Source of the DNA: a virus
Lineage: Duplodnaviria > Caudoviricetes
Length of the DNA stretch: 45,448 nt
Virus record (IMG/VR): IMGVR_UViG_3300032253_000003
Location: 1-45,448 of that record
Reading direction: 5' to 3' (one strand)
Part shown: positions 1-45,448 of the stretch, piece after piece
Numbering within the stretch: the stretch's first letter is position 1
How the letters are laid out: each line of letters starts with the position of its first letter
Program-made: the position numbers and the translations under genes
The notes under the pieces: generated by a model
The model's input: only the letters and a program-made list of their open reading frames with translations
The model's database searches: none
Told to the model about the DNA's origin: nothing

Positions 1-96
1 TAGGCAATATAGGTATAGATGAACCATTTTAGAGTCATCAAACCATTCCCAATCTATAAATTTTCGATGAAGCTTAACCCAGCCATTATTCGACAT
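1..96 (-). CDS. Phage replication initiator, N-terminal fragment (runs off window start)
   Basis: Not in ORF track. ATG at 96 reads MSNNGWVKLHRKFIDWEWFDDSKMVHLYLYCL to base 1; GWxKLHR..DWEW is a typical N-terminus of phage replisome-organiser/initiator proteins. Confidence 0.85.
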   Translation of the reverse strand, partial: MSNNGWVKLHRKFIDWEWFDDSKMVHLYLYCL

Positions 97-304
97 CTGG
101 AAGACTCGCAGTGCAGTTTATATAGATTGTTTTACCTACCGTGAACTGGCCTAAATTGTACTTGCAGCGATAGTTTGTTGAGTAATGAGCGCAGACAAGA
201 GGATTGTCTTTATTGTGGCAATCACAGTCATGCAATGGGCTTATTGTGTCTTTTAGAATTAGATATGACTTAACCAGTAACTGGCCTAATTTTTCTCTGT
301 TCAT
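86..304 (-). CDS. Hypothetical protein, Cys-rich
   Basis: ORF in leftward operon, overlapping the initiator start. Confidence 0.55.
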   Translation of the reverse strand: MNREKLGQLLVKSYLILKDTISPLHDCDCHNKDNPLVCAHYSTNYRCKYNLGQFTVGKTIYINCTASLPDVE

Positions 305-347
305 AATATTTGCTCCAAAAAAAGCATGCTAGTGCTCTATATACGGG

Positions 348-770
348 TTATTTATTTGTTTCAACATCAAAACAAAGCTTCATAAACCTACGTGCGGCTT
401 CGTTTCCAATTAAAAGAGCCTGTTCGTGCGGTATTTCCTCTGTCGCCTCTCTTATTGAGTCATAGCACATCATAGCTATATTGCAGTGCCAGCTATGTGC
501 GTAACTACCTTCCTTGCTTGGATTATCCTTAATCATTGCTTTTTTAATAACATCAAACGCTATTGCTGTTTCAATTGTATTCTGAAGTGAATTATTGTTG
601 TATAAGTCACATATTAATTCTGCATTCACTAACCATTGCTCGAAAATTTCAGGGTTTTCTGCTGAAAATTGACCATTGAAAATAGCTATTATTTTATTTT
701 CATCCCCTAACCCGGTGCGAATACTGTAACCAGACTTGCTGACTCTCCATTTATTCTCATTATTTATCAT
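348..770 (-). CDS. Hypothetical phage protein
   Basis: 140-aa ORF with AGGAG RBS. Confidence 0.75.
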   Translation of the reverse strand: MINNENKWRVSKSGYSIRTGLGDENKIIAIFNGQFSAENPEIFEQWLVNAELICDLYNNNSLQNTIETAIAFDVIKKAMIKDNPSKEGSYAHSWHCNIAMMCYDSIREATEEIPHEQALLIGNEAARRFMKLCFDVETNK

Positions 771-824
771 TGTTATTTACTCCTAGTTAGTGGTGGTTAT
801 TTACTCTTGTGGTCTATAAGTGGG

Positions 825-1196
825 TTATTTAATGCCAGTAAAAACAAATTTAATTCGATTCCATAAACCTGTTTCCTTAATCGCTTTGTTTTCATTAGTT
901 AAATAGCTGCACCTGTCGCTCCATTTTTGGCACTCTTCATCCAACCTATCCCATGCTTCGTATTGAATGCCTATAATGTCCTGTGCTTGCTCAGATACGC
1001 CTATAATCATGTCCTTTCTATCTGACGGCCTTCTGAACCTTCGGCCACGTATTAATTCACGTAAAATAGTATGATCTATAGTTTCCGGGCCATCATTTGA
1101 TACTACGTGAATAGGCTGATACGGTATTGTTGTTGATAAAATTTCATACGGGTCTCTATCGGTTTCAATAAAATCAATATTTTTTATTATGATCAC
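825..1196 (-). CDS. Hypothetical phage protein
   Basis: 123-aa ORF, GTG start preceded by AGGAG. Confidence 0.75.
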   Translation of the reverse strand: MIIIKNIDFIETDRDPYEILSTTIPYQPIHVVSNDGPETIDHTILRELIRGRRFRRPSDRKDMIIGVSEQAQDIIGIQYEAWDRLDEECQKWSDRCSYLTNENKAIKETGLWNRIKFVFTGIK

Positions 1197-1229
1197 AGTT
1201 AAACTCCTAAATTAAAAAATTCAGGCTTA

Positions 1230-1259
1230 TTGTGCAGATAAATTGAATAGTGTTATAAT
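1230..1259 (+). promoter_or_regulatory. Sigma70-type promoter for rightward small RNA
   Basis: TTGTGC (1230-35), 18 bp spacer, extended -10 TGtTATAAT (1251-59). Confidence 0.6.
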
Positions 1260-1265
1260 TGGGTC

Positions 1266-1392
1266 TAACGGTTGAGCTGTTGCTCGAAGTGAATACGTTA
1301 ACCTCTGTTTAAAACTATTCGCTTTAGGTCTGTCAACCAAAGCCGTTGTTAAATTATACGCCCTCTGTGATTATTTGCAAAGGGCGTTTTTA
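1266..1392 (+). ncRNA. Putative cloverleaf small RNA with intrinsic terminator
   Basis: Closing stem 1267-73/1341-47, three internal hairpins, then ACGCCCT/AGGGCGT (1358-64/1381-87) plus T-run; no ORF. Confidence 0.5.
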
Positions 1393-1422
1393 TTTATGCT
1401 AAACTATTATATCAAACCTTAT

Positions 1423-1471
1423 CTACGCCTGATGAGTCCGTTGGGACGAAATACTAAACTGTATCGCGTAG
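1423..1471 (+). ncRNA. Hammerhead ribozyme, type I
   Basis: Stem I CUACGC/GCGUAG; core CUGAUGA 1429-35; stem II GUCC-guug-GGAC; GAAA 1448-51; stem III AUAC-uaaacu-GUAU; AUC cleavage triplet ending at C1465. Confidence 0.95.
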
Positions 1472-1655
1472 GCCCATTAGTAGAGCTGCGAATGGGACAA
1501 GGCCAGCAACTTAGCTCTAAGTGTATTTACGAGTATATTTAGAGCTAAGACCGATCACGCTGGTTTGTATGTCGGATACGAAGCTCTACACTACTTCAAA
1601 TCTCTCCTCCCCCTTGGTGAGTATAAAAAAGCCTCTTTATTGAGGCTTTGTTATT
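1466..1655 (+). ncRNA. Unrecognised structured RNA downstream of hammerhead cleavage site
   Basis: Nested stems, two potential pseudoknots, CU-rich tail and terminator (see findings). Confidence 0.6.
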
Positions 1656-1656
1656 T
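1625..1656. terminator. Intrinsic terminator, probably bidirectional
   Basis: AAAGCCTC-tttatt-GAGGCTTT hairpin flanked by an A-run and a T-rich tract. Confidence 0.75.
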
Positions 1657-1851
1657 CTAAGTTCCAGTAAAGAATAACCTTGTACAAATCTCACTGCATA
1701 GATGAAAATCATCATAATTACTATATGAAGTACCATTAAATGGAATGCTTATATTTAATCCGAACTCTTTATTTGATGTTATTTCAAGCCATCCAGCCGA
1801 TGTTTCTGATTTTCTTTTGCATTGATCACATATATATTCTACTTTTTTCAT
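1657..1851 (-). CDS. Small Zn-finger-like protein
   Basis: CDQC ... HLCSEIC motifs. Confidence 0.7.
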   Translation of the reverse strand: MKKVEYICDQCKRKSETSAGWLEITSNKEFGLNISIPFNGTSYSNYDDFHLCSEICTRLFFTGT

Positions 1852-1872
1852 TATCTTTCCCCGTTAGACTGT

Positions 1873-2058
1873 TTAAACAAAATCTTCGTATATTTCTGCA
1901 TCTGGAAAAGGCCTGTACTTTCTAGCTTTAACCAAAGCATTGTTAGCCTGCGAAATATCAATAAACTCTTTGGCATTTTCTTCAAGCAATGTGCGCGGCG
2001 GGTCGCCTTCACCATCAGCCAGCCATACACCTTCTTCTAATAAAACTTTCATCTTCAT
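1873..2058 (-). CDS. Hypothetical phage protein
   Basis: ORF with GAGG RBS in leftward operon. Confidence 0.7.
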   Translation of the reverse strand: MKMKVLLEEGVWLADGEGDPPRTLLEENAKEFIDISQANNALVKARKYRPFPDAEIYEDFV

Positions 2059-2073
2059 ACCCTCTATAGGTGG

Positions 2074-2331
2074 TTATCTTTGGATGCGTGTCATTTCTCC
2101 GCACTTCTCACACTTACACCGATTTTTCTTTTCTGCCTTATTAGCTATTCTATTAAGCTCAATTATTCTTAAATTCGCTCTTGATTCACTGTTGCAGAAC
2201 TGCTCTAAAACCCACATAGGGCTTAAATGCTCACCACATATCCCACATTCAACATAACCCAGCTTATCGTCAACTAAATATGTATTGTGCTTACACTTGA
2301 AGCTGTGAGTGCGTTTAATAACTAAGTCCAT
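2074..2331 (-). CDS. Zn-ribbon hypothetical protein
   Basis: CKH, CGICG and CKCEKCG motifs. Confidence 0.75.
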   Translation of the reverse strand: MDLVIKRTHSFKCKHNTYLVDDKLGYVECGICGEHLSPMWVLEQFCNSESRANLRIIELNRIANKAEKKNRCKCEKCGEMTRIQR

Positions 2332-2333
2332 TG

Positions 2334-2603
2334 TTATTCCTTCCCTTCTATTGTGGCGTTAAGGATGGCCCTTGATATTGTGGCTGGCCCTGTTTGCTCA
2401 TACTTCCAAAAAGCATCATCACAGGCTTTTCTAAGTGCCGCCATCGCTTCCAGGTGCTCATCCTTGCTTATGCTGGTGTCGGCTAATATGTATTTAGGCT
2501 CTCCCTGTGGCTCTTCCTGCCAGTATCCGCCGATTTCCTTTCCATAAAGATCACGCGCCATTCCTGCATAAATCACTTCTGGAATATCTGTTTTATTAGT
2601 CAT
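2334..2603 (-). CDS. Hypothetical phage protein
   Basis: Tightly packed ORF in operon. Confidence 0.65.
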   Translation of the reverse strand: MTNKTDIPEVIYAGMARDLYGKEIGGYWQEEPQGEPKYILADTSISKDEHLEAMAALRKACDDAFWKYEQTGPATISRAILNATIEGKE

Positions 2604-2605
2604 AT

Positions 2606-2875
2606 CTAGCCCCTAGCCTTTAGCATGGCGTCTGCCCATATATAGCGAGCTTTAACGATCGCCTTTAAGTACGCATCTTCAGGATATTTAACTCCTGGTT
2701 GATTTAGATTAATATCTAATCCTATAAATCGACACACGTCACCTGCTGAAGAAGGGATTATTCGATCTATTTCGTGCTCATCAGCAGCCATAGCAAACTG
2801 GTCTCTTAAGCTGGGCTGATCAAGCATTTTATTGAACGTATCAAAATCAAGGCAAATTACTTTTTTATCATTCAT
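2606..2875 (-). CDS. Hypothetical early protein (SLRDxFA family)
   Basis: SLRDQFAMAA ... ADAMLKAR motif common in small phage early proteins. Confidence 0.75.
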   Translation of the reverse strand: MNDKKVICLDFDTFNKMLDQPSLRDQFAMAADEHEIDRIIPSSAGDVCRFIGLDINLNQPGVKYPEDAYLKAIVKARYIWADAMLKARG

Positions 2876-2881
2876 ATCTAT

Positions 2882-3127
2882 TTACTCGTTGGTGGCTGAT
2901 AGATATTTATTTATTTTTATCCATACAGAGTTACCAACATCAACAATACCCTCGTTGCTCCGATCCCATAAATCATCACGTATTAATTGAATTAGCTCTC
3001 TTGCCTCTTCTTTGTCCTTTAAATAATCTACGTATAAAACAAACCGGCCATCTGTAAATTCTACCATTTCAACATATTCAAACTGGCCTTTAGATACTGA
3101 TGGTTCCGAATCATATCGTTTAATCAT
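2882..3127 (-). CDS. Hypothetical phage protein
   Basis: ORF with GAGG RBS. Confidence 0.7.
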   Translation of the reverse strand: MIKRYDSEPSVSKGQFEYVEMVEFTDGRFVLYVDYLKDKEEARELIQLIRDDLWDRSNEGIVDVGNSVWIKINKYLSATNE

Positions 3128-3139
3128 TGTTTGTTGCCT

Positions 3140-3466
3140 CTAAGGTTTAATTTTTAGATTCTTAAATGCGATTTTCCGCATGTCTGACAGATGTTTTTCA
3201 ACTGCTCCCAAGCTACCAGCCGAGCCAGTACCCTCTGTTGGCCTTACTCCGCACTGCCACAACTCATCCATTAAATTCTGTGCAGACTGTATTCCAAGTG
3301 TTAAAAATGGCGGCGAAAGCAGACCTCTATCCATTTTTTCAAACACAACTGGCTGGGCTATAGATTCGCTAACATTTTCTATAACTTGTCTGCAATATAA
3401 ACTTATTCCGTTTTGCCAATCTTCACGCCTTGCCATTATCTCAATTGGTTTAATGTCACCGTTCAT
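3140..3466 (-). CDS. Hypothetical phage protein
   Basis: ORF with GAGG RBS; AQNLMDELWQCGVRP...HLSDMR resembles a recurrent phage protein. Confidence 0.75.
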   Translation of the reverse strand: MNGDIKPIEIMARREDWQNGISLYCRQVIENVSESIAQPVVFEKMDRGLLSPPFLTLGIQSAQNLMDELWQCGVRPTEGTGSAGSLGAVEKHLSDMRKIAFKNLKIKP

Positions 3467-3486
3467 TTCTTGTTGCCTCTATATTG

Positions 3487-3699
3487 TTAGCTATCATCCC
3501 AGCAATTACAGCTTGGATTATCCGATCCGCAATGCGTGCAAAAGTACCAAAATACATCCATTCTTTCGGCTTCTGTTAACGACATTAAATGATTTGTAGC
3601 AGTTGCACCCAGCGATATTTTAAAGCTCCAGTCGCTGCTAGGGCTGTTTCTAAACATTAATTTGCCATTTATTATTGATTCTTCGTAGTACATAATCAT
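3487..3699 (-). CDS. Hypothetical protein, Cys-rich C-terminus
   Basis: FCTHCG..CNC; AGGGG RBS. Confidence 0.7.
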   Translation of the reverse strand: MIMYYEESIINGKLMFRNSPSSDWSFKISLGATATNHLMSLTEAERMDVFWYFCTHCGSDNPSCNCWDDS

Positions 3700-3716
3700 T
3701 CCCCTTTAATTATCAG

Positions 3717-3953
3717 TTATTTGGTTACAATTCTGTTTGTTTTAATGATTTCTTCAACAATCACGGTCTCATCAGGCCAAACGTCGTACACAGACTTATC
3801 TAGCACGCCGCAAATGGCATAAGCGGTTGTTAGCGTAGGCATTGAGGAGCCAGCCTCTAAAGCCCAGCAATGTGATTTAGTGCCGCCGTACATGTCAGCC
3901 AGCGCTTGCAATGTAAGCCCGGCATCTTCTCTTAAGCTTTTTAGATTATTCAT
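3717..3953 (-). CDS. XRE/Cro-family helix-turn-helix regulator
   Basis: LKSLREDAGLTLQALAD...LEAG..PTL HTH_3-type pattern; first gene of leftward operon. Confidence 0.85.
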   Translation of the reverse strand: MNNLKSLREDAGLTLQALADMYGGTKSHCWALEAGSSMPTLTTAYAICGVLDKSVYDVWPDETVIVEEIIKTNRIVTK

Positions 3954-3987
3954 ATACAGGTCTTCTGTGTTTATTTAGGATGCCTTT

Positions 3988-4067
3988 ATATTATAATAAA
4001 AAACACACTGAGTCAATTAAAATAAATACAAATAAGTATTGACATTAAGAACAGGTGAGGCTAATAT
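3988..4067. promoter_or_regulatory. Back-to-back divergent sigma70 promoters
   Basis: Leftward TTGACT(4016-11)-17-TAATAT(3993-88); rightward TTGACA(4039-44)-17-TAATAT(4062-67). Confidence 0.75.
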
Positions 4068-4102
4068 TTATCCATAGCAATTAAATAACTAAGGGGTTAC
4101 AC

Positions 4103-4321
4103 ATGAAAAGCAAGATTATTCAGAAACAATCAGAAATTATCTATCCGTGTTTAATGACTTATCCCAATTCAAGTAACGTATTTTTTATGTATAAAGCTGA
4201 AAGAGGGATATGTATTTATTCTACAATTCTAAAATATGTAGGGTCTTCTGCTACAGATTGGGATAGTGAATTTCCTAAATTTATTCAATTCACCGGCACA
4301 ATAGAACTAAGCAACGATTAG
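4103..4321 (+). CDS. Hypothetical protein
   Basis: First ORF of rightward operon, AGGGG RBS. Confidence 0.7.
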   Translation: MKSKIIQKQSEIIYPCLMTYPNSSNVFFMYKAERGICIYSTILKYVGSSATDWDSEFPKFIQFTGTIELSND

Positions 4322-4331
4322 GGGTTACACA

Positions 4332-4598
4332 ATGAAAGACAAGATTAAAATAGATGATAGATTCTCTTTTAATCGTGACAAATACAATTGGATATTGTAC
4401 GAGACACGCATTGGAAAGGATAAGGACGACAATGACAAGGCCCATACAGATTTATCGTTCCACGGCACTCTCACACAGGTCTGTGCAGCTATTATTGATA
4501 GAAAGCAGGGTGATTGTGAAACCTTAATCCAGTTAATGGAAATGACAGCAGATGCGGCTGATAGACTTGCCGCATTTATGACCGATAAAACGGAGTAA
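4332..4598 (+). CDS. Hypothetical phage protein
   Basis: AGGGG RBS, operon position. Confidence 0.7.
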   Translation: MKDKIKIDDRFSFNRDKYNWILYETRIGKDKDDNDKAHTDLSFHGTLTQVCAAIIDRKQGDCETLIQLMEMTADAADRLAAFMTDKTE

Positions 4599-4602
4599 AG
4601 AA

Positions 4603-4890
4603 ATGCCACATAACGACGAACCAGAAAATATCGAGCAAGACAAAGCCGATCAAATCAAAATTGTTGATGAGTACGACGAACTTATGAAAGATCATGGAAG
4701 TGTTACAGCAGGTCTTGATAATGTGCTGGCTGACCTTGAAACACGTAAAGAGATAGGCGAGCTTATCCAGCAGATTGAAAAACTAAAAGGCGTGGACATT
4801 CAGAGCAAGCTTAAACTGGCTGCGCTGATAGTTGATAAAGTAACCGATGATGTTTGGGAAACGGCTACCGATATAGTTAACAAGGGGTAA
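4603..4890 (+). CDS. Hypothetical acidic protein
   Basis: GGAG RBS. Confidence 0.7.
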   Translation: MPHNDEPENIEQDKADQIKIVDEYDELMKDHGSVTAGLDNVLADLETRKEIGELIQQIEKLKGVDIQSKLKLAALIVDKVTDDVWETATDIVNKG

Positions 4891-4894
4891 GACA

Positions 4895-5170
4895 ATGAAA
4901 ATAGCAATATATAAAGATATGAGCATAAATTATGAGCGTGTAGCTGAGGTTACAGATTATCTTGAAAATGGAAAAGACGTCGACATAAGACTATCAGAGA
5001 TAATGGAAGTTGAATTTATAATGCTACCTTATGGTGATGCTGAAAAGAAACAAATCGAAGTAATCGAAACTCAAATTAAAGCCGTTCAAGCTGCTGCACA
5101 TATGAAAGTAACTGAGCTGGAAGAAAAGAAAGCCGAATTACTCGCTATAGGTGACAGCAATGAAACGTGA
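4895..5170 (+). CDS. Hypothetical coiled-coil protein
   Basis: AGGGG RBS. Confidence 0.7.
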   Translation: MKIAIYKDMSINYERVAEVTDYLENGKDVDIRLSEIMEVEFIMLPYGDAEKKQIEVIETQIKAVQAAAHMKVTELEEKKAELLAIGDSNET

Positions 5171-5465
5171 AAGAGCAAAAGAGCTAAGAGAAGTATTTAA
5201 CGCTTTCTGTGATGGGAAGGATATTCAGTTTAGGGAGGATTTTGAGAATAGTTGGAAGATTATTTTAAATGGTGAAGGCTCAGGATTCTTGGAAGGCTAT
5301 GAATACCGCATCAAGCCCGAGCCTGAAGTTATCTATGTTAATAAGTGGGGTGACAAACATAATCAGAAAAACTGTCATTCAAGCGAAGCTGAAGCCATTC
5401 AGAAAGCAAGAATTTCAGGGCTTGAATATATCTACATAGCCAAGCCATTCACTGAGAGGGAATGA
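5160..5465 (+). CDS. Hypothetical phage protein
   Basis: Start refined to ATG 5160 after AGGTG; GKDIQ...EYRIKPEP motif recurrent in phage proteins. Confidence 0.7.
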   Translation: MKRERAKELREVFNAFCDGKDIQFREDFENSWKIILNGEGSGFLEGYEYRIKPEPEVIYVNKWGDKHNQKNCHSSEAEAIQKARISGLEYIYIAKPFTERE

Positions 5466-6346
5466 ATATGAGCTTTACCGAAGAGCAAAAAGTTTTTTTA
5501 AGTGAACCTTTAGTTGTTGAAAATGTAAGCAAAAGAGACGGAACCGGAAACACAAAGCTTTCTTATCTTGCATCACATCATGTAATAGCTGAGGCAAACC
5601 GCATATTCGGCTTTGATGGATGGAGCACTGAAATACTTGTTTTAAAGCAAATTGATAGAACAGAGTATGAAAAGGCGCCATACAAGCCAGGCGACGAGCC
5701 AAAGCCAATGGTATCAATATCATATTTATGTAATTTGCGGGTTACTGTTAAGTCTGGCGAATCCACCATAATAAAAGAAGATACCGGTTTTGGTAACGGC
5801 GTAGCTGGTTTCTCAGCGTATGGAATAGGTAGCTGCATAGAGCTTGCCAGTAAAGAGGCTGTAACGGACGCATTGAAGCGATGTATGCGATATTTCGGCA
5901 ATCAGTTTGGCAATACCTTATACAACAAAGACGCCGCACCACTACCAGATATGGGGGCCGTTGAGCTTGCCAAGCCTGTTACAGGTGAACAGGTAATGGA
6001 GCTTCGTGCGTTATATAAAGATCGAGAAATTAATGACGAATGGGTAGAAAATCTATTGCTGGCAGAGAATTTTACCGGTGGTATCGATGGATTAACTCAA
6101 GATTGGTTTAACCATATTTACAAATTAACCAGTAATTACAAAATAGCTGAGATTAAAGCAAAAACATATACTGATGATATGGAAAAGGTTATCGAAATGA
6201 TGAAAAAATCAGTGAATATGAATATGTTAAAAGCCACATTTAAAGAAGCATGGGAAAAGGCTTCAGAGCAAAAAGACAAAGCAACGCAGTTAAGCGTGCA
6301 GAAAACTTATAACGAGTTAAAAGATAAATTCGAGGCTAAAAAATGA
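5462..6346 (+). CDS. Rad52/Rad22-family single-strand annealing protein (Sak-like)
   Basis: LSYL..HHVIAEANRIFGFDGWS and KEAVTDALKRC.RYFGNQFGN.LY are Rad52-family signatures. Confidence 0.92.
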   Translation: MNMSFTEEQKVFLSEPLVVENVSKRDGTGNTKLSYLASHHVIAEANRIFGFDGWSTEILVLKQIDRTEYEKAPYKPGDEPKPMVSISYLCNLRVTVKSGESTIIKEDTGFGNGVAGFSAYGIGSCIELASKEAVTDALKRCMRYFGNQFGNTLYNKDAAPLPDMGAVELAKPVTGEQVMELRALYKDREINDEWVENLLLAENFTGGIDGLTQDWFNHIYKLTSNYKIAEIKAKTYTDDMEKVIEMMKKSVNMNMLKATFKEAWEKASEQKDKATQLSVQKTYNELKDKFEAKK

Positions 6347-6837
6347 AACCGCTTTATGAAATAACCGAAGATCACAAAGATCTATTAAAATTAGCTGATG
6401 AAAACGAGGATATCGAAAAAGCCGTTGCCGATACGATGGAATTAATCGAAGGCGATTTTAACGACAAAGCAATTTCATTAATCCATGTCGTAAATAGCAT
6501 GTCAGATGATGCTGTAATTTTGGATAATGAGATAAAACGGCTTACCAAACGAAAGAAGTCTATTGAAAGCAAGCAGGATTCAATGAAAGATTATTTAAGG
6601 GTGAATATGGAGGCTACTGGAATAAATAAAATACAGTGCCCACTATTTACAATAACGCTAAGAAAGGGACGTGACATTGTGAATATAATAGATGAGTCAG
6701 CTATTCCAGCGGATTTTCTCGACATTAAAACAACTATGACGCCAATGAAAAAAGAGATATTAGCGGCCTTAAAAGAAGGCTGCGATGTTTCCGGCACGAA
6801 TATTATTAAATCAAAATCAAGTATATCAATCAAATAA
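6343..6837 (+). CDS. Siphovirus Gp157-family protein
   Basis: LYEIT...EIKRL..RKK...[13 protein letters not shown]...IPADF...KKEI..ALKEG pattern; sits between recombinase and SSB. Confidence 0.88.
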
Positions 6838-6848
6838 GGCGAAAGACA

Positions 6849-7304
6849 ATGGCACGAGGTATAAACAAAGTAATTCTAGTAGGAACATGCGGTAAAGACC
6901 CTGAAACCCGTTATATGCCTTCCGGTGGTGCAGTCACTTCTATTAGTGTGGCTACAAATAAGAGCTGGAAGGATAAAAAGACCGGCGAGAAACAGGAGGC
7001 AACAGAATGGCACAACATTACCTTTTTTAACCGCCTGGGTGAAATTGCCGGCGAGTATCTAAAGAAGGGTCAGCAGGTTTATATCGAAGGTGAGCTGAAA
7101 ACTGAAAAATGGCAGGACAAAAGCGGTAATGATCGTTACACAACTAAGATTATCGCCAATGAAATGCAGATGTTAGGCGGAAGGCAAGATAATCAAGGCA
7201 GTAACCAGCAGGCACAACATGCTCAGCAAGGACAGCCAACACCGCAAAGCCAGCCTAGTTCTGGTGATGTAAATTTCAATGATTTAGACGAACCGCCGTT
7301 TTAA
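6849..7304 (+). CDS. ssb: Single-stranded DNA-binding protein
   Basis: [24 protein letters not shown], acidic DEPPF tail. Confidence 0.97.
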
Positions 7305-7320
7305 CCGAGTCATAGCAAGA

Positions 7321-7356
7321 CCCCTATTCCCTCTACTTATGGGGGAGGGCTTTTTG
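7321..7356 (+). terminator. Probable intrinsic terminator after ssb
   Basis: Imperfect C-rich/G-rich hairpin followed by TTTTT. Confidence 0.5.
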
Positions 7357-7376
7357 AACAACAGAGAGTAAATATT

Positions 7377-7631
7377 ATGGAATTAAGTGAATTTAATAAA
7401 ATATTTGAAAATGAAGACACTGAATGGGAGGGCGATAATGCGATTCAAGGTCTATTAATTATACAAAAGTATATTCCAAATAAAGGAATAGAGGCGGCTG
7501 AACACGACATTATATATTCAGTAAGTGCAGATGATCTTGTTGAGGCGGGAATAACGACAGAAGACGCTGAAAGTTTGCGTAAATTGAACTGGATGATCTA
7601 TGACGGATTTTACATGGCCTGTTTTGTTTAA
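7377..7631 (+). CDS. Hypothetical acidic protein
   Basis: ORF with AAEHDIIY motif seen in small phage proteins. Confidence 0.7.
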   Translation: MELSEFNKIFENEDTEWEGDNAIQGLLIIQKYIPNKGIEAAEHDIIYSVSADDLVEAGITTEDAESLRKLNWMIYDGFYMACFV

Positions 7632-7649
7632 TTAAAGTGAGGATAGATT

Positions 7650-7841
7650 ATGGTTTATATAACTATTGATTGTGATGCTAAGGGTGCATTAGCTGTTGAT
7701 AAGGTCTTTGAGTCGTACATAGATGCTGAAAACTATGTAATAGATTTTATTTTTATAAATGATGAGTTTTATTCTGGGCGAACTGATGAATTCAAGGTTT
7801 CAGCCGCAAAGAATTATATAGTGGTTAGAGAAATTAATTAA
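7650..7841 (+). CDS. Hypothetical protein
   Basis: GAGG RBS. Confidence 0.65.
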   Translation: MVYITIDCDAKGALAVDKVFESYIDAENYVIDFIFINDEFYSGRTDEFKVSAAKNYIVVREIN

Positions 7842-7852
7842 GAGGGTAGATT

Positions 7853-8056
7853 ATGTGCAATAAGGTTGGCTATGAAACAAAGCAAGAAGCCAAAAAGGAT
7901 GCTGAATTTATTACAAAGTCATCCAGAACACAGAAGCAGAAAATTAGTAAGCCAAAACATGGTAAGAAGATGCGGCCATATAAATGCAAATATTGCGGAT
8001 TATGGCATTTAACAACCCAAAAGCAGTTTAAGTGGAGTAAATCAAAATCGGGGTGA
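7853..8056 (+). CDS. Small basic Zn-finger protein
   Basis: C...YKCKYCGLWHLT motif. Confidence 0.75.
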   Translation: MCNKVGYETKQEAKKDAEFITKSSRTQKQKISKPKHGKKMRPYKCKYCGLWHLTTQKQFKWSKSKSG

Positions 8057-8250
8057 ATATTATGGAATACAAAGACACACCAACCAGCATGACCGAACCA
8101 GATAAACCAGTTACCCGCCATAGACCAAAGGGCAGGGGGATTAATCCATTAGCTGACTTTATGGCATATGACAGTAAGCTGTTTCTTAAGTCATTACCCG
8201 GTGAGACGCTTACCCGTTCGAGGCATTCAAATTTAGCGAATAACGACTAA
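8053..8250 (+). CDS. Hypothetical protein
   Basis: GTGA overlap with previous stop. Confidence 0.5.
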   Translation: MNIMEYKDTPTSMTEPDKPVTRHRPKGRGINPLADFMAYDSKLFLKSLPGETLTRSRHSNLANND

Positions 8251-8264
8251 GATAAGAGAGATAG

Positions 8265-8594
8265 GTGATGAAAGATATAGACCACATGCACGATAAAGTA
8301 TTTGTAACCATGAATTTATGCAGTGAAGATAAATATATGAAGGTAAATGAGGTTTTTGAGCCTTTTGATAAAACTTATGAAGTTTGCCAGCGTTATTATT
8401 CACAAGAATGCATAAATCAAATACATGAGGCTTTACGGGTGGCTATGGGTTTATGCGACATTATCCCTACAAGACTACAGGAACATAAAGACAAGCAGGT
8501 AGCAGATATAGGTGATTTCGTTAATACACAGGGCGCTTATCACATAATTCTGGATGCGCTTGAAAAAATTAAACACTTAGAGAATAAGCAATAA
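8265..8594 (+). CDS. Hypothetical protein
   Basis: ORF in operon. Confidence 0.65.
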   Translation: MMKDIDHMHDKVFVTMNLCSEDKYMKVNEVFEPFDKTYEVCQRYYSQECINQIHEALRVAMGLCDIIPTRLQEHKDKQVADIGDFVNTQGAYHIILDALEKIKHLENKQ

Positions 8595-8607
8595 GAGGTA
8601 GAAAACC

Positions 8608-8793
8608 ATGAGCAACCAACAAGAAAAGTATTTATTTGAATTTGAAGAAGACACCAGCCCTGAAGCATGGGCCGCTAAGAACTTAAAAGAAACTCGTAAA
8701 TCAATCAATGCAAATGTATTAGAGGTTATATCAAAAGAGGGGCGGGAATTGGCTATTGAACGCTCTCTGGAAGAGTCAAAGGCTGATAAGTGA
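8608..8793 (+). CDS. Hypothetical protein
   Basis: GAGG RBS; GTGA overlap with ninG. Confidence 0.65.
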   Translation: MSNQQEKYLFEFEEDTSPEAWAAKNLKETRKSINANVLEVISKEGRELAIERSLEESKADK

Positions 8794-9353
8794 ATAAGCC
8801 CCGTAAATGCAAAGTATGTGGCGATGAATACCCGCCGTTTAATAGCATTCAAAAAGTATGCGGCCCTAAGTGCGCTATAGAGCTTGTTAAACAGGATAAC
8901 GCTAAAAAGTTGGCTAAGGATAAAAAGATCAAAGAAAAGCTTGATAGGCACGACTTAAAGCGGCGCAAGGATGCATTAAAGAGCAAGTCTGATTGGATGA
9001 AAGAGGCGCAGGCAGAATTTAATAAATATGTGAGGTTAAGAGATGATGGCGAGCCATGTATATCTTGTGGGCGGCACCACAACGGCCAGTATCATGCTGG
9101 GCATTATCTGTCGGTTGGGGCTTGTCCGGAACTCAGGTTTCACCCGTTTAATAACAATAAACAGTGTGCCCCTTGTAATAACCACTTATCGGGAAACGCA
9201 GTTAAGTACAGAAAAGCGCTTATCGGCAAAATCGGCTTGGCAGAAGTTGAATGGCTGGAAGGACCGCAAACGATACAAAAACTAACTGTTGACGATATAA
9301 AAGATATTAAACAACACTATAAACAGAAAGCTAAGGAGTTGAGTGATGTGTGA
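8790..9353 (+). CDS. ninG: NinG/Rap-family recombination endonuclease
   Basis: RKCKVC, AQ..FN.YVRLRD..PCISCG, YHAGHY.SVGA.PELRF, QCAPCNNHLSGN. Confidence 0.93.
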   Translation: MNKPRKCKVCGDEYPPFNSIQKVCGPKCAIELVKQDNAKKLAKDKKIKEKLDRHDLKRRKDALKSKSDWMKEAQAEFNKYVRLRDDGEPCISCGRHHNGQYHAGHYLSVGACPELRFHPFNNNKQCAPCNNHLSGNAVKYRKALIGKIGLAEVEWLEGPQTIQKLTVDDIKDIKQHYKQKAKELSDV

Positions 9354-9519
9354 ATATTGCAAAAACACCGGAAAGATTAATAACCAGCCATGCCCTCATT
9401 GTGTAGGTGATCTTAAATCTGATGAACTTAAGGTCGAGCTATGCGAGGTCAACAGATATGATGTTGAATTTAAAAACACGCTTAGAAACATGTTTAACCA
9501 TAATGAGGCGATGAAATGA
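9346..9519 (+). CDS. Small CxxC...CxxC protein (57 aa, not in ORF track)
   Basis: MCEYCKNTGKINNQPCPHC...; AGGAG RBS; overlaps neighbours at both ends. Confidence 0.65.
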   Translation: MCEYCKNTGKINNQPCPHCVGDLKSDELKVELCEVNRYDVEFKNTLRNMFNHNEAMK

Positions 9520-9806
9520 AGACATTTAATAATAAAAGCCCTCTACTGAACGCAATAGCCATACCCTTTAGTCTGGTAGGATTCGCCCTATTAATCGTTA
9601 ACTGGGCGTATATGGTGGTGTTTCAGTGGGTATTTTTGCCCAAGCATAAGTGGGTTGATGTGCTGTCAAAGGATGGGTGGAAATTACATAGCCATTACCC
9701 TAACTGGTTTTGCTACTGGCTTTGTACTTGTGAGGAAAATATGATTAACCACCTGAGATTAATGCGTGATGCGCTTGACGAGGATTATTGTGATGAGACC
9801 ATTTAG
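9516..9806 (+). CDS. Hypothetical membrane protein
   Basis: Hydrophobic N-terminal segment; ATGA overlap. Confidence 0.6.
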   Translation: MKTFNNKSPLLNAIAIPFSLVGFALLIVNWAYMVVFQWVFLPKHKWVDVLSKDGWKLHSHYPNWFCYWLCTCEENMINHLRLMRDALDEDYCDETI

Positions 9807-9990
9807 ATACGCATTATTTTACGCTATTGGAATTATCTGCTTATTCGCCGTGTTCGGTGGCAATACTGCAAAGGCTTGTGATAATAACGATTTAACTGAC
9901 TACAGCACTGAATACCTACTGGCTAACTATACTCCTTGTGGAGGTCACTGGTGGGCTAAACGATATAAGTGCAATGGAGACACATTATGA
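9793..9990 (+). CDS. Small secreted/membrane protein
   Basis: Start refined to ATG 9793 after GAGG; signal-like MRPFRYALFYAIGIICLFAVFGGNTAKA. Confidence 0.55.
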   Translation: MRPFRYALFYAIGIICLFAVFGGNTAKACDNNDLTDYSTEYLLANYTPCGGHWWAKRYKCNGDTL

Positions 9991-10193
9991 AGTGCAGGCA
10001 ATGCGATAGAGAGTATACATATAACGATATTGAAGGCTATAGCAAAGAGTTATGTGGGCCGCTTTGTGATGGAATTGAAATAGGCAGAAAGCAAGCGGCT
10101 AAGCGCTGTAAGGAGATAGCACAGCAGAGGTATTTAGCTGAGAACCAAGCCGTTTCAATCGACTTAAAGATTAGTGAAGAGTTTAATGTATAA
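9987..10193 (+). CDS. Small Cys-containing protein
   Basis: MKCRQC...CGPLC; ATGA overlap, GGAG RBS. Confidence 0.65.
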   Translation: MKCRQCDREYTYNDIEGYSKELCGPLCDGIEIGRKQAAKRCKEIAQQRYLAENQAVSIDLKISEEFNV

Positions 10194-10220
10194 CATCAAT
10201 CACATAATAGGGGATAGGTA

Positions 10221-10487
10221 ATGGCAAAGTTTGAAGACACGTTTAATGAGCCGATTGGATTTTCTGATGGCTCTTATGTTATTAGCGGACATTATTCCGT
10301 TGATGAGGCCGCAAAAATGTTTAGTGAAGACTTAGGCGATGATATAAAGCCGGACGCGCTACGCAAAGACGTTGTTAGATTCGGCTTCCCACCTGAATTT
10401 GTTGAAGATGGCAACGAATTAGGCGCTTGCTGGTACACGGGAGCAAAAAAAGGAAAAGGATCAAAACCTGTGTGGGTTTTAGGTTAA
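10221..10487 (+). CDS. Hypothetical protein
   Basis: Last ORF of rightward operon. Confidence 0.7.
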   Translation: MAKFEDTFNEPIGFSDGSYVISGHYSVDEAAKMFSEDLGDDIKPDALRKDVVRFGFPPEFVEDGNELGACWYTGAKKGKGSKPVWVLG

Positions 10488-10609
10488 ATAAGACGTTATC
10501 GGACTATATGCCGATATTTTAATGAAAACTACCGAAATCGGAAGGTAATATATGCTATGCTAACATCTGGTAAATTAGTTACTATCATTTCTAATTTATT
10601 CAGAACTTT

Positions 10610-10640
10610 CCCGCTAATCTCCAAGGCTAGCGGGTTTTTT
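10610..10640 (+). terminator. Intrinsic terminator
   Basis: CCCGCTA/TAGCGGG stem followed by six T. Confidence 0.8.
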
Positions 10641-10650
10641 ATGCCTGTCG

Positions 10651-10830
10651 TTAATTAGATTTAGGCATCTTTGTATATTTATCTGCGGCGGCGAGTGCGA
10701 ATACTGAAGGTATTAGAATGACGAGTATTTGTATTAGGCCCGGATCATCAAACCTGAAATAGCTCAGTGTTAATACAATGTACGAGAATACCCACTTCTT
10801 TTCTGCAAAGATTGTGGTTATGCCTTTCAT
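10651..10830 (-). CDS. Small two-TM protein, holin candidate (59 aa, not in ORF track)
   Basis: MKGITTIFAEKKWVFSYIVLTLSYFRFDDPGLIQILVILIPSVFALAAADKYTKMPKSN; ATGA overlap; last late gene. Confidence 0.55.
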   Translation of the reverse strand: MKGITTIFAEKKWVFSYIVLTLSYFRFDDPGLIQILVILIPSVFALAAADKYTKMPKSN

Positions 10831-11165
10831 GATTTCTTTATCAAAATTTCTAGCATTCCATGCATTGTGGCGACAGATGTTTTGGTCTTAATCACTGAAT
10901 CCCTTGTTATTTTGTGCTCATCTTTGAACATTTCAGTAATTGACTGGGTTTTACTATCGAGCTTTTCACTGAGATAATTATTTCCCGCCCTGAACTCTGC
11001 TAAAGCGTCCTTAATGTCGTCTTTTGTCGCATAATGAGCTTCGATAGTATCTACCCTTTTTACAAGTCGATTAAATCTCGATCTTGATATCCCTATTAAT
11101 AACGCTGTTAAAAAGCCAATAATACCCATCCCACCCTTCACTACGTCTGGATCAATTATTGGCAT
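10827..11165 (-). CDS. N-terminal TM plus coiled-coil protein, possibly lysis-related
   Basis: Start refined to ATG 11165; GMGIIGFLTALLIGI helix then helical domain; position after tail genes. Confidence 0.6.
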   Translation of the reverse strand: MPIIDPDVVKGGMGIIGFLTALLIGISRSRFNRLVKRVDTIEAHYATKDDIKDALAEFRAGNNYLSEKLDSKTQSITEMFKDEHKITRDSVIKTKTSVATMHGMLEILIKKS

Positions 11166-11256
11166 CTTTACCTTCCCGCTGTTAAAAAATATCATAAGGC
11201 AAGTGCCCTTTCACTAGTTTAGTACACTTTTAACATTTTGCTATCACCCAAATGTG

Positions 11257-11400
11257 TTAATAGTAAATTACAGCAACATCATGGCGATAATCGTTTCCGT
11301 TTGTCCAGTGTAGATAAGAGTCGTAAATACGCAACCGGTCTGCTAATGTGCCGGTTATGCTGTATTGTCGATACCAATTTTTAAAGCCTATATATTGCAT
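11257..11400 (-). CDS. Small hypothetical protein (47 aa, not in ORF track)
   Basis: TAATG overlap with upstream stop; MQYIGFKNWYRQY... Confidence 0.45.
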   Translation of the reverse strand: MQYIGFKNWYRQYSITGTLADRLRIYDSYLHWTNGNDYRHDVAVIYY

Positions 11401-13121
11401 TACAAATTTGTCGGGTGAAAGTCGCCGTTTTTCGATTGGAGACCTTGATCTATATCAAAACTAGATAGAGGTTCGTTTAATGTGTCAGGGTTAGCGCCCG
11501 TCCACCACTTCAAGCCGCCGCCGTTCGTTGTTGCATTGGCCGACACTTCATCGGGTGTTAAATCCCCAAAAGCAGCCACTATTTCAGCAACTGTGGCAGT
11601 AAAATTAGCGTTGTCTGTTGCGTCATTCGTTTCTTGTGCTGCATTCCACAAGGCTAGTGTCGCGTAAGTCGTGCCAGCGTATGCCCATGACGTGGCCGGT
11701 AATGCCTGATCGGAATAATAGTTATTATTTGAGAATGTATTAGCATCACCCACCCCAACCGTAGCGAATCCGCCGACTTTAGGTGTCACGACCAATATAA
11801 GTATATTATTGTTATAGGTTTTTGATGCCGAATTTGCTGTTGCTCCCTGTTCTCTTGCCCATATACCAAAACAATCAGAATTTCCATCGACTGAGCTAGG
11901 CGTGATAATTACAGTATTATTGTGCGCTACGCCGCCGCTATTGCCTTTTAAGCTGATACCAACTGTTTCTGTTCCGGTGATATCTGTCAACAGATTGCCG
12001 AATGCGCGAACATTATCGTTTGTGCATAGTGAAAGTATTAACGGAGAATGAAAGCGCTTTACATGGTTGGCGTAAATATCACCGCTTGCGAGTCCGCGAA
12101 CACCAATCCCGTGCGGGCTGTATGCAGCAGAATTTATGCCTGTGACAACATTATGATGTACCTGAGGGTTTATCGTGAACCCAAGCCCTGTCTCAGCATC
12201 AGTACCAACCGATATACCATCGCCAGACGGGCAATTATGATTAAATATATTGTTTCTGATAACGGGTCTTGTCGTTAATCTATTCCCAGTATCTTGACCG
12301 CGAACGAGCGTGCAATAATTTCCAGATCCTGTAACAATCGCATCAACTGTAAAATTACAGTCTTCAAGAACAACATTATTCACTCCAGAGCATTCAATGC
12401 CCCACGAGAAACCGGCCGCATTTGTAAAATTAATACTTCCTGTAACATTGCTGATATTAGCTGTTGTTACACTGGCTGTATTAGCTGACCTAAAGGCGCA
12501 CGCCAAGACCTCACCAGCCCTTGTACTAGTTACGTTATCATAATGAAGGCCATCAATAGTCAATACCATCGCAGAGTTTGCCCCTAGCGTAGTATTTGCA
12601 TAAACAATATTCCCTGAATATGAGCCACTAACAATACAGTCATTCATGGTCACGCTGCCATTGCCTTGGCTTATATTTATTGCAACCGCTGCACCATCAC
12701 CAATCGTTTCAATACGATTAAGCACAATATTTTTTTCTGCAATATTTGTTGCTAAGTAAACTATTCTTGTTGATATGTTTGAGCCGCTAAACTTTAAATC
12801 ATTAACGGTGAACGTAGCGGTTGAATCAGGGTTGATATTTACAACGCCGCCGCCACTCGCACGGCCTAATATCGCACCGCCTCCATTAGCTCCATAGCGA
12901 GTGCTAACGGTAATCGCCTTTGTCCAGGTGACTTCTGCGCTTGCTTGATACGAAGTAGTTCCCAGGCCGGCTAAATTTTCATTGAACACAAAAGTATCTG
13001 AATCTGCCTCAACAATACCGCTCAATGCAGAAGCTGGATAGCAATTGGCGTCTGTCCAGTCATCAACAGTGCTTGGGCCTGTAGTTCTAATTCCAGTTGT
13101 TGATATATTGTAATTTGCCAC
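11400..13121 (-). CDS. Right-handed beta-helix virion protein (tailspike/depolymerase-like)
   Basis: N/G/T/V/I-rich with repeated IRNN, VHHN, IYAN, AHNNTV turns. Confidence 0.7.
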   Translation of the reverse strand: MANYNISTTGIRTTGPSTVDDWTDANCYPASALSGIVEADSDTFVFNENLAGLGTTSYQASAEVTWTKAITVSTRYGANGGGAILGRASGGGVVNINPDSTATFTVNDLKFSGSNISTRIVYLATNIAEKNIVLNRIETIGDGAAVAINISQGNGSVTMNDCIVSGSYSGNIVYANTTLGANSAMVLTIDGLHYDNVTSTRAGEVLACAFRSANTASVTTANISNVTGSINFTNAAGFSWGIECSGVNNVVLEDCNFTVDAIVTGSGNYCTLVRGQDTGNRLTTRPVIRNNIFNHNCPSGDGISVGTDAETGLGFTINPQVHHNVVTGINSAAYSPHGIGVRGLASGDIYANHVKRFHSPLILSLCTNDNVRAFGNLLTDITGTETVGISLKGNSGGVAHNNTVIITPSSVDGNSDCFGIWAREQGATANSASKTYNNNILILVVTPKVGGFATVGVGDANTFSNNNYYSDQALPATSWAYAGTTYATLALWNAAQETNDATDNANFTATVAEIVAAFGDLTPDEVSANATTNGGGLKWWTGANPDTLNEPLSSFDIDQGLQSKNGDFHPTNL

Positions 13122-13124
13122 GGA

Positions 13125-13607
13125 TTATACTCCCTGAGTAACCATTACTATCTGAACCAGACCGGCCACACCATTTCCAAGTGCGGCATATCCGCCATTT
13201 TCACCCCATGAGTTTTCAGGTATTCCGATAAGTAAATCTATGGCTACGCCACCCGCCGTAGAATCCCCCGACCTGATTATAACGCCTGCATTCGCAATAA
13301 TATTAGGTGTTGTGCCCGTTTTAGCTAAATTTGCTTGTGCGTTAGCCGCAGACGTACCAAAGGCTAATATCGCATACTCTTCTAAGCCTGTGATTTCTAA
13401 GTTTTGAAGTAAAATACGTCTTGCGCCAGAAGCAATCGCAAATGTTGTTCCGGCCTCTGCTGATGATATTCGGCCAGTGTATGAAGAAGGCTTAAACCCA
13501 TCCATTGTATGCGCTGCACCGCCTGAGCTTTTATCGGGCTCTGGCTTATCGCTTAAGCTGTCGATTGAATATGTGACTTGATCGCTTCCGCCTACCTCGC
13601 CTGTCAT
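13125..13607 (-). CDS. Putative virion structural protein
   Basis: G/A-rich ORF in tail region; AGGAG RBS. Confidence 0.65.
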   Translation of the reverse strand: MTGEVGGSDQVTYSIDSLSDKPEPDKSSGGAAHTMDGFKPSSYTGRISSAEAGTTFAIASGARRILLQNLEITGLEEYAILAFGTSAANAQANLAKTGTTPNIIANAGVIIRSGDSTAGGVAIDLLIGIPENSWGENGGYAALGNGVAGLVQIVMVTQGV

Positions 13608-13665
13608 GATTTTCTCCTAAATAGTTTGTCCGATCTTATTTGTGCCATTTTATTTACTCCTGAAA

Positions 13666-14013
13666 TTAAAACTGACTAGGTATCACTATTACTTCAAACA
13701 GGTCATCAAGTGACGCACTTGCCATTGCCATTGCAATTATAGCATCACCAGAAACGGCATGGACAAGCTTTGAATTTGCATCAACCGTAAGTCTTGCCCC
13801 TCTTCCTACGGAGCCACCCGCCACTGCGAGCGATGGGCCAAACATCAATATTTCAACTTCATCGCTAGTCACGGCATCTGCTACGCCCATATATATTCCA
13901 ATAATTCTATCTGTTGCTGATGTTGCTGGCTCAACAGTAGCGTTTGTTGTGAATTTAACGGCGGTTCTAGCAACGATTGCAGAAGTGGCGCTGAATTTTC
14001 TAGTTAACATCAC
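13666..14013 (-). CDS. DUF2190-like capsid cement/decoration-type protein
   Basis: AGGSV.RGARLTVDANSKLV...IIAMAM.SA..DD pattern. Confidence 0.7.
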   Translation of the reverse strand: MMLTRKFSATSAIVARTAVKFTTNATVEPATSATDRIIGIYMGVADAVTSDEVEILMFGPSLAVAGGSVGRGARLTVDANSKLVHAVSGDAIIAMAMASASLDDLFEVIVIPSQF

Positions 14014-16142
14014 ATTTCCCCTATGACTTTAGGAGCTTCACTTGTGGAGCTTATCTTATTTAAAACGCCTGTGTTATTTAGTATATTCTGTTTAATGTTC
14101 TTTGCCTTATAATACCAAATCGCTTCAGTCGTCACAGCTCCGTCTAATGTAACATTGTCAAGAGTAATATCCTCGACGAAATAAGAAGAGACCCCATCAC
14201 CTATTATTGCGATACGAGTTTTGGTGGAATCAGACGATAGAGTCACATTTTTTAACGTCATATTGCCCGGTATATTAACTGTGTGTGAGCTTGGGTTTAT
14301 AGAAAGCACCTCTTGATTAGCAGTCCCGCCATGATGCCATCTGCAATTAGACACTTCTATGTTGTAGCCCTTTAACTCGGCGATACGAAGCGAAGGAGTA
14401 AAGCGAGAATCAACCGTTGCAGGTATATTTTCAAGCTTAATGTTTCGGCTTTGTTCTGCTACTTGTATCGGGTTTATGTACGAATCCGCCGCGTTTTTAG
14501 TTTTGAAGCCCGGCGTTATATTTCTTGCAATTACGTTGTTGCTATTTAATGCAAACTCGACAAGCCTGCCGCTATAAGCGCCTGTGAAATTCTCAAATAC
14601 ACAATTTGTCATAGCATTTAAGCCTATACATATATGTACATCGTCAAGTCTTATATCACTAACATGGCAATTGTAGGCCGCCGACTTAGTAGCAAATGGC
14701 GACCGCCCTTCAAACCCTAATCCGTAAATCTGCACGTTTTCAACCGCATACCACGGAACATCAAGGTCTAAGTCAGTTCCAGCTATTTTATAAATTAATG
14801 GGGAGGTCATATCAACGTCAATAGCATCTGCTAAGTGAACATCCCCACTGGATATATTTTCAATTTTCGTTAGCTGAGCATGATCTGGCACGCCTGAAAC
14901 ATTATTTGTAGTTGCAATATATACTAGTTCGCCTACAGAAAAATTAACCGTATCCCCTGCCGTTGTGCAAGTAACTATTTGATCGTGTCCAGAAACTGCG
15001 TTGAGCGCGTATGAAGTGTAATCAGCGTACGCCACCCCATGAGCGTCTCCCAATATAAAACAGGCTTCCTTTGATATTGTCGCGCTTGTTCTGTCATTGT
15101 ATATAACCGCATCTGGTGTGCCAGTTATTAACGTATTTGATTGTATGGCCGGAGGTGCTGTGACCCGGTATCTTTTAGTAAAATGCACATGAGGAAACCC
15201 AAGAGATAAAACATTATTAATAATGAGATAATCATCAGTAACGCCATTATCGCCTTTGGCGCCAAACATTTCAGGCGTAATAACTGAAGTATCAACACTT
15301 AACCATCGACCAGTTACAACACCGGTAGCTTGAAATATAGTCCCGTCATTAGGTGTTGCGGTGCTCGATGCGTCCCACTGTATATTTTGCCCACCGCCCT
15401 CTATGCCAGCGTAATATCCACGCATTGGCAATTGTTGGCCATCAAATTCACCCTCATACAATTTAAGTGCCGCAACGTTATCAATCTGAGTTTGCCTTAC
15501 GCGCTTAAATTTAGTTGCACCGGTGGTAGCAGAATACCAAAGCCCGTCAGTGTTAACGCCTGTCGCAACATCGGGAGCCGTTTGACCATCAGAGACTTTC
15601 TGCCATGTTGAATAAGTACCGGGCGAGCCCACGTTTATTGCTAAGCACAACACTTGCTCACCAACGATAAACGAAGTTAAATCAACGCCTATTAAGTCGT
15701 CCATATACTTAACGTCGTATTGGGCCCGTGCGTCATACTCAGCCTGAATCCCAGCGCTTCCAGTATAAGTAATTAACCCACTAGAAACAGTTTCGGAAAA
15801 GGTTACCGCTGTAATGCCAGGGGAAAAGTCACCTGTAAAATTGGCCTTATAAATAACGTCATTAGCCGCATTAGCATCGGCCACCAGCATACCGTTAATA
15901 ACATCGGTTGAATCATTCCAATCTGTTGCGCGAGTCCATGCGCTGGTCGAAGCGTCATACACGGCATTTTCTGTGGGGTCTGTTTGCGATCGAACCAAAA
16001 CCCGGTTGCCCGAAACAACCGCTATACCATCCACGGTCTGCTCACCCGATAGAGCGATGTTTGCTGGCGTAGAGGCTACGCAAGGGGCTTTAATTGCCTC
16101 TTCAGGCGCTGAGCCGATCCTAGTGAGATAGCTTGTTGTCAT
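14010..16142 (-). CDS. Tail fibre/tailspike with pectate-lyase-like beta-helix
   Basis: TPEMFGAKGDNGVTDD motif precedes beta-helix; N-terminus paralogous to next gene. Confidence 0.82.
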   Translation of the reverse strand: MTTSYLTRIGSAPEEAIKAPCVASTPANIALSGEQTVDGIAVVSGNRVLVRSQTDPTENAVYDASTSAWTRATDWNDSTDVINGMLVADANAANDVIYKANFTGDFSPGITAVTFSETVSSGLITYTGSAGIQAEYDARAQYDVKYMDDLIGVDLTSFIVGEQVLCLAINVGSPGTYSTWQKVSDGQTAPDVATGVNTDGLWYSATTGATKFKRVRQTQIDNVAALKLYEGEFDGQQLPMRGYYAGIEGGGQNIQWDASSTATPNDGTIFQATGVVTGRWLSVDTSVITPEMFGAKGDNGVTDDYLIINNVLSLGFPHVHFTKRYRVTAPPAIQSNTLITGTPDAVIYNDRTSATISKEACFILGDAHGVAYADYTSYALNAVSGHDQIVTCTTAGDTVNFSVGELVYIATTNNVSGVPDHAQLTKIENISSGDVHLADAIDVDMTSPLIYKIAGTDLDLDVPWYAVENVQIYGLGFEGRSPFATKSAAYNCHVSDIRLDDVHICIGLNAMTNCVFENFTGAYSGRLVEFALNSNNVIARNITPGFKTKNAADSYINPIQVAEQSRNIKLENIPATVDSRFTPSLRIAELKGYNIEVSNCRWHHGGTANQEVLSINPSSHTVNIPGNMTLKNVTLSSDSTKTRIAIIGDGVSSYFVEDITLDNVTLDGAVTTEAIWYYKAKNIKQNILNNTGVLNKISSTSEAPKVIGEM

Positions 16143-17722
16143 GATAGTATCTCCATATTAAACCAACATGCACCTGAGCTTGCGCCAAAAACATATCTGG
16201 TCGCAATAGCAGTATTTGAATGCACAGTCTCAAGCTCATAATATTCGCCACCAGTAACAGACAAGACGCCTGAATATGCATTAAATCTCGGATTTTGAGT
16301 TGAAGCCCCATAATTAAAAAACTCAGAAGATAACGTCTCTTCTTGAGGGGCTATAGATCCGTCCTTTTTAAGAGTTATTCTTACTTTTGTATAATCATTT
16401 CCTGATTCAAACAATACAAAATAGGATAATCTTATTCTCGTTACTCCGGCTGGAACTGTAAGCCTACCAGTATTTGTCACTAAATCATGGATAGAATCTG
16501 TATCATAATCTTCTGCATCAAATAAAATAACTGTAGCGGTATCATGGGCTAATGCTTGATTTGTTGCCCTATATACCCTTGCCCCCCTAAAATCTGTCTT
16601 GTTATCCACATATGCTTTGATAGATTGCTGAGATGCAGCAGCTATAGCGCTATCCGAGGACATCGTGTCTTGATCCAGAAATGCCGTTCCGCTTAATGTT
16701 CCGTTTAATACAGGTGAATTAGCTATAGGAGCGGTTAATGTTTTATTCGTTAATGTCTGAGCCGTTGTTTTAGTCGCACATTCACTTAATGCGGCCTCTG
16801 TGTTTGTACCAGTGAAATTACCAGCAGCATCAACCAGTGCATCATAAACCCGTATCCACCGACCTGTAGTAACGCCTGTGGTCTGTATAACTGTTCGAGT
16901 CGTGGCGCTATTATCGGTTTCAGTAGAGGTCGAATCCCATGTAAATTTTCCATTGCCCTTATAGGGATCAGCCAAGCCAAAGTCTGGCGTGTCGTAACTA
17001 ACCACTTCCATTGTCTGGTTTGGGGTGCCTTCAACCAACTTTAAATCATCAATCGTTAAAACAGACAGTTGTCTTACTTGCTTGAATTCTGTTGCGCTAC
17101 TTAATGCTGAGTACCACCGATTATCTGTTGTGTTTAATCCTGTCGCCGGGTCGGGTGGCGTTTGTCCATCGGCTACTTTTTCCCACACTGAGTAAGCGCC
17201 AGGGGAGCCCACATTCAAAGCGTTACAAACTATCGTTTCACCAACAACAAAAGAGGTTAAATCAACCGCTATCAGGTCATCCATATAATTAATTAAGTAT
17301 TGGCCTCGTGCGTTGTATTCGGCTTGATAGCCTGCTGAGCCAGTCTTTGAAGTTAAAGTATTAAATAGAATTTCTGAGAAAGTAAGCGATGTTGCTTCAG
17401 GGTCATAGCTACCTGTAAATACTGCTTGATAAATGCCTTTATTCGATGGATTTGAATCTACAACTAATATCCCATTAACTACGTCATCAGCGGCATTAAA
17501 GTCGGTAGATCGAACCCAAGGGCCCGTAGCCGCATCATATACCCCGTTTTCAATAGGGTCGGTTTGATTTCTAACTAACACACGGTTACCGGCTACAACC
17601 GCCACAGTATCAACTGTCTGCTCGCCAGCTAAAGTAATATTAGCCGTAGTCGAAGCAACACAAGGAGCCTTTGCAGATTCCTCAGGTGAAGTCCCGAAAC
17701 GTGTTGTAAATGAGCCCGTCAT
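16139..17722 (-). CDS. Tail fibre with C1q/TNF-like C-terminal domain
   Basis: TTANITLAGEQTVD...RVLVRNQT..ENGVY fibre domain; QTLTNKTLTAP shaft; ARVYRATNQ..VILFD..YDT...GRLTVP tip. Confidence 0.8.
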   Translation of the reverse strand: MTGSFTTRFGTSPEESAKAPCVASTTANITLAGEQTVDTVAVVAGNRVLVRNQTDPIENGVYDAATGPWVRSTDFNAADDVVNGILVVDSNPSNKGIYQAVFTGSYDPEATSLTFSEILFNTLTSKTGSAGYQAEYNARGQYLINYMDDLIAVDLTSFVVGETIVCNALNVGSPGAYSVWEKVADGQTPPDPATGLNTTDNRWYSALSSATEFKQVRQLSVLTIDDLKLVEGTPNQTMEVVSYDTPDFGLADPYKGNGKFTWDSTSTETDNSATTRTVIQTTGVTTGRWIRVYDALVDAAGNFTGTNTEAALSECATKTTAQTLTNKTLTAPIANSPVLNGTLSGTAFLDQDTMSSDSAIAAASQQSIKAYVDNKTDFRGARVYRATNQALAHDTATVILFDAEDYDTDSIHDLVTNTGRLTVPAGVTRIRLSYFVLFESGNDYTKVRITLKKDGSIAPQEETLSSEFFNYGASTQNPRFNAYSGVLSVTGGEYYELETVHSNTAIATRYVFGASSGACWFNMEILS

Positions 17723-17758
17723 GCATGCGCCTTATGTTTTATAGATAATATCATAATA

Positions 17759-20700
17759 TTACTTATTCCGCTCTTTTCCTTCTACCAGTGAGCCCCATAC
17801 ACCCTGCTCTGGGTCTGACATCCCTTCGAGTGTTCGCGCTACCTGACCAGACCCGGGCAATGGAGCTAATGGCTGAAGCCCTCTTAATATGCTGGCCACT
17901 GTATTCGCATCCAGTTCATCGTCGCCCGTCATTAGTCCCTGCATTTCTTTACTTACTCTGATTGTTCCATCAACGAACTTTAATCCCGGTATAGAAGGGT
18001 TAAACCCATCCATTCCGCTGGCTAAATCTCTGACCAGAAACAATGACGACATATTGTAATATGCAATCTCCTTAAGTGCGTGAGGCAGTATTTTTTCCTC
18101 ATCTTCTGGAATATCATCGAGCACCCACATTGCCAATAAAGCAGGGGCAATGGCCATCCATCCTAATCTACGCGCATATTCCATAGGGTTAATATCGCCG
18201 TTCTTCAATAGCTGGGCATTCTCCACGTGAAGATTCCACGTTAAATTAAAGAATGTGCCCATGAAGGTTATTTGTTTCTCGGCCTCGCTCTTATTTAAAA
18301 TTGAGCCAACATCTTTAGAAAGCCCCGAACCTATGGTTTTTGCCACCATCTCATCGGCATATAAAATCGCTTTCTTTTCGCTCGCATTAGGATGATCTTT
18401 TTTATACTTACTTAATGCTCCCATCCATGTTGGATAAGCTATTAACGAGTCCATAAATGTTTGTGGAGCAAAGGCCATTGTTTTCATTTTTCCTAAAGCT
18501 GGATGAACTGAGTCTATTTTAAGTAACTGTTCACGTGCTTCACGGTTAACTAGCGCGGTCCGGTTTCGCATAAACGCGCTGGCCTCACTGATTTTATCCC
18601 AGTTTTCCCTCGGATTGCGGTAAAACTCAAAAGAACCCTTCAGTACATTTATGCCGCCAAGCTGTGAAATAGAGTTAGTCACGGCGATAGGCTGCTGGAC
18701 AATATTTCTAAGACTTCCCGCTAAGAATCCATAGGTTAGATTGGAGCGAACAAACTTTAATCCCTTCCATAATCCCTGTGCTGGGTTTTCTGGCTGGGTT
18801 AATGTGCTTAATGTATTAGTTAAATTGTTATAGTAAGGTTCCCCATGCCCTTTCATAATACTGGTTACTATCTCGTTATTCACGCCTTTAAACATTGAGT
18901 TCAGATGATCCGATAATTCAGCATAAGAAATATAATGAATCTCTTCCTGTATGTCCTGAAACAAATGGCCTAATTCTAAATCTACTTGGCGGCCGCCCGA
19001 GCCGACACGTTCATTCATTGATGAAGCCGTACCAATCTTAATAGATTTATTCTGAGCCCTATCGACCGTTATTTCAGTCCGGGCACTATCAGCAGGATCT
19101 TTTAAGTAATGCAGTCGATAATGGCCGCCTGTCAGCTTTACATCATTAACAGTAAACGGCAAAGCCTCGACTTTGGCCGGTGCCACGCCTTTTCGATTAA
19201 CCTCAACCTTTGACATCTCAGGCCATAGCGCATCCTTAGCTGCCCATATTTTATTTAATGCCTCAAGCTCAGGCCTTGACATGGTTGAAAGCATGGTCGT
19301 AATGTCATTTGCTGTGTAAGCATCGGGGAATTTAGCGTTAAGCCCTTCCAGCACAGCATCTCGATTTCCTTGATTACCCCAGTTTAAAGCGAGGGTAAAT
19401 CTAGCCCGGTGACTTAACGTAAAATCAACGCCATCAGCTTTTGTAATTGTTTCCTTCTTGAATTTGTTTATTTGTTTTGTCACGCCCTTAAAAGCTGCGT
19501 TCATAGAATCAGCCATTAAATCTGTCAGTTCTAATTCCTTATTGCTGGCATCGGTGATTTTTTCATATTCTTGAGCCATTGGGCCATCTTCTTTAAACCC
19601 GTCCAGCGTTTCAAATATTCCGCCGATACGTCTATGTGAGTAGCCAAACTCAAGAAAAGAATCTTTGATTCGCTCTGTTGTGGTTACCTCATGGCGCGGA
19701 GCAATTTTCTTTTTAGCAAACTTATCAATCGACTCAGCCGCTTCCTGCCGTTTAACCATTAATTCGTTCTTAGCCGTATCAGAAAGCTTGCCACCTACAA
19801 ACCGCATGTGCCGCAACTGATCGGTAAGCCCTTTTAATTCATTGGCTGTAAGGTCGTTAAATTCAGGCAACACATAATCAACCGGCTTCCCGTCTTGCCT
19901 GGCCACAATCATTTCAATAATATTGGGGTCAAATATAGACAGATCCACGTAGTTGTTTGGATCGTCCATTTGAGTGATCATCCAACTAACCACGCGCTCG
20001 ACATCTAATGACTTTCTTGCATCGCCCTGTCTCATGTTATAAGACTTAGCTAACATTCTTATGTTTTGAGCATACGAAGGATCTACCGATTTAGGTGTGT
20101 ATTCCCGTGTTTCAAAACCTTTCACCTGTTTGCGCTGCTTATTCATCTGGTCTCGCGCGGTTACCGCTTCACGATACAGATAATGATTAGCTATTTGCTG
20201 AGTCTTGGCGGTTAATATTTCCTGATCGTCGGTAGATGTCACCGCTTTTTTAGCCGCACGTATTTCAGCATGATAAAATTTATTAGGTTTTATCTCTTTG
20301 TACTTCATTGAACCGATTAACTTCTTAGCCTCAGCCTTAAGATACTCACGATTAATGGGTGATTTTTTCCGACTTAATGCGCGAATCTCTTGTATAACGA
20401 CTTTTGCCTGTTCTTCATTGTGAATCGACTCACGGGCCTCTAATTCAATACGGCCATCATTGAGCATGTCACCGTATTTCTCAACCATACGAGACTCAGC
20501 AGCATTATGTGCGGCAATCTTCAGAGTGGGCTGTGATGTTATTTCACTTACCATCTCTTTTACAGAGTTAAACCCGTATAGCTCGGCTACCGCTTGAGGA
20601 TCTGCCCCGTCTTTTTCAACAGTTCTATTTCTTAATTGCGGTGGAATTGAAGTAATATTACCAAGTTCTTTGAGTGATCCTCTATCCATCGGCATTTCAA

Positions 20701-23700
20701 GCGCAGCATCTAATACCTGATAGCTCGGGAGCTTTTCAAGCCTTGCTTTCTCTTCATCAATTAAAGGCTCGCGCTCATCATTCCATTCTTTGGTTTTACG
20801 TTTACGAAGCTCATCAATAACTTTTTGATTTAGATCAATAGTTGCTGTGTTTTTAGCTTTGTTAACTTGGCTCTGGTATTTATCCCACTCAGCATCGGTC
20901 ATACCGGCTTGTTCTTTTGATTTAAAGAACTGATCATAAGCCGGGTTAGCCATTGCCTGCTCTATCTCTGCCTCAGTAGCAAGCATTCTATCCATGTACT
21001 GGCGTATCTCAGGCGTTAAATCTGCATTCGCTAACCTTGGGTCAGTTAACGTGCGGTAGATGTTTGTAAGCCAGCGAGCGAAGGCGGCGAAAGTGTCTCG
21101 CAATTTTAATGACGGCGCTTTGCCTTCACGTAGATAAACTTCAAATGTTTCGGCAAATTTCTCATGCTCTTTAGTTGTCAGGTCTTCAAACGATTCAACC
21201 TCTAACCAATCGAGTAAAACCTTCTGGTCTTTAGTTTGACCGAATTTCTTTGCAAATCGGCTTTCCATCTCTAAAAATAAATGACCAGATTCGTGAAGGA
21301 ATGAACTTAGATCAGAGGCTTGAGTTAGCCTTATGATGCTTTCATTTTTGTCTGTGAATTCTATTGATGCTCGATCTGTGCCCGTATCTGGCTGGCCAAA
21401 TATTCTAGGATCTACGTCTGTGCCGGAAGTACCACGCTTAATTTCGTTCCCTTGGGCATCTCTGACAACTGCGCTAAATGGCTGTTCCCCGCGTCCGGTT
21501 CTTTCGCCTCTTCCTTCTCGGGCGATTTTTTCCGCTTTAAGTCTTTGGTCTGCGACATCTTTAGATTCTCCTATTCCGTATGTAACATTTAAGCCGGTTA
21601 GAGTAATGACTTTACCGTCTGGCTTCGTGGCTTTGATTATCGCTTGAGACAGAATCTCATCGACTTTCTTTAGTATAGTCTCAATTTCGGCTTGTGTTTC
21701 GCCCAGCACATAAAACTCATCACCTGAAATGTGATACGCGGCATCTGTTTGTGATTCAATAGCATCGGCCACGGCCTGCAAAAGTGCATCACCATGATCC
21801 GGGCTTAGATTGTCGTTTATCCATTTAAGGCTATCGGCATCAATTGAACCGACAACCGGTGCAGTTTGAACGTCAACCACAAAAGCTTTCCGACCTTTTA
21901 TCCCGGTAAGCTCATGCTTTAGTATTTGGTTGATTAATTCTTCCTGAGACATATCCGCGTATAAATCACGAGCTTTGCTTGACTTTCTTCTGTCACGGGC
22001 CTTATCGTCTGGTGTGGCTCTCTTTTCCGTTTCCTTGGTTTTATTTAAAATATTGGCTTTATCTGACTCTAGCCCAGCGATTCTTTTTTGAACGTCTGAT
22101 TTGCGTACATCATTATCAGGCATACCATCTAAAAGGCTTTGGTAGTTATCAATTCTATTGTTGATGCTGTCGTATATTTTTTTAGCATTAAAGCTTTCTG
22201 GCACAAGATCACTGATTTCAGTGGATTCTAAATCCATCTGTATTTCGACATCATCCGGTATTTTTGGCCTGGCTGTAACCGCCTCAGCTTCTACTTTTCC
22301 TTTGCCAGTTGAAAAGCCCATCATCTCATAGACTTCTTGCGGCTTAACATCATGCCCCATTAATCTTGCTTTCTCAACGTAAGTTGCAACCGCAGCAGGG
22401 TAGATAGCCGCACTATGTCGGGCTGTTTGCTCGCTTTGCATTCCTGTAGAGACAATCTGCTCTTTTACATCTTGATATATTTTTTCAGATTCCGTGACAA
22501 CTTCTTTTTCTTTTGCGACTTTATCAAGTAATGATTGAATCTCGCCGCGGTCACCTTCCTCTAATTCGGCCTGCGTTTGGGTGCCTTCGCTTAATTTTAT
22601 GTGAGGTCGTAATAACGCCATCCATTCATCATTCTTAGCTATCTCACTGACAAACTTACTCATGGGTATAGCAATATCAGCACCTAACTCATTAACCTGC
22701 TCAATGATGTAATCGGGGGCATTCTCCATATCCATTGCAACATCATTCGGGATAAGCACATCTCTATCGCCTACCGTTTTAATGAAGTCTTCAAACTGAC
22801 CGGCGGCGCGTTTATTCGTTGCGCTTGACTGCGCATAACTAATTACTTGGTCAATCGTGGCTTGTTCTTGGGTTGTTTGTTCATCGGTGATGATTTGCTG
22901 ATTTGTTTTATTAGTAACCGCCTCGACTGTGGCAGTGGTTGCTCGTATACCTCCACCCATACCCGCACCGGCAACCAGTCCGGCAAATTGTCTATCAAGC
23001 ATTTCAGTAGCGGATAATTTCTTTTTAGTACCCGCAGTCTCGCCAAGGTATTCAATTCCTTCTTGAATAAATTCGGTTCCACCTTCCACCGCCGCAGCAA
23101 CACCTGTAGCCTTCATTGCGCCTTTAATGCCTACCGCTTTTCCAACCCCAAACGTAAACTTTGCGCCCAGCCTTTCGGTTAAGGCCACAATGGTTGCCGG
23201 TATCAAAGATGTGGCAAGGTCGGCCCAGGTCACGTCTTCTCTTTGATCGTTTGTCACCCTGCTTTCTGCGATTTCTTCCGTTCTTGATGCAACATAAGCG
23301 GGAAGCGTATAAATTGCAGCAAGCATATGAGGCAATGATTGAATGCCTTGCTCTGCAATGTATCCGGCTAAATTTGTGGGTGTAACATCGCCTTTTAATT
23401 TCTCCCACGTAAAGCCTGGCTGATAATCAAACGCTTTCCCTTCTGATACCGCCTTACCAACATGAGTTAAAATACTCGGCGTTTCTACCGGCATATCCCA
23501 TGTCCACGAAATACCATCATCACCAATCATAATCCCCGGGTTAGGCATACCCGCAGAATTAACCATGAAATCATCGAAGTCCTCTGATACATTACCCATA
23601 ACTTCAATCAGATTTCCGGTCACGGAATTGACTGTATCTAGCCCTCCACGGGCCGCATTATTCCAGAATCCGCGCTCAGGCTCTTTTAGAGTATCTTCCA

Positions 23701-23992
23701 TGCCCTTAAGAATATCTAAATCATCAATTGCAACAGATGAGTTTTTTGGATCGGTTAACCATGTAGAAGTATTTGGGTGAGATTTTTCTAACTCAGGCAC
23801 GTTGATTTCAGCAATTAACTTTCGTCTTTCTATCTCAGGCTTATTGCTCTTATAAACTCGCCCATCAATTGGCGTTAAATTGCTCTCAGCTATAATGTCA
23901 GGGTCTCCACGACTTGCAATATCAAGCGATTCATTCAAGGTAGGCTTTGCAAACATGCCATTTAGTGATTTCAGCTCAGCATCATTTAGCAC
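17759..23992 (-). CDS. Large internal virion (ejection) protein with GGDEF-like domain and HExxH motif
   Basis: Position of T7 gp16 analogues; aa ~690-825 GGDEF-like (S756GDEF); H900ESGH. Confidence 0.8.
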   Translation of the reverse strand: MLNDAELKSLNGMFAKPTLNESLDIASRGDPDIIAESNLTPIDGRVYKSNKPEIERRKLIAEINVPELEKSHPNTSTWLTDPKNSSVAIDDLDILKGMEDTLKEPERGFWNNAARGGLDTVNSVTGNLIEVMGNVSEDFDDFMVNSAGMPNPGIMIGDDGISWTWDMPVETPSILTHVGKAVSEGKAFDYQPGFTWEKLKGDVTPTNLAGYIAEQGIQSLPHMLAAIYTLPAYVASRTEEIAESRVTNDQREDVTWADLATSLIPATIVALTERLGAKFTFGVGKAVGIKGAMKATGVAAAVEGGTEFIQEGIEYLGETAGTKKKLSATEMLDRQFAGLVAGAGMGGGIRATTATVEAVTNKTNQQIITDEQTTQEQATIDQVISYAQSSATNKRAAGQFEDFIKTVGDRDVLIPNDVAMDMENAPDYIIEQVNELGADIAIPMSKFVSEIAKNDEWMALLRPHIKLSEGTQTQAELEEGDRGEIQSLLDKVAKEKEVVTESEKIYQDVKEQIVSTGMQSEQTARHSAAIYPAAVATYVEKARLMGHDVKPQEVYEMMGFSTGKGKVEAEAVTARPKIPDDVEIQMDLESTEISDLVPESFNAKKIYDSINNRIDNYQSLLDGMPDNDVRKSDVQKRIAGLESDKANILNKTKETEKRATPDDKARDRRKSSKARDLYADMSQEELINQILKHELTGIKGRKAFVVDVQTAPVVGSIDADSLKWINDNLSPDHGDALLQAVADAIESQTDAAYHISGDEFYVLGETQAEIETILKKVDEILSQAIIKATKPDGKVITLTGLNVTYGIGESKDVADQRLKAEKIAREGRGERTGRGEQPFSAVVRDAQGNEIKRGTSGTDVDPRIFGQPDTGTDRASIEFTDKNESIIRLTQASDLSSFLHESGHLFLEMESRFAKKFGQTKDQKVLLDWLEVESFEDLTTKEHEKFAETFEVYLREGKAPSLKLRDTFAAFARWLTNIYRTLTDPRLANADLTPEIRQYMDRMLATEAEIEQAMANPAYDQFFKSKEQAGMTDAEWDKYQSQVNKAKNTATIDLNQKVIDELRKRKTKEWNDEREPLIDEEKARLEKLPSYQVLDAALEMPMDRGSLKELGNITSIPPQLRNRTVEKDGADPQAVAELYGFNSVKEMVSEITSQPTLKIAAHNAAESRMVEKYGDMLNDGRIELEARESIHNEEQAKVVIQEIRALSRKKSPINREYLKAEAKKLIGSMKYKEIKPNKFYHAEIRAAKKAVTSTDDQEILTAKTQQIANHYLYREAVTARDQMNKQRKQVKGFETREYTPKSVDPSYAQNIRMLAKSYNMRQGDARKSLDVERVVSWMITQMDDPNNYVDLSIFDPNIIEMIVARQDGKPVDYVLPEFNDLTANELKGLTDQLRHMRFVGGKLSDTAKNELMVKRQEAAESIDKFAKKKIAPRHEVTTTERIKDSFLEFGYSHRRIGGIFETLDGFKEDGPMAQEYEKITDASNKELELTDLMADSMNAAFKGVTKQINKFKKETITKADGVDFTLSHRARFTLALNWGNQGNRDAVLEGLNAKFPDAYTANDITTMLSTMSRPELEALNKIWAAKDALWPEMSKVEVNRKGVAPAKVEALPFTVNDVKLTGGHYRLHYLKDPADSARTEITVDRAQNKSIKIGTASSMNERVGSGGRQVDLELGHLFQDIQEEIHYISYAELSDHLNSMFKGVNNEIVTSIMKGHGEPYYNNLTNTLSTLTQPENPAQGLWKGLKFVRSNLTYGFLAGSLRNIVQQPIAVTNSISQLGGINVLKGSFEFYRNPRENWDKISEASAFMRNRTALVNREAREQLLKIDSVHPALGKMKTMAFAPQTFMDSLIAYPTWMGALSKYKKDHPNASEKKAILYADEMVAKTIGSGLSKDVGSILNKSEAEKQITFMGTFFNLTWNLHVENAQLLKNGDINPMEYARRLGWMAIAPALLAMWVLDDIPEDEEKILPHALKEIAYYNMSSLFLVRDLASGMDGFNPSIPGLKFVDGTIRVSKEMQGLMTGDDELDANTVASILRGLQPLAPLPGSGQVARTLEGMSDPEQGVWGSLVEGKERNK

Positions 23993-25559
23993 TACGTTGA
24001 TCCTTCAGTGTTTTATAAGCCTGCATAAACTGCGCATGGTCAGGATTTATCCCGTTATCCATGAAATATTGACTTATATCATTAAACGCATCCGGGTCAT
24101 CTTCTTTAGCCAGGTCAAGCATGTCAGTTTTTTCCTGCTCATCCATCTCAAATATCGGCTTGGTTCCACCCCACCACCATGAGGTATCCTGCTCCATTAA
24201 TGCATTGTCAATGTGCTTGTCGCGCTCTTCATTAGTTGGCGGGAACCCGTCTTTTTCTTGTTTATCCATAAACCATTCAGCTACAGACTCACTCAACTTA
24301 GCTTTTCTTTCTTTGGAGTAGCCCGGCGCTTTATTATTTATTGTTTGAGTAATAGTGAATAGAGATTTGTTTTCAGGTGTTACGCCATCAACCGATATTT
24401 TTGACCACTGCTTTTGCTGACTATCACTCAATGAACCCGCATTACTAATAAAGTAATCCCTTAAATCTTGGAATTTTTTAGTTTGATACAGTGTATTTAG
24501 ATCATCTTCAGCTCTAATATTAAACGGAGTCTTGTTTTTAGCCACAGATGATGACTGAGCCGACATTAAACTATTCTGCTGTGATGGGCTCATACGCTCC
24601 AAGTCTTCTCGGGGAATATCATTAATTGTTGACTCACCCATTCTCACAGGCAAAAAGTATTGATCAAATAATTCGGACTGATCTTCTATCACGGCTCGAT
24701 CTTGCTTATTCTTAGCGTAATCGTAGCGCTGTTCAATATCAGCTCTTAACTCTGGATCTTTGCTGTATTTTTTATCAATCTTTTCCATCACCTGTTTACG
24801 ATCAATCCCGGCACCCATGTACTCATCAACCTGAGTTTGCGCCTTGCCTATGCGCAGCTCTTCCTCAGTCGCATTTTTCAATGCCACGTACTGATCTGGT
24901 GGTAATTGATTTTTTAGCTGCTTCAGCGCCCACATGCGCTTCTCAACAGGCAACATAGACACATGCGCCTTTGCTGTGTCATCACGCATACTTTTAAGCA
25001 GGGCTGCGCCTTCAGCTTCGTTAATATAATTCAAAGCCCTGGCTGATTTAATAGAATTTGTATAACGCTGATTTGCGCCGCCTAAAGCTGTGGGATCTGG
25101 ATCTCTCAAAGCCGCATCACGAATATTATCCAAATTAGTCATTAATTCGGCTTTCTTAAAGTCTACTTTTTTCCCCCATGCTTGATTGCTAACCTGCTCA
25201 CCCTGACGGGCAATGTCTTTTTTATATTTATTAACAAAATTAGCGCGTCTTTTCGGATCGGTAATCTTTGCAGCAACTTCGCCAAGCTTGCCCGTAACAT
25301 CACCGTCAAACCGTTGACGCATAGTTTCATAATCATCATCTTCATCAAATGAGTTGGCAGAACTAATTAAGTTTGTGTACATTTCTGCATCAGCAATCGA
25401 TACCTCTTCGTCCATCTTGTTTTGATGAATTTGAGAAGTTACCTGTGCTACATCAAGCAAGCCTTGACTAATATTTGCACCAGCCCCGCGCGTATCTATA
25501 TTCCCGCTAACTTGTGGTGTGGCTCTGCTTAACTGAGTGTAATCGGGTATTTTTGGCAT
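23982..25559 (-). CDS. Internal virion protein (gp15-like position)
   Basis: MPKIP start, helical composition, synteny. Confidence 0.7.
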   Translation of the reverse strand: MPKIPDYTQLSRATPQVSGNIDTRGAGANISQGLLDVAQVTSQIHQNKMDEEVSIADAEMYTNLISSANSFDEDDDYETMRQRFDGDVTGKLGEVAAKITDPKRRANFVNKYKKDIARQGEQVSNQAWGKKVDFKKAELMTNLDNIRDAALRDPDPTALGGANQRYTNSIKSARALNYINEAEGAALLKSMRDDTAKAHVSMLPVEKRMWALKQLKNQLPPDQYVALKNATEEELRIGKAQTQVDEYMGAGIDRKQVMEKIDKKYSKDPELRADIEQRYDYAKNKQDRAVIEDQSELFDQYFLPVRMGESTINDIPREDLERMSPSQQNSLMSAQSSSVAKNKTPFNIRAEDDLNTLYQTKKFQDLRDYFISNAGSLSDSQQKQWSKISVDGVTPENKSLFTITQTINNKAPGYSKERKAKLSESVAEWFMDKQEKDGFPPTNEERDKHIDNALMEQDTSWWWGGTKPIFEMDEQEKTDMLDLAKEDDPDAFNDISQYFMDNGINPDHAQFMQAYKTLKDQRSAK

Positions 25560-25561
25560 TA

Positions 25562-25978
25562 TTAACCTTTATAAGCCTTATATATTCCAGCGCCACCACT
25601 TAATAGAGTAGTTAAAGCTCTTGTTTTTGACGCCTGCTTCTTTGTCTCGCCTTCATATAAACTGATATCTGCACCGGTTTCACCCTCATAAAGAGCGGCT
25701 AATGCATTGTAACTTGATTGTGCGCCAATATCCCCGATCACTTTTGTTGCGCCTGCATCGGTTGTGCTTCCACCGCCTGCGGCCATTGCTGCCCTTGCAT
25801 TGGATTCTAATATTTCGCCTTCTCTTCCTGCCTCATATGCTTTATGGCTACCGGCGGCCCTCTGTGTTTTTGCTTTAAATCTTGCTGACTTTTGAGCTGC
25901 CTCGCCTTCGGAAATAGAACCGGCAACACCAAGCATAGTGCTTGCCCCAACCAGGCTTAACGTTACTGGGTCGGCCAT
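25562..25978 (-). CDS. Small internal virion protein (gp14-like)
   Basis: MADPVT start, A/G-rich, hydrophobic ends, synteny. Confidence 0.75.
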   Translation of the reverse strand: MADPVTLSLVGASTMLGVAGSISEGEAAQKSARFKAKTQRAAGSHKAYEAGREGEILESNARAAMAAGGGSTTDAGATKVIGDIGAQSSYNALAALYEGETGADISLYEGETKKQASKTRALTTLLSGGAGIYKAYKG

Positions 25979-26325
25979 TTGTAAATCCTCTTATACATGT
26001 GCTCAAATCCAACGTATTCTAAAAATGACATTGAGTTTTCTTCCTTCTCGCTGGCCGAAGCATAAACAGGGTAATCATAGCTATTTAATATATCTCTCAT
26101 CTTTCTAGCCACCAATATAATGTATTTCTTATGATTCTTTAATTCAGCCTTCATGCTTCCAAAAGCTTGCAAGGGAGATGTATGCAAAACACCGGCAATG
26201 CCTAATATCTCACCATCTGATTCAACGACCACGCCTTTCATTGAAGCATCATACGGCTTGCCATAAAAAGAGATAATGTCATCTCTAGCCACCGGACGAA
26301 CGTGTAAGGTCGCCTTCAATCCCAT
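25963..26325 (-). CDS. GNAT-like tail assembly protein (gp13-like position)
   Basis: GEILGIAG ... SFLEYVGF pattern; synteny. Confidence 0.65.
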   Translation of the reverse strand: MGLKATLHVRPVARDDIISFYGKPYDASMKGVVVESDGEILGIAGVLHTSPLQAFGSMKAELKNHKKYIILVARKMRDILNSYDYPVYASASEKEENSMSFLEYVGFEHMYKRIYKWPTQ

Positions 26326-28930
26326 AAGACATCGCTAATATTGTGCATGGCCCTGTACCTCTTATGTAAATGCGTGGATCGACCTCAGTCTCGCCATCAA
26401 ATTCAAAAGCTATCTCGCTATAATCACTTATTGTAGCATTTGTGGCTAATGTTGTACCGTCTTCAATATCTGGTAAGTTTTTCAACAAGGCGACACTTGG
26501 CCCAACCTGTAATGATCCCGGCCAATAATTCATTAACACAAAGCTAGTATCTACAATTCGCTTTCGCTTATTTAAAACAGATACGTTATCAAATCCACTG
26601 AGTTTGTTTGATATATAATCAGAAGTGTAAGGAAGGCCGACAATAACACTGGCCCATGATGATGCAACCGTAACGCTCCCGCTTGATACGGTGTAAGTGC
26701 CTCTATCTTGACCATCAGCCCACACGCCCACCGTTTCGTCTTCTAAATGCGTTAACCCTGTGAGCGTTGTGCCATGCGATGTAAATCTAACAAAGCTATC
26801 AAAAGTCTCTGATGCAGTCCCGCCTACCGAGTCTTTGAACTTTGCCATTTTCTCAAGACACTTCAGCCCGCCTCGATTAACAACAACATAAACTCGATCC
26901 TCATCAGAAGAGGGCAAAGAAACAACATCCTCAATATTCCCAGACATGGTTAACCGATTCCAACCTGCCACTTCCTCGACCACATCAACGGTATAAACCG
27001 CCATATCGCCATTGTCTAACACAGCGTATATTCTTGTTTCTGGTTGCCTTACTGATGTTAAGCGGTGAATGCCCGAGTCACAAATTGTCTGATTTAAAAT
27101 AGTAGTGTCAAGCGTTTCAAAAACATCTCGATCAGCAAAATTATTCAATGAATATAGCTTTATTCCCGATCTCTGCACAAAGTATAAAGTCCCATCAATT
27201 TTAATAGGCTCGATATTCGCTGATCCCTGAGTCGAGCCGCTGCGTATATTGGCTGTTGATGGTGTTAGAATTTCACCGAATGAGCTAGACCTTAGGACAA
27301 CTTCATCGCCGGATGTACCCATGATCAACTGACCCGCTACTCGTATCCACTTAACCGGATCAGATGGCCCAAACCCTATCGTTCTGTGTATTGATGCAGA
27401 GTCCCCGAGAATGCCAATATCGAAAGAAAAATAAGCGTCACTTACAGACCCCCAAGCCTCGTCCTTACCAGCAAAAAACAATCTACCCTCAACTAAGTCA
27501 ACCGATGTAGGGAATTGCCTTGCATCGCTCCATGAGCCCTCATACCAATCAAGTGTCGCATCAGTTGAGCCAAAATCAGTTAACACCTGAATATCGACTA
27601 CTGTGGTGGATGTAAAACTGGTTACTTTGCATATCCCATCAATCGAACCTGAGGCATAATCAAGACTCAAAACCAAAGTATCTAATCCAGCGTTATCACC
27701 AGCTTTAACAAATAAACGGTAATAAAAAATAGAATTGTCAAATGTATCATTAAACGACTTATTCTGATTTGTTGTATAAGACTCAACATCATCCCATGTA
27801 CTATTATCAGCGCTACGCTGAAGCGTTACAGTGCCGGTCGCAAACCCAGTCGCTATCACTGTGAATGCCCTTGATGAGCTAACACCTGTTATGCGAACAG
27901 ATGACGTTCCTGCGCCAGTATCAACCGACACGCTGGCCGTTACCTTCTGTCCTGTTGAAGTGACCTTAAATAATGCGCCAACATGTCCCGCTTCAAATAA
28001 ATCAGCGCTTGCTGTTAATGTCGTGTCGCCGCTTAACGCGCCAGGGGTCAATGTTATTGCACTTGAATTAATAACCTCAAATGGGCCGTCTTCTGTGCGA
28101 AAATCAACAACCGACCACGATTTATCGCCCCTATGCTCTATCTGAAATATCTTCCCGTTATCAAACGTGCAAAAAGTAATATCACCCGATTGAACCGTGC
28201 GTTGTGAATTCATAAATGCACTGGTCATTGGTGTATCTATAACCAGGTTAGCGGTTCCGGTATCAAACGACACGGAGTCAATTAATGATGCGTATTTCTT
28301 TGAGTTCTCGAACGTGATTGTAATATTTGCTGAAGGCGTGAAGTTTAATACATGTTCTCCAGGCTTTAACGTGGCGCTAAAAATATCAAAGCTGCTTGCC
28401 CCGCTAGTGCCAATCTTAACCACGCAAGGCGCACGATTAATAACAATCCGCATGAAGTGTTCGACATTTAATTCAGTTGTGGCAATTGTTTGATATGAAA
28501 CCGCATTGCTTGACCCGTCCCCTGTTAAAGCCAGTGCGCCGGTGGCATGCCACGCAGTTGTCGCGCTACCACTTGAAGCATCAGTCCAGCTTGTTATATT
28601 TGCACTAAAGGTTCCGTTAAGAATGGGGGTTGTGACAGCAGAAACAGTAATCGGTACGTCATTTACAACAAATTCAACCTTGTCATTGTAGAAGTCTAAT
28701 ATCGCGGTATCATCTACCGCCGCAATAAAATCAACTAATCTATGGGCGTATGTTGCATTGACGTTGGATATAAACTCACTGCCTGGGCGATATATCATAT
28801 TGCCGAGGCGTGAAGGGATAAAGTTTACCATTGAGGATGCGGACTCATTTACCCGCTTGATGTCTTCACGAGCCAAAGCCCTTTGATCTATTTCACCTCG
28901 ATTAAAATGTAGAACCGTACCTGTTAACAT
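26285..28930 (-). CDS. Tail tubular protein B (nozzle, T7 gp12-like)
   Basis: FNRGEID, RPGSEF, FPTSV...GRLFF, FVQRSG, GL.HLE.ETV.VWADG, VGLPY motifs. Confidence 0.88.
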   Translation of the reverse strand: MLTGTVLHFNRGEIDQRALAREDIKRVNESASSMVNFIPSRLGNMIYRPGSEFISNVNATYAHRLVDFIAAVDDTAILDFYNDKVEFVVNDVPITVSAVTTPILNGTFSANITSWTDASSGSATTAWHATGALALTGDGSSNAVSYQTIATTELNVEHFMRIVINRAPCVVKIGTSGASSFDIFSATLKPGEHVLNFTPSANITITFENSKKYASLIDSVSFDTGTANLVIDTPMTSAFMNSQRTVQSGDITFCTFDNGKIFQIEHRGDKSWSVVDFRTEDGPFEVINSSAITLTPGALSGDTTLTASADLFEAGHVGALFKVTSTGQKVTASVSVDTGAGTSSVRITGVSSSRAFTVIATGFATGTVTLQRSADNSTWDDVESYTTNQNKSFNDTFDNSIFYYRLFVKAGDNAGLDTLVLSLDYASGSIDGICKVTSFTSTTVVDIQVLTDFGSTDATLDWYEGSWSDARQFPTSVDLVEGRLFFAGKDEAWGSVSDAYFSFDIGILGDSASIHRTIGFGPSDPVKWIRVAGQLIMGTSGDEVVLRSSSFGEILTPSTANIRSGSTQGSANIEPIKIDGTLYFVQRSGIKLYSLNNFADRDVFETLDTTILNQTICDSGIHRLTSVRQPETRIYAVLDNGDMAVYTVDVVEEVAGWNRLTMSGNIEDVVSLPSSDEDRVYVVVNRGGLKCLEKMAKFKDSVGGTASETFDSFVRFTSHGTTLTGLTHLEDETVGVWADGQDRGTYTVSSGSVTVASSWASVIVGLPYTSDYISNKLSGFDNVSVLNKRKRIVDTSFVLMNYWPGSLQVGPSVALLKNLPDIEDGTTLATNATISDYSEIAFEFDGETEVDPRIYIRGTGPCTILAMSYGIEGDLTRSSGG

Positions 28931-28969
28931 TGCTTTGACCTAAAAAATTATTATATGCATGGGGTTTTA

Positions 28970-30151
28970 CTAAGGTCTGTTGCGATACCCGCCTTTAAAT
29001 CGACTGCTTGACCATCTACCATTAGCTAATTGCCTTGGCGGGCTTTGCATCGCATCGTTAGCTATAGCTGATGATTTTCTTTTTTCATAAATCGCATTAG
29101 CTATATTAAAGTCAGCGCCTTCTTTTTTTAAGCTGGGCGAGGCATCATTAGCCATTCGTCCGGCAATAAGACGTTTAAAATAAGTTGGCCATGATGAAGG
29201 ATTAACCAAGAAGCTATCATTAATATACTGTAAATAGTATTCGTCTTGATCGGTGAATATCCAGTCGCCCTCATCTTTGTACAGCTTTAAAGGTTGCTGC
29301 ATGTACTCATCATAGAATATTCCGTCGATTCTATGCATGTCAGTTGGCTTCTGGTGGGCTCTTCGATACCCCCACGCAGGCTCAACAGATGGATCATAGT
29401 AACTTTTAGTTGATGTGGTGGAGAATATCCAACCAGTATCCTCAAGCTCATCAGAAACAATACCCGCATCTAAAACACGATCAAGCTTAGTCCTGCGGTT
29501 AGAGTCATCTGTATTGGTCGATATTTCATCCAGACCCATGATAATAAGCGCGTCATTGTAGATTAATCGCCATTCATTGGTTAGAGTGTTAGTTGTTACA
29601 GACGAGCGCTTTGCTGGCTCCTTGGTTGCTTCTAACCCTTTTGATATCTCTATCCGCTCAGCAAGAAGCACATTCATGTCTTCTGTTTGATTCGGGGCGA
29701 GCTTTATACTTATTTCACGTGCTAGATAAGCCGCAACAACGCGAGAGAATGAAGGTGACCAATTAGAAAAATCAGTAACTACATCATCAGAGATATAACG
29801 AAGGTAGATAGTGGGGTATTCGCATGAGAGCGTATTGCCCTCAATGATATATCGATTAACTTCCTGATCTAAATTAGCATCAGAATATACACCAACAACA
29901 GTTATATAATCGCTTGGCAATGTTTGAACACTGTCAAGATCATGGTTAGCGCTTGGGGTGACCGAACTAATTAATAGCGTTTTACGCGCAAATACCGGTT
30001 TAGCAACTTCTAAGCAATATTCAATTGCGTCTAACGCATACGAGGCATCTAATAAATGCCTCGGCTCTCTGTCTTCAGTTAGGCTGGATAAGCTTCGTTG
30101 CCCAATCAATAACAGTGAGTTGTTGTATAGACTAAGCTTATCGACCGCCAT
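28970..30151 (-). CDS. Tail tubular protein A (adaptor, gp11-like), tandemly duplicated domain
   Basis: YNNSLLLIG/YNDALIIMG and WSPSFSRVVA/WPTYFKRLIA repeats. Confidence 0.8.
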   Translation of the reverse strand: MAVDKLSLYNNSLLLIGQRSLSSLTEDREPRHLLDASYALDAIEYCLEVAKPVFARKTLLISSVTPSANHDLDSVQTLPSDYITVVGVYSDANLDQEVNRYIIEGNTLSCEYPTIYLRYISDDVVTDFSNWSPSFSRVVAAYLAREISIKLAPNQTEDMNVLLAERIEISKGLEATKEPAKRSSVTTNTLTNEWRLIYNDALIIMGLDEISTNTDDSNRRTKLDRVLDAGIVSDELEDTGWIFSTTSTKSYYDPSVEPAWGYRRAHQKPTDMHRIDGIFYDEYMQQPLKLYKDEGDWIFTDQDEYYLQYINDSFLVNPSSWPTYFKRLIAGRMANDASPSLKKEGADFNIANAIYEKRKSSAIANDAMQSPPRQLANGRWSSSRFKGGYRNRP

Positions 30152-30152
30152 T

Positions 30153-30611
30153 TTAAGACCTCAGGGCTTTAACGTAATCTTCCATTTCTTTCATTGCGAA
30201 TGTTGATGTCGCTATCCCTTCTTTTATAATTTCACCTGTGGATTGCTTAATTAAGCACCACTTTTTAGGGCCCCGTAGCTTAATTTCATAACCTGATAGC
30301 TCGGTAGCTGATGTCTCAGTACTAACAACATCAAGTTTATGCATTGAAATAATCTTAATCTTTGCCGTAGAACCTTGTGCAAAGGTGCAGATACCATAAG
30401 CAACAAAAGACATATCATCAGCTAAACAGCGAACTTCGCTACCCATGATCATTTTATTTGCAACATTTACCCATAAATCTGGATCTTCTAAATCAATTTT
30501 TTTTAATACCCCTGAAACATTGGCATCGAATTGTGTGATCTTGTGACTAACCAACCCGAAGTCGGAAGGTCGCAATGCCTCAATCTTTAGTTTTTTATCA
30601 GCCGTAGCCAT
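30153..30611 (-). CDS. Hypothetical protein in head-tail region
   Basis: GAGG RBS, synteny. Confidence 0.75.
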   Translation of the reverse strand: MATADKKLKIEALRPSDFGLVSHKITQFDANVSGVLKKIDLEDPDLWVNVANKMIMGSEVRCLADDMSFVAYGICTFAQGSTAKIKIISMHKLDVVSTETSATELSGYEIKLRGPKKWCLIKQSTGEIIKEGIATSTFAMKEMEDYVKALRS

Positions 30612-30628
30612 TATTCACCTCGAAAGTT

Positions 30629-30660
30629 AAAAGAACCGACCCCCGAAGGGGCTAGTCTTG
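30629..30660 (-). terminator. Intrinsic terminator after capsid/decoration genes
   Basis: Minus strand GCCCC-UUCG-GGGGU hairpin followed by U-run. Confidence 0.8.
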
Positions 30661-30668
30661 TTTACTGA

Positions 30669-30953
30669 TTAATCAGTGTCAGTTGCAGTAATTGCCGTGC
30701 CATCAGTTAGATCGCAAGCGCCTCCCGCAGTAACACTGTTTACCAGGTAGATATGTCCCACTGTGCCGCCAGCCGTATCCGTATGAAAGACAATATCACC
30801 GACTGCAACGCCGAGGTCATCAGCATTAGTGATATAACCAGCCACGCGAACTACAGTAGCCGCATCTGTAGAGTTATACATCCAGATTGCACCACCAGCA
30901 GCGCCTACACGTTGTGTAATGCAAGCAGGAGGGTTTGTAGTAGCATATGCCAT
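30669..30953 (-). CDS. Probable capsid decoration protein
   Basis: Small A/T/G/V-rich ORF directly after major capsid gene. Confidence 0.7.
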   Translation of the reverse strand: MAYATTNPPACITQRVGAAGGAIWMYNSTDAATVVRVAGYITNADDLGVAVGDIVFHTDTAGGTVGHIYLVNSVTAGGACDLTDGTAITATDTD

Positions 30954-31023
30954 TGTATTTTCCTCTTAATTAAATTTACAAATCAAGTAGGCTCACTCAG
31001 AAGCACTACATTGGTCACATGAT

Positions 31024-31851
31024 TTAGCTAAGAGCGCTGTCATCGTGTAACATCTTAACTACGCCGCTATTCTGGAGTAATTTAGATCCCATGTAGGTAG
31101 AGCAACGCGCCCAAGATTTATCATTCTTGTCGTCGTAACCCACGAATGTACTAATGCTTTCGGTATCACAAGCATGACCAATAGCCTGTCGTGAATACAT
31201 GTAGCATGTAGAACTTGCAGTACCAGCACCAGGCAAGCCAGCATCAACAATCCAGTTTACACCGTACCAGTTAAACGCCATTGACTTACTTACGTTTTCA
31301 AAGGGTTTTAGGTTGATGTAATCAGCAGAGGTGAACTGATTTAATCCCATCAGGTAACCGTGGAATGCAGGCGTAATAAGCGCAAAAGGCTCTTCTTCCA
31401 GTGCAAACGCATTGCCTAGTTTGGTTTTAGCAGTTGATACCAGTGTTAGAGTCGCTACAGCAGCAGCACCCCATGTCACAGTAGCAGTGGTTAGTGCGGC
31501 ATGAATGTCTGTGTCGATCTTGCGATTAACAACAGCCATTGATGTTTCTTGCATAATACGACGACCGTCGCCTTGAGATGCAAACAGGTTAAAGTTTGTA
31601 CGCTCTGGAACATCGTGCCATTCTTGCAAGGTTGCACTAAATTGATTTAAGTTGTCTGGGCGCGTAGGAATGTCTCCATTTACGCCGCGAGTTACCGCAG
31701 AAGCTCCACCGGAATCAGCTACAAGAAACACGGCTGTATTGCCATTAATCTCAGTCTCAGTCGTAACAGTACGACGGGCTAAAGATTGACGTTTCTCGAA
31801 ACCTGCGATGAATTCTTTTCTATACATAGTCTGAAACGCAGTATCAGCCAT
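31024..31851 (-). CDS. Major capsid protein
   Basis: MADTAFQTMYRKEFIAGFE...AVTRGVNGDIP podovirus capsid family; follows scaffold; AGGAG RBS. Confidence 0.88.
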   Translation of the reverse strand: MADTAFQTMYRKEFIAGFEKRQSLARRTVTTETEINGNTAVFLVADSGGASAVTRGVNGDIPTRPDNLNQFSATLQEWHDVPERTNFNLFASQGDGRRIMQETSMAVVNRKIDTDIHAALTTATVTWGAAAVATLTLVSTAKTKLGNAFALEEEPFALITPAFHGYLMGLNQFTSADYINLKPFENVSKSMAFNWYGVNWIVDAGLPGAGTASSTCYMYSRQAIGHACDTESISTFVGYDDKNDKSWARCSTYMGSKLLQNSGVVKMLHDDSALS

Positions 31852-31900
31852 GACTTTTCTCCTAAAAATAATATATTAAAAATTACAATATACTAGTAGT

Positions 31901-32021
31901 CTGAGTTAGCCATGATCTGATCCATGATGCGAGTTAGCCGCTAGGGGTCGCTAGAATCATACTAATGGGGTCTTTCTATTAGTTCAGGGTTAAGTATAGA
32001 ATATTTACAGGCATAATTCAA
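31901..32021 (-). promoter_or_regulatory. Capsid-gene promoter and structured 5' leader
   Basis: TTGAAT(32021-16)-17-TATACT(31998-93); leader has GACCCC and GGCUAACUC twice each in nested stems. Confidence 0.6.
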
Positions 32022-32521
32022 CAAAGCTGCCTGTCTCCGTGATTTTCGTGGAATCTGTGTTTTTTCTCTGCATCTTTTCTTGCCTTTATCGCCTCTGTTT
32101 TTTTATCAAACAAGCCTAAATGCAATGACTTTCTATTAATATATATTGAAGCTACCCACTTCTCTGCTTGCTTATGCCATCCTACGCCAATATGGCCACT
32201 TGTATTATCTGATGGTATCCTTATATTTTTAAGATTATCTCCATGAGAAACATCCTTTAGATTGATAATTCTATTATTATCCTTATAACCATCATCGTGA
32301 TCTATTTCGTCTGGCATGATCCCATAAACATACAGCCAAGCCATCCTGTGTAGATAGTATTCTTTGTAGTCTATGCTTGTTCTCATGTAGCCCTTTTTAT
32401 TGAGGCTTCCAGGGCTAGATCCTGCAATCGCTCTATTATTTAGGGTTATTTTTCTGGTAAAAATACCACTATCAGGATCATAGATAAATAGCTCTTTCAG
32501 TCTTTCTTGTGTCAGCTTCAT
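32018..32521 (-). CDS. Free-standing HNH-AP2 homing endonuclease
   Basis: LTQERLKEL..YDPDSGIF, HRMAWLYVYG, IDH.DG...NNRI.NL, NTSG..GV.W...W.A.I, LGLF....A..AR. Confidence 0.92.
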   Translation of the reverse strand: MKLTQERLKELFIYDPDSGIFTRKITLNNRAIAGSSPGSLNKKGYMRTSIDYKEYYLHRMAWLYVYGIMPDEIDHDDGYKDNNRIINLKDVSHGDNLKNIRIPSDNTSGHIGVGWHKQAEKWVASIYINRKSLHLGLFDKKTEAIKARKDAEKKHRFHENHGDRQLC

Positions 32522-32620
32522 TGCATACTCCGAATAAGTATATCGACAATAAATAAGAAGGCAGGCAGGTTATCGAGTCCTGCTTTTCGGGGTATCCCCC
32601 TAGCCGTCAGTATTATAACA
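32522..32620 (-). ncRNA. c4-like structured leader RNA with own promoter
   Basis: TGtTATAAT then GGCUAGGGGGAUACCCCGAAAAGCAGG-loop-CCUGCCUGCC and an RBS-occluding hairpin. Confidence 0.6.
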
Positions 32621-32658
32621 TTAAAGCCATCCTTGGCGGTGGAAAGTCCTCGTCGGGG

Positions 32659-33648
32659 TTAACTGGCCATTCTTTCTTTAGCGGTGACTAAATCTTGATA
32701 TCGCTTCTGTGAGTCGAGGTCTTTATACCATTCAGGTGTACCCATTTTGCCCTCAAGCGCTTTAATCTCATCAGTCATTGTCTGCATGGGGTTAGCTGAG
32801 TTAGGAACTACGGTTGCAGATGGATTGATCTTTCTGGCCCATTCTGCCATTGCAACCATCATTTCAGGGCTGTTAAATACCGCTTTACCGTCTGGCATAC
32901 GGGCTGATTCAAACTGCTCTTTAATAGACTCAGGCAATTGATTAATTAAACCGCTGACCACATTCAAGTTGGTTGTGAAGTCTCCGCCCCATGCTTCTTT
33001 AAGCTGCTTTTGAGTCATTTGCTGGTCAATGCCGTCCTGGCTTACCATTGCATCAACCTTGGCCTGCTCGCTTCTCAGCATTGAGTTAACTATATCACTC
33101 ATAACTTCTGATTTTACATCGCCTTTATGAGCTATCTTATAAACATCAGCCAAAGTCTCTTCATCACCCTCACCAAGAACTAACCCTTCCTCTAGGGTTA
33201 AGCTATAATCTTCCGGGGTCTGAGGTATTCCGTTGGCTTCTCGATAATCGGACATTTGCTCATCTGTTGGGTTTTCAGGCAGCCCGGTACTTACCTCGCC
33301 TGCTCTAATCTTTTCCTGTGCAGATAGATAGTTTTTAGTAAACACGCCGATATCTGATACACGATCAAGCTGCTTCATTGCTTTGTCGAAGTCATCACCT
33401 GCTTCATACCCAGCTTTAGTTAGTGCCTGTGATCGCCAGTCTTCGGGCACAGTTGCAAAGTAGTCAACCGGAGCGCCATCACCGGAACCAGGGGAATCAT
33501 CTCCTGCACCCGCATCGCCAGTATCTCCACCCGCGTCACCAGCCCCAGCCTCACCGCCGCCACCTTCGCCGCCTTCATCACCATCAATCATGTTAATAAA
33601 TCTGCGTGACATCGCGCCAAATCGCATCGCTTGATTACGTCTCTTCAT
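32659..33648 (-). CDS. Capsid scaffolding protein
   Basis: G/D-rich N-terminus, GIPQTPEDY, LKEAWGGDF; lies between portal and capsid. Confidence 0.8.
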   Translation of the reverse strand: MKRRNQAMRFGAMSRRFINMIDGDEGGEGGGGEAGAGDAGGDTGDAGAGDDSPGSGDGAPVDYFATVPEDWRSQALTKAGYEAGDDFDKAMKQLDRVSDIGVFTKNYLSAQEKIRAGEVSTGLPENPTDEQMSDYREANGIPQTPEDYSLTLEEGLVLGEGDEETLADVYKIAHKGDVKSEVMSDIVNSMLRSEQAKVDAMVSQDGIDQQMTQKQLKEAWGGDFTTNLNVVSGLINQLPESIKEQFESARMPDGKAVFNSPEMMVAMAEWARKINPSATVVPNSANPMQTMTDEIKALEGKMGTPEWYKDLDSQKRYQDLVTAKERMAS

Positions 33649-33922
33649 CTTCTTTCACCTCATTATCTAGTTGCCCGACAGGGATTTGTAAATGTTTTAG
33701 AATCTCATGACCCACAAAGGCCCGCCCATTAAGGAATGCAGACTGATCGAATGAATCAGGAATATAAAGGGTATTATGCGCTCGACTGAACTTGTTAACA
33801 ATAACTGATAGTGCAAGGCGTTGCTGATACTCGTTTGCCTCGCCTTTATTTAGCGATGTAAGAGCTTGATGCTCTTCTTTTGTTAGCGCTTTATAGCGGA
33901 AACATGCTTTCTTAGCTGCCAT
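33635..33922 (-). CDS. Bbp19-like conserved podovirus protein
   Basis: SAFLNGRAFVG motif after portal. Confidence 0.7.
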   Translation of the reverse strand: MAAKKACFRYKALTKEEHQALTSLNKGEANEYQQRLALSVIVNKFSRAHNTLYIPDSFDQSAFLNGRAFVGHEILKHLQIPVGQLDNEVKEDEET

Positions 33923-35491
33923 CTATGCTTGTCCCTCCATCTGCCCCATTTCAGCCTCAGTCATTGCTTGTTTGGTTTCTGCATCTATTTTACGAATGTT
34001 CGTCACATCTTCCGGTAACCGCTTCCAGCTTTCAGGGGCTCCTGAACCGCTCATAGCATCTCGCAATGCTGCATCAACATCAACGTTACTTGCTGCATTA
34101 GGATCAATGGTAGCCGCGTTGTTTGCCATTTCTATTACTTGTCCAAATTGATTCACTTTCTTTTCTTCCTCGGAAGCTGATAGCGGTGATTCAAACTTAA
34201 ATACAATGTCCTGTCCTAATAATGATTGCGGAATGTCCTGCGGTGACCCCAAAAACCCTGCACTCATCGCAACATCGAATGATAGCTCGCACAATTGGCC
34301 GTTGTATTCATCTTCAATAGGCTGGAATAAGGGTAAATTCTCGCGTCTATACTGTTTCATACGCTCTGAAACTTCATATGCGGTCATTTCTTTATTAGTC
34401 TCTGGCAACGTCATCTTGCTCATATAAAACGCGCTCTTGAGCGTGTCAGCTATTCTATCGTGCATATCCATACCAATTGGATACCCGCCACGATCTTGAG
34501 CAATCGGCCTTAGTGATGCGCCTAATCGTTCGTCATATTCATCGTCAACCCATGTTATGCCGCCAGCACTTAGATCAACATCTGAACGAATAACTTTTTG
34601 AGTAGCTAATATTGGTGGGTTTGAATAACGTTCAGCCGCTTCTAACAATGTATGCTGCATTTCCTGCATAGATCGTGCATCAGGTAATCCCACAACGGTT
34701 GCCGGGGAGTAAGCAAACTGAGACCCAGGGATTGTTTTGAACCTGGGTACTACATAAAATTTGTTATTAATGCCTGTGACTTCAAGTAATTTATCGTTCT
34801 TCACATCAATGAAGATCGAAACATAAGGATTTTCTATTGTCTCGTCGCCGTACATTTCTGATGTCATCACAATATGCCTGACATCACCCTCTTTCATCTT
34901 GTCTTTGCCTTCAGCTTTGGCAACATCTCCGTGAACATTGTCTTTGCCAAAATACTCAACCATATCGCCATAGGTTGGCTTCCATTTTCTAACAACTCCA
35001 CCGACCTGGCCAGACTCATCATCCCACCACGAGCAGTCACGCAAATGCCAGCAACGATATAACAAGCCATCGGCCTTTTTATTTAACTCAACCGATATGA
35101 CGCAATCACCGAACGTAATAAAATCATGATCACCTTCTTTGGTTGCTCTTACAAAATTGCTCGACCTGGCTGTTATTAATTCCATTAAGCGCTTTGACGC
35201 CCATTGCAACCACATAGCGCCTTGTTGGTCTGCCTCACCATTAATGCCGACACTGAACCACTCTCCGTCCCGAAGCATAGCGGCTAATGAATCGCCTAAA
35301 TCTCGTCTAACCAGTACAGGGTATGACTCGACAAGAAGATCAGCAAGCTCAATACCTATGTTACGTGTGACCGTAAAATCGGCCCTTTCTGGGTAGAAGT
35401 TATCAGCCAGCGTCTGATATAAGCTCATCATTGGCTGATGTTTGATCATAACTGACCCGGCTAACTCTTTAAGCTGCTTAATCTCTAACAT
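33923..35491 (-). CDS. Portal (head-tail connector), T7-like
   Basis: YVVPRF....YSP, NPP, MTAYEVSER, FESPL motifs; follows TerL. Confidence 0.93.
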   Translation of the reverse strand: MLEIKQLKELAGSVMIKHQPMMSLYQTLADNFYPERADFTVTRNIGIELADLLVESYPVLVRRDLGDSLAAMLRDGEWFSVGINGEADQQGAMWLQWASKRLMELITARSSNFVRATKEGDHDFITFGDCVISVELNKKADGLLYRCWHLRDCSWWDDESGQVGGVVRKWKPTYGDMVEYFGKDNVHGDVAKAEGKDKMKEGDVRHIVMTSEMYGDETIENPYVSIFIDVKNDKLLEVTGINNKFYVVPRFKTIPGSQFAYSPATVVGLPDARSMQEMQHTLLEAAERYSNPPILATQKVIRSDVDLSAGGITWVDDEYDERLGASLRPIAQDRGGYPIGMDMHDRIADTLKSAFYMSKMTLPETNKEMTAYEVSERMKQYRRENLPLFQPIEDEYNGQLCELSFDVAMSAGFLGSPQDIPQSLLGQDIVFKFESPLSASEEEKKVNQFGQVIEMANNAATIDPNAASNVDVDAALRDAMSGSGAPESWKRLPEDVTNIRKIDAETKQAMTEAEMGQMEGQA

Positions 35492-35494
35492 GGT

Positions 35495-35812
35495 TTACCC
35501 CAGCGTTCCGCCGTCATTTGTTAGCATTGTGCCTGCACGACCAGCCTTTGCGTATTTGCGCTGTGATGCTCGCTGTTTAGCTCTCCTTAACAGTTCGTCA
35601 TCCGGTGTCGGTGCCGTTGCACCAGGTTTATCAGGGCCCGGTATTTCTGGTATCAGCACATCCTGTACAGCTCCTACCCCGGCCTTTGCGCCACGCTTTA
35701 ATTGACCTGAAACATCAAGCGGATCAGCTAAAAACTTTAAAGGATCATTCTTTATCTTCTTACCTATACTCTTTGCTCCGCGCTTGAGCGCGCTACCTAT
35801 GCCCCATCCCAT
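35495..35812 (-). CDS. Small virion-associated protein
   Basis: Likely start MGWGIG after GGAG; PTPDD...GRAGTMLT...TLG tail typical of gene before portal. Confidence 0.7.
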   Translation of the reverse strand: MGWGIGSALKRGAKSIGKKIKNDPLKFLADPLDVSGQLKRGAKAGVGAVQDVLIPEIPGPDKPGATAPTPDDELLRRAKQRASQRKYAKAGRAGTMLTNDGGTLG

Positions 35813-35813
35813 A

Positions 35814-37304
35814 TTAATATCTCCGCTGTTTAGTTTTTTGGTAACGTGATGCCGATCTATCAGCATGAACCACGTTTGGTTTAGTCCATTGATCAGCTTC
35901 TTTAGATTTTGGAATAACCATTAACATCATAACCGAATCACCCATATTTGGCGAGTCTATGTCTAGTTTAGCCATTTCGACCTTAGATAATATCTGTATC
36001 ATACCCGTATTGTTTGGTTTTGTGGGTATTCTGCACAGCTCAGACCTTAGTAATCCCATTTTCTCTATGCTTGATGAGAAGCTAATTAAATCATCTTTAT
36101 CATGCAGGTCTTTCCTCATAACCATTTGATAGGTTTTATATATCCTATCCCGTAGCCTTATGTAATATTGAGCCCTTCTATTCCTAAATACGTCCTGATT
36201 ATCTTTATTCTCTTTCTTGAACCCACCATCATAAGGCTTATCAGGATCTTCAGGGGATTTGCTGCCCTTGAATATAACCATATCTGTTTTTGTTTCTTCT
36301 AGCGCCTGTGATGCCTGTCTTCTTAATGAAATCCCAAGACCATCGCCATCCCATATAAATATATCTGGTCTGTATTCATCGCACTTCTCTAACGCCCAGT
36401 CCATTCCCTCATTTACATCGCCATAATCCATATCATCAGCAGCTTCAACTACAATCCCATGCCGATAAGCAAACCCTTTATTATCATTACCCTCATCGGA
36501 TGGGTCATGGGCAAGTACTTTGGCTCCCCTGGCTGGTATACCAAGCTTTATATGCGCATCTATACAGGCATCAAACCATTCAGGCTTAATAATAGCCCTG
36601 TCAACAGAGTCGTTGTAGTCGCCCTCCCATATATGATCATACTCAGCTCTTGATAGATTATTAAAGTCATCGCTTCTTTCTTGCTCTAGCTCAGGAGGAA
36701 ACCACGGATTATCCCGCCAGTTAACATCAACAATCATCATCAAGTCATCTTCATAATAGCCCGTTGATTTTAGTGACTTCTCGGCTCTCTTTAGATATTT
36801 TTTTGATATAGCATCATTAGATGAGCCCCGGTTCATTGTTATCCATATCTCGGGTGGCTCTTCGCCTGCTTCGTTAGATGATGCGCTTGATCGAATTGAC
36901 GGGGTTAATACCCTTAAGCTGCTGTCGCTTACTGATTCTCCCTCTTCAATCCACAATCTTTTTACGCCAGCCAATGATTTTAATGAGGTTATGTTACGTG
37001 CTAGACCTTTATAGAATATGTTGCCACCCGAATGGCTTCTTATCTCATCACGCATAACCGTGAAACCATCAGCACCAAGCCTATCAATCTCCTGCTTTAG
37101 TCCCTCATGTACAGAATCATCTATTGAGTTTTGAAATTCACGTGAGCAGCAAATTCTTTCGCCCTGGTCTGCAAACATCAGCATAATATCGCCAACGCCT
37201 ATTGATTTTGTTGAACCACGGCCACCGACTGCAATCTTTACCCGTTTAGGCTTAGTTAATAACCAAGCTATCTTGTCGGTTATCCTTAGATTAATCTCTT
37301 TCAT
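35814..37304 (-). CDS. terL: Terminase large subunit (PBSX-like)
   Basis: GGRGSTKS Walker A, REFQNSI.DSV, WIEE Walker B, NWRDNPWFP, HIWEG, SPNMGD. Confidence 0.96.
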   Translation of the reverse strand: MKEINLRITDKIAWLLTKPKRVKIAVGGRGSTKSIGVGDIMLMFADQGERICCSREFQNSIDDSVHEGLKQEIDRLGADGFTVMRDEIRSHSGGNIFYKGLARNITSLKSLAGVKRLWIEEGESVSDSSLRVLTPSIRSSASSNEAGEEPPEIWITMNRGSSNDAISKKYLKRAEKSLKSTGYYEDDLMMIVDVNWRDNPWFPPELEQERSDDFNNLSRAEYDHIWEGDYNDSVDRAIIKPEWFDACIDAHIKLGIPARGAKVLAHDPSDEGNDNKGFAYRHGIVVEAADDMDYGDVNEGMDWALEKCDEYRPDIFIWDGDGLGISLRRQASQALEETKTDMVIFKGSKSPEDPDKPYDGGFKKENKDNQDVFRNRRAQYYIRLRDRIYKTYQMVMRKDLHDKDDLISFSSSIEKMGLLRSELCRIPTKPNNTGMIQILSKVEMAKLDIDSPNMGDSVMMLMVIPKSKEADQWTKPNVVHADRSASRYQKTKQRRY

Positions 37305-37719
37305 TTGGCTTGGTTGTAACTGGGTGAATGTGCCATTCGTTCTTTACTGGGCCCCCGCCCTTGCCTGCTATTTCTTTCTTATCTGTAATTAATCCGTGTA
37401 TCTTAGCCTTGCCAAGTATTGCGCTTGTCATAGCTGCTGGCTGCTTTTCGACCTTAGCCAAATCCTTGGCTTCATCCAGCTCTTTTGTTATCGAATCAAT
37501 GGTTACATTATGTCTATCCCTGTGCTCTTCTTGTAGCTCCAACACCCTTGCTGACACCTTGGGGCTTGCAAATAACCTACATGCCTCCTCCCAAACTGTC
37601 TTTGTAGACATATTTTCAGCATTATAAGCTATTCTATATGCTTCTGATTGGTTTCCACCGCATTCAATATAAGCTTGACATGCTGCCTCTTTCTTGTCAG
37701 TCCATTTGTCTACTGTCAT
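37291..37719 (-). CDS. terS: Terminase small subunit
   Basis: GNQSEAYR.AY, A.RL...PKV.ARV.EL, GKGGGP; directly upstream of terL. Confidence 0.9.
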   Translation of the reverse strand: MTVDKWTDKKEAACQAYIECGGNQSEAYRIAYNAENMSTKTVWEEACRLFASPKVSARVLELQEEHRDRHNVTIDSITKELDEAKDLAKVEKQPAAMTSAILGKAKIHGLITDKKEIAGKGGGPVKNEWHIHPVTTKPNERD

Positions 37720-37720
37720 T

Positions 37721-38158
37721 CTAGCTATCCATCATTCTGAATCTATTGGGCTCATTAAGTAAATCACCGCTATAATCAAAGGCGCTTAGAACTTGCCGAT
37801 TATTAACTAATCCATTTATTTTAGCATGCTTTAATACCATATTCACATGCCTTGAAATTACTGTCGCCTTATCATATGGGGTCATTCCGGTGAACTGGCC
37901 CTTATCCATTTGCAAGACGTCGTGCCATTCTCTGCCTTCTGACGTGACGTTTATTCTTACCCAGTAAATATCCTTGTAGAAATCGTATTGGTGTCCGGCG
38001 ATGAGCTGTATATTGCTACACGAAGACATCAAGCTTTTAGGCTCTCCGACGACTTTCTTTAGTTCGCTAGATGTTTCTTTTGCCAATACTGAAGGCGTTG
38101 CGGCTATTCCTGCAATTGCGCCTAGTGTTTTTATAAAGCTTCTTCGACTTATGCTCAT
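37721..38158 (-). CDS. Protein with twin-arginine (Tat) signal peptide
   Basis: MSISRRSFIKTLGAIAGIAATPSVLA matches S-R-R-x-F-L/I-K plus hydrophobic region and VLA cleavage site. Confidence 0.8.
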   Translation of the reverse strand: MSISRRSFIKTLGAIAGIAATPSVLAKETSSELKKVVGEPKSLMSSCSNIQLIAGHQYDFYKDIYWVRINVTSEGREWHDVLQMDKGQFTGMTPYDKATVISRHVNMVLKHAKINGLVNNRQVLSAFDYSGDLLNEPNRFRMMDS

Positions 38159-38167
38159 TTTATCCCC

Positions 38168-38356
38168 TTAACTTGTCATGCCAGATGGTAATAATATGAT
38201 GTCACTACCATCAATTAGCTTTACCTTCGAATATATAGCGTCAATTAGCTCCATAGCTTGCTGCGTCGAAAGCTCAACATGGCTTAAATCCCTATCGAAC
38301 TGAATGAAAACCTTTTTATTTGCAACGTCTACGCTCATTCCTACTTGTTTGCTCAT
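38168..38356 (-). CDS. Hypothetical protein
   Basis: ORF downstream of a TATAAT box. Confidence 0.65.
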   Translation of the reverse strand: MSKQVGMSVDVANKKVFIQFDRDLSHVELSTQQAMELIDAIYSKVKLIDGSDIILLPSGMTS

Positions 38357-38415
38357 AATTTAGCCTTGAGTTTAATATTTATTATAGCGCTAATCGCTTG
38401 ATATGTCTGTTTTTA

Positions 38416-38841
38416 CTACCCATTCTTACACTGGGCGAAGTGAGTTGATTTATGATTTCTGTTTACATCATCAGTTGCACCATCATCATGCAGTAAAAAA
38501 TGTATCATTTCATGCCCTAGCCAGTTATTTATTTCATTTACTTCGATCTCTATAACTTTGTCGTGTGGGTGATACATGCCGCTCTTAGGGTTTAAACTTC
38601 CATCTTCTACAATAGCAATGTATGGCCCAGGTGATACGCTTAAGCCGGTACAGGCTTGAACAGCATTCCATATCTTTACGAATTGATTTATATCAAGGTT
38701 TTCAATGTTTGCGGTGTAGTCTTTGATTCTTAGCCCTGTTTCGCTGTCTTGCTGGTCAAAATCAGTGGTATCTCGGCATGATCCGCAGTACTGCTCACAC
38801 CCGGTTAGCATAATAATGGTAATAATTAGTATTGTTTTCAT
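38416..38841 (-). CDS. Lipoprotein with HExxH zinc-metallopeptidase motif
   Basis: Lipobox LTGC (Cys15); WLGHEMIHFLL, later H. Confidence 0.7.
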   Translation of the reverse strand: MKTILIITIIMLTGCEQYCGSCRDTTDFDQQDSETGLRIKDYTANIENLDINQFVKIWNAVQACTGLSVSPGPYIAIVEDGSLNPKSGMYHPHDKVIEIEVNEINNWLGHEMIHFLLHDDGATDDVNRNHKSTHFAQCKNG

Positions 38842-38851
38842 TTTATTTTCC

Positions 38852-38935
38852 TTATGTCATTGCTAAAACTATGAGGGCGATTGTTAGGGCTCCAGCCATC
38901 ATAAACAATAAAATTCCGGTCTGTCTTTGCTTCAT
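38852..38935 (-). CDS. 27-aa single-TM peptide (not in ORF track)
   Basis: MKQRQTGILLFMMAGALTIALIVLAMT; ATGA overlap with upstream stop. Confidence 0.5.
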   Translation of the reverse strand: MKQRQTGILLFMMAGALTIALIVLAMT

Positions 38936-39117
38936 TTCGATTCTAACTTATTTAAGTTTGACAGTTTATTTGCTAAGTCATAGGCCAGAGATACGCATTC
39001 ATGCCGAGTATTGCGCTCTATCTCCATTGCAAGCATCATGAGGTATCTATCTGCGTCTTCCTCTACAATTGATTTTTTGTATATATCGCAAATCTTCTTT
39101 AACTCATCTTTGTTCAT
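38932..39117 (-). CDS. Hypothetical protein
   Basis: ATGA overlaps both sides. Confidence 0.65.
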   Translation of the reverse strand: MNKDELKKICDIYKKSIVEEDADRYLMMLAMEIERNTRHECVSLAYDLANKLSNLNKLESK

Positions 39118-39368
39118 TTCTTCACCTTCCCGTACTTCTTAACCACCCATGAGCATTTAATATGCTTGTAATAATATTTTTTGTTTTCTTTGCAATAGTT
39201 ATACTTTTTATGGGCTGCTGCTTTCGTTAGCCAGCTTTCAGGGGTAACCGGCTTAATCTCAAACACTTTAGCATCAACTACCGTCGAATAGGAACACATC
39301 GTCAATATAATAAATCCTGCTAAAGCTATTATTGCTAATAGTAGCCAGGTGTTTGGGGTGTCTTTCAT
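39114..39368 (-). CDS. Signal-anchored basic protein
   Basis: WLLLAIIALAGFIILTMC hydrophobic segment; GGAG RBS. Confidence 0.65.
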   Translation of the reverse strand: MKDTPNTWLLLAIIALAGFIILTMCSYSTVVDAKVFEIKPVTPESWLTKAAAHKKYNYCKENKKYYYKHIKCSWVVKKYGKVKK

Positions 39369-39397
39369 TATTTAGTCTCCGTTAGTCTGATTAATCG

Positions 39398-39646
39398 TTA
39401 TATGTCGCGCAACCTTGCAGTTATTTTGTCGTATTGGTAGTTAAGAACACCTTCAATTGCCTCAATTACTTCAGTCTTCAACCCATCCAAACAAATACTA
39501 AACACTGAATCCTGTTCAAGTAAAACAAAAGAATCCGTATCGATACCATCTTCACAATTAATTTCAACAATGCTCTCCTTTGCATTCTGCACACGCCTAA
39601 ATTTTTTTATTAAATTTTCAGCTTCATCTATCTTGTCTATATTCAT
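39398..39646 (-). CDS. Hypothetical protein
   Basis: ATGA overlap. Confidence 0.65.
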   Translation of the reverse strand: MNIDKIDEAENLIKKFRRVQNAKESIVEINCEDGIDTDSFVLLEQDSVFSICLDGLKTEVIEAIEGVLNYQYDKITARLRDI

Positions 39647-39930
39647 GTCTTTGTGTCCTCGTATATTTTAATTAAGCACTGACGAATAGCTTCTGTTTGC
39701 TCTTTTTTTGTATTCGCCTTTCCATTATCGCATATGCTTTTTATTCCAATAGCCACGGGGTCAATTCCATGCTTCCAAGCCAGTGGCATCATTAGATTTA
39801 AGTCGTTGTATGGATCATATAACCTTGGCATTGCCTCATCAGGGAAATACACAAATAGCTCAGGGTATTCGCTATCTATCTCAAAACCTTCCAGCTCAGC
39901 CATTTTGCGGTTAAAGTCTTGTGGGTTCAT
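39643..39930 (-). CDS. NinX-like protein
   Basis: NRKMAELEG ... YDPYNDLNLMMPLAWKHGI resembles NinX-type proteins. Confidence 0.5.
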   Translation of the reverse strand: MNPQDFNRKMAELEGFEIDSEYPELFVYFPDEAMPRLYDPYNDLNLMMPLAWKHGIDPVAIGIKSICDNGKANTKKEQTEAIRQCLIKIYEDTKT

Positions 39931-40244
39931 TTGCTTATCACCTTGATGGCCTCTAAAAGCCCCTCATTAAATCCTTTTCCAGTATCTGTTAAATTCCCAG
40001 CGATAAGCTTATCCGCAATCTTCTCGATAAGCTCAGCCTTTAGGGTGTCGGTGTATCTGGTATTCCAATTAATAATGGCTTTCTCTTCTGTTGAAAAGCC
40101 TTCATCTAACGGTATCCCTCCACGACAAACAAGATCGGCGCATAAGATTTGATGATCGCCATCGCCTTCACCAAAATAATCAAATTCAGCTTCTCCGCCA
40201 CAAAAAGGGCACGGCTTTAACTTATCACTCATCACTATCACCAA
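39927..40244 (-). CDS. Lar-family restriction-alleviation-like Zn-finger protein
   Basis: LKPCPFCGGEA ... C..C ... AI.NWNTR; true start may be the internal MSDK. Confidence 0.75.
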   Translation of the reverse strand: MVIVMSDKLKPCPFCGGEAEFDYFGEGDGDHQILCADLVCRGGIPLDEGFSTEEKAIINWNTRYTDTLKAELIEKIADKLIAGNLTDTGKGFNEGLLEAIKVISK

Positions 40245-40542
40245 AAATAATTCCGCGAATCAAAACATAATCAATATGATTTACTTTCATATGCTGCTTA
40301 GATTCCACTATTTTTTTCCATATTGCTTTTCGCTGTTCTTGCATGGCTTTCTGGTGCTTAGTAATTAATGCCTCAATAGCAGCCTCTAATACTTTAGTGT
40401 TTTGCTGGTCTTGCTGCATAAGCGCTTTCTGGTGTTCGGCTTCTGTGTAGGTTTTAGGCTCTGGTAAACTATGAAAGCCGCCAGTCATAGGGCAAAGCAT
40501 ACTTAAATTATTTGACTCTTGGTCACATGCAATACACTTCAT
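40225..40542 (-). CDS. Hypothetical protein
   Basis: Likely start MKCIAC at 40542 after GGAG. Confidence 0.6.
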   Translation of the reverse strand: MKCIACDQESNNLSMLCPMTGGFHSLPEPKTYTEAEHQKALMQQDQQNTKVLEAAIEALITKHQKAMQEQRKAIWKKIVESKQHMKVNHIDYVLIRGIIFGDSDE

Positions 40543-40607
40543 TTCTGCTTGCTCCACTCAATTAAATACGATTCATGGTCTGTTAGTTTACTCATGTTAT
40601 TACCTAT

Positions 40608-40793
40608 TTATATATTGTTTTCTTTCATATATTTACGTAATTCATGGCAACATTTAGCTATATGATACTCAGGCCCACATATCTCATCTACACCATGACG
40701 CTGACCTTTTTTGTGGTGAAGATCTTTACATGTCGTTTTTTCAGCCACATTAATAACCTCGTTAAAGCAAAACCTTAGCTGTTTTTTATTCAC
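40608..40793 (-). CDS. Hypothetical protein
   Basis: GTG start after AAGGT. Confidence 0.6.
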   Translation of the reverse strand: MNKKQLRFCFNEVINVAEKTTCKDLHHKKGQRHGVDEICGPEYHIAKCCHELRKYMKENNI

Positions 40794-40810
40794 TTTCTTT
40801 CTACCTTATA

Positions 40811-40907
40811 TGGTGCGCCGGGAGGGGATCGAACCCTCACCGCTAACGTCTTAGCTTTTCCTCGACCTCGTTCAGAAGAGTGACTATACCAATTTGTCTA
40901 CCGGCGC
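40811..40907 (-). tRNA. tRNA-like gene (Leu-type scaffold) with aberrant anticodon arm
   Basis: GCGCCGG/CCGGCGC-A-CCA acceptor, GAC/GUC D-stem with GG, GAGGG-UUCGAUC-CCCUC T-arm, variable hairpin; anticodon loop 16 nt in best register. Confidence 0.8.
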
Positions 40908-40945
40908 GTGTTTGTTAATTAGCTACCTGGCCTTGTGTTATTTGT

Positions 40946-41242
40946 TTAATCCGCTTTGGCTGGATATGGTCTACATTTATCACACACATCACAAAAATCA
41001 TGCACTCTTCCGCTTCTTAATATTATCGGCACCCATTTATGCTTTTCTCCATTTAACTTGCAATCTGGTTCTGAGTGATGATCAACCGAAAAGCTTTGAT
41101 GGATATGATAAAACTTTCCACAATTGCTACATTCTTCCGTTCTTTCATCTTCTGAAAAATCTTCATGATCTGGTTGGTATTCGTGTTTGCAATATGGACA
41201 AATCACATTATCACCATCTATTTCATCTGTGTAATCACTCAT
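40946..41242 (-). CDS. Multi-CxxC acidic protein between the two tRNA-like genes
   Basis: CPYC, CSNC, CDVC. Confidence 0.75.
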   Translation of the reverse strand: MSDYTDEIDGDNVICPYCKHEYQPDHEDFSEDERTEECSNCGKFYHIHQSFSVDHHSEPDCKLNGEKHKWVPIILRSGRVHDFCDVCDKCRPYPAKAD

Positions 41243-41273
41243 TTCTTAATCCCCGTCTATTAATATTCTCAAG

Positions 41274-41370
41274 TTTGGGTGGCAGGATTCGAACCTGCAA
41301 TATCCGTAGCTGCTGGATAAGGGAAGCGCTCTACTGTAGTCCCTAGTGTCTACCGTTCCACCACACCCAA
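41274..41370 (-). tRNA. tRNA-like gene (Leu-UAA-type scaffold) with 15-nt anticodon loop, no encoded CCA
   Basis: UUGGGUG/CACCCAA-A acceptor, GUGGAACGGUAGACAC D-arm, AGGGA/UCCCU anticodon stem, UAUCC/GGAUA variable stem, GCAGG-UUCGAAU-CCUGC T-arm. Confidence 0.85.
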
Positions 41371-41400
41371 GCCTCAAAATACTTGTTTGTTACTGTATAG

Positions 41401-41580
41401 TTACTTATTGCCTAATGCTTTTAAATCAGCCATTAACTCTTGATTTTTAGCAATGCAAATTGCAGCAAATCTGTAACGAGTCCATTGCATTGGCGCATTA
41501 TCATCAATAATCTAACATAACGCCCATGCAATGCGGTCCTCTGTACTGGCTGTTTCTTTATCGTATGGTTCAAAGCTCAT
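41401..41580 (-). pseudogene. 59-codon ORF interrupted by in-frame TAG at codon 23
   Basis: AGGTG RBS; MSFEPYDKETASTEDRIAWALC*IIDDNAPMQWTRYRFAAICIAKNQELMADLKALGNK. Confidence 0.5.
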
Positions 41581-41600
41581 ATTATTTCACCTATTAATGG

Positions 41601-42008
41601 TTAAACCGCTACACCAAGTCTTATGGCTGCTTCTTTTACTATTAAAATATCTTCTCCATATCCCCACGGGTTTTTAAATCCGTTGTCCATGTCAGTCTGA
41701 AAATATTCTTTGCGCATGGTTTTGCCTTTTGTCACAAAATCACGGAGGCATTCAATTATCATCTTTAATGTCCCGCCACCAGTAAAGCCATTCCACCGGC
41801 GGTAATACGTGTGGGTGTATATCCGCTTTTTAGTATAATAATCAATAAAAAAAACACGCCCACTTTCCGATAATTCAAGGTACGAAACAAACGGCTTAGG
41901 TTCTTTATTCTGCATATCTGAATTAGATGATAAAAAATTCCTGCCGCAACTTGCTATAACTTTAATAAATTCATTTGCCACCAATAGCCTTTCTTGCTTA
42001 TTCATCAC
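41601..42008 (-). CDS. Hypothetical phage protein
   Basis: IASCGRNF...WNGFTGGGTL...WGY recurrent phage family. Confidence 0.75.
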   Translation of the reverse strand: MMNKQERLLVANEFIKVIASCGRNFLSSNSDMQNKEPKPFVSYLELSESGRVFFIDYYTKKRIYTHTYYRRWNGFTGGGTLKMIIECLRDFVTKGKTMRKEYFQTDMDNGFKNPWGYGEDILIVKEAAIRLGVAV

Positions 42009-42023
42009 CTACCACCTAAGTTA

Positions 42024-42470
42024 TTAATGGTTAAACCGTGAAGGCCAGGGAACTGATAACCCGTTAAAATTATCAATTACTGACAGATTCAAATTATCGT
42101 AAATCATGCACATTTCTTTATTAGATAAATTGGTAGTGCTTATTTGTTTATTCCCTTTTTTATCTAATTTAACTTTATTTGGGAACATTGCCTTAGCAAT
42201 GCGCTTAAACATGCACTCTTTCACTATCTCTTGTGTAAATTGCATGTCTATTTTTATTGACTCTTGAACTGTATAGCCGCCAGCATTAAGAGCGTTAGCC
42301 AGATCATTAAAATACTGATGAGCGCAACTATTCATCTTTTTGTTTCGCGGCTCATCAGTAACATCGAAGCTAACAATATCACCTGCCTTCTTACCAGCCA
42401 TCCAGTTAAGCGTATCCTGATTATTTGGGATAAGCTCAAGATCATCAGATAATTTAAATAATGCTTTCAT
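42024..42470 (-). CDS. NinB/YbcN-like protein
   Basis: R...N...H.YF.DLA, STTNL...EM, VPWP resemble NinB-like proteins. Confidence 0.6.
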   Translation of the reverse strand: MKALFKLSDDLELIPNNQDTLNWMAGKKAGDIVSFDVTDEPRNKKMNSCAHQYFNDLANALNAGGYTVQESIKIDMQFTQEIVKECMFKRIAKAMFPNKVKLDKKGNKQISTTNLSNKEMCMIYDNLNLSVIDNFNGLSVPWPSRFNH

Positions 42471-42531
42471 TTCTATTAATGTCTGTGTCTATGGTTGATG
42501 GGTTGATGTAGTAGAGTTCCTTACTCATTAT

Positions 42532-42690
42532 TCACACACTATGGTAAATCGCTACCGAACATATACAAATTGGTATATTTATCAGTGCTGCATTTAAAAG
42601 CTGGCCTTCATTAGCCCAGCCAACCCCGAATATTGTTGATACAACACCCGCTAGAACTGGAATAAGTACTAAAAATATAAATGCTTTCAC
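42532..42690 (-). CDS. 52-aa two-TM protein (not in ORF track)
   Basis: GTGA overlap; MKAFIFLVLIPVLAGVVSTIFGVGWANEGQLLNAALINIPICICSVAIYHSV. Confidence 0.55.
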   Translation of the reverse strand: MKAFIFLVLIPVLAGVVSTIFGVGWANEGQLLNAALINIPICICSVAIYHSV

Positions 42691-42914
42691 TCTTCCCACC
42701 TAAAATATTCATTTTTAACAAGGGCCATTAAACTCACATACTCTGTTCTGCCATAAACAAGATCGTCCACTACCCACACATGATCCCTATACTCGATTGT
42801 TATATCATCGCGCCAGAATCTAACTCTTCCGCCGGTGTCAGGCTCACACTTAAGTAAACATGAGGTGACTATGCTAAACGTTAGGGCTGGGGCTTCGTCA
42901 TTCATTAATATCAC
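42687..42914 (-). CDS. Hypothetical protein
   Basis: ORF in leftward operon. Confidence 0.55.
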   Translation of the reverse strand: MILMNDEAPALTFSIVTSCLLKCEPDTGGRVRFWRDDITIEYRDHVWVVDDLVYGRTEYVSLMALVKNEYFRWEE

Positions 42915-42920
42915 TTTGAT

Positions 42921-43061
42921 TCATAAGCTAAACAACTTCTTAATCTTTTCCTTGATTATTTTATGGATTACTTTTGGTGCAAATATTCCACGAACCTCCT
43001 TTAATCCTGCTGCGTCTTTCTTTGCTCTGAACTTCTGACTTGCTTCTGTGTTTTTATTCAT
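42921..43061 (-). CDS. 46-aa basic putative DNA-binding protein (not in ORF track)
   Basis: MNKNTEASQKFRAKKDAAGLKEVRGIFAPK...; promoter immediately upstream. Confidence 0.6.
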   Translation of the reverse strand: MNKNTEASQKFRAKKDAAGLKEVRGIFAPKVIHKIIKEKIKKLFSL

Positions 43062-43176
43062 ACTTATATTATATGCCTTGCGCGCAATTAATCAAGCTAT
43101 TTGCTGCTTTACTGACAAACGGTTACTTAATCACCTGGCTTTATTGTGTATACCTGCTTGTCTTTTGCTGGTTTCA

Positions 43177-43329
43177 CTATGTTACTGGTGCCCAGTTAAT
43201 TTTTTCTTCATGAAACCAGCATCCATAGCATGGGCTATCTGGTTCTTTCGACGCCTCGACTATTGATTTTTCAGGATTGTTTTTACAGTCTACGCAATAA
43301 CCTTCTCGCGACTTTGTTGAATCTTGCAT
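43177..43329 (-). CDS. 50-aa CxxC protein (not in ORF track)
   Basis: GAGG RBS; CVDC and CYGC. Confidence 0.55.
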   Translation of the reverse strand: MQDSTKSREGYCVDCKNNPEKSIVEASKEPDSPCYGCWFHEEKINWAPVT

Positions 43330-43343
43330 TGTATTACCCTCTA

Positions 43344-43559
43344 TTAGCAAACTGTTATATGGTTATCTGAGTCAACTTCATAAACTTTTATACCGAAAAA
43401 CTCCATTCTTTTGTTTAATTTTGGCTGGGAATGATGCGCATTATCTTGCGCCCATATTAAAAGCTCCTTTTTCTCATTCCGTCCTAAATAAATCTTAGTT
43501 GGCTCTTTTCCATAATTAGTTAAATACCATCTTATTGCGTCTCGCAGTCCATCAGACAT
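43344..43559 (-). CDS. Hypothetical protein
   Basis: GAGG RBS. Confidence 0.7.
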   Translation of the reverse strand: MSDGLRDAIRWYLTNYGKEPTKIYLGRNEKKELLIWAQDNAHHSQPKLNKRMEFFGIKVYEVDSDNHITVC

Positions 43560-43563
43560 CTAC

Positions 43564-43839
43564 TTACCCTCTGTTAGTTGTTATTTCAAAATCACTAAAA
43601 TCCATTCCTGAATTGTCCAGGCACTCCTTATCTGTCTCTATTAAGTAATCCCATCCGGCTTCTAATATCTTTGTATAATTAATAATCTGCCATTTCCAGC
43701 CTTCGTCACACATTACCCTCATACATTTTCGAGTTACTTGAGTGTCAATATCAAAAATAACACCATAATTGCTGCCTAAACCATTTCTCAATGACCAGAA
43801 TTTCAAATTCACTTGACTATACATTTTTGGTAGCTTCAT
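43564..43839 (-). CDS. Hypothetical protein
   Basis: GAGG RBS. Confidence 0.7.
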   Translation of the reverse strand: MKLPKMYSQVNLKFWSLRNGLGSNYGVIFDIDTQVTRKCMRVMCDEGWKWQIINYTKILEAGWDYLIETDKECLDNSGMDFSDFEITTNRG

Positions 43840-43872
43840 CTTCTCTTACCTCAGTTGTTGTTTAATCAGTCT

Positions 43873-45147
43873 CTAATGTGCATCTGAATATGTTCTATAG
43901 TCGTAATTATCAACTTTCATAAATTGCTGTATCCATGCGGCCCTGACCTTCCCTATTTGCCCATGCCGGTTTTTACAAACATTGATTTCCATGACGCCTT
44001 TTTCTTGTGTATCAGGATTATAAACTTCGTCCCTGTAGAGCGTCATAATCACATCAGCTTCTTTTTCAATCTCTGAGCTATTCGCAAGCGTTCCCATAGA
44101 TGGCCGTTTATCAGCTAATTTCTCCACATCACGGTTAACCTGAGCCAATGCTATTACCGGTATATTTAAATCCCTTGCAAGCTCTTTTAAAGCGCATACA
44201 ACGTTACCCACCTGCTCCCACTTAGCCAGCCTCTGGTCAGTCCATTTGATGCGCTGAATATAATCAATATATAAAGCTTTCATGTTGTGCTGGTGTTTCC
44301 ACTTTCTGGCCTGCCTGATAATCTCGACTATAGAAATTCCTGATTTATCGTTAATCCATATATTTTTATTTGATAGTCGCCCGATTGATCCGGTTAATTT
44401 CGTGTACTCAAAATCATCCATCTGGCCGTTACGCATATTCTGAGCGTTAATTTTTCCGTCAATAGCAATTAACCTTAATCCGATTTGCTCCGCCGGCTGT
44501 TCTGCACTAATTAATCCACATGATTCTGAGTGTGCGCTCATCAGGTTTAACAAGAATGCAGTTTTACCCATTGCCGGTCTCGCGCCGACTACATACAAAT
44601 CAGACTCGTGGAAGCCTCCTAGCGTGTCGTCAAGCTGAGTAATACCTGTTGGTATACCTGTGATGCCTTCTTGTTCACTAGCGGCCTCTATTGCGGTTAC
44701 AGCATGGTTTAAAGCCTGCTTTATTGAGTGCTCATGCCTTGCGTTGACCTGATTTAAGTCCATTAGCTCTTTTACGGCCAAATCCAGGCTTTCACCGTCA
44801 CGATCAATTTTTTCTAATAATTCGTTACAAATCTGCTTTGCCTTTCTGTTTCGGCTTTCAGTTTTAACGTGATTTGCATGGGCTGATAAGCTACTAATCC
44901 CCATAGAATCAGATTGAGCCTGTCCACAAATAGCCAGCCACGGATTACCGGCGTGTGATTTATCTAGTTGATTAGAGATTGTGAATATATCAATAACCTT
45001 ATTTTCAACGAACATTTCTAAAATGGTTTCGTAGATTAATCGCATTGATTCAATGTCAAAGTCTTCCGGCTGTAAATCAATACCTTCCAGTTCACTTGGA
45101 TTTTTTAATATCGTACCTACAACCGTTTGTTCAAAGTTTGATTTCAT
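43873..45147 (-). CDS. dnaB: Replicative DNA helicase, DnaB family
   Basis: GARPAMGKT Walker A, IDYIQ, LKELARDLNIPVIALAQVNR, KNRHG; start refined to ATG 45147 (ATGA overlap). Confidence 0.96.
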   Translation of the reverse strand: MKSNFEQTVVGTILKNPSELEGIDLQPEDFDIESMRLIYETILEMFVENKVIDIFTISNQLDKSHAGNPWLAICGQAQSDSMGISSLSAHANHVKTESRNRKAKQICNELLEKIDRDGESLDLAVKELMDLNQVNARHEHSIKQALNHAVTAIEAASEQEGITGIPTGITQLDDTLGGFHESDLYVVGARPAMGKTAFLLNLMSAHSESCGLISAEQPAEQIGLRLIAIDGKINAQNMRNGQMDDFEYTKLTGSIGRLSNKNIWINDKSGISIVEIIRQARKWKHQHNMKALYIDYIQRIKWTDQRLAKWEQVGNVVCALKELARDLNIPVIALAQVNRDVEKLADKRPSMGTLANSSEIEKEADVIMTLYRDEVYNPDTQEKGVMEINVCKNRHGQIGKVRAAWIQQFMKVDNYDYRTYSDAH

Positions 45148-45446
45148 TTCGAGCCTAACTCCCAGCTTGGTGATGTTGTTTGGTTTGGTTGGTTTTTTGT
45201 TTCTCGTGTTTGCCAACTTCTAACCGCTGCTTTCCAGTCTTTCATTTTTGTTTTCCCAACCATCCAGCCGTTTGATACGTAGTAGTTAATAAAAGATTCT
45301 GCATTAACAGAATATCCTTTACTTAAAATATATTCACTCACTTCTGATTTAGAAGGTTTTGCAAAGACGGTTCTTTTCTTTTTATTAACCTTCTCTTCAT
45401 TATTATCATTCTTGTTTGTGGTTACTTGTTGGTTACTTGCTGGTTG
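45144..45446 (-). CDS. Phage replication initiator, C-terminal fragment (open to window end)
   Basis: Frame open to the end: QPASNQQVTTNKNDNN...FINYYVSNGWMVGKTKMKDWKAAVRSW; directly upstream of dnaB. Confidence 0.85.
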   Translation of the reverse strand, partial: QPASNQQVTTNKNDNNEEKVNKKKRTVFAKPSKSEVSEYILSKGYSVNAESFINYYVSNGWMVGKTKMKDWKAAVRSWQTRETKNQPNQTTSPSWELGSK

Positions 45447-45448
45447 TT
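45419..45448. repeat. 11-bp tandem repeats, likely replication-origin iterons
   Basis: TGGTTACTTG(T/C) twice plus partial copy inside initiator gene, next to a strand-biased T-rich tract. Confidence 0.55.

Follow-up and report, generated by a model that had tools for sequence, protein, structure and literature searches.

The window, i.e. the whole stretch of DNA analyzed here, is a 45,448-base IMG/VR virus record with a completeness estimate of 89%, a gene layout of the repressor/early-gene type and a portal protein that shares only about 25% identity with the portals of known podoviruses. Two small minus-strand genes (825-1196 and 1657-1851) enclose a gap of 460 nt in which a hammerhead ribozyme and a pseudoknotted RNA are found on the plus strand (Table 1). 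Neither gene belongs to a PHROG or Pfam family, and no relatives of the two proteins were found among viral contigs. The hammerhead and the knotted RNA are antisense to both flanking genes; no gene lies downstream on the plus strand, a terminator comes after the knotted RNA and no promoter was called for this copy by the promoter scan. Contigs from other runs match window positions 500-2300 only in short intergenic modules (797-831, 1216-1416, 1596-1658, 1848-1876 and 2049-2077), between which the genes differ among contigs, and judged from these sequences the early region looks like a set of gene cassettes reshuffled between conserved boundary sequences. Elsewhere in the window there are two 97-nt tRNA-like genes (40811-40907 and 41274-41370, both on the minus strand), of which ARAGORN calls one (tRNA-Phe) and Rfam calls one, each program only one, the Rfam match carrying inserts in its anticodon and variable regions. 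An int-alpA RNA match (38.1 bits, gathering threshold 35.8) is located at 32541-32610 on the minus strand, within the structural-gene region.

Table 1. Features of the locus in the window. Numbers of pairs, fraction of pairs formed and numbers of covarying pairs refer to the model-fitted alignment of 12 copies.
Feature	Position	Strand	Sequence or remark	Pairs	Paired	Covarying pairs
Upstream flank, second well-folding RNA-like unit	1262..1400	+	-43.1 kcal/mol, z -4.43; ends in GC stem plus U run
Inserted cassette (hammerhead and knotted RNA)	about 1417..1595	+	empty allele in contig X2
Type I hammerhead	1423..1471	+	core pattern occurs once in region
Stem I	1423-28 / 1466-71	+	CTACGC / GCGTAG; parsed
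Hammerhead core	1429-35; 1448-51	+	CTGATGA; GAAA; parsed
Stem II	1436-47	+	parsed
Stem III	1452-63	+	parsed
Cut site	U1464, C1465	+	predicted cleavage between 1465 and 1466
H1 hairpin	1473-78 / 1491-96	+	CCCATT / AATGGG; loop holds 5' strand of PK1	6	100%	1
PK1 long-range helix	1480-87 / 1582-89	+	GTAGAGCT with AGCTCTAC	8	100%	5
H2	1501-07 / 1559-65	+	GGCCAGC / GCTGGTT; encloses variable arm H3	7	89%	6
H3 arm	1510-27 / 1532-49	+	18 bp, loop TACG; length and sequence vary among copies	18	92%	11
PK2	1551-55 / 1571-75	+	bulge CCGAT with GTCGG, the loop of short hairpin H4 (1566-80)	5	92% (91.7%)	4
Flank outside cassette	1596..1655	+	CU-rich tract (~1601-1615) and two-way terminator-like hairpin 1628-1649; terminator called on both strands

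All helices named in the original prediction (H1, PK1, H2, H3 and PK2) are present at the positions listed in Table 1. Together they form a knotted RNA of ~125 nt with two nested pseudoknots: H1 and PK1 constitute an H-type pseudoknot whose long connecting loop houses a second H-type pseudoknot, built from H2 and PK2 and including hairpin H4 and the variable arm H3. The plus strand of 1466-1655 folds with a free energy of -68.5 kcal/mol (z -5.82), which was equaled by none of 200 shuffled sequences, and the minus strand reaches a z of -2.53, with 2 of 200 shuffles as good. In the minimum-energy fold, 1480-87/1582-89 forms the outer helix and H2 and H3 are present; since the folding program has no pseudoknot capability, H1 and PK2 were tested by comparison. 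The hexamers AGAGCT/AGCTCT occur four times between 1480 and 1589 of the window, in both strands of PK1 and both strands of H3, and permit alternative pairings. A coding reading of the region (open reading frames 1375-1542 and 1521-1643) was rejected because the copies differ by indels whose lengths are not divisible by three and by compensatory changes at paired positions.

Twelve distinct copies with a G+C content of 44-59% were assembled, namely the window and 11 viral or metagenome contigs. They form a small sample, retrieved with sequence patterns derived from the family's own conserved motifs, by which divergent or hammerhead-less relatives would be missed. A pattern covering H1 and its flanks returned six matches in viral contigs, of which four are real copies (L129, L131, L133 and L134) and two (L130 and L132) are chance matches in coding-like sequence. 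The metagenome scan yielded nine stretches, one being the window's own contig (L257) and another (L263) repeating L255 over the 420 nt shown, which left seven new copies (L255, L256 and L258-L262). Copy number is one per record in the window and in 4/4 other viral records. Of 120 loci retrieved with a looser pattern (GGACAA..AAGAC..ACGAAGC), a single one was a real copy, on an already known contig. Exact searches of the viral contigs with a 23-nt hammerhead string and with a 26-nt tail string gave 0 matches each, as did two patterns run against 185,579 species genomes. By blastn, window positions 1200-1700 had no match in 50,697 GenBank phage records, and the knot of L258 had only chance matches of 22-29 nt at E=5 in GenBank phage records.

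Among the copies sampled, the association with the hammerhead is strict in one direction. Two of the viral-contig patterns did not demand a hammerhead, and all of their true matches carry one (4/4 and 3/3). The converse fails: when viral contigs were scanned for hammerheads sharing the window's stem II, 127 loci were returned, and only two of these carry the knotted RNA (L010 and L024, identical to L129 and L131; blastn and model R1). When 100 of the other 125 loci were searched with model R2 and filters off, the best E-value was 0.64 and no hit was credible. In all 12 copies CUGA(U/C)GA, GAAA and a U-H cut site are located directly upstream of the knot; the CUGACGA variant occurs in one copy, and H17 at the cut site is C in 11 copies and A in one. 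Stem I has 6 bp (5 bp in L261), stem II 4-6 bp and stem III 3-6 bp. The three stems vary in sequence among the copies with their pairing kept, II and III being loop-closed and I open. The predicted cut site lies 7 nt upstream of H1 and the linker between stem I and H1 measures 1 nt in every copy.

By score, the window's hammerhead falls below the Rfam gathering thresholds, its 23.6 bits to Hammerhead_3 (gathering 48.5) being obtained via the shared core. Two relatives, L260 (36.6 bits) and L133 (34.1 bits), reach the gathering threshold of 34 for Hammerhead_1 (RF00163), and two others, L131 (28.4 bits) and L134 (25.0 bits), fall under it. The 5' part of the cassette shares with the type I hammerheads of RF00163 and those of prophages and phages the catalytic core, the three helices, the open stem I and the U-H site. 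An intergenic location in phage DNA, as observed here, also appears in the work on phage hammerheads by Perreault et al., 2011 (PMC3088659). Unlike in most of the other viral hammerhead loci sampled, the 3' strand of stem I is separated by a single nucleotide from a conserved RNA of 125 nt with a double pseudoknot. A post-cleavage lock between the new 5' end (KUAG) and the 3' tail (CUAM) was considered as well; the pairing is present in 5/12 copies (P=0.064 in shuffles) and was not accepted.

The copies were compared in a model-fitted alignment, whose model lacks H1 and PK2 in its structure, and in a structure-blind MAFFT alignment. In the former, the covariation listed in Table 1 was matched by 0/500 shuffles, and pairing fell from 90% to 31-47% when the partner strand was slid by 1-3 columns. 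In the structure-blind alignment H1, PK1 and PK2 were jointly 96.9% paired, compared with 31-53% after sliding by 1-3 columns, and PK1 by itself was 97.9% paired. The sequence of PK1 differs in most copies and the partner strand always matches. H1 and the nucleotides at the junctions hardly vary, and the third pair of H1 is C-G in eight copies, U-A in three and A-U in one. In the model-fitted alignment, U-G is found in 10/12 copies at PK1 pair 21/168 and G-U in 6/12 copies at H2 pair 38/147. Read from the opposite strand, these conserved G-U pairs would turn into A-C mismatches, and the plus strand is therefore the RNA strand, as the original prediction had argued from the window. Covariation in homologues had been set beforehand as a test of that prediction, and the pairing kept in 12 copies bears out a doubly pseudoknotted RNA on the plus strand directly after the hammerhead cut site. 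Its hairpin at 1566-80 (H4) survives in part: in the form drawn only 54% of its pairs are formed in the model-fitted alignment, and by eye a core of 2-5 bp is kept in a shifted register (G1567-C1579, U1568-A1578 and A1569-U1577 in the window).

Equally upheld is the prediction that the knot corresponds to no catalogued RNA. The knot (1466-1595) matches no family of Rfam 15 at E<=10 in the window or at E<=0.1 in the 11 relatives, and at the same thresholds the models of HDV-like, twister, twister-sister, pistol, hatchet and glmS RNAs do not match it. Riboswitch aptamers, including c-di-GMP-I and -II, gave no Rfam match at E<=10 in window 1150-1750, nor did the orphan motifs RAGATH, drum, DUF3800 and skipping-rope in the window or its relatives. 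By inspection, the order of helices is unlike that of HDV-like, pistol and twister ribozymes. We found no description of the knotted RNA in the literature searched, which did not include most subscription journals, and an earlier description is possible. A link between drum RNA and hammerheads is not borne out in the available part of PMC5737381. We conclude that the cassette very probably represents a real, uncatalogued, hammerhead-coupled RNA class.

Several known systems resemble parts of the cassette. Like the orphan motifs, which are often found in phage-like DNA and are in some cases followed by terminators, the knot has a conserved complex fold with no assigned function; unlike them, it is physically fused to a hammerhead and has no associated protein gene. 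HDV-like ribozymes, including the phage theta ribozymes, which are linked to phage tRNA genes, likewise fold into two nested pseudoknots within about 100 nt. In the knot the helices come in a different order: the loop of H1 holds only the 5' strand of PK1, and the long connecting loop accommodates the second pseudoknot. HDV-like ribozymes, moreover, generate their own 5' end by cleavage and would have no need of a hammerhead, and the knot has no HDV match in Rfam. Flaviviral exonuclease-resistant RNAs (xrRNAs) present a pseudoknotted fold at a defined 5' end, and synthetic ribozyme insulators (RiboJ) place a structured element after a ribozyme. Neither is known to resemble the knot in sequence or model, and several knot copies lack anything downstream that could be protected.

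The borders of the cassette emerged from a contig of another study (X2, 592 nt), which matches window positions 1216-1394 with one difference, continues with 15 letters resembling about 1395-1411 and runs straight on to 1596-1658. The missing 184 nt are exactly the hammerhead and the knot. In the window the cassette is bracketed by the direct repeat TCAAA (1412-1416 and 1596-1600, placed by eye), of which the empty allele, a single contig of depth 3.25 from a mosaic relative that is not an isogenic phage, has one copy instead of two. A further contig (X3, 7,466 nt) carries 343 other letters in the slot of the cassette. The neighboring genes of X2 and X3 differ from those of the window, which marks both contigs as mosaic relatives. 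Since flanks, tail and terminator occur together in a contig that is free of the cassette, the unit is a discrete, dispensable cassette. Flanking direct repeats were also found in L258 (9 nt, 2/500 shuffles) and L259 (7 nt, borderline); as a general rule they were rejected, being significant in only 1-2 of the 12 copies.

The original prediction had extended the released unit to position 1655 and had included a CU-rich tract and a terminator. Both exist in the window, where the tract UCUCUCCUCCCCCUU is located between the knot and the terminator. They are not conserved with the RNA: such a tract follows the knot in only two of the 12 copies, the window and L129, the latter having UCUUUCUCC and then a short GC stem plus U run. 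Segment 1596-1655 is present in the cassette-free contigs X2 and X3, and the tract and the terminator therefore belong to the recipient locus and the unit ends before them. On the other side, the well-folding unit at 1262-1400 is common to contigs X2, X3 and X7, has no Rfam match and is probably the transcription unit that received the cassette. By eye, an extended -10 promoter precedes it (TTGTGC 1230-35, TGT-TATAAT 1251-59), which was not called by the scan.

The 12 copies reside in unrelated genomic contexts, which together with the absence allele count in favor of a dispensable, mobile cassette. No shared protein neighbor was found when 24 neighboring proteins were compared with Pfam and 14 with PHROGs. 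Nine of the 12 copies are co-oriented with the neighboring ORFs, and five (L129, L133, L134, L258 and L259) are co-oriented with their neighbors and lie beside structural genes or terminase: the RNA is found upstream of head genes in L133 and L134, of a virion protein gene in L259 and of a tail protein gene in L129, and after terminase in L258. In L258 and L259 a Shine-Dalgarno site and an ATG are reached within about 30 nt. In L133 a terminator is situated between the knot and the next gene. L255 is antisense to both neighboring ORFs; a promoter (TTGACA-17-TATGTT) closely precedes its hammerhead, and its knot is followed by a terminator. L262 is placed between two Rfam tRNA matches; the one directly downstream of its knot (1281-1408, minus strand) spans 128 nt and thus includes a large insert, and ARAGORN calls no tRNA at this locus. 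Homing-endonuclease-like neighbors were seen for L259 and L261. L133 and L134 have further conserved features in common, namely an element like a three-way junction that immediately precedes the hammerhead (about 50 nt upstream) and hairpins beyond the knot (about 100 nt downstream), none of which has an Rfam match at E<=0.1. In the complete 51-kb phage G001 a twister-sister-like match (L269, 1821-1891; 27.6 bits, gathering 34) lies ~190 nt downstream of the knot and could represent another ribozyme on the transcript of the knot.

Taken as a whole, we see an even chance that the locus is a discrete cassette in which the hammerhead is predicted to release a knotted RNA that would be stable and function in trans, as a binder or a decoy. 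The cassette would then be a mobile RNA gene of accessory type; cleavage by its hammerhead is predicted wherever it is transcribed, and the predicted cut after C1465 would give rise to a ~125-nt knotted RNA that starts with a 5'-hydroxyl end and a leader of 7 nt. A 5'-hydroxyl end should escape 5'-end-dependent decay. The freed, compact RNA would be stable and would act in trans via its conserved fold, and it may bind or decoy a host or phage factor, for instance a host nuclease or a defense component. Self-cleavage in vivo, stability of the product and action in trans are steps that we infer, and the role as binder or decoy is arrived at by exclusion; for a trans-acting binder as such, we would put the chance at even or slightly short of it. 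This reading is favored over shielding in cis, a gated hammerhead and a second ribozyme because of the stand-alone units (L255 and the window), the copy in a tRNA array (L262), the terminators and the dispensability of the cassette. A farther-reaching version, in which a protein-less mobile RNA gene, a 180-nt cassette from which a hammerhead sets free functional, knotted RNA of a new class (ribozyme, ligand sensor or anti-defense decoy), hops between unrelated phage genomes and leaves short target duplications, is in our view rather unlikely.

If the hammerhead acted in cis, it would cut a polycistronic message, and the knot at the new 5' end would shield the downstream RNA from 5'-end-dependent RNases; such a transcript-splitting module would be the natural counterpart of ribozyme insulators and exonuclease-resistant knots. 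Hammerheads flanking phage genes are described in PMC3088659, and the co-orientation of most copies with their neighbors, the short distance to a translation start in L258 and L259, the location of L129, L133, L134 and L259 upstream of tail, head or virion genes and the constant distance of 7 nt between the start of the knot and the 5' end that the predicted cut would create all agree with this arrangement. It is at odds with the window and L255, which have no same-strand gene downstream and are followed by a terminator, with L262, whose next feature is a tRNA, and with L133, where the terminator separates the knot from the next gene. We consider splitting in cis unlikely on balance, and it stays alive because five copies adjoin structural or packaging genes. 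The knot could also be a regulatory or folding domain of the hammerhead, that is, an aptamer or protein-binding switch that gates self-cleavage. The coupling in 12/12 copies with its fixed 1-nt linker and the near invariance of H1 and the junction nucleotides are compatible with gating, and a tertiary helper is plausible given that stem I has only 5-6 bp and no obvious loop-loop partner. In L255 and the window, however, the cut would separate only the knot from a short leader and leave no evident output, no riboswitch aptamer of Rfam matches, and 125 nt with two pseudoknots are large for a mere stabilizer, which makes a gated hammerhead quite improbable.

A low probability is likewise assigned to the knot being a second, new ribozyme, self-cleaving or ligating, that together with the hammerhead excises, circularizes or mobilizes the cassette RNA. 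New self-cleaving classes came from searches near hammerhead and twister genes, according to PMC5737381, the knot has conserved unpaired nucleotides and pseudoknots like small ribozymes, the borders of the cassette are exact, and one complete phage has the twister-sister-like match downstream of the knot. This has to be weighed against the lack of a match to any ribozyme model, the different helix order seen by inspection, the lack of an inferable second cut site and the terminators after several copies, since PMC5737381 holds terminators downstream of an RNA to be at odds with self-cleavage. The original prediction had also proposed an sRNA that targets ribosome-binding sites, and the tracts of the window and L129 conform to this idea. 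The tract is missing after the knot in 10/12 copies, and the allele without the cassette still has both tract and terminator; for the RNA class in general, the proposal is thus largely refuted and we hold it to be very improbable, while the chimeric transcript of this particular phage could act in this way. Finally, the perfect 18-bp inverted repeat and the four AGAGCT/AGCTCT copies in the window might reflect an element that acts at the level of DNA (an operator, an origin or palindromes for recombination) or complementarity that arose by chance. The pseudoknot pairings covary, the plus strand folds far better than the minus strand and the AGAGCT repetition is not retained in relatives; a DNA palindrome is excluded because the G-U pairs, which would be A-C mismatches on the opposite strand, fix the plus strand as the RNA strand, and the probability left to this explanation is practically negligible.

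To our knowledge, large and highly conserved RNA folds with several pseudoknots are nearly always ribozymes, riboswitches or parts of RNA-protein machines. The knotted RNA is always fused to a self-cleaving ribozyme (12/12), has no partner protein gene, is dispensable and occurs at unrelated places in uncultured phages. Its borders, given by the cassette-free allele and the duplicated TCAAA, define the piece to synthesize. The purpose of phage hammerheads has been an open question since 2011 (PMC3088659). The cassette is a well-defined object of ~180 nt with which to ask what these ribozymes are for, and it may reveal a new kind of RNA-only accessory or anti-defense function.

Follow-up and report, generated by a model that had tools for sequence, protein, structure and literature searches.

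The window, the whole 45,448-nt stretch of caudoviral DNA that was analysed (IMG/VR record IMGVR_UViG_3300032253_000003), carries a podovirus-type block of late virion genes, among which lies an open reading frame for a very large protein, here called the carrier, with an embedded GGDEF domain. The genes and features of the locus are as follows.

26285..37304, minus strand: structural block of podovirus type (tail nozzle, tail tubular protein, major capsid protein, portal, large terminase)
23982..25978, minus strand: two genes upstream of the carrier, at the T7 gp14 and gp15 positions (synteny, family matches)
17759..23992, minus strand: the carrier, a polyvalent internal-virion protein at the IVP-D / T7 gp16 position, 2,077 aa, GTG start (phrog_9880, E = 5e-201; Bbp10 homology)
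23678..23860, minus strand: LPD22 domain, aa 45-105, a polyvalent-protein marker (31.6 bits, cut-off 28.6)
22943..23344, minus strand: Gly/Ala-rich, moderately hydrophobic stretch, aa ~217-350 (hydropathy)
22283..22975, minus strand: conserved scaffold segment, aa 340-570, upstream border of the cargo slot
21479..21991, minus strand: phage-clade GGDEF module, aa 668-838, made up of a pair of N-terminal helices, the palm core and a tail at the C-terminal end
21917..21991, minus strand: N-terminal RR...R...MS-x-EEL helices, aa 668-692 (model, clade conservation)
21788..21892, minus strand: substrate residues R701, D718, K723, N726, D727 and D735 (roles by alignment to DgcR and GacA)
21713..21754, minus strand: SQTD (without RxxD), then YHI-SGDEF, with S756, G757, D758, E759 and F760
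21479..21529, minus strand: clade signature K822-x2-R-x3-G-x-R831-x2-R834-G-x2-P838 (clade alignment)
20933..21415, minus strand: metallopeptidase-like HExxH segment, H900-E-S-G-H904 followed by H-E-K-F-A, downstream border of the slot
17762..20935, minus strand: C-terminal body, common to Bbp10, Carin-1 gp32, phage AF gp16 and others

Inspection of the open reading frame showed the carrier to be uninterrupted over its 2,077 residues; among the predicted internal-virion proteins of the phage it is the largest. Its place among late virion genes, and the combination of LPD22 with an unrelated enzymatic domain in one large polypeptide, are both traits of polyvalent proteins. Homology and gene order indicate that it is likely an IVP-D-type internal-virion protein, as had been proposed from the sequence alone: Bbp10 of BPP-1, a T7 gp16 homolog that Table 2 of PMC4819975 assigns to IVP-D, aligns with it at 25% identity over 1,332 columns (E = 3e-91). 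Of the two upstream products, the 138-aa one is a phrog_418 internal virion protein, and its 525-aa neighbour matched no family. The scanned open reading frames of the source record, which is about 89% complete, included no recognisable integrase or repressor, and a terminal repeat was looked for in the record and not found. The best matches of the helicase include marine gammaproteobacterial phages at about 40% identity, which is too weak for host assignment. An opposite-strand open reading frame at 21333-21647 was taken as a shadow frame.

The carrier is laid out as LPD22, scaffold, cargo, HExxH segment and body. Hydropathy peaks at 1.0-1.4 over aa 217-281, and Gly and Ala make up 32-34% of aa 251-350; this stretch is a candidate membrane-inserting part, with a hydropathy too weak for topology. 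The HExxH motif is kept in 119/119 scaffold relatives, with invariant H, E, H, E and HE, and comparison of an alignment of the segment with Pfam and PDB sequences gave no meaningful match. A survey of homologous ejection proteins, suggested earlier as a check, revealed that the insert is variable: GGDEF is missing from 118 of the 119 nearest scaffold relatives, many of which are partial or split, and from all 33 relatives in which the slot is fully visible. By these alignments the domain is dispensable to the scaffold, and is a swappable cargo in a hypervariable slot that in relatives holds nucleases, ADP-ribosyltransferases or nothing. The occupants include PBECR1 (Bbp10), PBECR5 (Carin-1), LPD23 (AF), ART (JessA) and GNAT (Vibrio 1.185.O), and the slot of MZH0603 is empty. 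The GGDEF domain, for its part, has moved between scaffolds. Two scaffold relatives, L171 and P0003, are naturally split at the slot, and in these the cargo remains joined to the HExxH segment and the C-terminal body.

Profile matches and a structural model identify aa ~668-838 as a genuine GGDEF domain. The Pfam GGDEF profile (PF00990) matched the whole protein at 26.2 bits (E = 7.8e-6) and the isolated domain at 31.2 bits, both above the gathering cut-off of 23.8, and TIGR00254 matched below its own cut-off (30.9 vs 37.4). The AlphaFold2 model (pLDDT 91.5, pTM 0.83), together with structural alignment, places the xGDEF motif on a beta-hairpin turn of a palm fold. Foldseek returned only GGDEF proteins among the PDB matches listed (best E 6.7e-9), and VIA-align scored the model at Z 16.7 to DgcB and Z 16.1 to DgcR (rmsd 1.9, 137 residues), both solved diguanylate cyclases. 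A chance or degenerate match is excluded by the Pfam cut-off, the structural match and conservation. Identity with Cas10/mCpol was rejected, the only match of that kind being a sub-threshold one to Csm1_B and the listed structural matches all being GGDEF proteins. The fold that the sequence-only reading had recognised inside the ejection protein was therefore borne out by both the profile search and the structure prediction it had proposed; the span it had given, ~690-825, falls short of the conserved module.

The two N-terminal helices are conserved across the clade to which the domain belongs. In a sample of 200 clade domains from 192 proteins, R668 is kept in 160, R669 in 168, R675 in 177 and M681 in 176, these counts and those below being biased upward because the clade members were gathered by similarity. 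In the model, the helices occupy the place of the coiled-coil stalk of cellular cyclases and may take over its role; upstream of the domain, the model has neither a sensor nor a long coiled coil. A PilZ-like RxxxR reading of the RR motif was dropped because its spacing differs. Prediction of a homodimer with GTP and Mg gave a score of 0.50, and one unrelated control scored 0.60. Recent uptake from a bacterium is unsupported, because the GC content of the domain equals that of its flanks and the domain groups with phage sequences in the tree.

From sequence comparison, the clade looks large and phage-borne; its marks are the YHISGDEF motif, a missing RxxD site and a tail of the form R-x-x-R-G-x-x-P at the C-terminal end. 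It comprises 900 clusters at E<=1e-30, and most of the 200 sampled domains are 30-50% identical to that of the window. D718, N726, G734 and K822 are invariant in the 200 domains, and D758 (198), E759 (198), R831 (196), K723 (194) and D735 (185) are nearly so; the D735 position is otherwise Asn in 12, Thr in 2 and Glu in 1. Arg occupies the R701 position in 143 domains and another residue in 57, Ser is the first motif residue in 171, and Trp724 is kept in 174. The R-x-x-R-G tail occurs in 195-196 of the 200, and the full signature tail in 43/45 polyvalent and 6/6 YuA-type domains, vs 0/72 cellular ones. In the tree, the polyvalent clade is the sister of the YuA gp44 group (SH-aLRT 84). More than 1,000 residues are found in 166 of the 192 clade proteins. 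A scan of 30 of 64 parts of the bacterial genomes yielded at least eight clade members among the best 80 loci, all on MAG contigs of 4-67 kb; a plasmid search gave six weak matches only (E>=2e-7), and no cultured phage with a GGDEF-carrier fusion was found among 50,697 records. The copy in the window is one among hundreds, without a distinguishing feature.

The motifs quoted in the sequence-only reading were all found in place: H693-E-L-T-G; D718 in DADSLKWINDN; H733-G-D735; S747-Q-T-D750; Y753-H-I-S756-G-D758-E759-F; and A814-D...K822. The metal ligands, the fourth-position Glu, the catalytic Lys and the phosphate-binding Lys/Arg are all present (D718, D758, E759, K723, K822, R831). R831, the last residue of the structural alignment, pairs with DgcR 294 / PleD 447; the gamma-phosphate Arg of DgcR is R293, and R831 is thus modelled at or beside that position. 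The guanine-specifying Asp, D735, is kept, as had been stated, alongside the other two guanine readers, N726 and the cross-dimer R701. Arg is found at the R701 position in 94% of cellular cyclases. Guanine is the base favoured by Asp where D735 stands and by Arg where R701 stands (Hallberg 2019; PMC8041772), and GTP specificity is predicted since N726, D735 and R701 are all kept. A Hypr (cGAMP) assignment was ruled out by D735 and R701, these positions being Ser/Thr and non-Arg in Hypr enzymes.

The earlier report of a missing I-site was also upheld, by a motif check confined to the RxxD type: SQTD stands at its position, and RxxD was found in 2/196 clade domains vs 56/72 cellular ones. The stretch running into the I-site loop is about three residues shorter than in cellular enzymes, the first metal Asp lying a median of 38 residues from the motif in the clade vs 41 in cellular domains. 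The exact R-x-G-G-D/E-E-F context and the DxLT Asp are absent, with H754-I-S756-GDEF and H693 instead; Arg precedes the motif in 72/72 cellular domains. Two residue changes entered previously as caveats, His ahead of the motif and SP in place of GH, are present but are not private decay, since this His is shared by 174/200 clade domains and Pro recurs in place of the GH His (31/200). Two departures went beyond those caveats, namely His693 for the DxLT Asp and Lys819 for the conserved Tyr of helix 4. At the positions of the DgcR dimer contacts D183/Y286 and H187/D282, D727 and D815 are kept, and P731 and K819 replace His and Tyr; in the modelled productive dimer of DgcR, H187 and Y286 lie at the interface. 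Regarding the Ser that opens the motif, the SGDEF enzymes ECA3270 and MbaA are active, whereas VCA0965 was inactivated by Ser at this position.

Relatives provide further information on function. Two GGDEF copies are present in each of eight clade proteins, with the xGDE motif kept in 15/16 copies, as expected of an enzyme whose active form is a dimer. In a count confined to large GGDEF-bearing proteins, a pyrophosphatase occurs in 50/166, and its presence changes 29 times on the tree. Its median distance to GGDEF is 91 aa, compared with 456 for ART and 537 for RadC, and in proteins holding both it is nearer than ART in 8/10 and nearer than RadC in 9/10. Pyrophosphatase is absent from the window's protein and from 17/17 GGDEF-bearing proteins with the same scaffold. 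In four proteins (3/166 large ones and one fragment), GGDEF has an Acb1-like 2H phosphoesterase at a distance of 41-62 aa. The tandem copies and the recurrent pyrophosphatase neighbours favour a working enzyme; the altered interface residues make its product less certain.

The proposed mechanism, in which the domain is injected and acts as an unbraked c-di-GMP synthase, is tentative as a whole, and we place it just under an even chance; packaging, ejection, dimer formation, activity, product and host effect are all steps that we infer. About four carrier copies would be packaged, like other IVP-D proteins, a number that is very probable by analogy with the IVP-D of phiRIO-1 (4+/-2 copies; PMC4819975). 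The cargo would be ejected with the phage DNA and reach the host cytoplasm, where its release by the putative HExxH peptidase segment is possible. A dimerising stalk could be replaced by the ejection protein, through its oligomeric state, or by the short helices at the N-terminal side of the domain. The conserved residues predict that the domain is probably active, and, if so, there is a good probability that its product is 3',3'-c-di-GMP, with paired domains turning host GTP into a pulse ahead of phage gene expression. For two dimers, the activated kcat of DgcR (0.33/s) would yield ~0.66 uM per femtolitre in 10 min, and its basal kcat (0.01/s) only ~0.02 uM. The benefit, the weakest step of the chain, would be rapid conditioning of the host via c-di-GMP receptors already present (arrested motility, altered pili or receptors, effects on the cell cycle), which is preferred over biofilm growth because lytic cycles are short. 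No activity test, proteomics or host data for any clade member turned up in the published literature.

A domain that is delivered and active might instead make linear pppGpG, cGAMP or a nucleotide of another linkage, as a decoy or jamming agent against nucleotide-signalled defences such as CBASS or Panoptes. The surroundings of the active site are remodelled clade-wide (His before the motif, Ser first, Trp724, C-terminal tail), the guanine-reading positions D735 and R701 vary among members, the remaining cargoes of the slot are conflict effectors, the 2H phosphoesterase lies near GGDEF in four proteins, and palm-fold relatives such as OptS yield non-canonical products. However, the window's copy retains the residues from which GTP specificity is predicted, the 2H pairing is rare and missing from its protein, and the clade has no link to any defence system on record; we regard this outcome as unlikely, if a serious contender. 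It is distinctly doubtful that hundreds of phage lineages share an injected, pre-made, remodelled GGDEF domain whose nucleotide jams or decoys nucleotide-based immunity, and just as doubtful that in some of them a pyrophosphatase pulls the reaction or an Acb1-like nuclease destroys the host alarm. If true, phages would here counter a defence by writing a signal instead of erasing one.

The altered interface residues, the lost Arg before the motif, the precedent of VCA0965 and the want of a sensor or long coiled coil ahead of the domain would suit a non-cyclase, that is, a nucleotide- or protein-binding module such as a GTP or c-di-GMP sensor, or a poison of host cyclase dimers. This is improbable given how little the two metal ligands, the Glu in fourth position, the transition-state Lys and the phosphate-binding Lys vary over 200 diverse domains, the retention of catalytic residues in tandem copies and the recurrence of pyrophosphatases close by in relatives. 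It is likewise hard to credit that an active cyclase is newly made late or in a lysogen, or trimmed at assembly, rather than delivered by the virion: the virion RNA polymerase of N4 forms part of an IVP-D homolog and enters the virion whole, split relatives keep the cargo with the HExxH segment and body, and most clade proteins are very large. Pointing the other way are the sister YuA gp44, a stand-alone gene outside the virion block, the HExxH segment, which could process the carrier, the cutting of P1 DdrB before packaging, and the natural splits of L171 and P0003.

If the injected c-di-GMP synthase, the preferred reading, is active, it would be a virion-delivered second-messenger synthase that sets the global signalling state of the host upon phage entry; no demonstration of such a synthase was found in the literature searched. 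The value here is practical, because the concept was published in 2017 and no test was found. At ~170 aa the module is small, its boundaries are clear and its fold is predicted with confidence; natural tandem versions, among them the 478-aa P0061, need no engineered dimer, the cultured phage YuA holds the sister group, and a small unbraked cyclase would serve as a useful tool.

The idea of a virion-delivered phage GGDEF domain is not new. The available portions of Iyer et al. 2017 (PMC5512222) place GGDEF domains in phage and prophage polyvalent proteins, predict their virion delivery and propose interference with host nucleotide signalling, which settles against the possible novelty of such fusions raised previously. 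As there, GGDEF counts here among unrelated effector domains, and its giant late-gene protein likewise has LPD22 and an HExxH segment. The same portions describe GGDEF in polyvalent proteins as 'not very widespread' and contain no motif-level description or test, whereas the clade here looks large with a definable signature, and the window's copy is the sole recognised cargo of its protein. The scaffold itself is shared with the Bbp10/epsilon15-group IVP-D proteins (also Carin-1 gp32, AF gp16, JessA gp39 and CP2 ORF24), which have the same LPD22-to-HExxH-body arrangement and likewise come after the nozzle and two smaller internal proteins in gene order, but carry non-GGDEF domains or none in the slot.

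The closest named relatives of the domain are the YuA gp44-type proteins of Yuavirus and Bordetella siphoviruses (30-46% identity), which share SGDEF, the lack of RxxD, SLKWINDN, short N-terminal helices and the R-x-x-R-G tail (6/6). They differ in being free 156-aa proteins encoded outside the structural block and in retaining Asp in DxLT and Arg ahead of the motif; the accessible part of the YuA literature assumes cyclase activity for gp44. With DgcR, PleD, WspR, DgcB and SiaD the domain has in common the fold (Z 14.5-16.7) and the metal, phosphate and guanine-reading residues; unlike canonical cyclases, it lacks a sensor and RxxD, has His for Arg before the motif and Ser as the first motif residue, differs at dimer-contact positions and bears an additional C-terminal tail. 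Hypr GacA and Panoptes OptS/mCpol are palm-fold cyclases which show that the product can be redirected by minor changes of the active site; Asp and Arg of the window's domain stand where GacA has Ser and Tyr, and OptS is nearly without the linear xGDEF motif that is kept here. The YIP peptides of PB1-like Pseudomonas phages (PMC8085984) likewise raise host c-di-GMP and are a precedent for this phage strategy, although they are non-enzymes that activate the host cyclase YfiN after gene expression.

The carrier of the GGDEF domain, a 2,077-residue predicted internal-virion protein whose numbering is used throughout, is encoded within the podovirus structural block of the window. The features of the record are:

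17759-23992, minus strand: carrier, an open frame of 2,077 aa
14010-17722, minus strand: two adjacent tail-fibre-like genes with a common module of ~100 aa at their N-termini (phrog_11518 and others)
31024-31851, minus strand: major capsid gene, whose product weakly matches a single entry in a set of 50,697 phage records
32018-32521, minus strand: HNH-AP2 homing endonuclease gene, directly upstream of the major capsid gene
5462-9353, plus strand, and 43873-45216, minus strand: lambdoid-type recombination/replication genes (Rad52-like annealase, Gp157, SSB, NinG, DnaB)

The gene order is terminase, portal, capsid, tail tubular, nozzle, phrog_418 internal virion protein, a 525-aa protein, carrier, and tail-fibre-like genes. 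The single weak capsid match indicates a phage far from cultured isolates, and no integrase or repressor was recognised among the scanned ORFs of the linear, 45,448-base record (~89% complete).

The GGDEF domain of the carrier is real. All motifs quoted in the sequence-only reading were found, with D758 and E759 correctly numbered, and the profile and structure checks that it proposed both returned GGDEF. The Pfam GGDEF profile scored 26.2 bits on the whole carrier (cut-off 23.8) and 31.2 bits on the excised residues 661-845, and an AlphaFold2 model built from 41 relatives (pLDDT 91.5) adopted the GGDEF fold. Among the matches listed, a Foldseek search of the PDB returned GGDEF proteins only. 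Structural alignment with VIA-align gave Z-scores of 16.7 to DgcB and 16.1 to DgcR (rmsd 1.9, 137 residues), ending with R831 at DgcR 294; the conserved module extends from about R668 to P838.

The domain belongs to a phage clade marked by YHISGDEF, loss of RxxD, and a C-terminal R-x-x-R-G tail. In an alignment of 200 clade domains from 192 proteins, D718, N726, G734, and K822 are invariant, and D758, E759, and D727 (198 each), R831 (196), and K723 (194) are widely kept, counts that are inflated by the gathering of members through similarity. Mapped on DgcR, the conserved residues correspond to the metal ligands, the Lys that sits over the alpha-phosphate, the Asn that binds guanine, and the gamma-phosphate residues. 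Two positions redirect GacA to cGAMP (Hallberg 2019); both are canonical here (D735 and R701), so that GTP is the predicted substrate, and the guanine-specifying Asp is kept, as had been proposed. Arg occupies the R701 position in just 143/200 clade domains. The guanine-reading Asp is altered in 15/200 (12 Asn, 2 Thr, 1 Glu), which are candidates for other products. The carrier departs from cellular cyclases at the DxLT Asp (H693), at the Arg before the motif (H754), and at P731 and K819, where DgcR has a His and a Tyr modelled at its dimer interface. These departures, together with the incomplete retention of R701 across the clade, count against taking the domain for an ordinary diguanylate cyclase. 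Among other SGDEF enzymes, ECA3270 and MbaA have activity, and the same Ser change killed VCA0965.

When 1.84 billion representatives were searched with a profile, 900 clusters passed E<=1e-30, and the best 150 of these were inspected; clade domains score 101-237 bits on the profile and cellular GGDEFs 44-82, a gap indicating that most of the 900 are probably clade members. A region search found the domain in 52 other large proteins, on LPD22, LPD38, LPD1/5, and DarB-like scaffolds. Among named genes, those most closely related are annotated "diguanylate cyclase" and stand alone in YuA-like phages, which supply 48 of the 51 phage records that match. In a tree of 124 domains, 44 polyvalent and six YuA-type domains group together, separate from 69 cellular ones, with moderate support (SH-aLRT 84; a quick tree without bootstrap, excluding 30 of 35 near-identical gut-phage rows and seven duplicates). 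The earlier claim that the I-site is missing held for the carrier, and almost all of its phage kin lack it too: RxxD is present in 1/45 polyvalent, 0/6 YuA-type, and 56/72 cellular domains. The C-terminal K-x6-G-x-R-x2-R-G tail is found in 43/45, 6/6, and 0/72, respectively. His precedes the motif in 44/45 polyvalent domains, a count partly selected by the scan pattern, versus 0/72 cellular domains, and in 174/200 of the profile-based set. Viral contigs also contain a separate set of 35 stand-alone GGDEF proteins of 183 aa, nearly identical to one another (L045-L079), with HISGDEF and with Lys at the cross-dimer Arg, but without RxxD or the tail.

Segment searches resolved the carrier into an N-terminal LPD22, a scaffold (to residue ~570), a cargo slot, an HExxH segment (860-1020), and a body. 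From residue 871 onward its sequence can be aligned to Bbp10 of Bordetella phage BPP-1 (25% over 1,332 columns, E 3e-91), a protein listed among the homologs of T7 IVP-D (gp16) by Hardies et al. (PMC4819975). This homology and the gene order support the earlier identification of a large ejection protein, of which ejection itself would be the predicted part. The slot ranges from 0 to ~1,600 aa in scaffold relatives. In eight cultured relatives it holds PBECR1 (Bbp10), PBECR5 (Carin-1), GNAT (Vibrio 1.185.O), LPD23 (AF), or ADP-ribosyltransferase (ART; JessA), has no recognised domain in PS25B.1 and HU1, and is empty in MZH0603. The suggested survey of homologs for the insert located GGDEF in 1/119 scaffold relatives (the best 119 of 498, many partial or split), in 0/33 of those with both slot borders visible, and, for the clade domain, in 0/14 viral loci with the HExxH segment. 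In five proteins the domain is 66-70% identical to that of the carrier on bodies merely 24-26% identical, and it is missing from full-length relatives whose bodies are 57-58% identical; by these comparisons the domain is mobile cargo, moving between scaffolds. In some relatives (L171, P0003) a natural break at the slot leaves the cargo on the C-terminal polypeptide. In one close relative (L171:1900-11134) the gene is broken into a 629-aa part and a 1,982-aa part, the latter carrying ART and RadC cargo, and two ORFs of 96 and 322 aa are inserted between them.

The carrier would most likely be packaged in about four copies and then ejected into the host; 4+/-2 copies of IVP-D were measured in phiRIO-1, and such proteins can host cytoplasm-bound domains, for example the N4 virion RNA polymerase (Hardies et al., PMC4819975). 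The weakly hydrophobic Gly/Ala-rich stretch (residues ~217-350) may engage the inner membrane, leaving the cargo in the cytoplasm, where ejection-protein oligomers or short N-terminal helices could pair two GGDEF domains that would make c-di-GMP without product inhibition. Published DgcR rates (PMC8041772) were used to estimate the yield. Two dimers acting for 10 min would give ~0.66 uM per femtolitre at the activated rate and ~0.02 uM at the basal rate. The former lies within the range of cellular c-di-GMP signalling levels. The phage would likely benefit by acting rapidly, via c-di-GMP receptors already present, on motility, pili, receptors, and the cell cycle, along the lines discussed for YIP peptides (PMC8085984). 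The N4 receptor is under c-di-GMP control, so it would depend on the host which way superinfection is affected, if at all.

Alternatively, the domain could be a non-catalytic binder. Eight clade proteins (P0057-P0064) carry two tandem copies, with xGDE kept in 15/16, and a pyrophosphatase domain recurs near GGDEF in 50/166 large clade members, on either side (median distance 91 aa, versus 456 for ART and 537 for RadC); both patterns favour catalysis at the clade level, and the domain of the carrier is probably an active enzyme. Mapped on the tree, the pyrophosphatase pairing changes label 29 times, with at least nine of the changes forced by strong branches, among kin that are not independent; it is absent from the carrier and its scaffold type (0/17 proteins). 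One P0059 copy lacks the acidic motif residues, and three of the tandem proteins (478-544 aa) contain little besides the two domains, making them ready-made assay constructs. The delivered domain might instead make a nucleotide that acts on immunity as a decoy or by jamming it, in line with the Acb1-like 2H phosphoesterase, carrying the two HxT motifs, that lies 41-62 aa from GGDEF in four relatives (P0040, P0076, P0125, P0160), a nucleotide eraser next to a writer. The cyclase could also act solely from newly made protein rather than from virion-delivered copies.

GGDEF was named among polyvalent-protein domains, with an Acetonema prophage example that also carries MPTase, by Iyer et al. (2017, PMC5512222), who proposed interference with host nucleotide responses and, for polyvalent pyrophosphatase, PPi clearance for replication or transcription; the clade motifs may already be described in their figures or supplement. 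YuA-type GGDEF genes were noted in one review and one genome paper, and a CP2-type homolog, gp35, is on record (bioRxiv 10.64898/2026.02.16.706137; further sources cited: PMC6456294, PMC3974145, PMC8079147, PMC13725321, PMC10333796, PMC8471281, PMC12657218, PMC7824862, PMC8669472). In the literature searched, which covered few subscription papers, no study was found that had tested a GGDEF encoded by a phage or carried in a virion. The feedback-free, probably active GGDEF cargo of this predicted ejection protein is thus of a kind already predicted in 2017. The YuA-type proteins share the C-terminal tail and the lack of RxxD with the polyvalent clade, but are encoded by stand-alone genes, and Bbp10 shares the scaffold of the carrier, but holds PBECR1 in the slot where the carrier holds GGDEF.
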